DNA from: an uncultured Ignavibacteriales bacterium
Lineage (GTDB): Bacteria > Bacteroidota > Ignavibacteria > Tepidaquicellales > OLB5
Assembly: GCA_964577645.1 (NCBI GenBank)
Contig: CAZOAP010000002.1
Span: forward strand, 1 to 43,379
Reading direction: 5' to 3'
DNA: 43,379 bases
A program made the position numbers and the translations under genes. The stretch's first letter is position 1; every line of letters starts with the position of its first letter. This document shows positions 1 through 43,379 of the stretch, one piece after another. The notes below the pieces were generated by a model that ran no database searches, was not told the DNA's origin, and worked only from the letters and a program-made list of their open reading frames with translations.

Positions 1-452
1 TAGATGCGGTTATTTTCCAGGCTATCCCATGTGTTGAATGCAATTTGCCCGCCCGGCTTAAGCACACGGTACGCTTCATTCATAGCTTTTTGTTTATCGG
101 GAAAGAACATTACTCCGAACTGGCAAATAACAGCATCAAAGCTGTTATCTGCAAAATTAAGCTCACACGCATCGGCTATCTGCCATGAAACATTAGGGGA
201 GTTAACAATGCTTTTGGCTACATCAAGCATACCGGGATTAATATCAGTAGCTGTTACCTTAGCACCGGGGAAACTTTTAATAATATTTCTTGTAACCTGT
301 CCCGTACCGGCAGCAATTTCAAGTATACTCTTTGGCTCACCGTTTAAATGTGTAACAAGATCTTTTGAGGTTGAGATGAAAAATACCGGGGCAAGATATT
401 TTTCGTAGTTTTCAGCAATACGCGCTGTAAACTGAATTGAATTTTCAGACAT
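1..452 (-). CDS. class I SAM-dependent methyltransferase (C-terminal part runs off the window edge)
   Basis: Absent from the ORF track because the window edge truncates it. My reverse-strand translation from the ATG (complement of 450-452) reads MSENSIQFTARIAENYEKYLAPVFF..KSILEIAAGTGQVTRNI..VTATDINPGML..FDAVICQFGVMFFPD..LKPGGQIAFNTWD. This contains the glycine-rich SAM motif (LEIAAGTG) and the typical downstream blocks. The + strand ORF 4..408 is its antisense shadow. Confidence 0.8.
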   Translation of the reverse strand, partial: MSENSIQFTARIAENYEKYLAPVFFISTSKDLVTHLNGEPKSILEIAAGTGQVTRNIIKSFPGAKVTATDINPGMLDVAKSIVNSPNVSWQIADACELNFADNSFDAVICQFGVMFFPDKQKAMNEAYRVLKPGGQIAFNTWDSLENNRI

Positions 453-565
453 AGTTTTCGGTTTAGATGGATGAATGTTTTAGTGACGACAAAATTAGGG
501 TATTATTTTAAATATAAAAATCTAAATAGTTTGAATAATTGCACTTTAAAGATTGTGTAAATCAA

Positions 566-1189
566 TTATTTAGGGAAGGAGCGGGGATCTATCCTGATCT
601 TTCTTGCTTCAAAATCCTTATTTTGCCACACCATATCAGCAGGTAAAGTGATCTTCAGCCAATTGGAACTTTCATATATGAACCCGCTTAAAATTTCATA
701 GTAACCTTTTTTAAATGGAACGGTACCGGGATCTATAAATGTAACAAAAGATTTTAATAGTACTGGCATAACAATTATCATAGTATCAGTTATTACAGGC
801 TTTTTGTTTTTAGTATCAGCTCTTTGGCGGGTGATAATAAATGTTATAATATTTTCCCATACCATCTGCTGGTTGCCGTATTCAAAACTTTTACCCGTGG
901 TTGAGGATAGTTTTTTAACGCTGCTGGAATTAATCAATGAGTCAGGCAGAGCGTTCCAGTTCAGCACAGAAGTATCCTTTCCGAACCAGTAATCACTCGA
1001 AGGCACAACAGGCGTATACTGAAAGCTTATATCGTAAGCGGTTATATTATAATTGAAATTATTTGCCGAGGTATCGTTAACAGATAATTTTAGTGAGAAG
1101 TAAGGTGATTGAGCATGCAAAGTGTTTACTGCACTACAACAACAAAACATTGAACAGATAATATATAAATTTTTTATATTAAACATCAA
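566..1189 (-). CDS. hypothetical secreted protein
   Basis: 207-aa ORF with an N-terminal signal-like segment (MMFNIKNLYIICSMFCCCSAVNTLHAQ). Its ATG overlaps the brnA stop (ATGA at 1186-1189). I recognise no family. Confidence 0.5.
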   Translation of the reverse strand: MMFNIKNLYIICSMFCCCSAVNTLHAQSPYFSLKLSVNDTSANNFNYNITAYDISFQYTPVVPSSDYWFGKDTSVLNWNALPDSLINSSSVKKLSSTTGKSFEYGNQQMVWENIITFIITRQRADTKNKKPVITDTMIIVMPVLLKSFVTFIDPGTVPFKKGYYEILSGFIYESSNWLKITLPADMVWQNKDFEARKIRIDPRSFPK

Positions 1190-1458
1190 TGAGAGTGTTC
1201 TTCCTTTATTTTTTCAGATATAAACATTTTCATGAGTGACTGGTATGGTATATCTTTTTTATTAGCAATGACCTTAAGATCATTTAACATTGCTTCCGGC
1301 AATCTTAGGGAAATTGATTTAACTGATGGCTTAAGGTTAGGAAAAGATACTTTTTTTGCGTTCTTCCAGTCAACAAAAGAAGTTGTATCATTTTTATTCC
1401 AAAATTTTCGTTCTTCAGATTCAGATCTGAATTTTGGAATCTTTTTAAGTTTTTTCAT
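1186..1458 (-). CDS. brnA: BrnA-type antitoxin (type II TA)
   Basis: 90 aa with an N-terminal FxSExEExxFW segment and a C-terminal ISLRLPEAMLNDLKVIANKKDIPYQSLMKMFI ribbon-helix-helix-like block typical of BrnA. It overlaps the upstream toxin gene by 14 nt. Confidence 0.75.
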   Translation of the reverse strand: MKKLKKIPKFRSESEERKFWNKNDTTSFVDWKNAKKVSFPNLKPSVKSISLRLPEAMLNDLKVIANKKDIPYQSLMKMFISEKIKEEHSH

Positions 1459-1744
1459 GGTAAAATTCCTTTTCTTTTTTAGACATTAATCTTGCCGATA
1501 TAATCCTGATCAGATTTTCTCTAATTGTAAAGACCACAGTCAGCAGTTTATTGCTGTCAGTTTTACCTAAAGCAAAATATCGAATTTCTTCGGATGTAGA
1601 ATGAATAGTATCACCGGCAACTATTAACGGTTCATTAAAAAATATTTGTTCAGATTCATTATTTGAAATTCCGTGTTTTTGAAGATTTTTATCAATATTA
1701 CCTTTATCCCATTGAAAACCTTCAATTTTATCGAATTCAATCAA
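1445..1744 (-). CDS. brnT: BrnT toxin (DUF497 ribonuclease, type II TA)
   Basis: 99 aa. The blocks FQWDKGNIDKNLQKHGIS..E..IFF.....D..HS..E.RY.ALG......LTVVFTIRENLIRIISARLMSKKEKEFY fit the BrnT/DUF497 pattern. The toxin-first gene order is characteristic of BrnTA. Confidence 0.8.
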   Translation of the reverse strand: MIEFDKIEGFQWDKGNIDKNLQKHGISNNESEQIFFNEPLIVAGDTIHSTSEEIRYFALGKTDSNKLLTVVFTIRENLIRIISARLMSKKEKEFYHEKT

Positions 1745-1868
1745 TTTCGATCTATATTTTGTATATGTTTAACATATACAAACAATATATATAATTATGT
1801 TAATGAAATCAACAAGTAAAAAAGTTCCATTAATTAACGACTAATAAAGGATATTTAAGTTGAAATTT

Positions 1869-3122
1869 TCATCCTGAGAAATCCCTTTTGAGAAGATCAC
1901 CGCTTTTGAAGAAAATATAACTTACTATTATTATTGTCATTGCTCCTCCGAATATTACCGATGGTACACCACCCATAATTTTTGCAGCCAGGCCTGATTC
2001 AAATGCACCCACCTCGTTTGAGGTGGAAAGGAATATTCCGTTAATAGCGTTGACCCTGCCGCGCATGTTATCAGGCACAAGCAATTGCAGCAGCGTTGAG
2101 CGTATAACAACACTTACGCTATCAAAAGCGCCGGTTGCAAAAAGCGCTGCAACGGAAAGTATAAAGTTTTCCGAGACTGCAAATACAAGCGTGGCGATAC
2201 CAAAACCAGCAACAGCCCATAACAGGTTGCGCCATGCGCGTTTCATTGGGGAGTATTTTGAAAGTACAAACAGTACCAGCACAGCTCCGATAGATGGCGC
2301 TGCGCGCATAATTCCCAATCCCTGGGCACCAACGTGCAGGATATCTTCAGAGAATACGGGAAGTATTGCAACAACTCCCCCGAAGAGAACAGAGAACATA
2401 TCAAGCGAGATTGAATAAAGGATAATTTTAGTTTTAAATACGTAGGAAAATCCTTCCTTTATCTTCTCAAGCATAGTGCCTTCGGTAGCAGCATCAGGCG
2501 TTCGATTCTTAATAAACGCTACAGCAATTATTGAAAGTAATATTAATGCTATTACAAATAACAGTGTGCCTGAAAATCCGAAAATTGTATATAAGAAGCC
2601 TGATACACCGGGTCCGATTATGACACCTGTTTGCCATGATGAAGAGCTCCATGTAGATGAATTGGCATAAGCTTCACGGGGAACAAGGTATGCTTTAATA
2701 GAAGTTGCAGCAGGGAAGAAAAACGCTTTGCATGTACCGATAAAAAATATCACGCCCCAGATGACATATTTAAGCTCATTTGCATGTTCAACATTCAGCA
2801 GGCTGAAAGATAATATATACAGGACAATTGAAGCAAGCATGGTAAAGGCAAGCGACCATATCATAATATATTTTTTGGAAAGCTTATCGGAATAGTGACC
2901 ACCGAATAACGATAACAAAATGAACGGAATTGCTTCGGCAAGACCGATGAGACCTATAGCGAGCGGGTCATGGGTAAGGCGGTAAAGCTCATAACCGATT
3001 ATGACCTCCTGTATCAGCAGGCCGACAGTTACAAAGAAATTAGCGAACAGATAGTTGCGGAACTCTGCATATCGCAGAGAGAGGAAGGGGTCTTGTTTTA
3101 CAGGTGATGGATTATCCGGCAT
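1869..3122 (-). CDS. MFS transporter
   Basis: 417 aa and strongly hydrophobic, with about 12 predicted helices. Includes the GGHYSDKLSKK loop motif between TM2 and TM3 that is typical of major-facilitator proteins. Confidence 0.85.
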   Translation of the reverse strand: MPDNPSPVKQDPFLSLRYAEFRNYLFANFFVTVGLLIQEVIIGYELYRLTHDPLAIGLIGLAEAIPFILLSLFGGHYSDKLSKKYIMIWSLAFTMLASIVLYILSFSLLNVEHANELKYVIWGVIFFIGTCKAFFFPAATSIKAYLVPREAYANSSTWSSSSWQTGVIIGPGVSGFLYTIFGFSGTLLFVIALILLSIIAVAFIKNRTPDAATEGTMLEKIKEGFSYVFKTKIILYSISLDMFSVLFGGVVAILPVFSEDILHVGAQGLGIMRAAPSIGAVLVLFVLSKYSPMKRAWRNLLWAVAGFGIATLVFAVSENFILSVAALFATGAFDSVSVVIRSTLLQLLVPDNMRGRVNAINGIFLSTSNEVGAFESGLAAKIMGGVPSVIFGGAMTIIIVSYIFFKSGDLLKRDFSG

Positions 3123-3180
3123 TTATATTTTATAATACAAAATAGTTTTACAGGGATTTTGTTACAAGGAAGAAAGAAAA

Positions 3181-3250
3181 GGAACCACCCCTAAATCTGG
3201 CATTCACCGGATTTTTTCCCCTCCTAAAAACAGGAGGGGAGCGGTATAGT
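3181..3250. repeat. REP-like hairpin element (family ..accacccct..ccggcattc.ccgga..cccctcc..ggagggga)
   Basis: ggaaccacccctaaatctggcattcaccggattttttcccctcctaaaaacaggaggggagc. A second copy lies at 34791-34875. Contains the cccctcc/ggagggg inverted repeat. Confidence 0.7.
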
Positions 3251-3348
3251 ATTAAAGTTAATGTCTTTTACTGTTAGTTGTACAGCTATTTTCCACGGGT
3301 ATGACAGTAGAAGAAGAACAATTACAGCAAGTGCCTTTTTTTAATGAT

Positions 3349-3609
3349 TCAGCCAATTTTACCTCCGGAGGTTCTGTTCCATTTTTCCTTAACCTTTTCC
3401 TTCAGCTTTTCGTTTTTGATATCGCTGTCCCTTATGAATTCCTTAAAGTAGCCGCAGCTTAAACAGACATAAGCTTCAACCCCAAAACTGTACATAGGGG
3501 AAACAGAAATGTATTTTCTATCGCCAGACTGATTGGAGTCTTTGTTATCGTATACTTCAAGCGAGCCGCAAACGGGACATTTGCCGGTTTTGATGGTTTC
3601 AACATTCAT
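3349..3609 (-). CDS. small zinc-ribbon protein
   Basis: 86 aa with two CxxC pairs (CPVCGS ... CLSCGYF) and a KEKW tail. It has the same architecture as ORF 8910..9152 and lies 9 nt downstream of the NTase-fold gene. Confidence 0.5.
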   Translation of the reverse strand: MNVETIKTGKCPVCGSLEVYDNKDSNQSGDRKYISVSPMYSFGVEAYVCLSCGYFKEFIRDSDIKNEKLKEKVKEKWNRTSGGKIG

Positions 3610-3618
3610 ATATATTTA

Positions 3619-4083
3619 TTATTTTTTACGGTAGGTATTGAGATATTCAAGGTCAAGCTTATCCTTCGTACGGTTTGCAGCAGATTTATTTTTAATTAAA
3701 TCTTCAAGAGAAATGTAAAATATTTTTTTCAGGTCAGCGTATGTGCCTTCAGTTTTATTCAGAACAGCATCTTCAAATTCAACGCCATCAATATTATTTA
3801 AAATTTCAATTCTTAAAGGAGGGTTTCCGATACGGTATACTTTGGGCTTATTAAGGAATTCGTCTTCTTTGATAAATGGTTCAGTAAAACCAAAATCTGA
3901 TAAAACCCTTAGAATATTTTTCAGATTTTCAGGAGTAGGATTGATCCAAATATCCAGGTCATCAGTATATCTTGGGCGGGAATAAAACGAAACCGCATAT
4001 CCGCCAACAATCAAATACTCTACTTTATGTTCTGTCAGCAACTTCAAAAACTCGCTGAAGTCGTCGCTGTTTTTCTGTAGCAT
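3619..4083 (-). CDS. nucleotidyltransferase-fold protein (minimal NTase, TA/defence-like family)
   Basis: 154 aa. The segment KVEYLIVGGYAVSFYSRPRYTDDLDIWI carries the G-G/S ... D-x-D signature of pol-beta-type nucleotidyltransferases. Confidence 0.6.
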   Translation of the reverse strand: MLQKNSDDFSEFLKLLTEHKVEYLIVGGYAVSFYSRPRYTDDLDIWINPTPENLKNILRVLSDFGFTEPFIKEDEFLNKPKVYRIGNPPLRIEILNNIDGVEFEDAVLNKTEGTYADLKKIFYISLEDLIKNKSAANRTKDKLDLEYLNTYRKK

Positions 4084-4219
4084 TTATTGAATTTAAATAG
4101 ATTTCACGGATAATTTCTAATTCCTTAATCTTTTCATTAGGGTCAAGATTACTATAATATTCAATATCATCTTTATCAGCATCTTCAAAACTATTGTACT
4201 CTTTTATTACTTTATCCAT
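4025..4219 (-). CDS. small hypothetical protein upstream of the NTase gene
   Basis: 64-aa acidic, helical ORF. Its 3' end overlaps the annotated NTase start by 59 nt, so one of the two boundaries may be wrong. Confidence 0.35.
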   Translation of the reverse strand: MDKVIKEYNSFEDADKDDIEYYSNLDPNEKIKELEIIREIYLNSINATEKQRRLQRVFEVADRT

Positions 4220-4281
4220 ATTACAAATTAATCAAAATTTGAACAATACTAAACACAAATAATACTAAGGATTACAATTTA

Positions 4282-4944
4282 TTATTTTAATTTATTGTTT
4301 ATTGCAGAGAATTCGTCAGCGGGGAGGTATTTTTCTGCCATTGCCATAAGTTTTGTGAACTGTTCAGGTGCTGCTGTTCTCATTCCGCCCATCATCATTA
4401 CAATATCACTCTGTGTTATAGCGGGCATTATGTAGCTTTGCCATTTTTCAAAAACTTCGGGTGTGAATTTACTGATTATCCTTCCGCGAATTGCGTGAAG
4501 CTCGGGGTCAGTGAAGTTTTCCCACAGCAAGCGCTGTGTTTCTGTTTCTTCTTCGACTGTATGCAGCAGGTACTCACCGTGGAATTTTGAGAACTTCATA
4601 TAAAGTTCTGCTCCCATGCCCAGTGCATCTTCACCTTTTGTATTAAGCTCTTTGATCTCGTCCAGCAGCTTTTCTATGGCATCCTGGTCACGCTCAAGAC
4701 GCTCGTGGTCATCCATATCATGTTTTGATGAGCCGGGAACTTTGGCTTCAAGCTCAGCCAGTATGATATTGTTCTCATCATTTGCGTGGATATTAAGAAG
4801 CATGCAGAGATCTTTGCCGAGTGAATGTATCCGGTTCACATCATTTGTGCTGTTGAAATCACATTTGCCGAGAGAGAATGAGAATTGTGAAAGGGCATTT
4901 CGCAATCCTTTATGAGCTGCTTCAAAAAGTTTTACTCTTTGCAT
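4282..4944 (-). CDS. hemerythrin-like (HHE cation-binding) domain protein
   Basis: 220 aa with repeated His/Glu motifs (AAHKGLRNAL, HANDE, KHDMDDHERLE, HGEYLLHTVEEE) spaced as in hemerythrin-like four-helix bundles. Confidence 0.5.
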   Translation of the reverse strand: MQRVKLFEAAHKGLRNALSQFSFSLGKCDFNSTNDVNRIHSLGKDLCMLLNIHANDENNIILAELEAKVPGSSKHDMDDHERLERDQDAIEKLLDEIKELNTKGEDALGMGAELYMKFSKFHGEYLLHTVEEETETQRLLWENFTDPELHAIRGRIISKFTPEVFEKWQSYIMPAITQSDIVMMMGGMRTAAPEQFTKLMAMAEKYLPADEFSAINNKLK

Positions 4945-5071
4945 AGTTGTATATGGTATTTAAAAGTTCGTTAAATATTAGTTTGCAAATTTAAGTGGAA
5001 AGTTGGAAATATGAAGTGGAAAAAGGGGAGTTGTTTTCTGTGAGGCTCGGGCATTCTATTGTTTAGATTGT

Positions 5072-5577
5072 GGAATTATTGCATATAAAAAAGCAGAGAG
5101 GTCAGAGACCTCTCTCTACAGAAGTGTTGTTTCTGCTTAATAATTTCTTAACGGCAATTTTCAAAGACGGGGGAGAAGTAATGCAAAGGGGTAATTATAG
5201 CAAAGCAATCTTTATTAACATGGAGATTTTTTCCGTTCCCAAACTGGAGTTTGGGAACCAGGTGATGAAGGAATTATTATATATAAAAAGCAGAGAGGTC
5301 AGAGACCTCTCTCTACAGAAGTGTTGTTTCTGCTCAAATAATTTCTTAACGGCAATTTTCAAAGGCGGGGGAGAAACAATGCAAAGGGGTAATTATAGCA
5401 AAGCAATCTTTATTAACATGGAGATTTTTTCCGTTCCCAAACTGGAGTTTGGGAACCAGGTGATGAAGGAATTATTATATATAAAAAGCAGAGAGGTCAG
5501 AGACCTCTCTCTACAGAAGCGTTGTTTCTGCTCAAACAATTTCTTAACGGCAATTTTCAAAGGCGGGAGAGAAGTAA
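5072..5577. repeat. tandem repeat, about 198-bp unit, 2.5 copies
   Basis: Units run about 5072-5269, 5270-5467 and 5468-5577 (truncated) and are near-identical. Each unit contains the hairpin agagaggtc-aga-gacctctct (5095-5115, 5292-5312, 5490-5510). The two full units also contain the hairpin gttcccaaac-tgga-gtttgggaac (5235-5258, 5433-5456). Confidence 0.95.
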
Positions 5578-5612
5578 AGAATATTATCACCAATAAATGC
5601 AATTCATTTATT

Positions 5613-5640
5613 TGCAGGGTCCCTTATAGGAGACTCTGCA
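5613..5640. repeat. 'tgcagagtc' hairpin repeat, degenerate copy
   Basis: tgcagggtc ccttatagga gactctgca followed by aagtaca. The right half and the following bases match the copy at 34649-34682. Confidence 0.6.
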
Positions 5641-5736
5641 AAGTACAAATTATTTAAAGGCAAACCCCCGACAATATTTTTGTAAAATTTAAGCTTTATC
5701 TTTAATTGCAGCGGTTCAGTTTATTGAAGAAATACT

Positions 5737-5763
5737 CCCCCCTTTTTAGAAGCAAAGGGGGGG
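5737..5763 (-). terminator. hairpin downstream of the M16 peptidase operon
   Basis: ccccccttt / aaagggggg 9-bp stem with a 9-nt loop, 19 nt past the stop at 5782. On the minus strand the trailing run (gtatttcttc) is only moderately T-rich. Confidence 0.4.
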
Positions 5764-5781
5764 ATAAAGAATGGAAACTGC

Positions 5782-7110
5782 TTAGAAGCCTATTTTATCG
5801 AGCTGTTTGAAATCCTCAGGGGAGACTTTGGTTTCATCGCCCAGGTAATTCCATTTTATATTGCCGGTGTTGCTTGTGAATACCCGGTTTATATCAGCTA
5901 CCGTTACGGCGCTTACCAACTTTTCGAAATCATCAAATGCATGCAGGTTGCCTCTTAAATACCATCTGCCAATGTTCAGTGACTGGCTTGATGCAGTTTC
6001 AAGCCGCATAAAATAACGGGTTAAATATGCATCTTTTGATTTCATTAATTCTTCATCAGTAAAGCCGTTCTTCCTTACATTATTTATAATATCAACCATT
6101 ACCTGTAATGCTTCCTTCGGGTTATCTGTGGTAATATAAAAAACACTGTAAGGATTTGAAATAGCATCGCCGTTCATATATGCCGCAGGTGCGTATGAAA
6201 GTCCGCGTTTTGAGCGGAGCTCAATGAAATATTTATCATACATAATATTCATTGCAACCATCATTGATACTGCGTCAGGGGAATCCCAGGGAATACCTGA
6301 CATAATACCTGCCAAATAGTTGGTTGAAATATTGCGCGGAACAATATCCTGTCCGGGCTGTTCGATAGTTGTTCTTGTTTCAACAGTTACCGGTGAACCC
6401 TCGGGCAGGTTGGCAAGTGAGCTTTTAACTTTTTCTATGATATCACTTTCCGATACATTACCGGTAACTACAAGGAATGCCCGTTTTTTGCAGAGATTGG
6501 CTTTGATGAATGCTTTTATGTCATCAAGCGTTAATGAAGCAAGTGAGCTAGCGTTACCGTTTGGATCCTTTTCGTAATTTTTTCCTTTGAATGCTGTTTC
6601 AAGCGTAATACGATCAAGCCTTGAATCAGGATCGCCTTCATTCTGCTTAGCAAAAGAAATGAACTGTTCTTTTTTATTTTCAAACTCACCGGGTTCATAC
6701 GCGGGATGCATCAGTGCATCAACAAACAGCAGCCATGACTTATCCCATGATTCTTTTAAACACTGCATGTTAAGCTCACCGTAATCAAGCGAAGCATCAC
6801 TGCCGAAAGTTGTACCTATTTTTTCGGCTGCTGCAAGGAAATCACTTTTTTTAATGGACTCAGTACCGCCTTTAATAATATAGCTGTAAGAAAGTGCTTC
6901 AATGCCCTGTTTATCCAGAGGGTAATTAGCGGTGCCGCCTGTAACAAACAGTCTAGCGCTGATAACATCCTTGCCTGTGTTCTTTATCACGACCTTAAAT
7001 CCGTTCACATCAAGCTCTTTTAAGCTGTATTGTGAGTACAAGCTCATTGACGAAAATATAACAGCAAGCAGTATTATATAGAAGGCTTTTAATATTTTTA
7101 TATTTCTCAT
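5782..7110 (-). CDS. M16 family peptidase, non-catalytic-type subunit
   Basis: 442 aa with a signal peptide and M16 two-domain length, but no HxxEH motif. It lies directly downstream (17-nt gap) of the HxxEH-containing partner, which is the usual paired arrangement. Confidence 0.8.
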   Translation of the reverse strand: MRNIKILKAFYIILLAVIFSSMSLYSQYSLKELDVNGFKVVIKNTGKDVISARLFVTGGTANYPLDKQGIEALSYSYIIKGGTESIKKSDFLAAAEKIGTTFGSDASLDYGELNMQCLKESWDKSWLLFVDALMHPAYEPGEFENKKEQFISFAKQNEGDPDSRLDRITLETAFKGKNYEKDPNGNASSLASLTLDDIKAFIKANLCKKRAFLVVTGNVSESDIIEKVKSSLANLPEGSPVTVETRTTIEQPGQDIVPRNISTNYLAGIMSGIPWDSPDAVSMMVAMNIMYDKYFIELRSKRGLSYAPAAYMNGDAISNPYSVFYITTDNPKEALQVMVDIINNVRKNGFTDEELMKSKDAYLTRYFMRLETASSQSLNIGRWYLRGNLHAFDDFEKLVSAVTVADINRVFTSNTGNIKWNYLGDETKVSPEDFKQLDKIGF

Positions 7111-7126
7111 TTTCCCTGTATCCCGT

Positions 7127-8497
7127 TTAATTTAAAAGGTCTTCAAATTTTTTGATGCCCATAGTCTGCTGCATTGAAGGGGATAGCAGCAGCCCTGAAA
7201 CCCTTGGTTTATCCTTAATATATTTCTGTACATACTTTTTGATATCTGCGCGGGTAACCTTGTTGATGTTCTCAATATATTTAAAGCCGTAATCAAGATC
7301 TTTGATAGCCCAGAAGAAACCGAGGGAGTGTGAAAAGCTTGAAGTCTGCTCCATCTGGTATTTTTCCTGTATAGCAAGCTGGCTTTTAGCCATTTCAAGC
7401 TGTTCATCTGTGAAGTATGAATCGGAATCCCACATATCAATATGTTTATCAAGCTCAGCCAGGCATTCTTTTATCTTTTTCGGATTTGGTACTATCCTTA
7501 TCTGAATCGGACCCGTATAAATATCAGTTGAGTACCCGATGCCTGCTTCTAGAGCTAGACCCGCATCAACAAGCTCTTTGGAAAATTTTGATGATTCCAG
7601 GTTCAGTATATATGAAAACACATCGGCGGTGTAAGTGGCGGGTACGTCTTTCCTTGTATCGGGTCCGTGCCAGCCGATATAAATAACCGGTGCCTGCGCA
7701 TTTTCATTGGTAGTAACAAAATAAATATCTTCCTTAATCGGTTTAAACTCCGGTATCGGGTATTTCTTGAAGGGATCAAAGCCTGAGGAGGCCCAGTCAC
7801 CGAACACGTTCTGTACTTTTTCAAAAACTGCATCGTGATCAACATCACCTGCTACAATAAGCAGTGAGTTATTAGGCCAGTAATATTTCTGCTGGATAGC
7901 CTTCATTTTCTCAGGTGTGGCTGAAAGTATCACGTCATGATCACCGATAGGTATCTTACGGCTTTTATCTGAACCCCACATTTTTTCTTCCCACGCGTAA
8001 TACAAGCCAAACTCCGGGTTTGATTCACCGCGCTGGAATTCACCGTTGACCACAGGATGCTCTTTTGTCATTTCATCCTCAAGAAAAAGCGGGTAGCGTA
8101 TTGCGCTGTTCATGAACTTTAAGCCTTCATCCAGGTTACGGGAGGGCAGTGTGAAGAAATAATTCACCCTGTTGGTTGAAGTTGTGCCGTTCCATGCCAT
8201 GCCAAGAGAGTTTGCTTTCTTAAGATATTCTTCCTGTGAGGGGATATCCTTATTTGCTTTGAAGAACATATGCTCGTAGAAATGTGAGAGCCCGCTGAAC
8301 TCGGGTGATTCCGTATAAGCACCGTTCTTTACATTAATTTCAATGGTGGCAATTGGAACGCTTTTATCTTCAACTACCAGTACATCAAGTCCGTTGGCAA
8401 GTGTTTTAAAATAATAGCCTGCGGGCATTGAAGACTGCGAAAGCACCAAAGATGCATTAATAATGAAGGCAAGAAGCGCAATAAAAGTACGTTTCAT
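7127..8497 (-). CDS. M16 family (pitrilysin/insulinase-like) zinc peptidase
   Basis: 456 aa with a signal peptide. Carries the inverted zinc motif HFYEH (HxxEH) in GLSHFYEHMFFK. Confidence 0.9.
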   Translation of the reverse strand: MKRTFIALLAFIINASLVLSQSSMPAGYYFKTLANGLDVLVVEDKSVPIATIEINVKNGAYTESPEFSGLSHFYEHMFFKANKDIPSQEEYLKKANSLGMAWNGTTSTNRVNYFFTLPSRNLDEGLKFMNSAIRYPLFLEDEMTKEHPVVNGEFQRGESNPEFGLYYAWEEKMWGSDKSRKIPIGDHDVILSATPEKMKAIQQKYYWPNNSLLIVAGDVDHDAVFEKVQNVFGDWASSGFDPFKKYPIPEFKPIKEDIYFVTTNENAQAPVIYIGWHGPDTRKDVPATYTADVFSYILNLESSKFSKELVDAGLALEAGIGYSTDIYTGPIQIRIVPNPKKIKECLAELDKHIDMWDSDSYFTDEQLEMAKSQLAIQEKYQMEQTSSFSHSLGFFWAIKDLDYGFKYIENINKVTRADIKKYVQKYIKDKPRVSGLLLSPSMQQTMGIKKFEDLLN

Positions 8498-8655
8498 GTT
8501 AAATTGTTTGATTTATTTATAGATTACTGTGGTGATACTGAAGAGGACTGTATGTGCAAATATAATGAAATTTAATTATATAGAATAATGAAAATATTCC
8601 CTAATATTGATATTATACAAAGTATTGTAAAACTTAAATATGTTCTTTTTGTCTT

Positions 8656-8686
8656 AACACCCCGCATCAAGTGCGGGACAGGCGCC
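8656..8686. repeat. REP-like element (family aacacaccccg...)
   Basis: aacaccccgcatcaagtgcgggacaggcgcc with a ccgca/tgcgg stem. Related copies lie at 10164-10212 and 34699-34765. Confidence 0.6.
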
Positions 8687-8909
8687 AAGAACCAAAAAAG
8701 TCAAGGCTGATGAAAAACAGCTAAACTTTTCGAACGCATTAGATGCAAAAAATAACTCGACTTCGTCTCAAACAGATTTTTTGCATCTATTAATTGCGTT
8801 CTCAAGTTTTTAACGCTGTTTTTCATAGGCCGCTTAAAAAAGCATAACCAATGTTGAGAATTAGGCAGTATTGCGAAATCTGCCACAGGCAGACCAATTA
8901 TTAATAGTT

Positions 8910-9152
8910 TTAATGACGCCATTTTTCGACGGGATCGGCGTAATGCTCAATGTAACCGCAGTTTGCGCATTTATAGGGAGTGACCGGGTATTGCGGAGCG
9001 GAAGCTTTTGTACCCATGAAGCTTGTAATTTTATCTTTTTCACCCTCAACCCATACTACATAGTTATAGAATATGGGATGCTCGCTGTTACGTACATAAA
9101 AAAAACCTTTCTTCATTTCAGCCGAGCACTTTGGACATTGTTTTGATTCCAT
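8910..9152 (-). CDS. small zinc-ribbon protein
   Basis: 80 aa with CPKCSAEM ... CANCGYIE and an EKW tail. The layout is the same as ORF 3349..3609. Confidence 0.5.
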   Translation of the reverse strand: MESKQCPKCSAEMKKGFFYVRNSEHPIFYNYVVWVEGEKDKITSFMGTKASAPQYPVTPYKCANCGYIEHYADPVEKWRH

Positions 9153-9176
9153 ATTATTTTCTCCCTATAAATTAAT

Positions 9177-9953
9177 TTAAAATCTTCCGTATTTTTCTGC
9201 CAGGTATTCCTTCCATGTAATGCCCGATGTATCTTTTTCACTGCAGGTGTTGTAACCATTTATGAACGCATGCGCGCGTTTACCCGGCATTGGCAGGTTT
9301 ATGACCCACGCTTTTCTTTTTTTTGCAAGGAGCCAGTCCTTATACATTTCACCGAACGTCAGTATTTCGGGTCCGCCAATATTCACAGTATCATTTAATG
9401 CTTCATGCTGAGATATCTCGTACAGCTTCTGTGCAACGCTCTTTGGATCGATGGGTTGGAATTTAAATTTCTTTGGCAGTAATGCAATTGGGAATTTTAT
9501 GGAATTGCTCAAAAAGAAATCGATGAGCTTATGGAACTGTGTTGCGCGTAAAATTGTGTAAGGCAGGTTACCGGATATGACGAGGTTCTCGGAATGTAAT
9601 TTCTGCTCATAATACGGGTAGGGAATTCTGTCTATTCCCACAATTGACATATATATAAAATGCGAAACATTTATTTCACGGGAATATTTAAGGATATCGT
9701 TGGTAAGCTCAGGATCACTTTTTGAATATTTATCAGCGGCATTTGATGCCAGGTGAATCACAGTATCGATATCACGCGGCAGGCCATTAACACCTTCGCC
9801 CAGGTTGAAATCAGCTTTTACCCATTTAGCCGGGGGAGTTACATCAATTTCCCTGCGGGATACAGCAGTGAAGGGGATGTTGTGTGAAGCCATAACTTTG
9901 CATAGTGCTTTGCCTAGCGTGCCAGATGCGCCGGTTATGAGAATGTTTTTCAA
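9177..9953 (-). CDS. NAD(P)-binding Rossmann protein (atypical SDR / NmrA-like)
   Basis: 258 aa. The N-terminal MKNILITGASGTLGKAL is the TGxxGxxG dinucleotide-binding motif. Confidence 0.8.
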   Translation of the reverse strand: MKNILITGASGTLGKALCKVMASHNIPFTAVSRREIDVTPPAKWVKADFNLGEGVNGLPRDIDTVIHLASNAADKYSKSDPELTNDILKYSREINVSHFIYMSIVGIDRIPYPYYEQKLHSENLVISGNLPYTILRATQFHKLIDFFLSNSIKFPIALLPKKFKFQPIDPKSVAQKLYEISQHEALNDTVNIGGPEILTFGEMYKDWLLAKKRKAWVINLPMPGKRAHAFINGYNTCSEKDTSGITWKEYLAEKYGRF

Positions 9954-10037
9954 TTATACTTATTAGCTGCTTTAGGTTGAATGAAATGCATTAAACAATA
10001 GAACAATTAACAATGAAAAGTATACAATGGAAGTTTT

Positions 10038-10089
10038 TGGAGTGCATTGACTGTGTCAATGCATGCATCAACAAAGTTGATGCACTCCA
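10038..10089. repeat. two-hairpin structured element, copy A
   Basis: tggagtgca [ttgac tgt gtcaa] tgcatgca [tcaac aaa gttga] tgcactcca. A 9-bp outer stem encloses two hairpins. Copy B lies at 31743-31793. Confidence 0.75.
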
Positions 10090-10163
10090 TAAAAACAAAA
10101 CCAGTTTAATATTAATCAATAAAACGAGAAAAATGTACGGAACAATAAACAATAAATATTAAG

Positions 10164-10212
10164 TAACACACCCCGTCCGGCTGGTGCCGTCCACCCCTCT
10201 CAAGAGGGGAAT
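10164..10212. repeat. REP-like element (family aacacaccccg... ctcaagagggg)
   Basis: taacacaccccgtccggctggtgccgtccacccctctcaagaggggaat with the cccctc/gagggg hairpin. It lies just downstream of the prfA stop. Confidence 0.65.
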
Positions 10213-10218
10213 ATAATA

Positions 10219-11292
10219 CTATGTATTTTCTTCTGAGAGTTTTTCTGCTCTATCGGCAATTTTAAGCTTTTCGAAGAGCTCTGAAAGATCGCCTTCCATT
10301 ATCTGCGAAAGATTGTACATTGTGAGCCCGATGCGGTGATCGGTCAATCGGTTCTGGGGAAAGTTATATGTGCGTATCTTATCGCTTCTATCTCCTGAGC
10401 CGACCATGAGCTTGCGCTTTTGTGAAACAAGCTGGTTCTGCTTTTCAATTTCAGCCTCAAGCAGCCTTGAGCGCAGCACTTTCATTGCCTTCTGCTTGTT
10501 CTTCAGCTGGGAGCGTTCATCCTGGCACTGCACAACAACACCGGTGGGAATGTGCGTAATACGGATGGCTGTTTCAACTTTGTTAACATTCTGTCCCCCT
10601 GCGCCGCCGGAACGGAATACATCAATTTTCAGATCGTTGGTATTAATTTCAACATCAACTTCATCAGCTTCAGGCAGAACAGCAACTGAGGCGGCAGATG
10701 TGTGAACGCGACCCTGTGTTTCAGTTTCAGGTACGCGCTGTACACGGTGTACGCCGCTTTCATATTTTAATGTACCGTAAATATCTTTACCGGTTACGTT
10801 GAGTATTACTTCTTTTAATCCGCCCGGACCCGAGGATTCATTATACGTAACAATTTCCATTTTCCAGCCGATACGCTCAGCAAAGCGCGAGTACATCCTG
10901 TAAAGATCAGCCGCAAATAATGCGGCTTCATCACCGCCGGTACCTGCGCGAATTTCAAGCATAGCGTTCTTGGAGTCATTGGGATCTTTAGGCACAAGCA
11001 GCTCTTTTATATCTGCTTCTAGCTTATCGAACCTTTGCTGCAGTGATTCCTGTTCAGCCGCAGCAAGCTCCTTCATATCGGCATCATTTGTTTCATACAG
11101 AAGCTTTTTATTCTCTTCAAGCTCATGCTTTACCTTCATGTACTCTTCGTACGCGTTGACAATATCGGTTAAGTCACTGTATTCCTTAGATAGCCTGCGG
11201 AATTCCTTCTGGTCATTGACCGTTTCGGGCTTATTGAGCAGCTCGGCAATTTCGTTGTAGCGCTCTTTTACTTTTTCTAATTTATCGAACAT
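10219..11292 (-). CDS. prfA: peptide chain release factor 1
   Basis: 357 aa. Contains the GGQ motif (FRSGGAGGQNVNKVETAIRITHIPTG), an RF1-type P-x-T tripeptide context (RVQRVPETETQGRVHTSA), and RF1 length and layout. Confidence 0.95.
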   Translation of the reverse strand: MFDKLEKVKERYNEIAELLNKPETVNDQKEFRRLSKEYSDLTDIVNAYEEYMKVKHELEENKKLLYETNDADMKELAAAEQESLQQRFDKLEADIKELLVPKDPNDSKNAMLEIRAGTGGDEAALFAADLYRMYSRFAERIGWKMEIVTYNESSGPGGLKEVILNVTGKDIYGTLKYESGVHRVQRVPETETQGRVHTSAASVAVLPEADEVDVEINTNDLKIDVFRSGGAGGQNVNKVETAIRITHIPTGVVVQCQDERSQLKNKQKAMKVLRSRLLEAEIEKQNQLVSQKRKLMVGSGDRSDKIRTYNFPQNRLTDHRIGLTMYNLSQIMEGDLSELFEKLKIADRAEKLSEENT

Positions 11293-11352
11293 ACTTTTTT
11301 CTTTCTGATTGCAAAAATACCGTTAATTGAAGGGAGATTCAATTCAAATAAC

Positions 11353-11380
11353 AATGAGTAATGAGTAATGAGTAATTAGT
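11353..11380. repeat. heptamer tandem repeat (aatgagt)x3 plus aattagt
   Basis: Read directly: aatgagt aatgagt aatgagt aattagt. The same heptamer phase and motif recur at 28168-28202. Confidence 0.9.
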
Positions 11381-11642
11381 TATTTATCTGCCTTCGGCAG
11401 ATTTCGCTTTACTTCGTAAAGCTTAAAAGATATTCGTGCCACGAAATCAGTTTCTTTGTAATAAAACAGTAATAAGAATAAATAAATTATATTTTAAATT
11501 ATTTTAAGATCTATTCGTGGCACGAGAGGTTAAAATTATTTAGTGAGCTATTTATGGCATGAGTAGATGAAAATTATTTTTTTGTAAAAAAATTTCTGAA
11601 AAAAGTTTTTAAAAAATATTTTCATTTTTTTCTGTTTACCTA

Positions 11643-11672
11643 TTGACTATGAGTGTTAGAATGTTATATTTG
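11643..11672 (+). promoter_or_regulatory. candidate Bacteroidetes-type promoter (-33 TTG / -7 TAnnTTTG) for the ATP-grasp operon
   Basis: TTGact at 11643 is followed by 19 nt and then TATATTTG (11665-11672). This matches the FCB sigma-A consensus as I recall it. It lies about 135 nt upstream of the TTG start at 11808. Confidence 0.35.
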
Positions 11673-11807
11673 CAAAGAGTTTTTGATGGTGAAAACTGTA
11701 CCATAAAAAAATTTTTAAGCGAAGAAAGTTTTTGGAAGTATAGAAAACAGAATTAAAAAATTTTCTCATCAAAATAAAATTAAAAGTAAGGAAGAAGCCA
11801 AAATTTT

Positions 11808-12896
11808 TTGCGGGTAGGATTTACTTACAATATAAAAAAAGAGCACAGCTCAGATGAACAGGTTTCCGGAGGAAAGGGAGCCAAAGTTCAGAATGAAAGT
11901 TATGTTGACGAAAATCTGGTCAACAACTACTCTCACCGCTTAAGCGATGTTTATGCTGAGTGGGATGATGAAGAAACCATCTCCGCAGTTGAATCAGCAA
12001 TAAAAAAAGCGGGACATGAAGTTATCCGCATTGAAGCGGATGAAAATGCATATGAGAAGCTCCGCACAACAAGGCCTGATATTGTTTTCAATATGGCTGA
12101 AGGTTTTGGCGGCGCATCCAGGGAATCACACATTCCCGCAATGCTTGAAATGCTTAACATACCCTATACAGCAAGCGATCCCATAACAATTGGCAATTGC
12201 CACGATAAATCAAGGTGCAAGGAAATATTAACCTATTACGGTGTGCCGAATCCGGGCTTTTTTATAACAGATAGCCATGTAAACGGCCATCCGAAGGTAA
12301 AATATCCCGCATTTGTTAAACCCCTTCACGAAGGCTCATCAAAAGGTATATATAATAGTAGTGTGGTAAATAACCGTGAAGAGCTAAACAGGGAAATAAC
12401 AAGGATTAAGGAAAATTACGATCAACACTCTATAATAGAGGACTTCCTTGACGGGCAGGAGTTCACAGTAGCCTTGCTTGGAAATGGTGAAAATGTGCGT
12501 GTTTTGCCCATAGTTGGCATAAACTTAGATTGTTTGCCGGCGGATTTCCCCAAAATTTACTCATATGAGGTAAAATGGTTCTTTGATACCAGGGAAAACA
12601 AGCTTGATATATTTTCATGCCCCGCAAAGATAAGCGATAAGCTGACCCGCAGAATTGAAGAGATCTGCAAGCAGGCTTATCATGCATTGCGCATTAAGGA
12701 CTGGGCAAGGATGGATGTTAGATGTGACGCGAATAATGAGCCGTATATAATTGAAATTAATCCGCTGCCGGGAATACTGCCCAACCCGGATGATAATTCA
12801 TGCTTCCCCAAAGCTGCAAGGGAAGTTGGCATTGATTATGACGGGCTGATACAGACCGTGCTGAATGGGGCGATAGAGAGATATAATCTTAAGTGA
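11808..12896 (+). CDS. ATP-grasp ligase, D-alanine--D-alanine ligase-like family (paralog 1)
   Basis: 362 aa with a TTG start. The N-terminus MRVGFTYNIK..EWDDEETISAVESAIKKAGHEVIRI is typical of the Ddl-like 'MxIGxTYD' ATP-grasp family. The C-terminal ARMDVRCD..PYIIEINPLPG is the ATP-grasp Mg/ATP-binding block. Confidence 0.85.
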   Translation: MRVGFTYNIKKEHSSDEQVSGGKGAKVQNESYVDENLVNNYSHRLSDVYAEWDDEETISAVESAIKKAGHEVIRIEADENAYEKLRTTRPDIVFNMAEGFGGASRESHIPAMLEMLNIPYTASDPITIGNCHDKSRCKEILTYYGVPNPGFFITDSHVNGHPKVKYPAFVKPLHEGSSKGIYNSSVVNNREELNREITRIKENYDQHSIIEDFLDGQEFTVALLGNGENVRVLPIVGINLDCLPADFPKIYSYEVKWFFDTRENKLDIFSCPAKISDKLTRRIEEICKQAYHALRIKDWARMDVRCDANNEPYIIEINPLPGILPNPDDNSCFPKAAREVGIDYDGLIQTVLNGAIERYNLK

Positions 12897-12972
12897 AAAG
12901 GCATCCGTCAGAGCCGGATTTCAATCATGCTTTGCATGATTTCAAAAAGTAAAAAGGCAAAAAGAGATAAAG

Positions 12973-13077
12973 CAGATTACAGATTACAGATTACAGATTA
13001 CAAATAACAAATAACAAATAACAAAGAGCAAATAACAAATAACAAAGAGCAAATAACAAGTAGCAAAGAACATATAA
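12973..13077. repeat. heptamer-phased tandem array, 15 units (cagatta x4, then caaataa/caaagag variants)
   Basis: Read directly: 105 nt = 15 x 7 in unbroken phase, all units of form ca.a..a. It lies in the spacer between the two ATP-grasp genes and ends 59 nt before the 13136 start. Confidence 0.95.
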
Positions 13078-13135
13078 CGAAAAATAGATTAATTAATGAG
13101 ATTGCCGCGCTTCGCTCGCAATCCAGGATAAACGA

Positions 13136-14206
13136 TTGAGTAAAAAACTGAACATATCGATAATATTTAATGACCCGGTGCAGTATGCGCAGGGACCGGT
13201 GTACGAAGGCACGGATGTTGATATTGACGCGCTGCCTGATGCTATTGATATGAGCGAGTACGGTGTGCTTGATGAAGTTAAGAGTGTTGAAAGAGCTTTA
13301 GCTCCGTTAGAGCATAACACAAAGATAATTCCCGTAGCGCTTGATATAAACAAGCTTATAAAAGAGCTTAACGAGAACAGGCCTGATATTATTTTTAATC
13401 TTTGTGAAAGTGTTGACGGCGACCCGACGCAGGAAATGAACATTGCGGGATTATTTGAGCTTTTGAAAATTCCGTACACGGGTTCACGTGCGTTTACACT
13501 TGGGCTTGCATTAAATAAGCCGCTTGTTAAAACAATTCTTAACCAGAACGGGATACCAACGGCAAAACATTTTGTTACTAATACATCGGCTATACATCTC
13601 AACGGGCATAAGTTCCCCATGATAGTAAAGCCATCACGCGAGGATGCAAGCATAGGGATAACCAATGAATCAGTGGTAACAAATGAAGCTGACCTGAGGA
13701 AAAGAATTGAATACGTGCTGGATGAGCATAAACAGCCCGCACTGGTGGAAGAATACATTGAAGGCAGGGAAATAAATGTATCGGTGGTTGGTAACGATGA
13801 GCTCGTAACTTTCCCAATAAGCGAAATTGATTTCACAGGGCTGCCGGCTGACTATCCAAAAATTATCAGCTATAACAGCAAATGGATGTACAAGACGGTT
13901 GAGTTTGAAAACACAAAGGCAGTCTGCCCCGCGCAAAATTTGAGTGATAAAGAAGTACAGGTAATTCAGGATACAGCGAAGAAGGTTTACAAGCTGCTTG
14001 GTGCCGCTGATTACGCAAGGGTTGATATGAGATTAAAGGATGGAGTGCCGTATGTGCTTGAGCTGAACCCGAATCCTGATATTGCAAGCGATGTACCCGA
14101 AGATACAGGCTTTACACGCAGCGCAAAGGCGCACGGGTGGGAATACAGCTATTTGATTCAGCAGATCATTGGTTTTGCACTGAAAAGGTGGGGAGTAAAG
14201 CAGTAA
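13136..14206 (+). CDS. ATP-grasp ligase, D-alanine--D-alanine ligase-like family (paralog 2)
   Basis: 356 aa with a TTG start. The layout matches paralog 1 (..RPDIIFNLCESVDGD..IPYTGS..; ARVDMRLKDGVPYVLELNPNPD). Confidence 0.85.
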   Translation: MSKKLNISIIFNDPVQYAQGPVYEGTDVDIDALPDAIDMSEYGVLDEVKSVERALAPLEHNTKIIPVALDINKLIKELNENRPDIIFNLCESVDGDPTQEMNIAGLFELLKIPYTGSRAFTLGLALNKPLVKTILNQNGIPTAKHFVTNTSAIHLNGHKFPMIVKPSREDASIGITNESVVTNEADLRKRIEYVLDEHKQPALVEEYIEGREINVSVVGNDELVTFPISEIDFTGLPADYPKIISYNSKWMYKTVEFENTKAVCPAQNLSDKEVQVIQDTAKKVYKLLGAADYARVDMRLKDGVPYVLELNPNPDIASDVPEDTGFTRSAKAHGWEYSYLIQQIIGFALKRWGVKQ

Positions 14207-14262
14207 AAGGTTATAAGGTTGTAAAGTTATAAGGTTATAAGGTTATAAGGTTATAAGGTTGT
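14207..14262. repeat. octamer tandem repeat (aaggttat)x7 with variants
   Basis: aaggttat aaggttgt aaagttat aaggttat aaggttat aaggttat aaggttgt. It begins at the first base after the stop codon of the second ATP-grasp gene. Confidence 0.95.
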
Positions 14263-14320
14263 TTCAAAATATAAGTAGCATAGACATTCAGAAGAGCACT
14301 TCGTGACTTGTCTGTGAATA

Positions 14321-14815
14321 ATGAAAATGATACGGAAGTTAATACAGAGCGACAGGGATAAGATACAAAGGATACTTGCTGATACCAAGCATTTTAATGA
14401 TGATGAGATAAAAGTTGCTATGGAGCTGATTGATGTTTACCTGAACGATGCGAAGCAGACTGATTATATTATTTATGTTCATGAAACCGATGATACGCAC
14501 GAAACAGCAGGTTATATTTGCTATGGTAAAAGACCACTGACAGACTGGACATATGACTTATACTGGATAGCTGTTGACCCGAATATTCACGGAAAGGGTT
14601 TAGGCAGCGGGCTTGTAAGGCATATGGAAGAGGACCTGTTAACCAACGGCGGAAAAATTATACTGATAGAGACGAGCGGAAAGCCGGAATACGAAAACGA
14701 ACGGAAGTTCTATTTAAAGAACGGCTATGAAGTTCAGACTGTCATAAAAGATTTTTACAGAAGCGGTGACGACTTATATGTTTACCGCAAATATCTGGAG
14801 AGAAAGCCTCTTTAG
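14321..14815 (+). CDS. GNAT family N-acetyltransferase (single minimal domain)
   Basis: 164 aa. The block WIAVDPNIHGKGLGSGLVRHME is the acetyl-CoA-binding Q/R-x-x-G-x-G/A motif A. The length is typical of a stand-alone GNAT. Confidence 0.85.
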   Translation: MKMIRKLIQSDRDKIQRILADTKHFNDDEIKVAMELIDVYLNDAKQTDYIIYVHETDDTHETAGYICYGKRPLTDWTYDLYWIAVDPNIHGKGLGSGLVRHMEEDLLTNGGKIILIETSGKPEYENERKFYLKNGYEVQTVIKDFYRSGDDLYVYRKYLERKPL

Positions 14816-14916
14816 ATAAGGTAACCGGAAATTATAGTACGGTGCCCTGTGAAACCCGGTGCAATATTAAATATGGCAGCGGGAATCCAAAAAACAAATA
14901 AAGGAGTTAATATTTT

Positions 14917-16050
14917 ATGGAACTATGGCAGCAGCTGCTAAAACAAAGCGTCAGCTCAGTAGATCAGCTTGTCGATCAGTTCGGAATCAAAAGAGAAGTT
15001 GCCGAAAGACTGGATGATTTTTTCCAGGCGAGGATAAACCCGTACTACCTCAGCCTCATCCGCTATCCCGGCGATCCCATTTGGCTGCAGGCAGTACCCG
15101 ATGAAGTGGAGCTTTATGATATTGATGCACCTGAAGACCCGCTTAATGAGGATGAGATGAGCCCGGTTCCTAATATTACTCACCGTTACCCGGATAGAGC
15201 TTTATTTTTAACCACCAGCCAGTGCGGCCTGTACTGCAGGTTCTGCACACGCAAACGCAAGGTGGGTGACTCGAGCAAAATAAATATGCGCGAGCTTGAA
15301 GCCGCATTCAATTACCTGGAAGAGCACACAGAAATTAACGATGTGATACTCTCCGGCGGCGACCCGCTTATGCTGACCGATGCGATGCTTGAAAAAGTAC
15401 TCATAAGGCTGCGCCAGATACCGCATATATCCATAATAAGGCTTGGCACAAAAATGCCGTGCGTACTTCCGCAAAGGATTACGCCGCAATTGTGCGATAT
15501 GCTGAAGAAGTATCACCCGATTTATGTTAATACACACTTCAACCACCCGTGGGAAATTACACCCGAGAGCACAAAGGCATGCGAGATGCTTGTTAACGCC
15601 GGCGTGCCGGTAGGATGCCAGACAGTATTACTTAAAGGAGTGAATGATGACCCTGAAGTTATGAAAGAACTGATGAAAAAACTTTTGGCAATAAGGGTTA
15701 GACCGTATTACATATACCAGGCTGATCTGACCAAAGGCGCAAACCACTTCCGTACACCAATTGATGTAGGTTTGGAAATAATGGATAACCTGCGCGGGCA
15801 TATAAGCGGGCTTGCAGTGCCGCAGTTTGTTATTGATGCGCCGGGCGGCGGCGGAAAGATACCGCTGTTGCCTGATTACGTGCTTGCGCGTGATAAGGAA
15901 AAAATCATACTGCGTAACTTTAAGAACGAGGTTTATGAATACCCCGACGTGCAGGAAGAGCATATTGTGCTTAAGCGCGGAAGGAATATTGATAAGCCGC
16001 CGAAGAAAAAAGCTAAGAAGAAAACAGTACAGCTCCCGGTTCTGCAGTAA
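14917..16050 (+). CDS. kamA: KamA-family radical SAM aminomutase, predicted L-lysine 2,3-aminomutase
   Basis: 377 aa. Contains the radical-SAM cluster motif CGLYCRFCTRK, SGGDPL, YIYQADLTKGANHFRT and the PLP-lysine block VIDAPGGGGKIP. Has a Lys-rich C-terminal tail. Confidence 0.9.
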   Translation: MELWQQLLKQSVSSVDQLVDQFGIKREVAERLDDFFQARINPYYLSLIRYPGDPIWLQAVPDEVELYDIDAPEDPLNEDEMSPVPNITHRYPDRALFLTTSQCGLYCRFCTRKRKVGDSSKINMRELEAAFNYLEEHTEINDVILSGGDPLMLTDAMLEKVLIRLRQIPHISIIRLGTKMPCVLPQRITPQLCDMLKKYHPIYVNTHFNHPWEITPESTKACEMLVNAGVPVGCQTVLLKGVNDDPEVMKELMKKLLAIRVRPYYIYQADLTKGANHFRTPIDVGLEIMDNLRGHISGLAVPQFVIDAPGGGGKIPLLPDYVLARDKEKIILRNFKNEVYEYPDVQEEHIVLKRGRNIDKPPKKKAKKKTVQLPVLQ

Positions 16051-16078
16051 AAAAGGGAAGTTGTTAAAATTAAATCAG

Positions 16079-16105
16079 ATCCCCCGCTTTTAGGGGGATT
16101 TTTTA
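16079..16105 (+). terminator. Rho-independent terminator of the ATP-grasp/GNAT/kamA operon
   Basis: atccccc gctttta gggggat followed by tttttatttt, 29 nt after the kamA stop. Confidence 0.7.
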
Positions 16106-16278
16106 TTTTTAACCTGTTTCCCCGCCGTCGTTGGTCCTTTGACCAACGACATTATGTTCAGGATTTTGACGTTGGTGAGAACACTGCTAAAGCAGTCGCA
16201 GCCAACCTTGGCGTTAAATTGCTGTGCCTGTAAATTATTATAAAATTTTGCTATACTTATAAAAATTAATATAGTTAT

Positions 16279-17673
16279 ATGCACCCTGAAACCAAAAATA
16301 ACAATTTACAATACCCTTCAAAAGAGCCTGAAACTGCAAACACAACAGGCTCCGCACTCAATACACTAAGTTCAGCAATATTTTATCTTGCCATTTTATT
16401 TTTCATTATCGGTTTTAATTTCAGTGATGTTATGGTTGGCAACTGGTACCAGCAGTTCTTTCCGAATATTGGCGGAAGATCTGTAACTGATATAACATTT
16501 TTAGACAGTTTAAACGGTTACGCTGTTGCTACACAAACATCTGATACAAGTTACATTATGAAAACGATAAATGGTGGAGATAACTGGCAAATTGTTTACA
16601 GGAATTTTTTTGCTATGACAAAAATTCAGTTTCTGAATGTTAACACCGGATATGCATGCGGAGGCTATCTTTACAAAACTGTTAATGGTGGTTTAAATTG
16701 GATTCAGGTAAATACACCATCTATAACTGCAGAAGAAATGTATGTATTAAATCAGGATACAATTTGGATAATTTGGAAAGAAAGTTTATTAGGCGGCGTA
16801 TACCGTACCACGAATGGCGGAGCAAACTGGGAGCAGCAACTGAATCTGGGAAGCTCTAATCCAGATCATATTTATATGATTAATGGTAGAAAAGGATTTA
16901 TATCCCAAACCAATAATTATACAAGAATAACAACCAACAGCGGAATGAACTGGACAATACTATTTAATGGAAGTGGACAGGGATTTTATGATATGTACTT
17001 TGCAGATAGCTTAACAGGTTGGGGTAACTTTTTTGAAACGAGGAAAACAACAGACGGGGGTTTTAATTGGTTTTCACAAACAATGCCTTCAGGTGGAAAT
17101 ATTGTTACGTCACCCATCCAAAATCTTGCTGGTTTAAATAAGGATACAATATGGGGTGCCGGTGCCCAAATATTAACTTCTTTAGGAATTAGAGGGATGA
17201 TAAATCGCACTACAGACGGCGGGAATACCTGGTTATTCCAGGTACCAGATTCATCATATAATAATAATATTTATAGGTATCTAGTTTTTTACAACAAATT
17301 AAATGGTTGGGCATATCTGAATTCTCTTAGAGGTATACATACAATAACAGGAGGAGACCCTATATGGCTTACTCCTGTTCAACAGATAAGTACAGAAGTG
17401 CCGAAGGAATATAGGTTATATCAGAATTACCCGAATCCGTTTAACCCGGTAACAAATATCAAATACAGTGTGAAACGTGAAACGTCAGACGTGAAACTGG
17501 TAGTTTTTGATATTACGGGCAAAGAAATAATAATACTTGTAAATCAAAAACAATCAGCAGGTACTTATGAGGTTGATTTTAGCGGAAGTAATTATTCATC
17601 CGGCTTATATTTTTATTCATTAATAATTGACGGAAAATTAACAGATACAAAAAAGATGATCCTTTTAAAATAA
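16279..17673 (+). CDS. BNR/Asp-box beta-propeller protein with T9SS C-terminal sorting domain (paralog A)
   Basis: 464 aa. Carries repeated S/T-x-D/N-G-G-x-x-W boxes (TINGGDNW, TVNGGLNW, TTNGGANW, TTDGGFNW, TTDGGNTW). The C-terminal YQNYPNPFNPVTNIKYSV...GKEI...SGLYFYSL..KKMILLK is typical of T9SS CTDs. There is an N-terminal hydrophobic anchor (LSSAIFYLAILFFIIGFNF). Confidence 0.8.
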   Translation: MHPETKNNNLQYPSKEPETANTTGSALNTLSSAIFYLAILFFIIGFNFSDVMVGNWYQQFFPNIGGRSVTDITFLDSLNGYAVATQTSDTSYIMKTINGGDNWQIVYRNFFAMTKIQFLNVNTGYACGGYLYKTVNGGLNWIQVNTPSITAEEMYVLNQDTIWIIWKESLLGGVYRTTNGGANWEQQLNLGSSNPDHIYMINGRKGFISQTNNYTRITTNSGMNWTILFNGSGQGFYDMYFADSLTGWGNFFETRKTTDGGFNWFSQTMPSGGNIVTSPIQNLAGLNKDTIWGAGAQILTSLGIRGMINRTTDGGNTWLFQVPDSSYNNNIYRYLVFYNKLNGWAYLNSLRGIHTITGGDPIWLTPVQQISTEVPKEYRLYQNYPNPFNPVTNIKYSVKRETSDVKLVVFDITGKEIIILVNQKQSAGTYEVDFSGSNYSSGLYFYSLIIDGKLTDTKKMILLK

Positions 17674-17700
17674 ATTTTGTAACATTAAAACCTGATTAAG

Positions 17701-18633
17701 ATGAGAACAAAACTTACAATATCAGTTATTTTACTTGTGATTTTAACACTCGCATTTATATATAATGCTCAGCGTAATGATACTACATACATGGTAGAAA
17801 ACATAGGTCCAAACGATCATTATACACTAACTGCAGACGAACAGAATAAAAGGCTTGAATATCTTCTTTCAGGTAAAACAGAGAAATATGAGTGTGAACG
17901 TGATTTCATGGTTAATGAAACGGGTTCAGTTATAAAAGATACTTCAGAATTCGGGAAAGGAGCATACGTAATGTGTTGTAACGCAGCTTCTGATAAACCC
18001 GGTTACATAGTAAGGGATGCGAAAAAACAAAAATATGAATACAGCCTGCAAAACAACTGGATGAACGATACAGCTCATAACTGGTATATAAAACCAAGTA
18101 TAAGGATAAACCGGAATTTTATCCTTACAGCTGATCATGAAACCCGTCTTAAAAACTTACAGGCAAAAATATGCAGGTTAGAAGTAGTAAATACAGAGGG
18201 AAAAGTTATCAGAGAGACCGAATACCAGGGAAAACATTTCTGCCAGAAATGCCCCGGTGAGGAATGCAGTTATTTTTACACAGGTAATTATATGGAAGGA
18301 TACGGCTTTTTGTTTGACGATGCACAGGAAAGAAAGAGTTATACAGTAATAAACGGAAAGGAATTAAATCCGGATGCTCTTGCAGATACAAAAAATACGG
18401 GACTGGATTACAGGATATATTGGTACGGAAACACGGATATCTGGGTTGATTACATACTTGTTGAAAACGATGTATCTGCAGAATTGGCAGAAGGTAAGTT
18501 CAGCCACTGGTTTGTAGCAATGAGGGATATAGATCTGACCGGGTTGAGCAAAATTAAAATTAACCCTGACCAATCCTTGTATTACAGAGATCTAATAAAT
18601 AAAGCATGCGGTATTGGGATAACAGCAAAATAA
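17701..18633 (+). CDS. hypothetical exported protein
   Basis: 310 aa with an N-terminal signal/anchor (MRTKLTISVILLVILTLAFIYNAQ). It is sandwiched between the two T9SS paralogs. I recognise no family. Confidence 0.5.
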   Translation: MRTKLTISVILLVILTLAFIYNAQRNDTTYMVENIGPNDHYTLTADEQNKRLEYLLSGKTEKYECERDFMVNETGSVIKDTSEFGKGAYVMCCNAASDKPGYIVRDAKKQKYEYSLQNNWMNDTAHNWYIKPSIRINRNFILTADHETRLKNLQAKICRLEVVNTEGKVIRETEYQGKHFCQKCPGEECSYFYTGNYMEGYGFLFDDAQERKSYTVINGKELNPDALADTKNTGLDYRIYWYGNTDIWVDYILVENDVSAELAEGKFSHWFVAMRDIDLTGLSKIKINPDQSLYYRDLINKACGIGITAK

Positions 18634-18695
18634 TATTGAATTTTACTGGAATTTTCAATTAATTTCTTAATTTTACCATAAATATAGTTATTGAA

Positions 18696-20090
18696 ATGTA
18701 CCCTAAGGATAAAATAAATACTACCGAAACAAGGCTTAATACACTAAGTTCAGCAATATTTTACCTTGCCATATTATTTTTCATAATAGGTTTTAACTTC
18801 AGTGATGTCATGGTAGGCAACTGGTATCAGCAGTTTATGCCTAATATAGGTGGGAGATTAATTAATGATATTACCTTTACAGATAGTCTGAATGGTTATG
18901 TAGTTACAAATGAAATTTCAGATAGTTCATTTATTTTAAGAACTACTTCTGGGGGTGATAACTGGTTTTTAAGCCATTTTGATACCGGAATTTGTTCTTA
19001 TTATAGTATTCAATTTATAAACCAAAGTACCGGGTTTGTTAGTGGATACATTTATGACGGGAGTACATTCAAAATCGTAAAAACTACAAATGGAGGAATA
19101 AATTGGTATTATATAAATTCAGCATTTGATGTTGTTGCTTTAGATATGCATGTATTGAATCAAGACACAATATGGCTAGTTGATGGAGGTTCTGCAACCG
19201 GCGGCGTATTCCGCACAACAAATGGCGGCACAAGCTGGCAAAACCAATTGAATGTTGGAAGCTTAAATCCCGGAAAGATATATATGTTTGACAGAAATTT
19301 GGGTTTTGTATCAGAAACAACAGGGCAAATATTAAGAAGGACATCAAACAGCGGAGTGAACTGGACAACTTTGCCTACTGCAGGAGCTTTTACGGACATG
19401 TATTTTATAAATAGTTTAACAGGATGGAAAACGGGCGCTCCAGGTGGACCAGGGTTAAGGAAAACTACTGATGGCGGTTTGAATTGGTTTGACCTGCCCT
19501 TACCAGGCGGAGGTAATATTTTCGCTCCTCAGATTGAAAAAATAAGTGTATTGAATAAAGATACCATATGGGGAGTTGGTGCTCAAATACTCACTGGTAG
19601 TGGAATTAGAGGAATGATCAACAGATCAACAGACGGAGGAATAACATGGTTATTTCAGGTTCCGGACTCAAGTTATAATAATAATAAATATTATTTTATA
19701 AATTTTTATAATAAACAAAATGGTTGGGCTTATTTAAATTTTAGCAGAGGTATTCATACTACAACTGGCGGAGACCCTATTTGGTTAACTCCATTAACCC
19801 AGATCAGCAGCGAAGTACCTGTTTACTATAATTTGTTTAATAATTTTCCTAACCCTTTTAATCCAAATACAAAGATTAAATACAGCGTGAAACGTCAAAC
19901 GTCAAACGTGAAACTGGTAGTTTTTGATATTACGGGCAAAGAAATAATAAATCTTGTAGATGATGCACAAACAGCAGGCACATATAAAGTTGACTGGAAT
20001 GCGGCAGGATACTCCAGCGGTATATATTTTTACTCTCTTATAATTAATAGTTCAGTAATTGATACAAAGAAGATGGTGCTGCTTAAATAG
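18696..20090 (+). CDS. BNR/Asp-box beta-propeller protein with T9SS C-terminal sorting domain (paralog B)
   Basis: 464 aa, the same length and layout as 16279..17673. The N-terminal anchor (LNTLSSAIFYLAILFFIIGFNFSDVMVGNWYQQF) and the C-terminal domain are near-identical, and a 43-nt stretch (gtgaaactggtagtttttgatattacgggcaaagaaataataa) is identical. Confidence 0.8.
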   Translation: MYPKDKINTTETRLNTLSSAIFYLAILFFIIGFNFSDVMVGNWYQQFMPNIGGRLINDITFTDSLNGYVVTNEISDSSFILRTTSGGDNWFLSHFDTGICSYYSIQFINQSTGFVSGYIYDGSTFKIVKTTNGGINWYYINSAFDVVALDMHVLNQDTIWLVDGGSATGGVFRTTNGGTSWQNQLNVGSLNPGKIYMFDRNLGFVSETTGQILRRTSNSGVNWTTLPTAGAFTDMYFINSLTGWKTGAPGGPGLRKTTDGGLNWFDLPLPGGGNIFAPQIEKISVLNKDTIWGVGAQILTGSGIRGMINRSTDGGITWLFQVPDSSYNNNKYYFINFYNKQNGWAYLNFSRGIHTTTGGDPIWLTPLTQISSEVPVYYNLFNNFPNPFNPNTKIKYSVKRQTSNVKLVVFDITGKEIINLVDDAQTAGTYKVDWNAAGYSSGIYFYSLIINSSVIDTKKMVLLK

Positions 20091-20116
20091 GGAGATAGTA
20101 ATATTGATAATAAAAT

Positions 20117-20152
20117 TGCAGAGTCGACAAAAAGCGTTAGACTCTGCATTTT
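20117..20152 (+). terminator. hairpin + T-run ('tgcagagtc' repeat family copy)
   Basis: tgcagagtc (20117-20125) / gactctgca (20140-20148) followed by tttt, 27 nt after the stop at 20090. Confidence 0.5.
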
Positions 20153-20187
20153 ACAAAAAGTAAAAATAATTATAACATTTTTTGCAG

Positions 20188-20214
20188 AGACGGGTCCCGT
20201 ATCCGTCTTTTTTA
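20188..20214 (+). terminator. second hairpin + T-run
   Basis: agacgg gtcccgtat ccgtct tttttt. Confidence 0.5.
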
Positions 20215-20244
20215 CAAATCAACTGCCGCAAAATTCAGAGACAT

Positions 20245-21705
20245 TTATTTGCTCAATTCGGCAGCTTTATCAAGCAGCCACCCGCGTGAAAGTACGCTTT
20301 CATCTTCATTCAGGTCCTTTACAAGCTTATGATGCCTGAAATCATCATAATTCAGCCTGGTATTCAGCAGCTCGGTGTAATATTTAATGAAAGTAAGATG
20401 CAGCTTTTTTACACCCTCTGATATATTCATCCCGCCGGAAAGCAGGTGTTTTGTGGCATCAATTACCGATATTGCAGTTTCAAAATACCCAAGCTCATAA
20501 TAGGTCTTCATCAGTATATTCTTTACATCTATCTTGAAAATCTCATGGTCATAATTCACCTTCATAATATACTCCAGTGTTTTCGAAAAATCGGAAATTT
20601 CAAATGATAATATGCCAAGCGAGATATTTTCAATGGAATCCTTGTTATCAGCCCTGACATACTGCAGGTACTTTGCTATGAACTCCCGTATCCACTCAAA
20701 TTCCTTCACTTCAATAGCTATGTATAGTATGTTCCGGTATGTAACAAGGTTCATGAATTTATTATGAAATGAAAGCAGGTTGCCGTGCTCCAGAGAAAAT
20801 TTATAGAGGCTGAAGAGCTCCTTATAGCTTTCATTATCTTTTTTGTGGATAATTCTCGAAAGCCCGAAATTTAACAGCGCCGTAATTACCCTCGAGGCGT
20901 AGGCATGGTCATACCTTGTGATATTTTCATAAAGCTGCTGTTTTAGTTCATTGTACGCATCAAAATCATTCAGGTCAGAGTTAAGCCTGATAAAGAGGTA
21001 TGATTCCCTTAATGAAAAGCTGTCATTATTTTTCTGCAGGCCTGTATCAGATGAAAATCCCTCTAGATCAAAATACCTGAAAAAAATATCGAAGGCAGAG
21101 CTGCCCCCTTCCTTTTTATACGAGGATAACACCTGGCTTTTGAGCTTATATATATCAGCAAATGAATGCATGAATTGGTATAAGGTATAGTCGCCGTAAT
21201 CACCCAGCTTCTCCGAGGCTTCGCGGAACATGTTATTATTTACAAAGTAATTGTATTTGATCCTGTTCAGCGCGGCTTTATCCTTCAGGTGGTCGCTGTA
21301 TATCTTTTTTTCATTTATCGTTTCTTCCAGCTCTCCAAGCCTTGTTTCAATGGATGCACCTGAGCCGTATTGATTGATATTATCAAGTACTGTGATCTTC
21401 TTTAATGCTTTATCCTTACGTATGGTATTAATAAAAATAAATTCTTCCGTTAACTGAATAAGGTTTGAAATAAGCTTTCTCAAGAGGTCATCGCTGTAAG
21501 CCCTGCTGCCGTATACCGCACGGAATAAATTTTCACGGGAGTAATTCTTTTTATCAAATGAAGGGTAATATTTTTTTATCTCATCAAACAGAAGTGCAGT
21601 TGCATCGCTGGTATTAAAATACGGCGAGCTGACAAATTTAGAAAACTCCCTGATCTCTTCCTTAGAGAAATTTTTGAGGATCCTGGTTATGGATGAATTT
21701 TGCAT
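20245..21705 (-). CDS. hypothetical helical protein
   Basis: 486-aa uninterrupted ORF that is helix-rich (TPR-like feel in the C-terminal half) and has no signal peptide. I recognise no motif. Confidence 0.55.
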   Translation of the reverse strand: MQNSSITRILKNFSKEEIREFSKFVSSPYFNTSDATALLFDEIKKYYPSFDKKNYSRENLFRAVYGSRAYSDDLLRKLISNLIQLTEEFIFINTIRKDKALKKITVLDNINQYGSGASIETRLGELEETINEKKIYSDHLKDKAALNRIKYNYFVNNNMFREASEKLGDYGDYTLYQFMHSFADIYKLKSQVLSSYKKEGGSSAFDIFFRYFDLEGFSSDTGLQKNNDSFSLRESYLFIRLNSDLNDFDAYNELKQQLYENITRYDHAYASRVITALLNFGLSRIIHKKDNESYKELFSLYKFSLEHGNLLSFHNKFMNLVTYRNILYIAIEVKEFEWIREFIAKYLQYVRADNKDSIENISLGILSFEISDFSKTLEYIMKVNYDHEIFKIDVKNILMKTYYELGYFETAISVIDATKHLLSGGMNISEGVKKLHLTFIKYYTELLNTRLNYDDFRHHKLVKDLNEDESVLSRGWLLDKAAELSK

Positions 21706-21959
21706 AATGCAGTTATGAGTTATCTTTCACATCTAAAAACGAAAATTCACGTAAAATTATCAATTTTAAGCAATTAAACAAGCTATTTAGCCCAAGTTCT
21801 TTCACAAATAATAACTAATTTCATACTTTAGGTATTAACCGGATGTAAACACGAACACTTTTAACTATCAATTATCAGTTAAATTATTTGCTACAGTAAT
21901 GTATATATCATATATTTGTGAAAATTTCAGGTATACAATAAACTGATCATTTAAAATTT

Positions 21960-22514
21960 ATGAAATACAACTATCCATATACAATTGATAACGGGCTTGG
22001 CGAAAAACTTATTTTCAGGGAAGTGATAGATGAAAATGGAATCGAAAAAGTAACAGCTGAAAATTTTGTTCAGCCCGGGGCGGGACCGCTGATGCATACG
22101 CACCTTCTGCAGGATGAAGTGCTTACCGTAATCTCAGGAGAAATGACATACCAGGTGCTTGGTGAAGAGCCGAAAATTGCGCGAGCAGGCGATACAGCGC
22201 TGTTTAAGCGCGGCGTTGCGCATAAGTTTACCAATTCAGGAGATACCGTGCTTAACTGTATTGGATGGTTAAAGCCGGCAAACACAATTGTATTCTACCT
22301 CAGTGCTATCTACGATGCGCAGAAAAAATCCGGCAAGCCGCAGCCTGAATTATTTGATGCGGCATATTTAATGACAAGATATAAAAGCGAATATGACCTG
22401 CCTGAGATGCCGGGATTTGTAAAGAAGGTAGTATTACCTTTTGTATGCCTTACGGGTAAGCTGCTGGGAAGATACAGCCATTTTAAAAATGCACCGGAAC
22501 CGGTTAAGGAATGA
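21960..22514 (+). CDS. cupin domain protein
   Basis: 184 aa. The block GAGPLMHTHLLQDEVLTVISGEMTY ... GDTALFKRGVAHKFTN fits the two cupin motifs (G-x5-H-x-H ... G-x5-P-x-G-x2-H). Confidence 0.75.
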   Translation: MKYNYPYTIDNGLGEKLIFREVIDENGIEKVTAENFVQPGAGPLMHTHLLQDEVLTVISGEMTYQVLGEEPKIARAGDTALFKRGVAHKFTNSGDTVLNCIGWLKPANTIVFYLSAIYDAQKKSGKPQPELFDAAYLMTRYKSEYDLPEMPGFVKKVVLPFVCLTGKLLGRYSHFKNAPEPVKE

Positions 22515-22846
22515 AAAATTTCTGCAGGTGATATAACAATTTTAACCTGTGAATTTTTGATTTTATATTACGGTTTCCGCTAAAGCTGATCTTGATATAT
22601 TAATTTTGTTAATGGGGCCATGCAGGCTCTTTTCTATTACCCGAATTTTAATTACAGTAAAATTTCATCAAAGATCCCTCACAATCAAATAGTCCGATTT
22701 TTGTTAATTACCGTATAAAAAAGCAGTTTTTTAACTTTTTATAGTGCTATGTTTCCTCACAAATTGTATTTTTTTTCTTTGAGTTAGGGGGTATTGGAGG
22801 GCTATCTTTGTACCATTAAAGATTCAACACAGACGAAGGGAATTTA

Positions 22847-22945
22847 ATGAAAATTAAAAACGTGATATCAAAGGATAAAGCAGGAAAGATCATCAAGCTG
22901 TTAAAAACAATTTTACTATCACTTTTATTTGTAACGGCAAAATAA
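22847..22945 (+). CDS. possible 32-aa small membrane peptide
   Basis: MKIKNVISKDKAGKIIKLLKTILLSLLFVTAK. It is preceded by gaaggga (a Shine-Dalgarno-like sequence) and by TTTG(22778)-21 nt-TATCTTTG(22803-22810). Too short to judge by composition. Confidence 0.25.
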   Translation: MKIKNVISKDKAGKIIKLLKTILLSLLFVTAK

Positions 22946-23021
22946 ATTTCATAAACAAGAATATAAAATATACAACTAAATAATTCCAAAAAATCAAATT
23001 AAAAAGAAAAGGAAACAAAAA

Positions 23022-23564
23022 ATGAATTACAGAACGAACAGCATTAAGCTCAGAACAATTTTAACTGCGGTATTATTTGCATTAACAATCATAAGCGCAG
23101 CAAAGGCACAGGATATGACTCCGCCAAAGCCAATAGAATCAAGCTACTTTGATAAATGGGTAGGCACATGGGTTGGAGAAAATGTTTATAACGGACAAAC
23201 TGGTAAACAAACAATTGTTGCCGCATGGGACCTTAATCACCAGTTCCTTGTAGTTAACGTAACAGGTACAAATGATAACAACCCTGATTTTAAATACAAA
23301 GGTACCGGCTATTATACTATAGATAATAACGGTAATTATGTGGGCTATTGGTTCGATATATTCGGTATTGCGGGTATATCTGAATCAAAGGGAAAAACTA
23401 CACCTAATAGAGTTGATGGCAGTGTTACTGCACCCGGATATACAGGAACAGAATTTGCTGAGTTTAAGGGTGATAACGAGGTTGTTATGGGTTCCAAAGG
23501 CACATATGAATTTAATGGTCAAAAGATGCCTATGGAAATGACAACAACATATAAGAGGAAGTAG
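23022..23564 (+). CDS. secreted beta-rich hypothetical protein
   Basis: 180 aa with a signal peptide (..LTIISAAKAQD) and a Gly/Tyr/Thr-rich beta-barrel-like composition. Confidence 0.6.
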   Translation: MNYRTNSIKLRTILTAVLFALTIISAAKAQDMTPPKPIESSYFDKWVGTWVGENVYNGQTGKQTIVAAWDLNHQFLVVNVTGTNDNNPDFKYKGTGYYTIDNNGNYVGYWFDIFGIAGISESKGKTTPNRVDGSVTAPGYTGTEFAEFKGDNEVVMGSKGTYEFNGQKMPMEMTTTYKRK

Positions 23565-23662
23565 TACACCGGGTAATATACAGGGGTGAATATGAAGTTC
23601 ACCCCTTAAAAATAAGAAAAAAACGCAAAAAACATTTCCACTATATATAAGGATATTTTCAA

Positions 23663-24043
23663 ATGGAAGCAGAAAAACCGGTATCTATAAAATACCTCTC
23701 AAATATCATAAAAAGCCTGGAAGATATGAAAAAAGGGATAAGGAACAATGAAACGTTATGGAAAAACTTTAATATAACAGCTGCAGACATAGATGAACAT
23801 ATTTACAGAATATATACCAAGGGCAGGGAAATAGAAAAATTAAAAAAGGAGCTTTCGCAAAGACTGACCGAAGCAAGAGAAATGAAAGAGTATGAAAAAA
23901 AATTTCTGTCTGTGCTCGAAAAAAGAACTATCGGTATTCACGCAGATGATGAGAACAAGTTAAAGGAATACGGGGTAGGCATAACAAATGCATCAGCAAT
24001 TTTACATGAAGAGAAACCGGAGAAAAATTTTAAGGCAGCATAA
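23663..24043 (+). CDS. hypothetical coiled-coil protein
   Basis: 126 aa, charged and helical. No recognisable motif. Confidence 0.45.
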   Translation: MEAEKPVSIKYLSNIIKSLEDMKKGIRNNETLWKNFNITAADIDEHIYRIYTKGREIEKLKKELSQRLTEAREMKEYEKKFLSVLEKRTIGIHADDENKLKEYGVGITNASAILHEEKPEKNFKAA

Positions 24044-24478
24044 AAGAATAACACTTCCAAAAAAAAACTTTACAAAAATTTTCTGAAAAATCAAAACGCC
24101 AGCAGGCATAAAAATTTCTGACAGAAATCGCCGAAACCAGCCGCAATTTGCCGAATACTTCCGGCAGGAAAAAAAAATTTTGAAAAGGAAAAATTTCCTG
24201 ATTTGAGAAATTAGCTGACTGCAAGGCTTTACGGCTTGTCAAGTGTTTTCGGAAAAAAATTTCCTGCGATGTAATTTGCATTTATAGTTTTGTTCTGTTA
24301 ATTTTGTTTCCAATCGTTAATGAAAGCTAATCAAGGTCACAAAAAGGAAAGCTTAATTCAAAAATTGAAGCGTAACCCCTGCTGATTCAAAAAGATAGAA
24401 TTCAGATGTTACTACAGTATTAACGATATATTAAATTTTAATAAAAGAAATTCCGAAAATTTTTTAATTACTTACCGC

Positions 24479-27400
24479 ATGAAGATAGACAGACTGTTTG
24501 CAGGTGAAACGAACAACCCGTATGATAAAATTGAATTCGATAAACGTACTTCAGTAATCAGGAACCCGGATGGTTCTATCGTTTTTGAGATGATAGATAT
24601 AGTGGTTCCGAAACAGTGGTCACAGGTTGCAACCGATATCATTGCACAAAAATATTTCCGCAAGGCAGGCATACCGCGTATAATGAAACGCGTACACGAA
24701 GAAGGTGTACCAATCTGGCTGCAGGCATCTGCACCCGATGAAGAAGCTATGAAGGATATTCCGGAATCAGACAGAAGTACATCTGAGACCGATTGCCGCC
24801 AGGTTTTTAACCGTTTAGCCGGCTGCTGGACCTACTGGGGCTGGAAATACGGCTATTTTAACACAGAAGAGGACGCTTTGGCGTTCTATAATGAGCATTG
24901 TTATATGCTTGCCATGCAGATGGCGGCACCTAACTCACCGCAGTGGTTCAATACAGGTTTGAACTGGGCATATGGAATATCGGGTCCATCACAGGGTCAC
25001 TATTATGTTGACGGCAAAACGGGCGAGCTTACCAAATCAGAGGATGCTTACACACATCCGCAGCCGCATGCATGTTTTATCCAGTCAGTCAGCGATGACC
25101 TGGTGAACGAAGGCGGCATTATGGATCTTTGGGTAAGGGAAGCGAGATTATTTAAATACGGCTCAGGCACAGGATCAAACTTTTCAAATTTAAGAGGCTC
25201 CAATGAACCATTAAGCGGAGGCGGAAAGTCTTCAGGGCTGATGTCATTTTTGAAAATAGGTGACAGGTCTGCCGGTGCAATAAAATCAGGCGGCACAACA
25301 AGGCGCGCTGCAAAAATGGTAACGCTTGATCTTGACCATCCCGATATTGAAGAGTATATCAACTGGAAAGTTGTTGAAGAGCAGAAAGTTGCTGATCTTG
25401 TAACAGGCTCTAAGCTGCTTAACATGCACCTGAACAATGTAATAAAAGCATGTTATGAAGTTCACCCTGAAAACGACCCGTTCGATAAAAAACAGAACAA
25501 ACATTTGGCAAAGGCAATAAGTGATGCAAGGAAATCACTTATTCCCGAAAATTATATTGAAAGAGTTATCCAGCTTGCAAAGCTTGGGGTAAAGGAAGTA
25601 CACATTCCAACTTACGATACTGACTGGAACAGCGAAGCATATTTAACGGTATCAGGGCAGAACAGCAATAATAGTGTAAGAGCCACCAACGAGTTCATGA
25701 AAGCCGTTGAAAATGACGGAATGTGGGATCTTTACTGGAGAGTTGAGCTTAATAAAGCTAAAAAAGAAGGCAGAGAGCCCGTTGCATGCAAAAAGCTTAA
25801 AGCACGTGACCTTTGGGAGCAGATAGCTTTCAGCGCATGGGCATGCGCAGATCCAGGGATGCAGTATCACACCACTATTAATGAGTGGCATACCTGTCCG
25901 GCCGGCGGCGAAATAAAAGCCTCTAACCCGTGCAGCGAATATATGTTCCTGGATGATACAGCATGTAACCTGGCATCTTTGAACCTGGTTAAATTTTACG
26001 ATATTAAAAAAGCTGAGTTTGATATAGCTGCATACCGCCACGCTGTAAGATTGTGGACAATAGTGCTTGAAATAAGTGTTTTAATGGCACAGTTCCCCAG
26101 CAAAGAAATTGCAAAGCTTTCATACGATTACAGGACACTTGGCTTAGGATACGCGAACCTTGGCTCACTGCTTATGATACAGGGCATTCCGTATGATTCA
26201 CCCGAAGCGCTTGCAATAACCGGTGCGCTTACATCAATTCTGCATATGCGTTCATATGCAACATCAGCAGAGATGGCAAAAGAGCTTGGCACATTCCCGC
26301 GCTTCAAGGAAAACGAGCAGAACATGCTTCGTGTTATCAGGAACCACCGCAGGGCTGCATACAACGTGCCTAACGAAGAGTACGAAGGGTTATCAATAGT
26401 ACCTGTAGGTATCAACAAGAAACACTGCCCCGCACCACTGTTGATGGCTGCAAGGGAAGATTCAGATATGGCACTGGATCTTGGTGAGCGTTACGGCTAC
26501 CGCAACGCGCAGGTAACTGTAATTGCACCAACCGGAACAATTGGTTTGGTAATGGATTGTGATACAACAGGTGTTGAGCCTGATTTTGCGCTGGTAAAGT
26601 TCAAAAAGCTGGCAGGCGGCGGATATTTTAAGATAATCAATGAATCGGTTCCCCCCGCACTTAAGAAGCTTGGCTACACAGAGAACGAAATTCACGATAT
26701 AATTAAATACTGCACAGGCCACGGCTCTATTATTGGGTGCCCGGGAATTAATCCCAACGCGCTGGCAGAAAAAGGATTTACCGCAGATGTGCTTGCACAG
26801 GTTGAAAAATCTTTGCCTGCAGCATTTGATATAAATTTTGTGTTCAATAAATACACATTAGGGGCAGATTTCTGCAAGGATACATTAGGATTCACAGATG
26901 AGCAGCTTGATGACTATAATTTTAATATTTTAAGGACACTTGGCTTTACCAAGGAAGAAATTGAAACTGCGAATGATTACGTTTGCGGCACAATGACAGT
27001 AGAAGGCGCTCCGCATTTACGTGAAGAGCATTACGCGGTGTTTGACTGTGCAAATAAATGCGGTAAAAAAGGCACACGGTATATTTCTGCCGATGCGCAT
27101 ATAAAGATAATGGCTGCAGCACAGCCTTTTATCAGCGGCGCAATCAGCAAGACTATCAATTTACCCAATGATGCAACAATTGAAGATATGAAGCATGCTT
27201 ACCTGCTTTCATGGAAGCTTGGCATAAAAGCCAATGCATTATACCGTGATGGCAGCAAGCTTTCACAGCCGCTTAATTCAGTCAGCGATGAAGATACATT
27301 TGAGCATGAATCAGAGGAAATTGCCGATACTTTGAGCAAACCCAATGATATTATCAGGATTGCAGAGCGTATCATTCACAGGTACATTGCTAAGCGCAGG

Positions 27401-28162
27401 AAGCTGCCGTTCAGAAGAAGGGGATATACACAGAAGGCAAAAATAGGCGCACACTCGGTTTATTTAAGAACAGGCGAGTACGAGAACGGTCAGTTAGGCG
27501 AGATATTCATCGATATGCACCGCGAAGGCGCAGCATTCAGAAGCTTAATGAACTGTTTTGCTATTGCAGTTTCACTTGGCCTGCAGCACGGCGTGCCGCT
27601 GGAAGAATTTGTTGACGCGTTTGTATATACAAGGTTTGAACCCAACGGAATTGTTATAGGCAACCCGAACATTAAAATGACAACATCGCTCATAGATTAT
27701 ATCTTCCGTGAGCTTGCAGTAACATACTTAAGCCGTAACGATCTCTCGCACATTTCCCAGGAAACTGAGATGAGAACGAGCCCGATAGACAGCATAAGCA
27801 AGCTTGATACAGAGACAGATTACGAGGATGAGGAGATATTTTCAGAGCGTTTTATTGATGAGCCGGCAAATATTAATACACCCAAGGTAGACCAGATTCA
27901 GGGCACACAGCCAACAAAGCCTGTGCAGAATGTATCGGTCAGCCCGCAGCAGACAATATCAGGGGGACCGCTTGGCATACAGATGACAGGTGCTGCCACA
28001 ATTAAGAATGTGAGCTTGAGCGAAGAGACAGATAAGATTAAGCAGGCAAAGCAAAAAGGATATACAGGCGATATCTGCCAGAGTTGCGGCAGCTTAACAA
28101 TGGTGCGCAACGGCACGTGTTTGAAATGCATAACGTGCGGCGATACATCAGGCTGCAGCTAG
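24479..28162 (+). CDS. nrdJ: class II (adenosylcobalamin-dependent) ribonucleotide reductase, long form
   Basis: 1227 aa. Contains the active-site block [22 protein letters not shown], then [25 protein letters not shown]. The C-terminal region [31 protein letters not shown] is TSCPD-like. The terminal zinc ribbon is CQSCGS...CLKCITCG. Confidence 0.95.
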
Positions 28163-28167
28163 CTTTC

Positions 28168-28202
28168 AATTAGTAATTAATAATGAGTAATGAACAATCA
28201 CG
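28168..28202. repeat. heptamer-phased repeat (aattagt aattaat aatgagt aatgaac aatcacg)
   Basis: Read directly. It starts 6 nt after the nrdJ stop and shares the aatgagt unit with 11353-11380. Confidence 0.8.
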
Positions 28203-28244
28203 CTAAAGACGTGACTGCGAAAATTAATATATAATTTTCTTTTA

Positions 28245-28268
28245 GGGGAGGCGGAAGCCTCCCTTTTT
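28245..28268 (+). terminator. Rho-independent terminator of nrdJ
   Basis: gggaggc ggaa gcctccc followed by ttttt. Confidence 0.7.
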
Positions 28269-28321
28269 GATGTAGTGATAATCCTTTATTAATTTGAATT
28301 TTTTCTATATTTTATATTATT

Positions 28322-29893
28322 ATGTACAAATTTCTTCAAATATTAATTCTTACAACATTTTTTCCTCTTATATTTTATGCTCAAAGCCTTCAAATTAAAC
28401 ATGTTTACAAAATACCAGAAGAGAGTTTTACCCAATATGATCCCGAAAGTTTTTTAATAGATTCGTTGGGCAATTACTGCTATGAAGTAAAAATTGATTC
28501 TTTCTGCTACTATTTCACAAATTCGGGGTTGGTCGGGAAATCAGATTTTATTGGTGGTATAAAAGGTAATGGTAAAAACTCTATAAGTTACACTGATAAG
28601 GATGGATTTCTGGATAAGGAAGAGTTATTCTGGTACAGAAATAATTATTCTACTATGGTTTACGGACCTGAGTATGGCAATCTTGAAGAATCAATAACCT
28701 CTTCGAACGGCAATGGTATTGCAATAATAATTTCCAGAAATGACAGTTTATTTTATATAATAAATGGAGTTTTATTATATTCAGTAAATAAATCGTCTGG
28801 GAATCTACCTGCTGATGATTGGTGTGTTTTCAATAAAAATGGTGATTATTTATTGAGAGTATGGTTAGAGGGTTTGGATCTACTATACCTAAATGGAACA
28901 ATCATTGATTCTGCTATGGGAATTAACGATCTTGGCATTGATAATTCTGGGAATTACATTTATACTCGTTATGATTCAGGGAGCAATTCGGTAGAAATTA
29001 TTTATAACAAGAAAGTCTTATTTAGTGGAGATCAATATGCAAGAGGAGAAATTCTACAAAGTGGTAAATATTCGTTCCTCACTTATTCTGATAAAAACGA
29101 AGTTATGATTTTTAATGATACGTTTTATTATATTCCCAAATGCCCTAAATTCAGTGATTCTGATTCCAGAATAAAAAAATATACTTCTTTTAGCAGTTTT
29201 ATTAATGTTTGTAATCTTTCTAAAAACAAATATTATCTGAATTATAATAATAAACTTAATCAGGAATTTAATGAGATTTATGACGAAATTTGTGATTCCG
29301 AAGGTAACTATTCATATTTTGGGAAAAGGGATTATTATTTATATACTGTAACAAATGGTATAATTACAGATACAGTTACAAGGTTTGGTCTAAGGGGAAA
29401 GCCAATTTATATTTCACCAAAAGGTAATTATTTAGCTTATTTTGAAAAAGAAGATTCGATTTATATTTTCAATAATAAGGATCTGTTTAAAACGATAAGT
29501 GTAGACAAACAATTTAACACAAAGGAATTGTATTATGCATTTAGGTTTTATGATGAAAGAACTGAACAGCAAAATGATGCAAAGTGTATTACAATTGGAA
29601 ATGAAACTTATATCTTAATTAATGAAAATATGTTTGGTCCTTTTAATAAGTTTAATGAAAGCTGGGGCAAACCTGGATATATCATTAATGGTAAAATAAC
29701 GGAGAATGGTTCTTTTTATTTCTTTCAAATTAGCGGTGAAAGAAAATGTAAATTGTATTTAAATGGCGTTGATTATGGTGAAATAGAAAATGATGAAGTT
29801 TTTGAAAACAGTATTGTTGTAAATGAAAAAGGATTAAAGTTTTATATAATTAATTTAAATAATGTTTACGAAGTGACTACTTATGCAAATTAA
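28322..29893 (+). CDS. hypothetical secreted repeat protein (very AT-rich gene)
   Basis: 523 aa with a signal peptide (..FFPLIFYAQS). Has recurring short G-N/K-Y-x-Y/F beta-strand-like motifs (DSLGNYCYEV, DNSGNYIYTRY, DSEGNYSYFGK, SPKGNYLAYFEK, NKNGDYLLRV). Confidence 0.6.
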   Translation: MYKFLQILILTTFFPLIFYAQSLQIKHVYKIPEESFTQYDPESFLIDSLGNYCYEVKIDSFCYYFTNSGLVGKSDFIGGIKGNGKNSISYTDKDGFLDKEELFWYRNNYSTMVYGPEYGNLEESITSSNGNGIAIIISRNDSLFYIINGVLLYSVNKSSGNLPADDWCVFNKNGDYLLRVWLEGLDLLYLNGTIIDSAMGINDLGIDNSGNYIYTRYDSGSNSVEIIYNKKVLFSGDQYARGEILQSGKYSFLTYSDKNEVMIFNDTFYYIPKCPKFSDSDSRIKKYTSFSSFINVCNLSKNKYYLNYNNKLNQEFNEIYDEICDSEGNYSYFGKRDYYLYTVTNGIITDTVTRFGLRGKPIYISPKGNYLAYFEKEDSIYIFNNKDLFKTISVDKQFNTKELYYAFRFYDERTEQQNDAKCITIGNETYILINENMFGPFNKFNESWGKPGYIINGKITENGSFYFFQISGERKCKLYLNGVDYGEIENDEVFENSIVVNEKGLKFYIINLNNVYEVTTYAN

Positions 29894-30704
29894 GATCTTA
29901 ATATTATATTTTGCACTTTTAACAGGCATTTCAATTTCACAAAAAATGCCGGAAGACTACTTGGATGAGGGAAATGGGAAATTTGATGCAGAAGATTTTG
30001 AAGGTGCAAGGTTGGATTACAAGTATATAATTGAAAATTTCTCTACATCTGAGGTTTACCCCTTTGCTATGTATAATTATGGAAAATGCCTACAAAACAC
30101 GAAAAATGAAAAAGAGGCGATTGTCATATATAAAGGAATAATTAAAAGTTCCTTTGATAATAAGTTATTAAAAGCAACAGGAAGCATAATGGAGAATCCT
30201 TATGCTAATTTTTCCTTTTATAGTTGTATGTCATTAGGAGAAATTTATCAAAGTAAGCAAGAATACGATAAAGCGCTTAAATATTATTCTTTAGCAGACA
30301 CTGCTAATTTGTTTATTACTTTTTGTGGTAATTTAGCATATGAAGTGAAATCTGATTTACTTGATAATATTAGTTTGTGTTTGTTTAAATTAAATAGATA
30401 CAAAAAAGTAATTAAAGTACTTACTCCATATTTATTGTCAGAGTATTTTGATGAAAATTCAGAGGCAGGCAAATATTACATCAAGTCTTTGAATAAAATA
30501 TATTCTGAAAATGAGATAGTAGATATTTTACAAGAAACATCAAGAAATTTATACAAAAGGAACGATAAATATTATATTTATTTGTTTACTAATGAATTAA
30601 CGATTTTTAAACGAAATTCGATTTATCAGTATGAATTTACTTCAAAAGATGAAGCGAGAAAAACCTTAATGAACAATTTTTTATTTAAGCAATATTTATA
30701 TTAA
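29883..30704 (+). CDS. hypothetical secreted TPR-like protein
   Basis: 273 aa with a signal peptide. Helical repeats show a TPR-like pattern (..GARLDYKYIIENF.., ..LGEIYQSKQEYDKALKYYSLA..). Overlaps the upstream gene by 11 nt. Confidence 0.5.
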   Translation: MQIKILILYFALLTGISISQKMPEDYLDEGNGKFDAEDFEGARLDYKYIIENFSTSEVYPFAMYNYGKCLQNTKNEKEAIVIYKGIIKSSFDNKLLKATGSIMENPYANFSFYSCMSLGEIYQSKQEYDKALKYYSLADTANLFITFCGNLAYEVKSDLLDNISLCLFKLNRYKKVIKVLTPYLLSEYFDENSEAGKYYIKSLNKIYSENEIVDILQETSRNLYKRNDKYYIYLFTNELTIFKRNSIYQYEFTSKDEARKTLMNNFLFKQYLY

Positions 30705-30864
30705 TAATATTCAATTGCTCTTTCCCATCAAAAAAAATTCGTGAAATTTGTGCAATTCGTGGTTAATCTTTTGTAAAGTTCAATGTCTGGATACCCGCAT
30801 TCCTTCCAACGCAAAGCGGTTTAAGGCGTGGCGCGGGTATGACAATAACAGTAGAAAAACGTTC

Positions 30865-30892
30865 CTTTGTGCACTTAGTGTCTTAGTGGTGA
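30865..30892. repeat. 28-nt conserved element ctttgtgcacttagtgtcttagtggtga (copy 1)
   Basis: 27 of 28 nt are identical to 32081-32108. It ends 16 nt before the ATG at 30908. Confidence 0.85.
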
Positions 30893-30907
30893 AATTATAA
30901 TTTTTTT

Positions 30908-31576
30908 ATGAACTATAAAATAATACGTTCAAGGCGGAAGACGATGGCATTGCAGGTAAACAGCGATGCAACGCTTACGGTTAAGATACCGTATGGGGTA
31001 TCCATGCAGTATGTGGAGCGGTTTATAAATGATAAGCGAAGCTGGATAGAAAAAAAGCAGGCGGAGTTCACTGAGCAGAAAGTAAAGTATAAACCCAAGC
31101 AATATATACAGGGCGAAGAATACTACTTTGCAGGCAGAAGGTATGAGCTTGATATTGTGCCGGGAAGCAAAGCCAGGATTACACTCACAACGGGTGGCAA
31201 GCTGCAGATAACAGAAAAATGCATGGAAGCGCCGAAGCATTACATAGAGTGGTTCTACAAACAGTTCGCAAAGAAACATATTACAGCACGCACACATGAA
31301 ATAGCCGAAGTATTCGGCTATAAGTTCGCAAGTATAAAGATAAACAGCGCGAAGACTCGCTGGGGGTCATGCTCCATACGGGGAAATCTGAATTTTTCAT
31401 GGCGGCTTGTTATAATGCCTGAGGAAATGATAGATTATGTGATAGTACATGAGCTTGTTCACCTGGAAATTAAAGATCACTCAAGGCGTTTTTACGCAAG
31501 GATGAGCGAGCTGATGCCTGACCATAAAAGCAGGGAAAAGTGGCTTAAGGCGAATTCAGGGATGACAACAATTTGA
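30908..31576 (+). CDS. YgjP-like (DUF45/M48-related) metal-dependent hydrolase
   Basis: 222 aa. The block RWGSCS..GNLNFSWRLVIMPEEMIDYVIVHELVHLEIKDHS carries the HExxH motif in the characteristic YgjP context. Confidence 0.85.
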   Translation: MNYKIIRSRRKTMALQVNSDATLTVKIPYGVSMQYVERFINDKRSWIEKKQAEFTEQKVKYKPKQYIQGEEYYFAGRRYELDIVPGSKARITLTTGGKLQITEKCMEAPKHYIEWFYKQFAKKHITARTHEIAEVFGYKFASIKINSAKTRWGSCSIRGNLNFSWRLVIMPEEMIDYVIVHELVHLEIKDHSRRFYARMSELMPDHKSREKWLKANSGMTTI

Positions 31577-31742
31577 GGAGTGTAAATTGTGTAGAGTCTT
31601 ATTCATTGTGCATAAAGCGGCAGGCGAGCCATGCCGCCTACATAATCCGAATTCAGGGATGAGCTTACTCTGAGGAGCGTTAGCGACGAAGAGTCTCATT
31701 CGGTGGGCATAATTTAACTTAACAGAGGTTTTTGAGTTTTTT

Positions 31743-31793
31743 GGGAGTGTGTTGAATGTGTCAACACTTGTATTAACGCAGTTAATGCAATCC
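31743..31793. repeat. two-hairpin structured element, copy B
   Basis: gggagtgtgttgaatgtgtcaacacttgtattaacgcagttaatgcaatcc. It aligns colinearly with 10038-10089, and base changes on both stem arms preserve pairing. Confidence 0.7.
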
Positions 31794-32080
31794 AAAGGTT
31801 TTCTATTGGTTTTATTCGTGTTTATTCGTGTAATTCGTTGTGAATTCTTTTGAAATAAAATAATATAAGACCCCCTCGGGCTACTTCCTAAACTAAAGTT
31901 TAGTAAGTCAGGAAAGCCCACTCCCAACATGCTAAGGCAGTCCTTCGGCTTAGAAAGGGGGAGACATCTTGCTTTTCTTTGTGTTCCTGACTTTCACAAT
32001 TTGAAAGCTATTAATCATCCACAGACAAGCCTAAAGGTCACACAAATGTCTGTGCTACTAAAAACAAATTTAATGCTTTT

Positions 32081-32108
32081 CTTTGTGCTCTTAGTGTCTT
32101 AGTGGTGA
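32081..32108. repeat. 28-nt conserved element ctttgtgctcttagtgtcttagtggtga (copy 2)
   Basis: See 30865-30892. It lies 98 nt upstream of the ada start. Confidence 0.85.
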
Positions 32109-32205
32109 TCTTTTGTTTTGATTTTTTTTAATTCAGTGTCAATTTTTCGGTGGAATGGAAATGATTATGCCCTTATTTTTGTATCAATTTAAAACAAAGT
32201 AAGTT

Positions 32206-33267
32206 ATGGAAATGAAACATTTTGCAATGCCGCCTGCGGCTGAAATGAAACGCGCCGTACTTGGCAAAGATAAAAGTTATGACGGGATATTCTTTGTAGG
32301 CGTTAAGAGCACAAACATTTTCTGCAGGCCCGCATGCTCAGCAAAAAAACCGCTTGAGAAGAACATGGTATTTTACTCAAGTGCGCGTGATGCTTTGTTT
32401 GCGGGGTACAGACCCTGTAAGAGATGCCGCCCACTGGAGCTCTCGGGTTCACACCCTGACTGGGTGCAGAAGCTGATAGAGAAAATTGACAGCTCTGATG
32501 ATAAAAGGATACGTGACGGCGAACTGAGGAAGATGGGTATTCAGCCCGAGAAAGCGAGAAGGTACTTTATGAAAAATTACGGAATGACTTTTCACGCATA
32601 CCAAAGGAGCCGCAGGCTTGGCTCAGCATTCACACAGATACGCGAAGGCTCTAAAATTGATGATGCGGTGTTCAGCAACGGTTATAATTCTCATAGCGGT
32701 TTCAGGGATGCATTTCAGAAAGTGTTCGGCAAGCCGCCGGGCAGATCAGAAAGCGCGGATTGTATCGTGACATCACTCTATCAGAGCGAGCTAGGTCCGA
32801 TAATAATCGGCGCAACATCAAATGGAGTTTGTCTTGTGGAGTTCAGTGACCGCAGGATGCTGGAGTACCAGCTTAAGACGCTCAGGAAGAGATTTAATGC
32901 GGCAATAATACCGGGCTCGAATAAACATATTGAGCAGGTAAAACTTGAGCTGGATGAATACTTTAAGGGTCAGCTGAAAACATTTAAGACACCGCTTGTA
33001 TATCCCGGCACTGATTTCCAGGAGAATGTGTGGAATAACCTGAAGAAAATTCCATACGGTAAAACTATTTCATATGTTGAGCTTGCGGAGAAGATCGGGC
33101 TCAAAGGCGCATCACGGGCAGTGGGTACCGCAAACGGAATGAACAGGATAGCTATACTGATACCATGCCACAGGGTAGTTAATAAAGATGGCAGGCTTGG
33201 CGGGTACGGCGGCGGTCTTTGGCGCAAGCAGTGGCTGATAGATATGGAGAGAAGTCACAAATCCTGA
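32206..33267 (+). CDS. ada: bifunctional Ada: methylphosphotriester-DNA methyltransferase/AraC-type regulator + O6-methylguanine-DNA methyltransferase
   Basis: 353 aa. The N-terminal Cys4 Ada zinc domain is FCRPACSAKKP...YRPCKRCRP. The central part is an AraC HTH (SHSGFRDAFQKVFGKPP). The C-terminal MGMT active site is IPCHRVV. Confidence 0.9.
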   Translation: MEMKHFAMPPAAEMKRAVLGKDKSYDGIFFVGVKSTNIFCRPACSAKKPLEKNMVFYSSARDALFAGYRPCKRCRPLELSGSHPDWVQKLIEKIDSSDDKRIRDGELRKMGIQPEKARRYFMKNYGMTFHAYQRSRRLGSAFTQIREGSKIDDAVFSNGYNSHSGFRDAFQKVFGKPPGRSESADCIVTSLYQSELGPIIIGATSNGVCLVEFSDRRMLEYQLKTLRKRFNAAIIPGSNKHIEQVKLELDEYFKGQLKTFKTPLVYPGTDFQENVWNNLKKIPYGKTISYVELAEKIGLKGASRAVGTANGMNRIAILIPCHRVVNKDGRLGGYGGGLWRKQWLIDMERSHKS

Positions 33268-33316
33268 GCGAAGTGAAGGATCTCATTCGGATGGCGTGTT
33301 TGAGGATGTGATTTTT

Positions 33317-33350
33317 TGCAGAGTCCTTCAAAAGGCGAAGAGACTCTGCA
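33317..33350. repeat. 'tgcagagtc' hairpin repeat
   Basis: tgcagagtc cttcaaaaggcgaaga gactctgca, 50 nt after the ada stop. Confidence 0.8.
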
Positions 33351-33471
33351 AATTAGATAACAGGAAAGATTCATCCTTTGTGAAGTGAAAAAAATTACGT
33401 TAAAAATAACTGATTATTAACCTTTACAATTGTAATTAATCTTATTAAATTTTGCAAATAAATAAAAGTAT

Positions 33472-33699
33472 ATGACTTCAAAATTTAACGATGTTCTGGA
33501 ATTAATTGATTCTTTTTCAATAGAAGAGCGTGAGGAAATTCTTGAAATTGAAAAGAACCGGCTCATTGCTGATAAAAGGGAAAAACTTATTGAAAGAGTG
33601 AAAGAAGGCAAAAATGATATTACTGAAGGCAGGTTCACCGAAGGTGATGTGAAGGATATTATGAAAGCAATTGATGATGAAGTTAAAAATATCAAATAG
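33472..33699 (+). CDS. putative antitoxin (addiction-module component-like)
   Basis: 75 aa and helical. The N-terminal DVLELIDSFSIEEREEILEIE resembles the 'L..I..L...ER..L' addiction-module antitoxin motif. Overlaps the downstream RelE-family gene. Confidence 0.55.
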   Translation: MTSKFNDVLELIDSFSIEEREEILEIEKNRLIADKREKLIERVKEGKNDITEGRFTEGDVKDIMKAIDDEVKNIK

Positions 33700-33952
33700 A
33701 TTTAAGCGTGATGTTTCACGGATAATAAAGAAAAATCCTGAATTAAGAGAAAAACTGGCAGATACCCTATTATTATTAAAAGCAGATATGTTTAATCCGA
33801 CATTAAAAACCCATAAACTAAAAGGTGATCTAAAAGGTTTATGGTCATCATGCTGGGGGTATGATCTCAGGGTAATATTTGAATTATCCGGAACTGATGA
33901 AGAGAAAATTATTGAGCTTATCACGGCCGGTTCTCATGACGAAGTCTATTGA
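33677..33952 (+). CDS. RelE/ParE-family type II toxin
   Basis: KLKISNRFKRDVSRIIKKNPELREKLADTLLLL..NPTLKTHKLKGDLKGLWSSCWGYDLRVIFEL....IIELITAGSHDEVY matches the RelE/StbE pattern (HKL.G.L.G.WS.....D.R(I/V)IF ... GTHDEVY). The start could be any of three consecutive ATGs (33671-33679). Confidence 0.8.
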   Translation: MKLKISNRFKRDVSRIIKKNPELREKLADTLLLLKADMFNPTLKTHKLKGDLKGLWSSCWGYDLRVIFELSGTDEEKIIELITAGSHDEVY

Positions 33953-34613
33953 TTACACAAAATACCCGGTGCCGCGCATAAGGCATCATGCCAGACCCGT
34001 ACTATACCTACCATTAAAGCAGCACAGGGGCAAAGATTTCTTTTATCCGCCGGTTATTCAAAAAATAAACTGGAGCCATGCATTCGCAGACGGCAAGCCG
34101 CCGGTTCAGCTTGATATTGGCTGCGGGCTCGGAAGGTTTTTAATTGAATCATCACTCGTTTTGCCGGATATAAACCTGCTTGGCTTTGAGGTAAGGCTTG
34201 GCGCGGTTGAGTGGATTGAAAATGTAATAAAAGGTGAGGGTCTGCTGAACGTACGCGCTTTATGGTACAGTGTTGTTAACGGAATGCATTTTATAGATAC
34301 TGCTTCGATCGAAAAAGTTTTTTACTTCTTTCCTGACCCGTGGGTTAAGAAGAAACATTTTAAGCGCAGGGCATTTTCTGTGGAGCTGCTAAAGGAGATC
34401 CACAGAGTATTAAAACCTGACGGGAAATTGTACCTTATGACAGACGTTCCTGAAGTGGATGAATTTCAGCAGGAGGTATTAAGTGTATCAGGTTTGTTTG
34501 AATTTAAATATGTGAATGATTTTGAGTGGGGTCTGAGTGTGAAGACTAATCATGAAGAGTTTTGTTTGCGGAAAAATATCCCGTTTATAAGAATGGTGTG
34601 CGGGAAGAAGTGA
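33936..34613 (+). CDS. trmB: tRNA (guanine46-N7)-methyltransferase
   Basis: Contains LDIGCGLGRFL (SAM motif) and the hallmark FFPDPWVKKKHFKRR. I prefer the internal ATG at 33936 (MTKSIDY..) to the track start at 33879, which would overlap the toxin gene by 74 nt. Confidence 0.88.
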   Translation: MTKSIDYTKYPVPRIRHHARPVLYLPLKQHRGKDFFYPPVIQKINWSHAFADGKPPVQLDIGCGLGRFLIESSLVLPDINLLGFEVRLGAVEWIENVIKGEGLLNVRALWYSVVNGMHFIDTASIEKVFYFFPDPWVKKKHFKRRAFSVELLKEIHRVLKPDGKLYLMTDVPEVDEFQQEVLSVSGLFEFKYVNDFEWGLSVKTNHEEFCLRKNIPFIRMVCGKK

Positions 34614-34648
34614 GAAGTTAGGCATGCATGTGGTTGAGTAGGTAATTT

Positions 34649-34682
34649 TGCAGAGTCCTTCAAAAATCGAAGAGACTCTGCA
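34649..34682. repeat. 'tgcagagtc' hairpin repeat
   Basis: tgcagagtc cttcaaaaatcgaaga gactctgca, 36 nt after the trmB stop. Nearly identical to 33317-33350. Confidence 0.8.
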
Positions 34683-34698
34683 AAGTACATTATTAAAA

Positions 34699-34765
34699 TA
34701 ACACACCCCGCCCCTATGGGGCACCCTCCCGCCTTGGCGGGACAAGCTTCTCAAGAGGGGAATAT
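34699..34765. repeat. REP-like element (family aacacaccccg... ctcaagagggg)
   Basis: aataacacaccccgcccctatggggcaccctcccgccttggcgggacaagcttctcaagaggggaata. Its ends match 10164-10212. Confidence 0.65.
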
Positions 34766-34790
34766 TATTTTTATTAAACTAATTTTTTAA

Positions 34791-34875
34791 GTGACCACCC
34801 CTCATCCGGCATTCGCCGGATTCTACCCCTCCCTGTAAAAACCAGGTCTGCGACTTAAAAAAGGAGGGGAGCTAA
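34791..34875. repeat. REP-like hairpin element (second copy of the 3181-3250 family)
   Basis: gtgaccacccctcatccggcattcgccggattctacccctccc...aaggaggggagc. Confidence 0.7.
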
Positions 34876-34945
34876 TTCAAAACTTTTCTTAATTTAATCC
34901 TTATTTCAATATTTCATAACTCATAGCTTATTGTTAAATTTGAGT

Positions 34946-35620
34946 ATGCGGATACTCATTATAGAAGATGAAAAGAAGGTTGCTGATTTTATCAGGAAGG
35001 GGCTAGAGGAGCAGTCATATGTTGTTGATACGGCTGTGAACGGAGTAGAAGGTGAAAATCTAGCCGGATATAATGAATATGATGTGATAGTGCTAGATGT
35101 ATTGCTGCCCAAGCAGGATGGCTGGACTACATGTAAAAACATAAGGTTAAATGGGGTTAAAACCCCAATATTAATGCTTACTTCGCTGGGTGAAACTGAA
35201 GACAAGGTCAAAGGCCTGGATCTTGGCGCAGATGATTACCTTACCAAGCCTTTTGCATTTGATGAATTCCTTGCAAGGATACGGGCACTCATACGGCGGG
35301 GCGGAGGAGGAGAGGCAACTTTGCTTAAGCTTGCTGATCTTGAGCTTGAGCTGCTTGAAAGGAAAATTACCCGCGCAGGCAAAGAAATTCAGCTGACACA
35401 AAAAGAGTTTGCGCTATTGGAATACCTGCTGAGAAATAAAAAGAAGGTAATGACAAGGACTCAGATATCGGAACATGTTTGGGGAATTGATTTTGATACA
35501 GGCAGCAATGTAGTTGATTCATATATAAAAATGCTTCGCAAAAAAATTGATAAGGATTTTTCACCACAGCTTATACACACTATTGTTGGAGTAGGGTACG
35601 TAATGCGTGAAGAAAAATGA
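34946..35620 (+). CDS. OmpR-family response regulator (CusR/heavy-metal-type by similarity)
   Basis: MRILIIEDEKKVADFIRKGLEE..DVIVLDVLLP..DGW..PILMLTSLG..DKVKGLDLGADDYLTKPFAFDEFLARIRALIRRG is colinear with CusR/CopR as I remember it. I prefer the ATG at 34946 to the TTG at 34931. Confidence 0.9.
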   Translation: MRILIIEDEKKVADFIRKGLEEQSYVVDTAVNGVEGENLAGYNEYDVIVLDVLLPKQDGWTTCKNIRLNGVKTPILMLTSLGETEDKVKGLDLGADDYLTKPFAFDEFLARIRALIRRGGGGEATLLKLADLELELLERKITRAGKEIQLTQKEFALLEYLLRNKKKVMTRTQISEHVWGIDFDTGSNVVDSYIKMLRKKIDKDFSPQLIHTIVGVGYVMREEK

Positions 35621-37164
35621 ACACAGAAAGATCTGAAACAGTACAGAAGGAAAAATCATTTACCCAGCCTGTACTGAAGGATAAAATACAAGCCACGCCG
35701 CAGAAAAATTCATTTTGGCGGCTGTTCAAAACCATCAGGGGTAAATTAACTCTTTCATTTATAACAATATTCGGTATTACATTAATAATTTTCAGCTTTG
35801 TGCTTTATAATGTGTTTGCAAGGCAGAGCAGGGATGATTTTGATATTGTGATGACTGTACTGGCTTCATCAATTTCAGAAACGATAAGGGAGAACGGTAT
35901 TAACCAGGATATACTGAACGAGGTAAAGGAGTTCAACAATCCCGGACTCTCGGCATTCTACGGCTATACGCAGGTGTATAATTCCACAGAAACAATTGTG
36001 ATGCAGTCAACCCAGCTGAACGAGATCACATTGCCTGTATCAAGGGATCTGCTGATATCAGCATTAAACGGGCGGCGTGAAACTGCAACCGTATACAGCG
36101 ATGCACCCGCAGGGTTGTGGGATAAGCACGGGGCAAGGATGATCTACTTTCCCGCAACTCACCACCAGCATAAATATGTAGTAGTGCTTATTGCTCCGCT
36201 AAGCAGTGTGGAAACAATGCTCAGTAATTTAAGGCTGATAATTTTTATTGCAATTCCGGTAACACTACTGCTTGCATCGCTTGTTGGCTGGATATTTTCA
36301 AAACGCGCATATGCGCCGGTGGGTGAGCTTGTAAGCAAGGCAAATACTATCACAGCTGAAAAGCTGCACTCACGGCTTAAGGTAAGCGATGCAGATGATG
36401 AGATATCACACCTTGCTGAAACACTGAACAGTATGATAGAGCGCCTGGAGGAATCATTTAAAACATTAAAGCAGTTCACAAGTGATGCTTCTCATGAGCT
36501 CCGCACTCCGCTTACAATTATCAGGGGAGAAATTGAAGTAGCGCTTAAGAAGCAGAGGGAAAACACAGAGTACGAAAATATACTGAAGGATAACCTTGAG
36601 GAAGTAAAGCGTCTGCAGAATATTGTTGAAGGTTTATTGACGCTTAGCCAGTATGAAAATAACAGGATAGTTATTCAGCAGGAAAAAATAAACCTTGCTG
36701 ATATTGTAATTGAATCACTGACCAAAAGCCAGATACTTGCAGAGCGGAAAAATATCAAGCTCGTCTTAAAGCTTGAAGAAGATAACCCGGAGAACATTTA
36801 TATAACCGGTGATACAAGGAAGCTTCTGAATGTATTTTTGAACCTGTTTGATAATGCCATAAAATACTCCAATGATAACAGCGAAATATTATGTTATACT
36901 GGCAGAACAAAAAAAGAGGGCTATGCATTTGTTACGATAAAAGATGAAGGTATCGGAATCGGGGAGGAATCACTGAAGAATATTTTTGAGCGGTTTTACA
37001 GGGCTGATTCATCACGCACGCGGGGTGAGAGCTACAGCCTCGGGCTGGGACTATCCATAGTGAAGGCAGTAATTGAAGCGCATGGCGGCAGTATTGAAGT
37101 AAAGAGTGAAGAAGAAAAAGGCTCAGCATTTACTGTGTTCCTGCCCGTAAGCAATATGAATTAA
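35617..37164 (+). CDS. sensor histidine kinase (two TM segments, periplasmic domain, HAMP, HisKA, HATPase)
   Basis: 515 aa. Contains the H-box SHELRTPLT, an N-box (FLNLFDNAIKYS) and G-boxes (DEGIGI, GLGLSIVK). There is a 4-nt ATGA overlap with the regulator gene. Confidence 0.9.
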   Translation: MNTERSETVQKEKSFTQPVLKDKIQATPQKNSFWRLFKTIRGKLTLSFITIFGITLIIFSFVLYNVFARQSRDDFDIVMTVLASSISETIRENGINQDILNEVKEFNNPGLSAFYGYTQVYNSTETIVMQSTQLNEITLPVSRDLLISALNGRRETATVYSDAPAGLWDKHGARMIYFPATHHQHKYVVVLIAPLSSVETMLSNLRLIIFIAIPVTLLLASLVGWIFSKRAYAPVGELVSKANTITAEKLHSRLKVSDADDEISHLAETLNSMIERLEESFKTLKQFTSDASHELRTPLTIIRGEIEVALKKQRENTEYENILKDNLEEVKRLQNIVEGLLTLSQYENNRIVIQQEKINLADIVIESLTKSQILAERKNIKLVLKLEEDNPENIYITGDTRKLLNVFLNLFDNAIKYSNDNSEILCYTGRTKKEGYAFVTIKDEGIGIGEESLKNIFERFYRADSSRTRGESYSLGLGLSIVKAVIEAHGGSIEVKSEEEKGSAFTVFLPVSNMN

Positions 37165-37200
37165 ACATTTACCAAAAATAAACCTTTACAGCTATTTTCC

Positions 37201-37489
37201 TGAAATGAAAATTTTTTATAGGGCAGCCCTCACCCACTTCGAGTATGCGACTCGATCAACGATTCTTCGAATCTTTGATTCGTAGAAAGAGTCGTTGACC
37301 TAACCCCTCTCCCGGAGGGAGAGGGGAGCAAATACCTAAAATTTTCGGCTTAACTCCCCTCTCCTTTCAGGAGAGGGGCTGGGGGTGAGGTTATGGTCAC
37401 CTGCCGATGTTGGTGTTTTCACCAACATCTGGTATAAATTAATTTTAAATAATATTTTTTTGATGTTTACAGTGAAATGAAAATTTTTT
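37201..37489. repeat. cluster of five REP-like hairpins flanked by a 17-nt perfect direct repeat
   Basis: The direct repeat tgaaatgaaaatttttt occurs at 37201-37217 and 37473-37489. Between the copies are five hairpins: cgagt/actcg, tcaacga/tcgttga, cccctctccc-gga-gggagagggg, cccctctcct-ttc-aggagagggg and gatgttggtg-tttt-caccaacatc. Confidence 0.85.
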
Positions 37490-37590
37490 CATATCATTTT
37501 CATATGGTTTCCAGATGAGGGTTATATTTTTGTAACATAGAAATCAATAAGGGAATTAAAACCCCAATAACTAAAAGGAGTATAAAACTG

Positions 37591-37830
37591 ATGAACGCTT
37601 TAAAAAAATCTATGATGATTTTACTGGCAGCCATCCTGATCGCCGCAGCTCCTTTAAGCAGCACAATGTTTGCCTCAGAGAAATCAAAAACAGAGCAAAC
37701 AACTAAACACAAGCACAAAAAGCATAAAAAACACAAAAAATCAACAAAAACAACCACAAACGATAAGACTAAAGATAACAAAACAAACGGCAGCAACACA
37801 ACAAAAGATACAAAAACAAACAAAAAGTAA
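37591..37830 (+). CDS. possible small secreted Lys/Thr/His-rich protein
   Basis: 79 aa with a good Shine-Dalgarno sequence (aaaaggag) 9 nt upstream and a clear signal peptide (MNALKKSMMILLAAILIAAAPLSSTMFA). The rest is a low-complexity KHKHKKHKKHKK/T/N tail. Caveat: the A/C-rich low-complexity DNA continues past the stop codon. Confidence 0.5.
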   Translation: MNALKKSMMILLAAILIAAAPLSSTMFASEKSKTEQTTKHKHKKHKKHKKSTKTTTNDKTKDNKTNGSNTTKDTKTNKK

Positions 37831-37936
37831 CAAAAACGTAAAAATAGCAAAAACAATAAAATAACAACGTTTTTCATTAGGAAAGTTAGCTGTGGTGGCT
37901 AGGATGCGGCGGATAAGTACCCCCGCCGCTCACATA

Positions 37937-37972
37937 AAGCCTGTCAAAATTTAAAATTGACAGGCTTTTTTG
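37937..37972 (+). terminator. Rho-independent terminator
   Basis: aagcctgtcaa (37937-37947) / ttgacaggctt (37957-37967) 11-bp stem followed by tttt. Confidence 0.75.
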
Positions 37973-38266
37973 TTATATGGTAGCGGAAACATTTATATAA
38001 AAAATTACCCGTACTCCGGGTTTTTAACCTTTTAAATTATTTGATTTTCAGATATATTTACGGTTCAGCCTTTTAAATTTATACTATAACATTACAGGGT
38101 GTTAAAAGAAGTAATTACTTGTAAATGATAGTTTTGAACTTTATCTTTTTTTGTGAAAGATACGTTTGGTATGAATGCTGTTTAAAACTTTTGTTCGATA
38201 TAAAATTGTTGAATTTATTATATAAGCATTAAATATTTTTTAAAGAAAAGGAGTAGTACAATTAAC

Positions 38267-39544
38267 ATGTCTTTGTTGAAAGCAAAACTTGCTTCTCAAG
38301 TTCCGGATTTGAAAGATCGAGTACGGAATTTGGGAAAGAATTACGGTCAGAAGGTAATATCAGAAGTTTCGGTGGAACAGGTTTTAGGCGGAATGAGAGG
38401 AATAAAATCCCTGATATGCGATACATCAGAAGTGGGACTTGATTACGGTTTGGTAATCCGCGGTATCCCGATACTTGAGCTGACAGATAAGCTCCCCGAA
38501 GATGTATTATGGCTGATGTTAACAGGTGAACTTCCCACTGAGGAAGAATCAAAAGATCTGCAGCGCGAAATAAATGAAAGAATGGACGTTCCGGATTATG
38601 TATGGAATATCCTGAACGCATTCCCGGGCGATGCGCACCCCATGAATCTTTTAAGCGCGCTTGTTACAGCGCTTGGTTACGGCTCAAAGTTCAAAAAGGA
38701 ATATGATAAGGGTTTAAAGAAAGATCTTTACTGGGAATATACCCTTGAAGATTCACTTGACCTTATTGCAAAGATGCCTGTGATAGCAGCAGCAATTTAC
38801 AGAAAGAGATTCGGTAAAGGTGATATCATAAAGCCTAAGAAGGATCTTGACTGGGGTGCAAACTATGCATACATGCTTGGCATCGAAGGCAATATGGATG
38901 AGTGGTATAAGCTTATGAGAATGTACATGGTTGTTCACTGCGATCATGAAAGCGGAAACGTAAGCGCATTCACATCACACGTGGTTGGCTCAGCTTTAAG
39001 CGATGTATATTATTCACTCGCTGCGGGCCTTAACGGTCTAGCGGGTCCATTGCACGGACTTGCGAACCAGGAATGCCTGAAGTTCGTTCTTGAAACACTC
39101 GAGAAATTCGGCAAGGTGCCAACAGATGATGAGCTGAAGAGCTACGCAAAGGAAAGACTTGATAAAGGACTTGTTATCCCCGGTTACGGGCATGCTGTGT
39201 TAAGGGTAACTGATCCCCGTTTTACCGCATCGGTTGAGTGGGGCAAAAAAGTTATTCCAAACGATGACAGGTTTGTAATGGTTGAAAAATTATTCAATAT
39301 TGTACCTGATCTTTTAATTGAGCAGGGCAAGGCAAAAGACCCGTGGCCAAACGTTGATGCAGCTACAGGCGCGCTTTTATATCATTACGGTATAAAGGAG
39401 TTTGAATATTACACAGTGATATTCAGCGTATCAAGAGCGCTTGGAATATGCTCACAGCTTATCTTAAGCCGCGCAATGGGTGAGCCTATTACCAGGCCAA
39501 AATCAGTTACAATGCACTGGCTTGAAAAAGCAGTTACAAAATAA
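38267..39544 (+). CDS. gltA: citrate synthase
   Basis: 425 aa. Contains the catalytic blocks MVVHCDHESGNVS, GPLHGLANQE and IPGYGHAVLRVTDPRF. Confidence 0.95.
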   Translation: MSLLKAKLASQVPDLKDRVRNLGKNYGQKVISEVSVEQVLGGMRGIKSLICDTSEVGLDYGLVIRGIPILELTDKLPEDVLWLMLTGELPTEEESKDLQREINERMDVPDYVWNILNAFPGDAHPMNLLSALVTALGYGSKFKKEYDKGLKKDLYWEYTLEDSLDLIAKMPVIAAAIYRKRFGKGDIIKPKKDLDWGANYAYMLGIEGNMDEWYKLMRMYMVVHCDHESGNVSAFTSHVVGSALSDVYYSLAAGLNGLAGPLHGLANQECLKFVLETLEKFGKVPTDDELKSYAKERLDKGLVIPGYGHAVLRVTDPRFTASVEWGKKVIPNDDRFVMVEKLFNIVPDLLIEQGKAKDPWPNVDAATGALLYHYGIKEFEYYTVIFSVSRALGICSQLILSRAMGEPITRPKSVTMHWLEKAVTK

Positions 39545-39687
39545 AAAAAATTAAATTATAATATATCCTGGAAGAACAGACAGAAAATAACACTGCACCC
39601 GAAGAAACTGAACTTCATGAAGTAAATGAAGTTCAAAATTATGGTCACAGTGATGAAACATCCAAAGCAGGGGCTATAGCTTTTATT

Positions 39688-40701
39688 ATGCCTTTGCTTC
39701 TTTGTGTATTTTTGTTTGTTGGCTTTACACAGGAGCCCGTTAATAAAAAAAGTAAAAGACTTACCGAAGCTGAACAGGAAATTACCGAAGCAGATTCAAA
39801 AACACCGAAGATAAATTTTTCAGCGCTTCTGGCTGCTGAAGAATTTTCAAAGAACCTGCGCGATACAGTTTATACAAATGAAGATATGTGGCTGGAGCTT
39901 AGGATTGACCAGCAGGTGCTATATGTTCATTACCGCGATGGCAGGACAAAAACCTATAATGTATCCACAGGAAATAAAAATTTAAGCAAAGGCATTGAGT
40001 CACGACCCGGCCTGTTTGCTGTATTTCTGAAAGAGGAAATACACAAGTCCTCCCAGTTCAACAATGCACAGATGAATTACTATATGCCCTATAATATGGG
40101 AATAGGTTTCCATGGGTTGCCCGGCTCAGGTTACTATGGTTTCCTTGGCAAGCAGCCTTCATCGCACGGTTGTATCAGGATGAGAAATGAGGATGTAAAA
40201 GCTCTGTTTAAGGAAACGAAAATAGGAACAATTGTACTTGCGCACCGTGGACATACTAACCGTGTTGTAGCATTTGCACCAGAAGGATTTAAGAATGACG
40301 CTGAATACACCAAAGATGATTACATGAACATGCTTGCATATAATCTCGGTTCAATAATGGAAGGAAAGTACTTTATTAATCCGCCTAAGAGATTCATTTT
40401 AGACGGAACAGTACTGCCTAAGAGCGGAATAAATGTACTTTCAAACGAAGATATTCCTGAAAAGCAGATCCTTCCGTTTTCAATTGCAAAGATAGATATG
40501 AAGACTGACCTGCTGAATGATTCACGATATGGCACTTCTGCCGGCATCAAAGAGCCGGAAAACCTTTCCGAGCATTTTGGTGTTTCAATGAGTGATTCCG
40601 TTAGCCAGGGTAATGTGCAGCTGGCAGTTGCACCGGAAATGATAAAAAAGTATGTTTATAACCCGGTTGGCATATTGCCGTATTTTGCACCGAACAGATA
40701 A
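39688..40701 (+). CDS. L,D-transpeptidase (YkuD domain) protein
   Basis: 337 aa. GFHGLPGSG....SHGCIRM is the YkuD catalytic His/Cys motif. The N-terminal boundary is uncertain (see findings). Confidence 0.85.
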   Translation: MPLLLCVFLFVGFTQEPVNKKSKRLTEAEQEITEADSKTPKINFSALLAAEEFSKNLRDTVYTNEDMWLELRIDQQVLYVHYRDGRTKTYNVSTGNKNLSKGIESRPGLFAVFLKEEIHKSSQFNNAQMNYYMPYNMGIGFHGLPGSGYYGFLGKQPSSHGCIRMRNEDVKALFKETKIGTIVLAHRGHTNRVVAFAPEGFKNDAEYTKDDYMNMLAYNLGSIMEGKYFINPPKRFILDGTVLPKSGINVLSNEDIPEKQILPFSIAKIDMKTDLLNDSRYGTSAGIKEPENLSEHFGVSMSDSVSQGNVQLAVAPEMIKKYVYNPVGILPYFAPNR

Positions 40702-40728
40702 GTAATAACCAATAATTTAAGTAAGTAT

Positions 40729-41028
40729 ATGATAAAGCTAGTTGCAATGTATAAAACCCCGGCTGATATTGAAATGTTTGAAAAACATTACTTTGAAAAG
40801 CATATGCCTATAGTTGAAAAGATACCGGGGCTCTTAAGATCAGAAGTATCAAAGCTTAAGATATTACCGGGTACTGATTCCAATTACTATATGATGACTG
40901 AGATGTATTACGAGGATATGGATTCATTTAACGCAGCAATGGCAACACCTGAAGGCAAAGCATCGGCAAGGGATATAGTGAATTTTGCAAAAGATAACGT
41001 TGATTTCTTCATAGGTAAGATAAAGTAG
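40729..41028 (+). CDS. EthD-family protein
   Basis: 99 aa. MIKLVAMYKTPADIEMFEKHYFEKHMPIVEKIPGL matches the EthD / TIGR02118-type N-terminal pattern. Confidence 0.75.
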   Translation: MIKLVAMYKTPADIEMFEKHYFEKHMPIVEKIPGLLRSEVSKLKILPGTDSNYYMMTEMYYEDMDSFNAAMATPEGKASARDIVNFAKDNVDFFIGKIK

Positions 41029-41202
41029 ATTGTTTACATTTTAACTGTTTTTTAATGATTTTAGCAAAAAGTGGGCTTGTATTTATTTTCTTTTTTATCT
41101 ATAATGCAATCCCAACAGGCGTATAACAGGAACAAAATTTATACTTTTTGGGTATAAATTACAAAGAATTTAATAATAGTATCACATTTTAACGGAGGTA
41201 AT

Positions 41203-42000
41203 ATGGTTACCGATAATATTGAGGTCCTGCAGGATACAGGATACGGTGCATCAGAACTAAAGAAGACATATCAGAAGTATCTTCAGAGGGGTTTGATTTT
41301 TGCAATTCTTATCCATGGCTTTATAATTGGCACATATCTTTTTGCCAACTACATAAGCAAAATGGAAGAACAGAAAAAGACAGATATACAGCAGAGGATC
41401 ATCAATGTAAGCGATCTTGAGCCGCCGCCATCTGCAACAGATGAAGAGGAGCCGCCGCCGCCAAAAATTGAAGAACCGCCTGTTGCTCCGCCAAAAGATC
41501 TTACAGCTTTAACACCTGAGCCTGTTGCAAAGGAAAAAGCTGAAGAGCAGACAATTAAAACACAGCAGGAGCTTGAAGAAATTAAAGCGCCGGTTGGCAA
41601 TAACGATACAGGTAAATTCCAGTATTCAGGCAATATAAAGGTTGAAGAAAAGAAGATCGAAGAAAAGATAGAAAAGAAGGAAAAAGTAGTTGAAGAAAAA
41701 ACAGTATTCCAGTCTTTTGAAGTTGAAAAAGCTCCGGAGTGCGTTAACCTTTCACAGGTAAGATCTTCAATGAAATATCCTGAAATTGCAAGAGAAGCAG
41801 GCATGGAAGGCAGAGTAACTGTAAAAGTACTGGTTGGACCTGACGGTAATGTAATAAAAGTAGGTTCAGTAAGCGGACCCGATGTATTCCACGATGAAGT
41901 AAGGGATAAAGCTGCAAACCTGCAGTTCACCCCCGGCCTTCAGAACGGAAAACCCGTTAAGGTTTGGGTTACTGTACCGTTTAACTTTAAGCTGAATTAA
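41203..42000 (+). CDS. tonB: TonB-family energy transducer
   Basis: 265 aa with an N-terminal TM helix. It has a Pro/Glu/Lys-rich spacer (EPPPSATDEEEPPPPKIEEPPVAPP) and a TonB C-terminal domain (YPEIAREAGMEGRVTVKVLVGPDGNV...PGLQNGKPVKVWVTVPFNFKL). Confidence 0.85.
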   Translation: MVTDNIEVLQDTGYGASELKKTYQKYLQRGLIFAILIHGFIIGTYLFANYISKMEEQKKTDIQQRIINVSDLEPPPSATDEEEPPPPKIEEPPVAPPKDLTALTPEPVAKEKAEEQTIKTQQELEEIKAPVGNNDTGKFQYSGNIKVEEKKIEEKIEKKEKVVEEKTVFQSFEVEKAPECVNLSQVRSSMKYPEIAREAGMEGRVTVKVLVGPDGNVIKVGSVSGPDVFHDEVRDKAANLQFTPGLQNGKPVKVWVTVPFNFKLN

Positions 42001-42067
42001 TATTAAAGCCTGCATTATTATATAATAAGGCAGTAAATTTCAGCTTTAACAGGATGTGAAATATTAA

Positions 42068-42301
42068 TTGAAAGTATATAATTATTTTACAATAGGAATT
42101 TCCCTCATCTTTTTGGTGATGGGAATTCTTATTTTAACAGGTGCCTATAACACCGCAGAGCTTTTTAAAGGAAACGAATTTTTCCGCTGGATATTCGGGG
42201 GGATACTGGTTTTATACGGGATTTTCCGAGCCTGGAATGCATACATAAAAATGCAGAACCAGGACCGGAAATTAAGATATTACGACCGGGACGAAGAGTA
42301 A
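42068..42301 (+). CDS. small two-TM membrane protein
   Basis: 77 aa with a TTG start and two hydrophobic helices. It lies between tonB and the PstS-like gene. Confidence 0.4.
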   Translation: MKVYNYFTIGISLIFLVMGILILTGAYNTAELFKGNEFFRWIFGGILVLYGIFRAWNAYIKMQNQDRKLRYYDRDEE

Positions 42302-42334
42302 AACAAAATCCTCACAATAAATGTTTAATAATAT

Positions 42335-43276
42335 ATGAAAGCAGAAATTAAAATAATAATGCTGATAGCGGTACTGGCTGCCGTGACTGCATTTAACGGG
42401 TGTGACTATACCATTAAAAAATCTGTATCCACTTCCGGTGAGCTTACCGTTGGTGTTGATGAAGGCATATCCCCGGTAGTTAAGGAAGAAGCTTCTGAAT
42501 TCATGCGGCTTAATAACGAAGCCAAGGTTAACCTGCAGGTAAAAACCACAAAGGAAGTTATTGCAGATCTAAATAACGGAACATATAAAACAATTGTTGT
42601 AGGCCGCGACCTTACAAAAGAAGAAGCCGATATATTTGCCAATAATAAAATTGAAATAAAGAAAAGCTCATTTGCCCGTGACGGCATCGGTGTAATTGTG
42701 AATCCAAAGAACTTTGTGACAAAGCTAAACTACAATGAGCTAAAGCGTATCTTTACCGGTGAGCAGAAGGAATGGAACACGCTTGACGGTGATAATAAAG
42801 ATGTTTATACGGGAAAGATAAAAGTTTTTATTGCACGCAAGAACGCATCTATACATGATATCTTCAAACAAAGGGTTCTTGCAGGTGCAGAGTTCGGTCC
42901 CAACGATGTGATATGCAGTACATCAACACAGATGATGCAGGAAATCAAATCGAATGAAAATGCTATCGGATTTATTTCCATGGCGTGGATAACCGTATCA
43001 AACGATACACTGGATGAATCTGTGAAAGCTTTAAAAATAGCTGAAGTTGATCCCAACACAGGCGCAGTTGGCAATTATGTTGGGCTGCACCAGGGTTATA
43101 TAGCAAACAAAACATACCCGCTTTATACTGATGCATTTATTTTCACTACAGATTTTTCGATGAACCTATCAGTAGGATTTTCAAGCTTCATGGCATCCTA
43201 TGACGGGCAGAGGATTGTGCTGAAATCAGGGTTAGTACCCGTTACTCAGCCGGTGAAGATTATCCAGCTGAATTAA
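42335..43276 (+). CDS. PstS-family (PBP-like 2) substrate-binding protein
   Basis: 313 aa with a lipoprotein-like signal (..AVTAFNGC). FARDGIGVIVNPKN..LNYNELKRIFTGEQKEWNTL is the typical PstS/PhoT-family block. Confidence 0.75.
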   Translation: MKAEIKIIMLIAVLAAVTAFNGCDYTIKKSVSTSGELTVGVDEGISPVVKEEASEFMRLNNEAKVNLQVKTTKEVIADLNNGTYKTIVVGRDLTKEEADIFANNKIEIKKSSFARDGIGVIVNPKNFVTKLNYNELKRIFTGEQKEWNTLDGDNKDVYTGKIKVFIARKNASIHDIFKQRVLAGAEFGPNDVICSTSTQMMQEIKSNENAIGFISMAWITVSNDTLDESVKALKIAEVDPNTGAVGNYVGLHQGYIANKTYPLYTDAFIFTTDFSMNLSVGFSSFMASYDGQRIVLKSGLVPVTQPVKIIQLN

Positions 43277-43379
43277 GGAAAATTTACAGCTGTTACAATC
43301 ATTTACATCAAAAACAGCTTAAAACAGAAACATTAATAAGAGATTGAAGCTTAAATAATCAGAAACTATAAATTTAATA

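Follow-up and report, generated by a model that had tools for sequence, protein, structure and literature searches.

A conserved four-gene cassette with a lysine 2,3-aminomutase, two Ddl-like ATP-grasp ligases and a GNAT as a candidate pathway to a beta-lysine compound

Layout of the locus

The window, that is, the whole stretch of 43,379 nt analyzed from an uncultured Ignavibacteriales bacterium, carries four plus-strand open reading frames at 11808-12896, 13136-14206, 14321-14815 and 14917-16050, which code for proteins of 362, 356, 164 and 377 aa, in that order. The features of the locus are the following:

11643..11672, + strand: promoter, with TTGACT (11643-11648), a 16-nt spacer with TG, and TATATT/TATATTTG (scan and direct reading)
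11788..11810, + strand: translation start of ligase 1, with the ribosome-binding site AAGGA at 11788-11792 and TTG as start codon at 11808-11810 (sequence reading, alignment)
11808..12896, + strand: ATP-grasp ligase 1, Ddl-like, 362 aa (Pfam Dala_Dala_lig_C, 2.6e-37)
12897..13135, + strand: spacer of 239 nt between the ligase genes, mostly 7-nt tandem repeats (Tandem Repeats Finder)
13136..14206, + strand: ATP-grasp ligase 2, Ddl-like with a remodelled nucleophile site, 356 aa (Pfam Dala_Dala_lig_C, 6.6e-32)
14207..14260, + strand: tandem repeat AAGGTTAT x6.8, immediately 3' of the stop codon of ligase 2 (91% matches in Tandem Repeats Finder)
14321..14815, + strand: small GNAT acyltransferase of the 2R7H-like subfamily, 164 aa (Pfam Acetyltransf_7, Acetyltransf_1)
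14917..16050, + strand: KamA-family radical-SAM/PLP lysine 2,3-aminomutase, 377 aa (NCBIfam, PDB 2A5H match)
16077..16101, + strand: intrinsic terminator, a hairpin with a T-run after it (terminator scan)

It was already proposed in the sequence-only reading that four same-strand genes lie between a promoter and a terminator, and the ORF list agrees with this, as do both scans. The promoter scan found TTGACT-N16-TATATT at 11643-11670 with 10 of 12 positions matching and a TG upstream, in a region where promoter-like sites are not enriched (21 observed vs. 19.5 expected), and direct reading gives TATATTTG at 11665-11672; TAnnTTTG is the known -7 motif of Bacteroidota-type promoters. Around this promoter, a block of about 45 nt, GTTTACCTATTGACTATGAGTG(A/T)TAGAATGTTATATTTGCA, shows hardly any change across 11 relatives, in contrast to the diverging AT-rich spacer on its flanks, and the AAGGA site and the TTG start of ligase 1 are kept in 11/11 aligned relatives. 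The terminator hairpin has 9 pairs, 5 of them G-C, a loop of 7 and the tail TTTATTTTTA. Given the common strand, the conserved promoter and the terminator, the four genes probably form a single transcription unit.

The intra-operon spacers are unusually long in the window (239, 114 and 101 nt), and two of the three are filled with 7-8-nt tandem repeats, which between the ligase genes are CAGATTA x4.3 at 12973-13002 and ACAAATA x11 at 13000-13078. The length of this spacer ranges from 8 to 175 nt among close relatives and from 2 to 20 nt in many others, whose genes, unlike those of the window operon, nearly abut. No efp, epmA, kamDE or AblB-type gene was found among the approximately 34 larger ORFs scanned in the window, and inside the cassette there is no transporter, exporter or immunity gene.

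The four encoded proteins

The aminomutase passes the NCBIfam KamA family model (313.1 bits, cut-off 199.2) and scores best on the AblA model, although below its cut-off (457.8 vs. 525.4 bits), besides remaining far below that of EpmB (234.5 vs. 369.3 bits), and its assignment as EpmB was thus rejected. The cassette aminomutases of four other lineages also score best on the AblA model, the scores being 447-497 bits in every lineage tested, again under the 525.4-bit cut-off. PDB 2A5H, the lysine 2,3-aminomutase of Clostridium subterminale, matches at E=2e-119, and the motifs CGLYCRFCTRK, YQADL and IDAPGGGGK align with its C125/C129/C132/R134, D293 and D330/K337, all of which are retained in 84/84 homologues; C268 is retained in none of these 84. 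D293 and D330 are presumably the ligands of the epsilon-ammonium group of lysine, replaced in glutamate 2,3-aminomutase. The KamA-family identity and the retained Asp residues claimed at the outset are therefore upheld by the alignment with the 2A5H pocket. The protein lacks the zinc-site cysteines and ends in a lysine-rich C-terminal tail, and by its sequence, it belongs to an AblA-like sister clade within the KamA family.

Both ligases miss every curated Ddl and Van cut-off, the best Ddl models giving 179 bits for ligase 1 and 138 bits for ligase 2 against a cut-off of 243. The ATP, Mg and catalytic residues are all invariant across 64 orthologues of ligase 1 and 67 of ligase 2, and the two enzymes are predicted to be catalytically intact. 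In ligase 1, K97, K144, E180, E187, K215, R255, D257, E270 and N272 are kept, in addition to E15, S150, G276 and S281, with Y216 changed to W and L282 to C, whereas in ligase 2, S150 is replaced by A, Y216 by W, G276 by an invariant D and L282 by G, and S281 is not conserved, so that the nucleophile site is more Ddl-like in ligase 1. Compared with Ddl, both carry an insertion at the N-terminus and their lid loop is longer, its lysine being kept. Both are minimal proteins of Ddl size in which the closed architecture of Ddl is retained, and neither a primer-binding domain nor any additional one is seen. The Ddl enzymes and the Van D-Ala-D-Lac and D-Ala-D-Ser ligases share their fold and are their closest relatives in sequence and structure: the best solved relative of ligase 1 is the Ddl 8EVY (1.9e-27), and the AlphaFold model of ligase 2 (pLDDT 78.6) is matched only by Ddl and Van ligases. 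These differ from the cassette ligases, however, in being only about 20% identical, and the latter come as a pair encoded together with KamA and a GNAT. Given the scores below the cut-offs and the changed Ddl substrate positions, their sequences mark both ligases as not being genuine Ddl, and their automatic annotation as “D-alanine-D-alanine ligase” was rejected.

The stand-alone L-amino-acid ligases behind dipeptide antibiotics (BacD/YwfE, TabS, RizA) and the mycosporine ligase MysD, which is Ddl-like, are ATP-grasp enzymes of small-molecule pathways that join free amino acids or amines. Similarity to this group is only marginal, the L-amino-acid ligase 3VOT matching at 3.2e-8 over 120 residues, compared with 1e-27 for Ddl, and none of the four is known to be linked to KamA.

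The GNAT reaches 18.2 bits on the AblB model (cut-off 205.1), which excluded its assignment as AblB, and 35.8 bits on RimI (cut-off 86.4). The one relative with a solved structure is 2R7H, a protein without assigned function from Desulfovibrio structural genomics, which belongs to the same subfamily and matches over its full length (residues 5-157, E=2.5e-32) with about 40% identity. The deposited name of 2R7H, “putative D-alanine N-acetyltransferase of GNAT family”, is annotation only, and the one paper found to cite it is reportedly about a tRNA-acetylating Salmonella toxin. The subfamily signature, conserved in at least 95% of 81 sequences, consists of G64, Y65, C67, G69, D79, Y81, W82, I83, G93, G95, E117, T118, S119, Y124, F130, Y131, F145 and Y146. 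The acyl donor might be an acyl-CoA other than acetyl-CoA.

Conservation of the cassette across phyla

Of 80 loci from Ignavibacteriota, Acidobacteriota and Gemmatimonadota, 68 have all four gene families in one and the same order, and 6 more are interrupted by a contig end but otherwise consistent with the cassette. Nearly all Ignavibacteria loci sampled contain it, at a position that is stable within clades, and it was found in at least six bacterial phyla, so that the idea of an Ignavibacteria- or FCB-specific cassette was discarded, given its occurrence also in Acidobacteriota, Gemmatimonadota, Desulfovibrio and Gammaproteobacteria. A different order (KamA, ligase, ligase, GNAT) occurs in Desulfovibrio mangrovi, Desulfovibrio G20 and one gammaproteobacterium, and these cassettes are accompanied by a sigma54 activator or a deacetylase: in Desulfovibrio, a sigma54 promoter precedes the cassette, which has an activator of its own, and an HDAC-type deacetylase is often part of the proteobacterial version. 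The gene of 2R7H itself sits in such a cluster in Desulfovibrio G20, which differs from that of the window in gene order, in its sigma54 activator and promoter, and in the substrate-site residues of the ligases. A third arrangement, in loci L091 and L093, has ligase 1 and KamA followed by a fusion of ligase 2 (N-terminal) with the GNAT (C-terminal), which has 42% identity to ligase 2 of the window and likewise to its GNAT; this fusion version is probably archaeal.

The neighbors, in turn, are unrelated from phylum to phylum. The divergently oriented prfA adjoins the cassette in the window lineage and only within that close clade, kdsB, kdsA and kdsD lie beside it in Acidobacteria, and an MFS transporter or amino-acid permease is adjacent in two loci, with no consistently linked transporter across the flanks examined. 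Given this co-occurrence through rearranged orders, a gene fusion and unrelated flanks, the four genes are probably functionally coupled.

Proposed pathway and competing explanations

We lean, with some reserve, towards the view that the pathway encoded by the cassette is self-contained and turns lysine, by way of beta-lysine, into a small nitrogen-rich molecule that is ligated by ATP-grasp enzymes and N-acylated. The first step, in which the KamA-type enzyme would convert free L-lysine into beta-lysine (3,6-diaminohexanoate), is well supported by the 2A5H match, by the pocket residues shared by all homologues and by AblA being the best-scoring model. Each ligase would then make a single amide bond, with a carboxylate activated as acyl phosphate. 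For ligase 1, whose Ddl-like pocket for a carboxylate-bearing nucleophile is kept, the probable reaction is the joining of two amino acids. Ligase 2 no longer has this pocket for the carboxylate and has an invariant Asp instead, so that it may use a cationic amine as nucleophile, for example, an amino group of beta-lysine; these substrates are deduced from a few aligned positions. The GNAT would N-acylate either the substrate of ligase 2 or its product, at a free amine, and the timing of this acetylation is constrained by the conserved equivalent of Ddl E15, which binds the free amine on the acyl donor. As product, an N-acylated di- or tripeptide of beta-lysine would be expected, formed independently of ribosome and NRPS. 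Ligases of the Ignavibacteria type do not share their substrate-lining residues with those of the Desulfovibrio type, so that the products of the two types may differ as well, and the HDAC-type deacetylase suggests that in the proteobacterial version the acetyl group may be transient, being removed again as a protecting group or in product turnover.

Most likely, then, the cassette makes an undescribed beta-lysine compound. The sequence-only reading had proposed a candidate undescribed pathway, and a literature search found no publication describing the four-gene cassette. The computational refutation tests set in advance, which asked about an EpmB-clade aminomutase, genuine Ddl ligases and a missing co-conservation of the four genes, all came out for the hypothesis, and the AblB-model search likewise separated the GNAT from AblB. 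The compound may serve as a stress or compatible solute, a cofactor-like metabolite or a nitrogen-rich protectant, with no specific support for the osmolyte role in particular.

Given that RimK-type ATP-grasp enzymes act on proteins, a macromolecular acceptor has to be considered, in which the ligases would attach beta-lysine or a beta-lysyl peptide to EF-P, a ribosomal protein, another translation factor or an envelope polymer, as an EpmA-independent beta-lysylation whose new amine is capped by the GNAT. RimK and the tubulin-tyrosine ligases are indeed protein-modifying ATP-grasp enzymes, RimI is the best, although sub-threshold, curated match of the GNAT, EpmA is absent from the window, and prfA and the kds genes are suggestive neighbors. 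EF-P beta-lysylation by EpmB/EpmA also resembles the cassette in that a KamA-family aminomutase provides beta-lysine for an ATP-dependent ligation, but EpmA resembles an aminoacyl-tRNA synthetase and the cassette ligases are of the ATP-grasp type. The low EpmB score, the lack of any candidate target gene accompanying the cassette and the phylum-to-phylum change of neighbors all speak against such an acceptor, which we consider unlikely, and the closed architecture of both ligases, with the lysine of the lid loop and the counterpart of E15, is typical of enzymes for small amino-acid substrates; the cassette in the probably archaeal contig is evidence against a peptidoglycan or LPS target. Iterative ligation in the manner of cyanophycin synthetase or RimK, yielding oligo- or poly-beta-lysine whose charge or toxicity is controlled by the GNAT and, where there is one, the deacetylase, would be chemically simple head-to-tail, since beta-lysine has a carboxylate and a distal amine, and streptothricins contain epsilon-linked beta-lysine chains that GNATs detoxify by acetylating the beta-amine. 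The acidic residue in the ligase 2 nucleophile site and the proteobacterial deacetylase would fit; both ligases, however, are of minimal size, two distinct, anciently diverged paralogues fit two different steps better than iteration, and with neither exporter nor immunity gene in the cassette, we find polymerization quite improbable.

To the same low degree, we would credit a secreted dipeptide antibiotic containing beta-lysine, of the bacilysin, tabtoxin or dapdiamide type made by stand-alone ATP-grasp L-amino-acid ligases, in which N-acetylation would protect the producer and deacetylation would activate the product, a common self-resistance logic. The proteobacterial hydrolase and the transporter or permease of two loci are in line with it, but the transporter linkage is inconsistent, and the near-universal presence at a stable position in the sampled Ignavibacteria loci has the look of core physiology and not of patchy secondary metabolism. 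Very unlikely, finally, is the ordinary synthesis of N-epsilon-acetyl-beta-lysine, known from the AblA/AblB pathway of methanogens and some Chlorobi and from kamA-yodP of B. subtilis, with the ligases as cell-wall D-Ala-D-Ala ligases or unrelated neighbors. A KamA-type lysine 2,3-aminomutase gene beside a GNAT gene is the abl arrangement, AblA is the top model for all cassette aminomutases tested, with the lysine-pocket residues kept, and the automatic annotation of the ligases points the same way. In contrast to AblA/AblB, however, the aminomutases fall below the AblA cut-off, the 164-aa GNAT is of another subfamily, and two ATP-grasp ligases are obligatory, their linkage to KamA and the GNAT surviving three gene orders and one fusion; moreover, a housekeeping ddl does not look like two tandem paralogues that fail the Ddl models, have altered substrate residues and share one divergent signature across several phyla.

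For the favored pathway to an acylated beta-lysine peptide, there are precedents in Ngg/AsnO, which by GNAT plus ATP-grasp chemistry make N-acetylglutaminylglutamine amide (NAGGN), and in NAT8L with RIMKLA/B, which make N-acetyl-aspartyl-glutamate. As is generally known of both, an N-acylated amino acid is extended by an ATP-grasp enzyme without ribosome or NRPS, although their ligases are RimK-like and not Ddl-like and neither a beta-amino acid nor a radical-SAM enzyme takes part. GNAT-ligase fusions occur in these routes and in the cassette alike, the latter with the ligase first and the GNAT last.

The four-gene operon and its upstream region

The cassette consists of four genes on the same strand, and all of them were found exactly where the sequence-only reading had placed them. 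The organism, an uncultured member of the Ignavibacteria, has "Chlorobi bacterium OLB5" as a near relative.

Open reading frames of the cassette
11808-12896, forward strand: ligase 1, 362 aa, TTG start
13136-14206, forward strand: ligase 2, 356 aa, TTG start
14321-14815, forward strand: GNAT, 164 aa
14917-16050, forward strand: aminomutase (KamA family), 377 aa

The promoter and the terminator proposed for these genes were also recovered, the former as TTGACT-N16-TATATT at 11643-11670, with 10/12 matching positions and an upstream TG, and the latter as a 9-pair hairpin at 16077-16101 followed by a T-run. Given that promoter-like matches in this AT-rich region occur at about the chance frequency (21 found vs. 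19.5 expected), the upstream regions of 11 relatives were aligned, and in this alignment a block of ~45 nt with TTGACT...TATATTTG is invariant, the adjoining spacer is diverged, and the ribosome-binding site AAGGA and the TTG start codon are likewise kept. In promoters of the Bacteroidota type, TAnnTTTG serves as the -7 motif. A riboswitch or other leader RNA was ruled out, since Rfam gave no match at E<=1 in 11200-16400 and none at the gathering score across the whole window, and since the 136-nt leader has a weak consensus fold (-4.6 kcal/mol) essentially without covariation.

The four genes are almost abutting in many Ignavibacteria, and in the present lineage the operon spacers are enlarged by tandem repeats of 7-8 nt. 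Within the operon these are CAGATTA (x4.3) and ACAAATA (x11) at 12973-13078, and AAGGTTAT (x6.8) at 14207-14260; upstream of it, AATGAGT is repeated four times at 11353-11380. Close relatives have anything from 8 to 239 nt between the two ligase genes, and all of these non-coding repeats look like expanding and contracting microsatellites. Also upstream, the spacer that separates prfA from the cassette contains a 13-bp palindrome, TTCGTG(C/G)CACGA, in two copies (11433-11446 and 11514-11527), one of them enclosed by a 37-nt direct repeat (11496-11579). The palindrome has no further copies in the 43-kb window, and it recurs upstream of the cassette in two related loci (three copies in L001 and one in L009), being absent in more distant relatives; it may be the binding site of a regulator. 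The two copies contain TGGCAC but are not sigma54 promoters, because the -12 TTGC element is missing.

Family assignment and active-site residues of the enzymes

The aminomutase passes the generic KamA family model (TIGR00238, 313.1 bits, cut-off 199.2), and this is the only model that it passes among those scored. Its best specific model is the AblA equivalog TIGR03820, where it remains below the cut-off (457.8 vs. 525.4 bits), as do the cassette aminomutases from other phyla, which always score 447-497 bits with this model. The scores with the glutamate 2,3-aminomutase model TIGR04368 (422.3 bits, cut-off 650), the arginine aminomutase model (347.8 bits, cut-off 600), and the EpmB model TIGR03821 (234.5 bits, cut-off 369.3) fall even further under their own cut-offs than that of AblA, and therefore the protein lies outside EpmB. 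The sequence-only reading had claimed that the lysine-pocket aspartates of the YQADL and IDAPGGGGK motifs are retained, and the alignment with the solved lysine 2,3-aminomutase of Clostridium subterminale (2A5H, E=2e-119) bears this out, given that D293 and D330 are kept together with the CxxxCxxC motif, R134, and the PLP lysine K337. The equivalents of C125, C129, C132, R134, D293, D330, and K337 are invariant in 84/84 cassette-related aminomutases, and the zinc-site cysteine C268 is found in none of the 84. We take R134 to bind the alpha-carboxylate, and D293 and D330 the epsilon-ammonium, of lysine in the clostridial enzyme, so that the lysine-specific pocket is conserved; in glutamate 2,3-aminomutase, D293 and D330 are replaced by Lys and Asn, respectively. 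These residues strongly support the prediction that the cassette encodes a functional lysine-type 2,3-aminomutase. Among the scanned ORFs of the window, no epmA, efp, kamDE, or HDAC gene was found.

The GNAT belongs to its superfamily according to two Pfam models (Acetyltransf_7, 42.3 bits with a gathering score of 27; Acetyltransf_1, 40.6 bits with a gathering score of 20.7), and the acyl-CoA-binding xxGxG motif is present, with G93 and G95 at least 95% conserved in the subfamily. It is not an AblB, a family defined here by at least 205.1 bits with TIGR03827 and by a protein of ~270 aa with an additional N-terminal domain; the window protein has 164 aa and obtains 18.2 bits over only 35 matched residues. 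With the RimI model it also remains below the cut-off (35.8 vs. 86.4 bits). Only one relative has a solved structure, 2R7H of Desulfovibrio G20 (E=2.5e-32), which was deposited as a "putative D-alanine N-acetyltransferase". Across 81 members, the subfamily shows a distinctive signature with at least 95% conservation, and it is strongly supported that this GNAT is dedicated to the cassette. Homologues of 30-34% identity on plasmids occur in unrelated contexts and were uninformative.

The two ligases, which share ~35% identity, carry the Ddl C-terminal ATP-grasp domain, and both remain below all Ddl and Van cut-offs. With the curated Ddl models (TIGR01205, PRK01372, and equivalogs), 179 and 159.8 bits were obtained for ligase 1, and 138.2 and 133.8 bits for ligase 2, the cut-offs of the subfamily models being 243-246 bits. 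The residue analysis was made by aligning 64 orthologues of ligase 1 and 67 of ligase 2 to E. coli DdlB, whose sequence was verified against 2DLN. In both sets, K97, K144, E180, E187, K215, R255, D257, E270, N272, and E15 are conserved, and the residues required for ATP-grasp catalysis, that is, the ATP-binding lysines, the hinge Glu, the Mg ligands D257/E270/N272, and the catalytic R255, are invariant or nearly so. The Ddl substrate site, examined at E15, S150, Y216, G276, S281, and L282, is not preserved as such: Y216 is replaced by W in both ligases; ligase 1 keeps S150, G276, and S281 and has C in place of L282; and ligase 2 has S150 replaced by A, G276 invariantly by D, and L282 by G, with S281 being variable. 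The AlphaFold model of ligase 2 (pLDDT 78.6) matches exclusively Ddl and Van structures, at ~20% identity. From the scores (179 and 138 bits against 243) and the altered substrate residues, these are not genuine D-Ala-D-Ala ligases, and the residue pattern strongly supports two predicted non-Ddl ATP-grasp ligases that would be catalytically intact.

The ligase 2 family comprises 1,233 clusters at 50% identity (E<=1e-30), and it contains ligase-GNAT and ligase-ligase fusions. On a single short metagenome contig (L092, 670-3823), two ligase 1-like Ddl domains are fused in a protein of 675 aa, with a Peptidase_S58 gene directly after it and no aminomutase visible on the contig. The S58 peptidases are the DmpA/BapA family, which includes beta-aminopeptidases, and this locus may be a related beta-peptide system; in the window and in the 80 loci fetched with the aminomutase as the query, there is no S58 peptidase.

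Conservation and natural variants of the cassette

The co-occurrence of the four genes, presupposed when they were read as one pathway, was examined in these 80 genome loci.

Gene content of the 80 loci
All four genes in the same order: 68 loci
Truncated by a contig end, yet consistent: 6 loci
Upstream DNA lacking: 3 loci
Cassette absent (Poribacteria and two archaea, aminomutase 55-58% identical): 3 loci

Thus, 68 of the 80 loci have the complete cassette in the same order and six more agree with it though cut by contig ends, and those carrying it include Acidobacteriota, Gemmatimonadota, and one unclassified bacterium. The aminomutases of Poribacteria and of the two archaea were rejected as cassette members, having no ligases and unrelated neighbours, and they are the edge of the cassette clade. 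An all-against-all comparison of the flanking ORFs showed no additional partner gene conserved between phyla beyond the four; the flanks are housekeeping genes, such as kdsB, pyrG, kdsA, and kdsD in one lineage and gidB, parA, parB, and bactofilin in another. The linkage of all four genes is obligatory, and this is strongly supported.

Other versions of the cassette were found by starting from the 2R7H sequence. A proteobacterial type with the order KamA-ligase-ligase-GNAT is present in Desulfovibrio mangrovi, Desulfovibrio G20, and one gammaproteobacterium, as well as in a Woeseia locus where the second ligase gene is disrupted. Its first ligase is consistently nearer to ligase 1 of the window and its second to ligase 2; its aminomutases retain D293 and D330 and score just under the AblA cut-off; and its ligases differ at the substrate positions, with Y216 replaced by A or E and L282 by D in the first and G276 by C in the second. 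In both Desulfovibrio loci (L083 and L084), the cassette is preceded by a response-regulator-type (NtrC-type) sigma54 activator (L083 2857-4293; L084 2874-4310), and immediately before KamA there is a sigma54-type TGGCAT-N5-TTGC element (L083 4457-4471; L084 4488-4502). The gene call of the G20 aminomutase appears to be overextended N-terminally across this promoter. Three lineages of the proteobacterial type add a conserved HDAC-family (PF00850) hydrolase (L083 8629-10386; L089 5268-7004; L086 5505-7001). The Desulfovibrio and gammaproteobacterial proteins share 58-61% identity, two of the three copies have a weak GNAT-like domain fused to the N-terminus, and the hydrolase matches no NCBIfam model; no such deacetylase occurs in the window or in the 80 loci described before. 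Lastly, a fusion type with the order ligase 1-KamA-(ligase 2-GNAT fusion) was found on a contig that is probably archaeal and encodes Trm1 and an Elf1-type zinc ribbon close by, the fusion protein having 42% identity to each of the two corresponding window proteins.

Proposed product, alternatives, and relation to known systems

We lean towards a free small molecule as the product of the cassette, namely an N-acylated beta-lysine di- or tripeptide, in which beta-lysine would be incorporated through amide linkage. Because ligase 1 keeps the carboxylate-binding nucleophile pocket of Ddl, it would probably join two amino acids, and given that ligase 2 has an Asp in place of this pocket, it would probably accept a cationic amine, for example an amino group of beta-lysine. 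The ligase 2-GNAT fusion suggests that acylation may take place directly before or after the ligase 2 step, and the deacetylase of the proteobacterial version suggests that the acetyl group might be transient. An osmolyte role is only one possibility for this product, and nothing specific points to it.

The alternatives differ in where the beta-lysine would end up. Its attachment to a macromolecule appears unlikely, considering the EpmB score, the closed, Ddl-like active site of the ligases, and the fact that no target gene travels with the cassette. The more elaborate form of this proposal, slightly less probable still, is that the ligases transfer beta-lysine, or a short beta-lysyl peptide, to proteins or other macromolecules by an ATP-grasp-based and EpmA-independent route, that the GNAT, together with the deacetylase in lineages that have one, provides a reversible cap, and that this is widespread in phyla for which EF-P or ribosome modification is not known. 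An oligo- or poly-beta-lysine is an improbable product as well, and we give an equally small chance to a secreted antimetabolite with acetylation as self-protection, against which it counts that nearly all Ignavibacteria have the cassette and that no exporter is linked to it. Least probable of all is a simple pathway of the AblA/AblB type, with the ligases as ordinary neighbouring Ddl enzymes; the scores with the family models, the substituted residues, the fusion, and the altered gene orders all contradict it. An anti-phage defence system was discarded too, since the PADLOC match was limited to a marginal one of the radical-SAM protein to pVip (19.6 bits, E=1.2e-4).

Compared with known systems, the cassette resembles a hybrid between the AblA/AblB route, with its aminomutase and GNAT, and the GNAT plus ATP-grasp route to N-acetylated peptides (NAGGN and N-acetyl-aspartyl-glutamate), and its proteins fall outside AblA, AblB, EpmB, glutamate aminomutase, and Ddl, being placed at the superfamily level only. 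Each enzyme comes from a familiar family, whereas their combination is not a familiar one, and presumably neither is the product. A full-text literature search found no description of the cassette, although a prior mention elsewhere remains possible, and it is not mentioned in the paper on the sigma54 regulome of Desulfovibrio vulgaris. Few fates of beta-lysine are known: it can become the osmolyte N-epsilon-acetyl-beta-lysine, modify EF-P, take part in lysine fermentation, or enter NRPS antibiotics, and the cassette would add to these an ATP-grasp route independent of both the ribosome and NRPS. Far from being confined to one metagenome bin, as the approximately 1,200 clusters (50% identity) of the ligase 2 family indicate, it is distributed in Ignavibacteriota, Acidobacteriota, Gemmatimonadota, Desulfobacterota, and Gammaproteobacteria, and probably in Spirochaetota (a contig-cut locus) and archaea. 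Therefore, thousands of entries named "D-alanine-D-alanine ligase" or "RimI-like" are probably misannotated. Since culturable Desulfovibrio have the cassette, including the genetically tractable G20, and one of its components is already solved (2R7H), its product and role are directly testable.

Elsewhere in the window, two paralogous proteins of 464 aa (16279-17673 and 18696-20090) each combine a BNR/YCF48-like domain with a C-terminal sorting domain for type IX secretion, and their N-terminal membrane segments are nearly identical; several relatives have comparable paralogues downstream of the cassette. The ORF of 310 aa that they flank (17701-18633, forward strand), and two other large ORFs (20245-21705, reverse strand, 486 aa; 28322-29893, forward strand, 523 aa), give no Pfam match at E<=1e-4. 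A class II (B12-dependent) ribonucleotide reductase at 24479-28162 is unusually long (1227 aa), with its barrel domain matched in two stretches and a C-terminal TSCPD domain, and it possibly carries an insertion, such as an intein.
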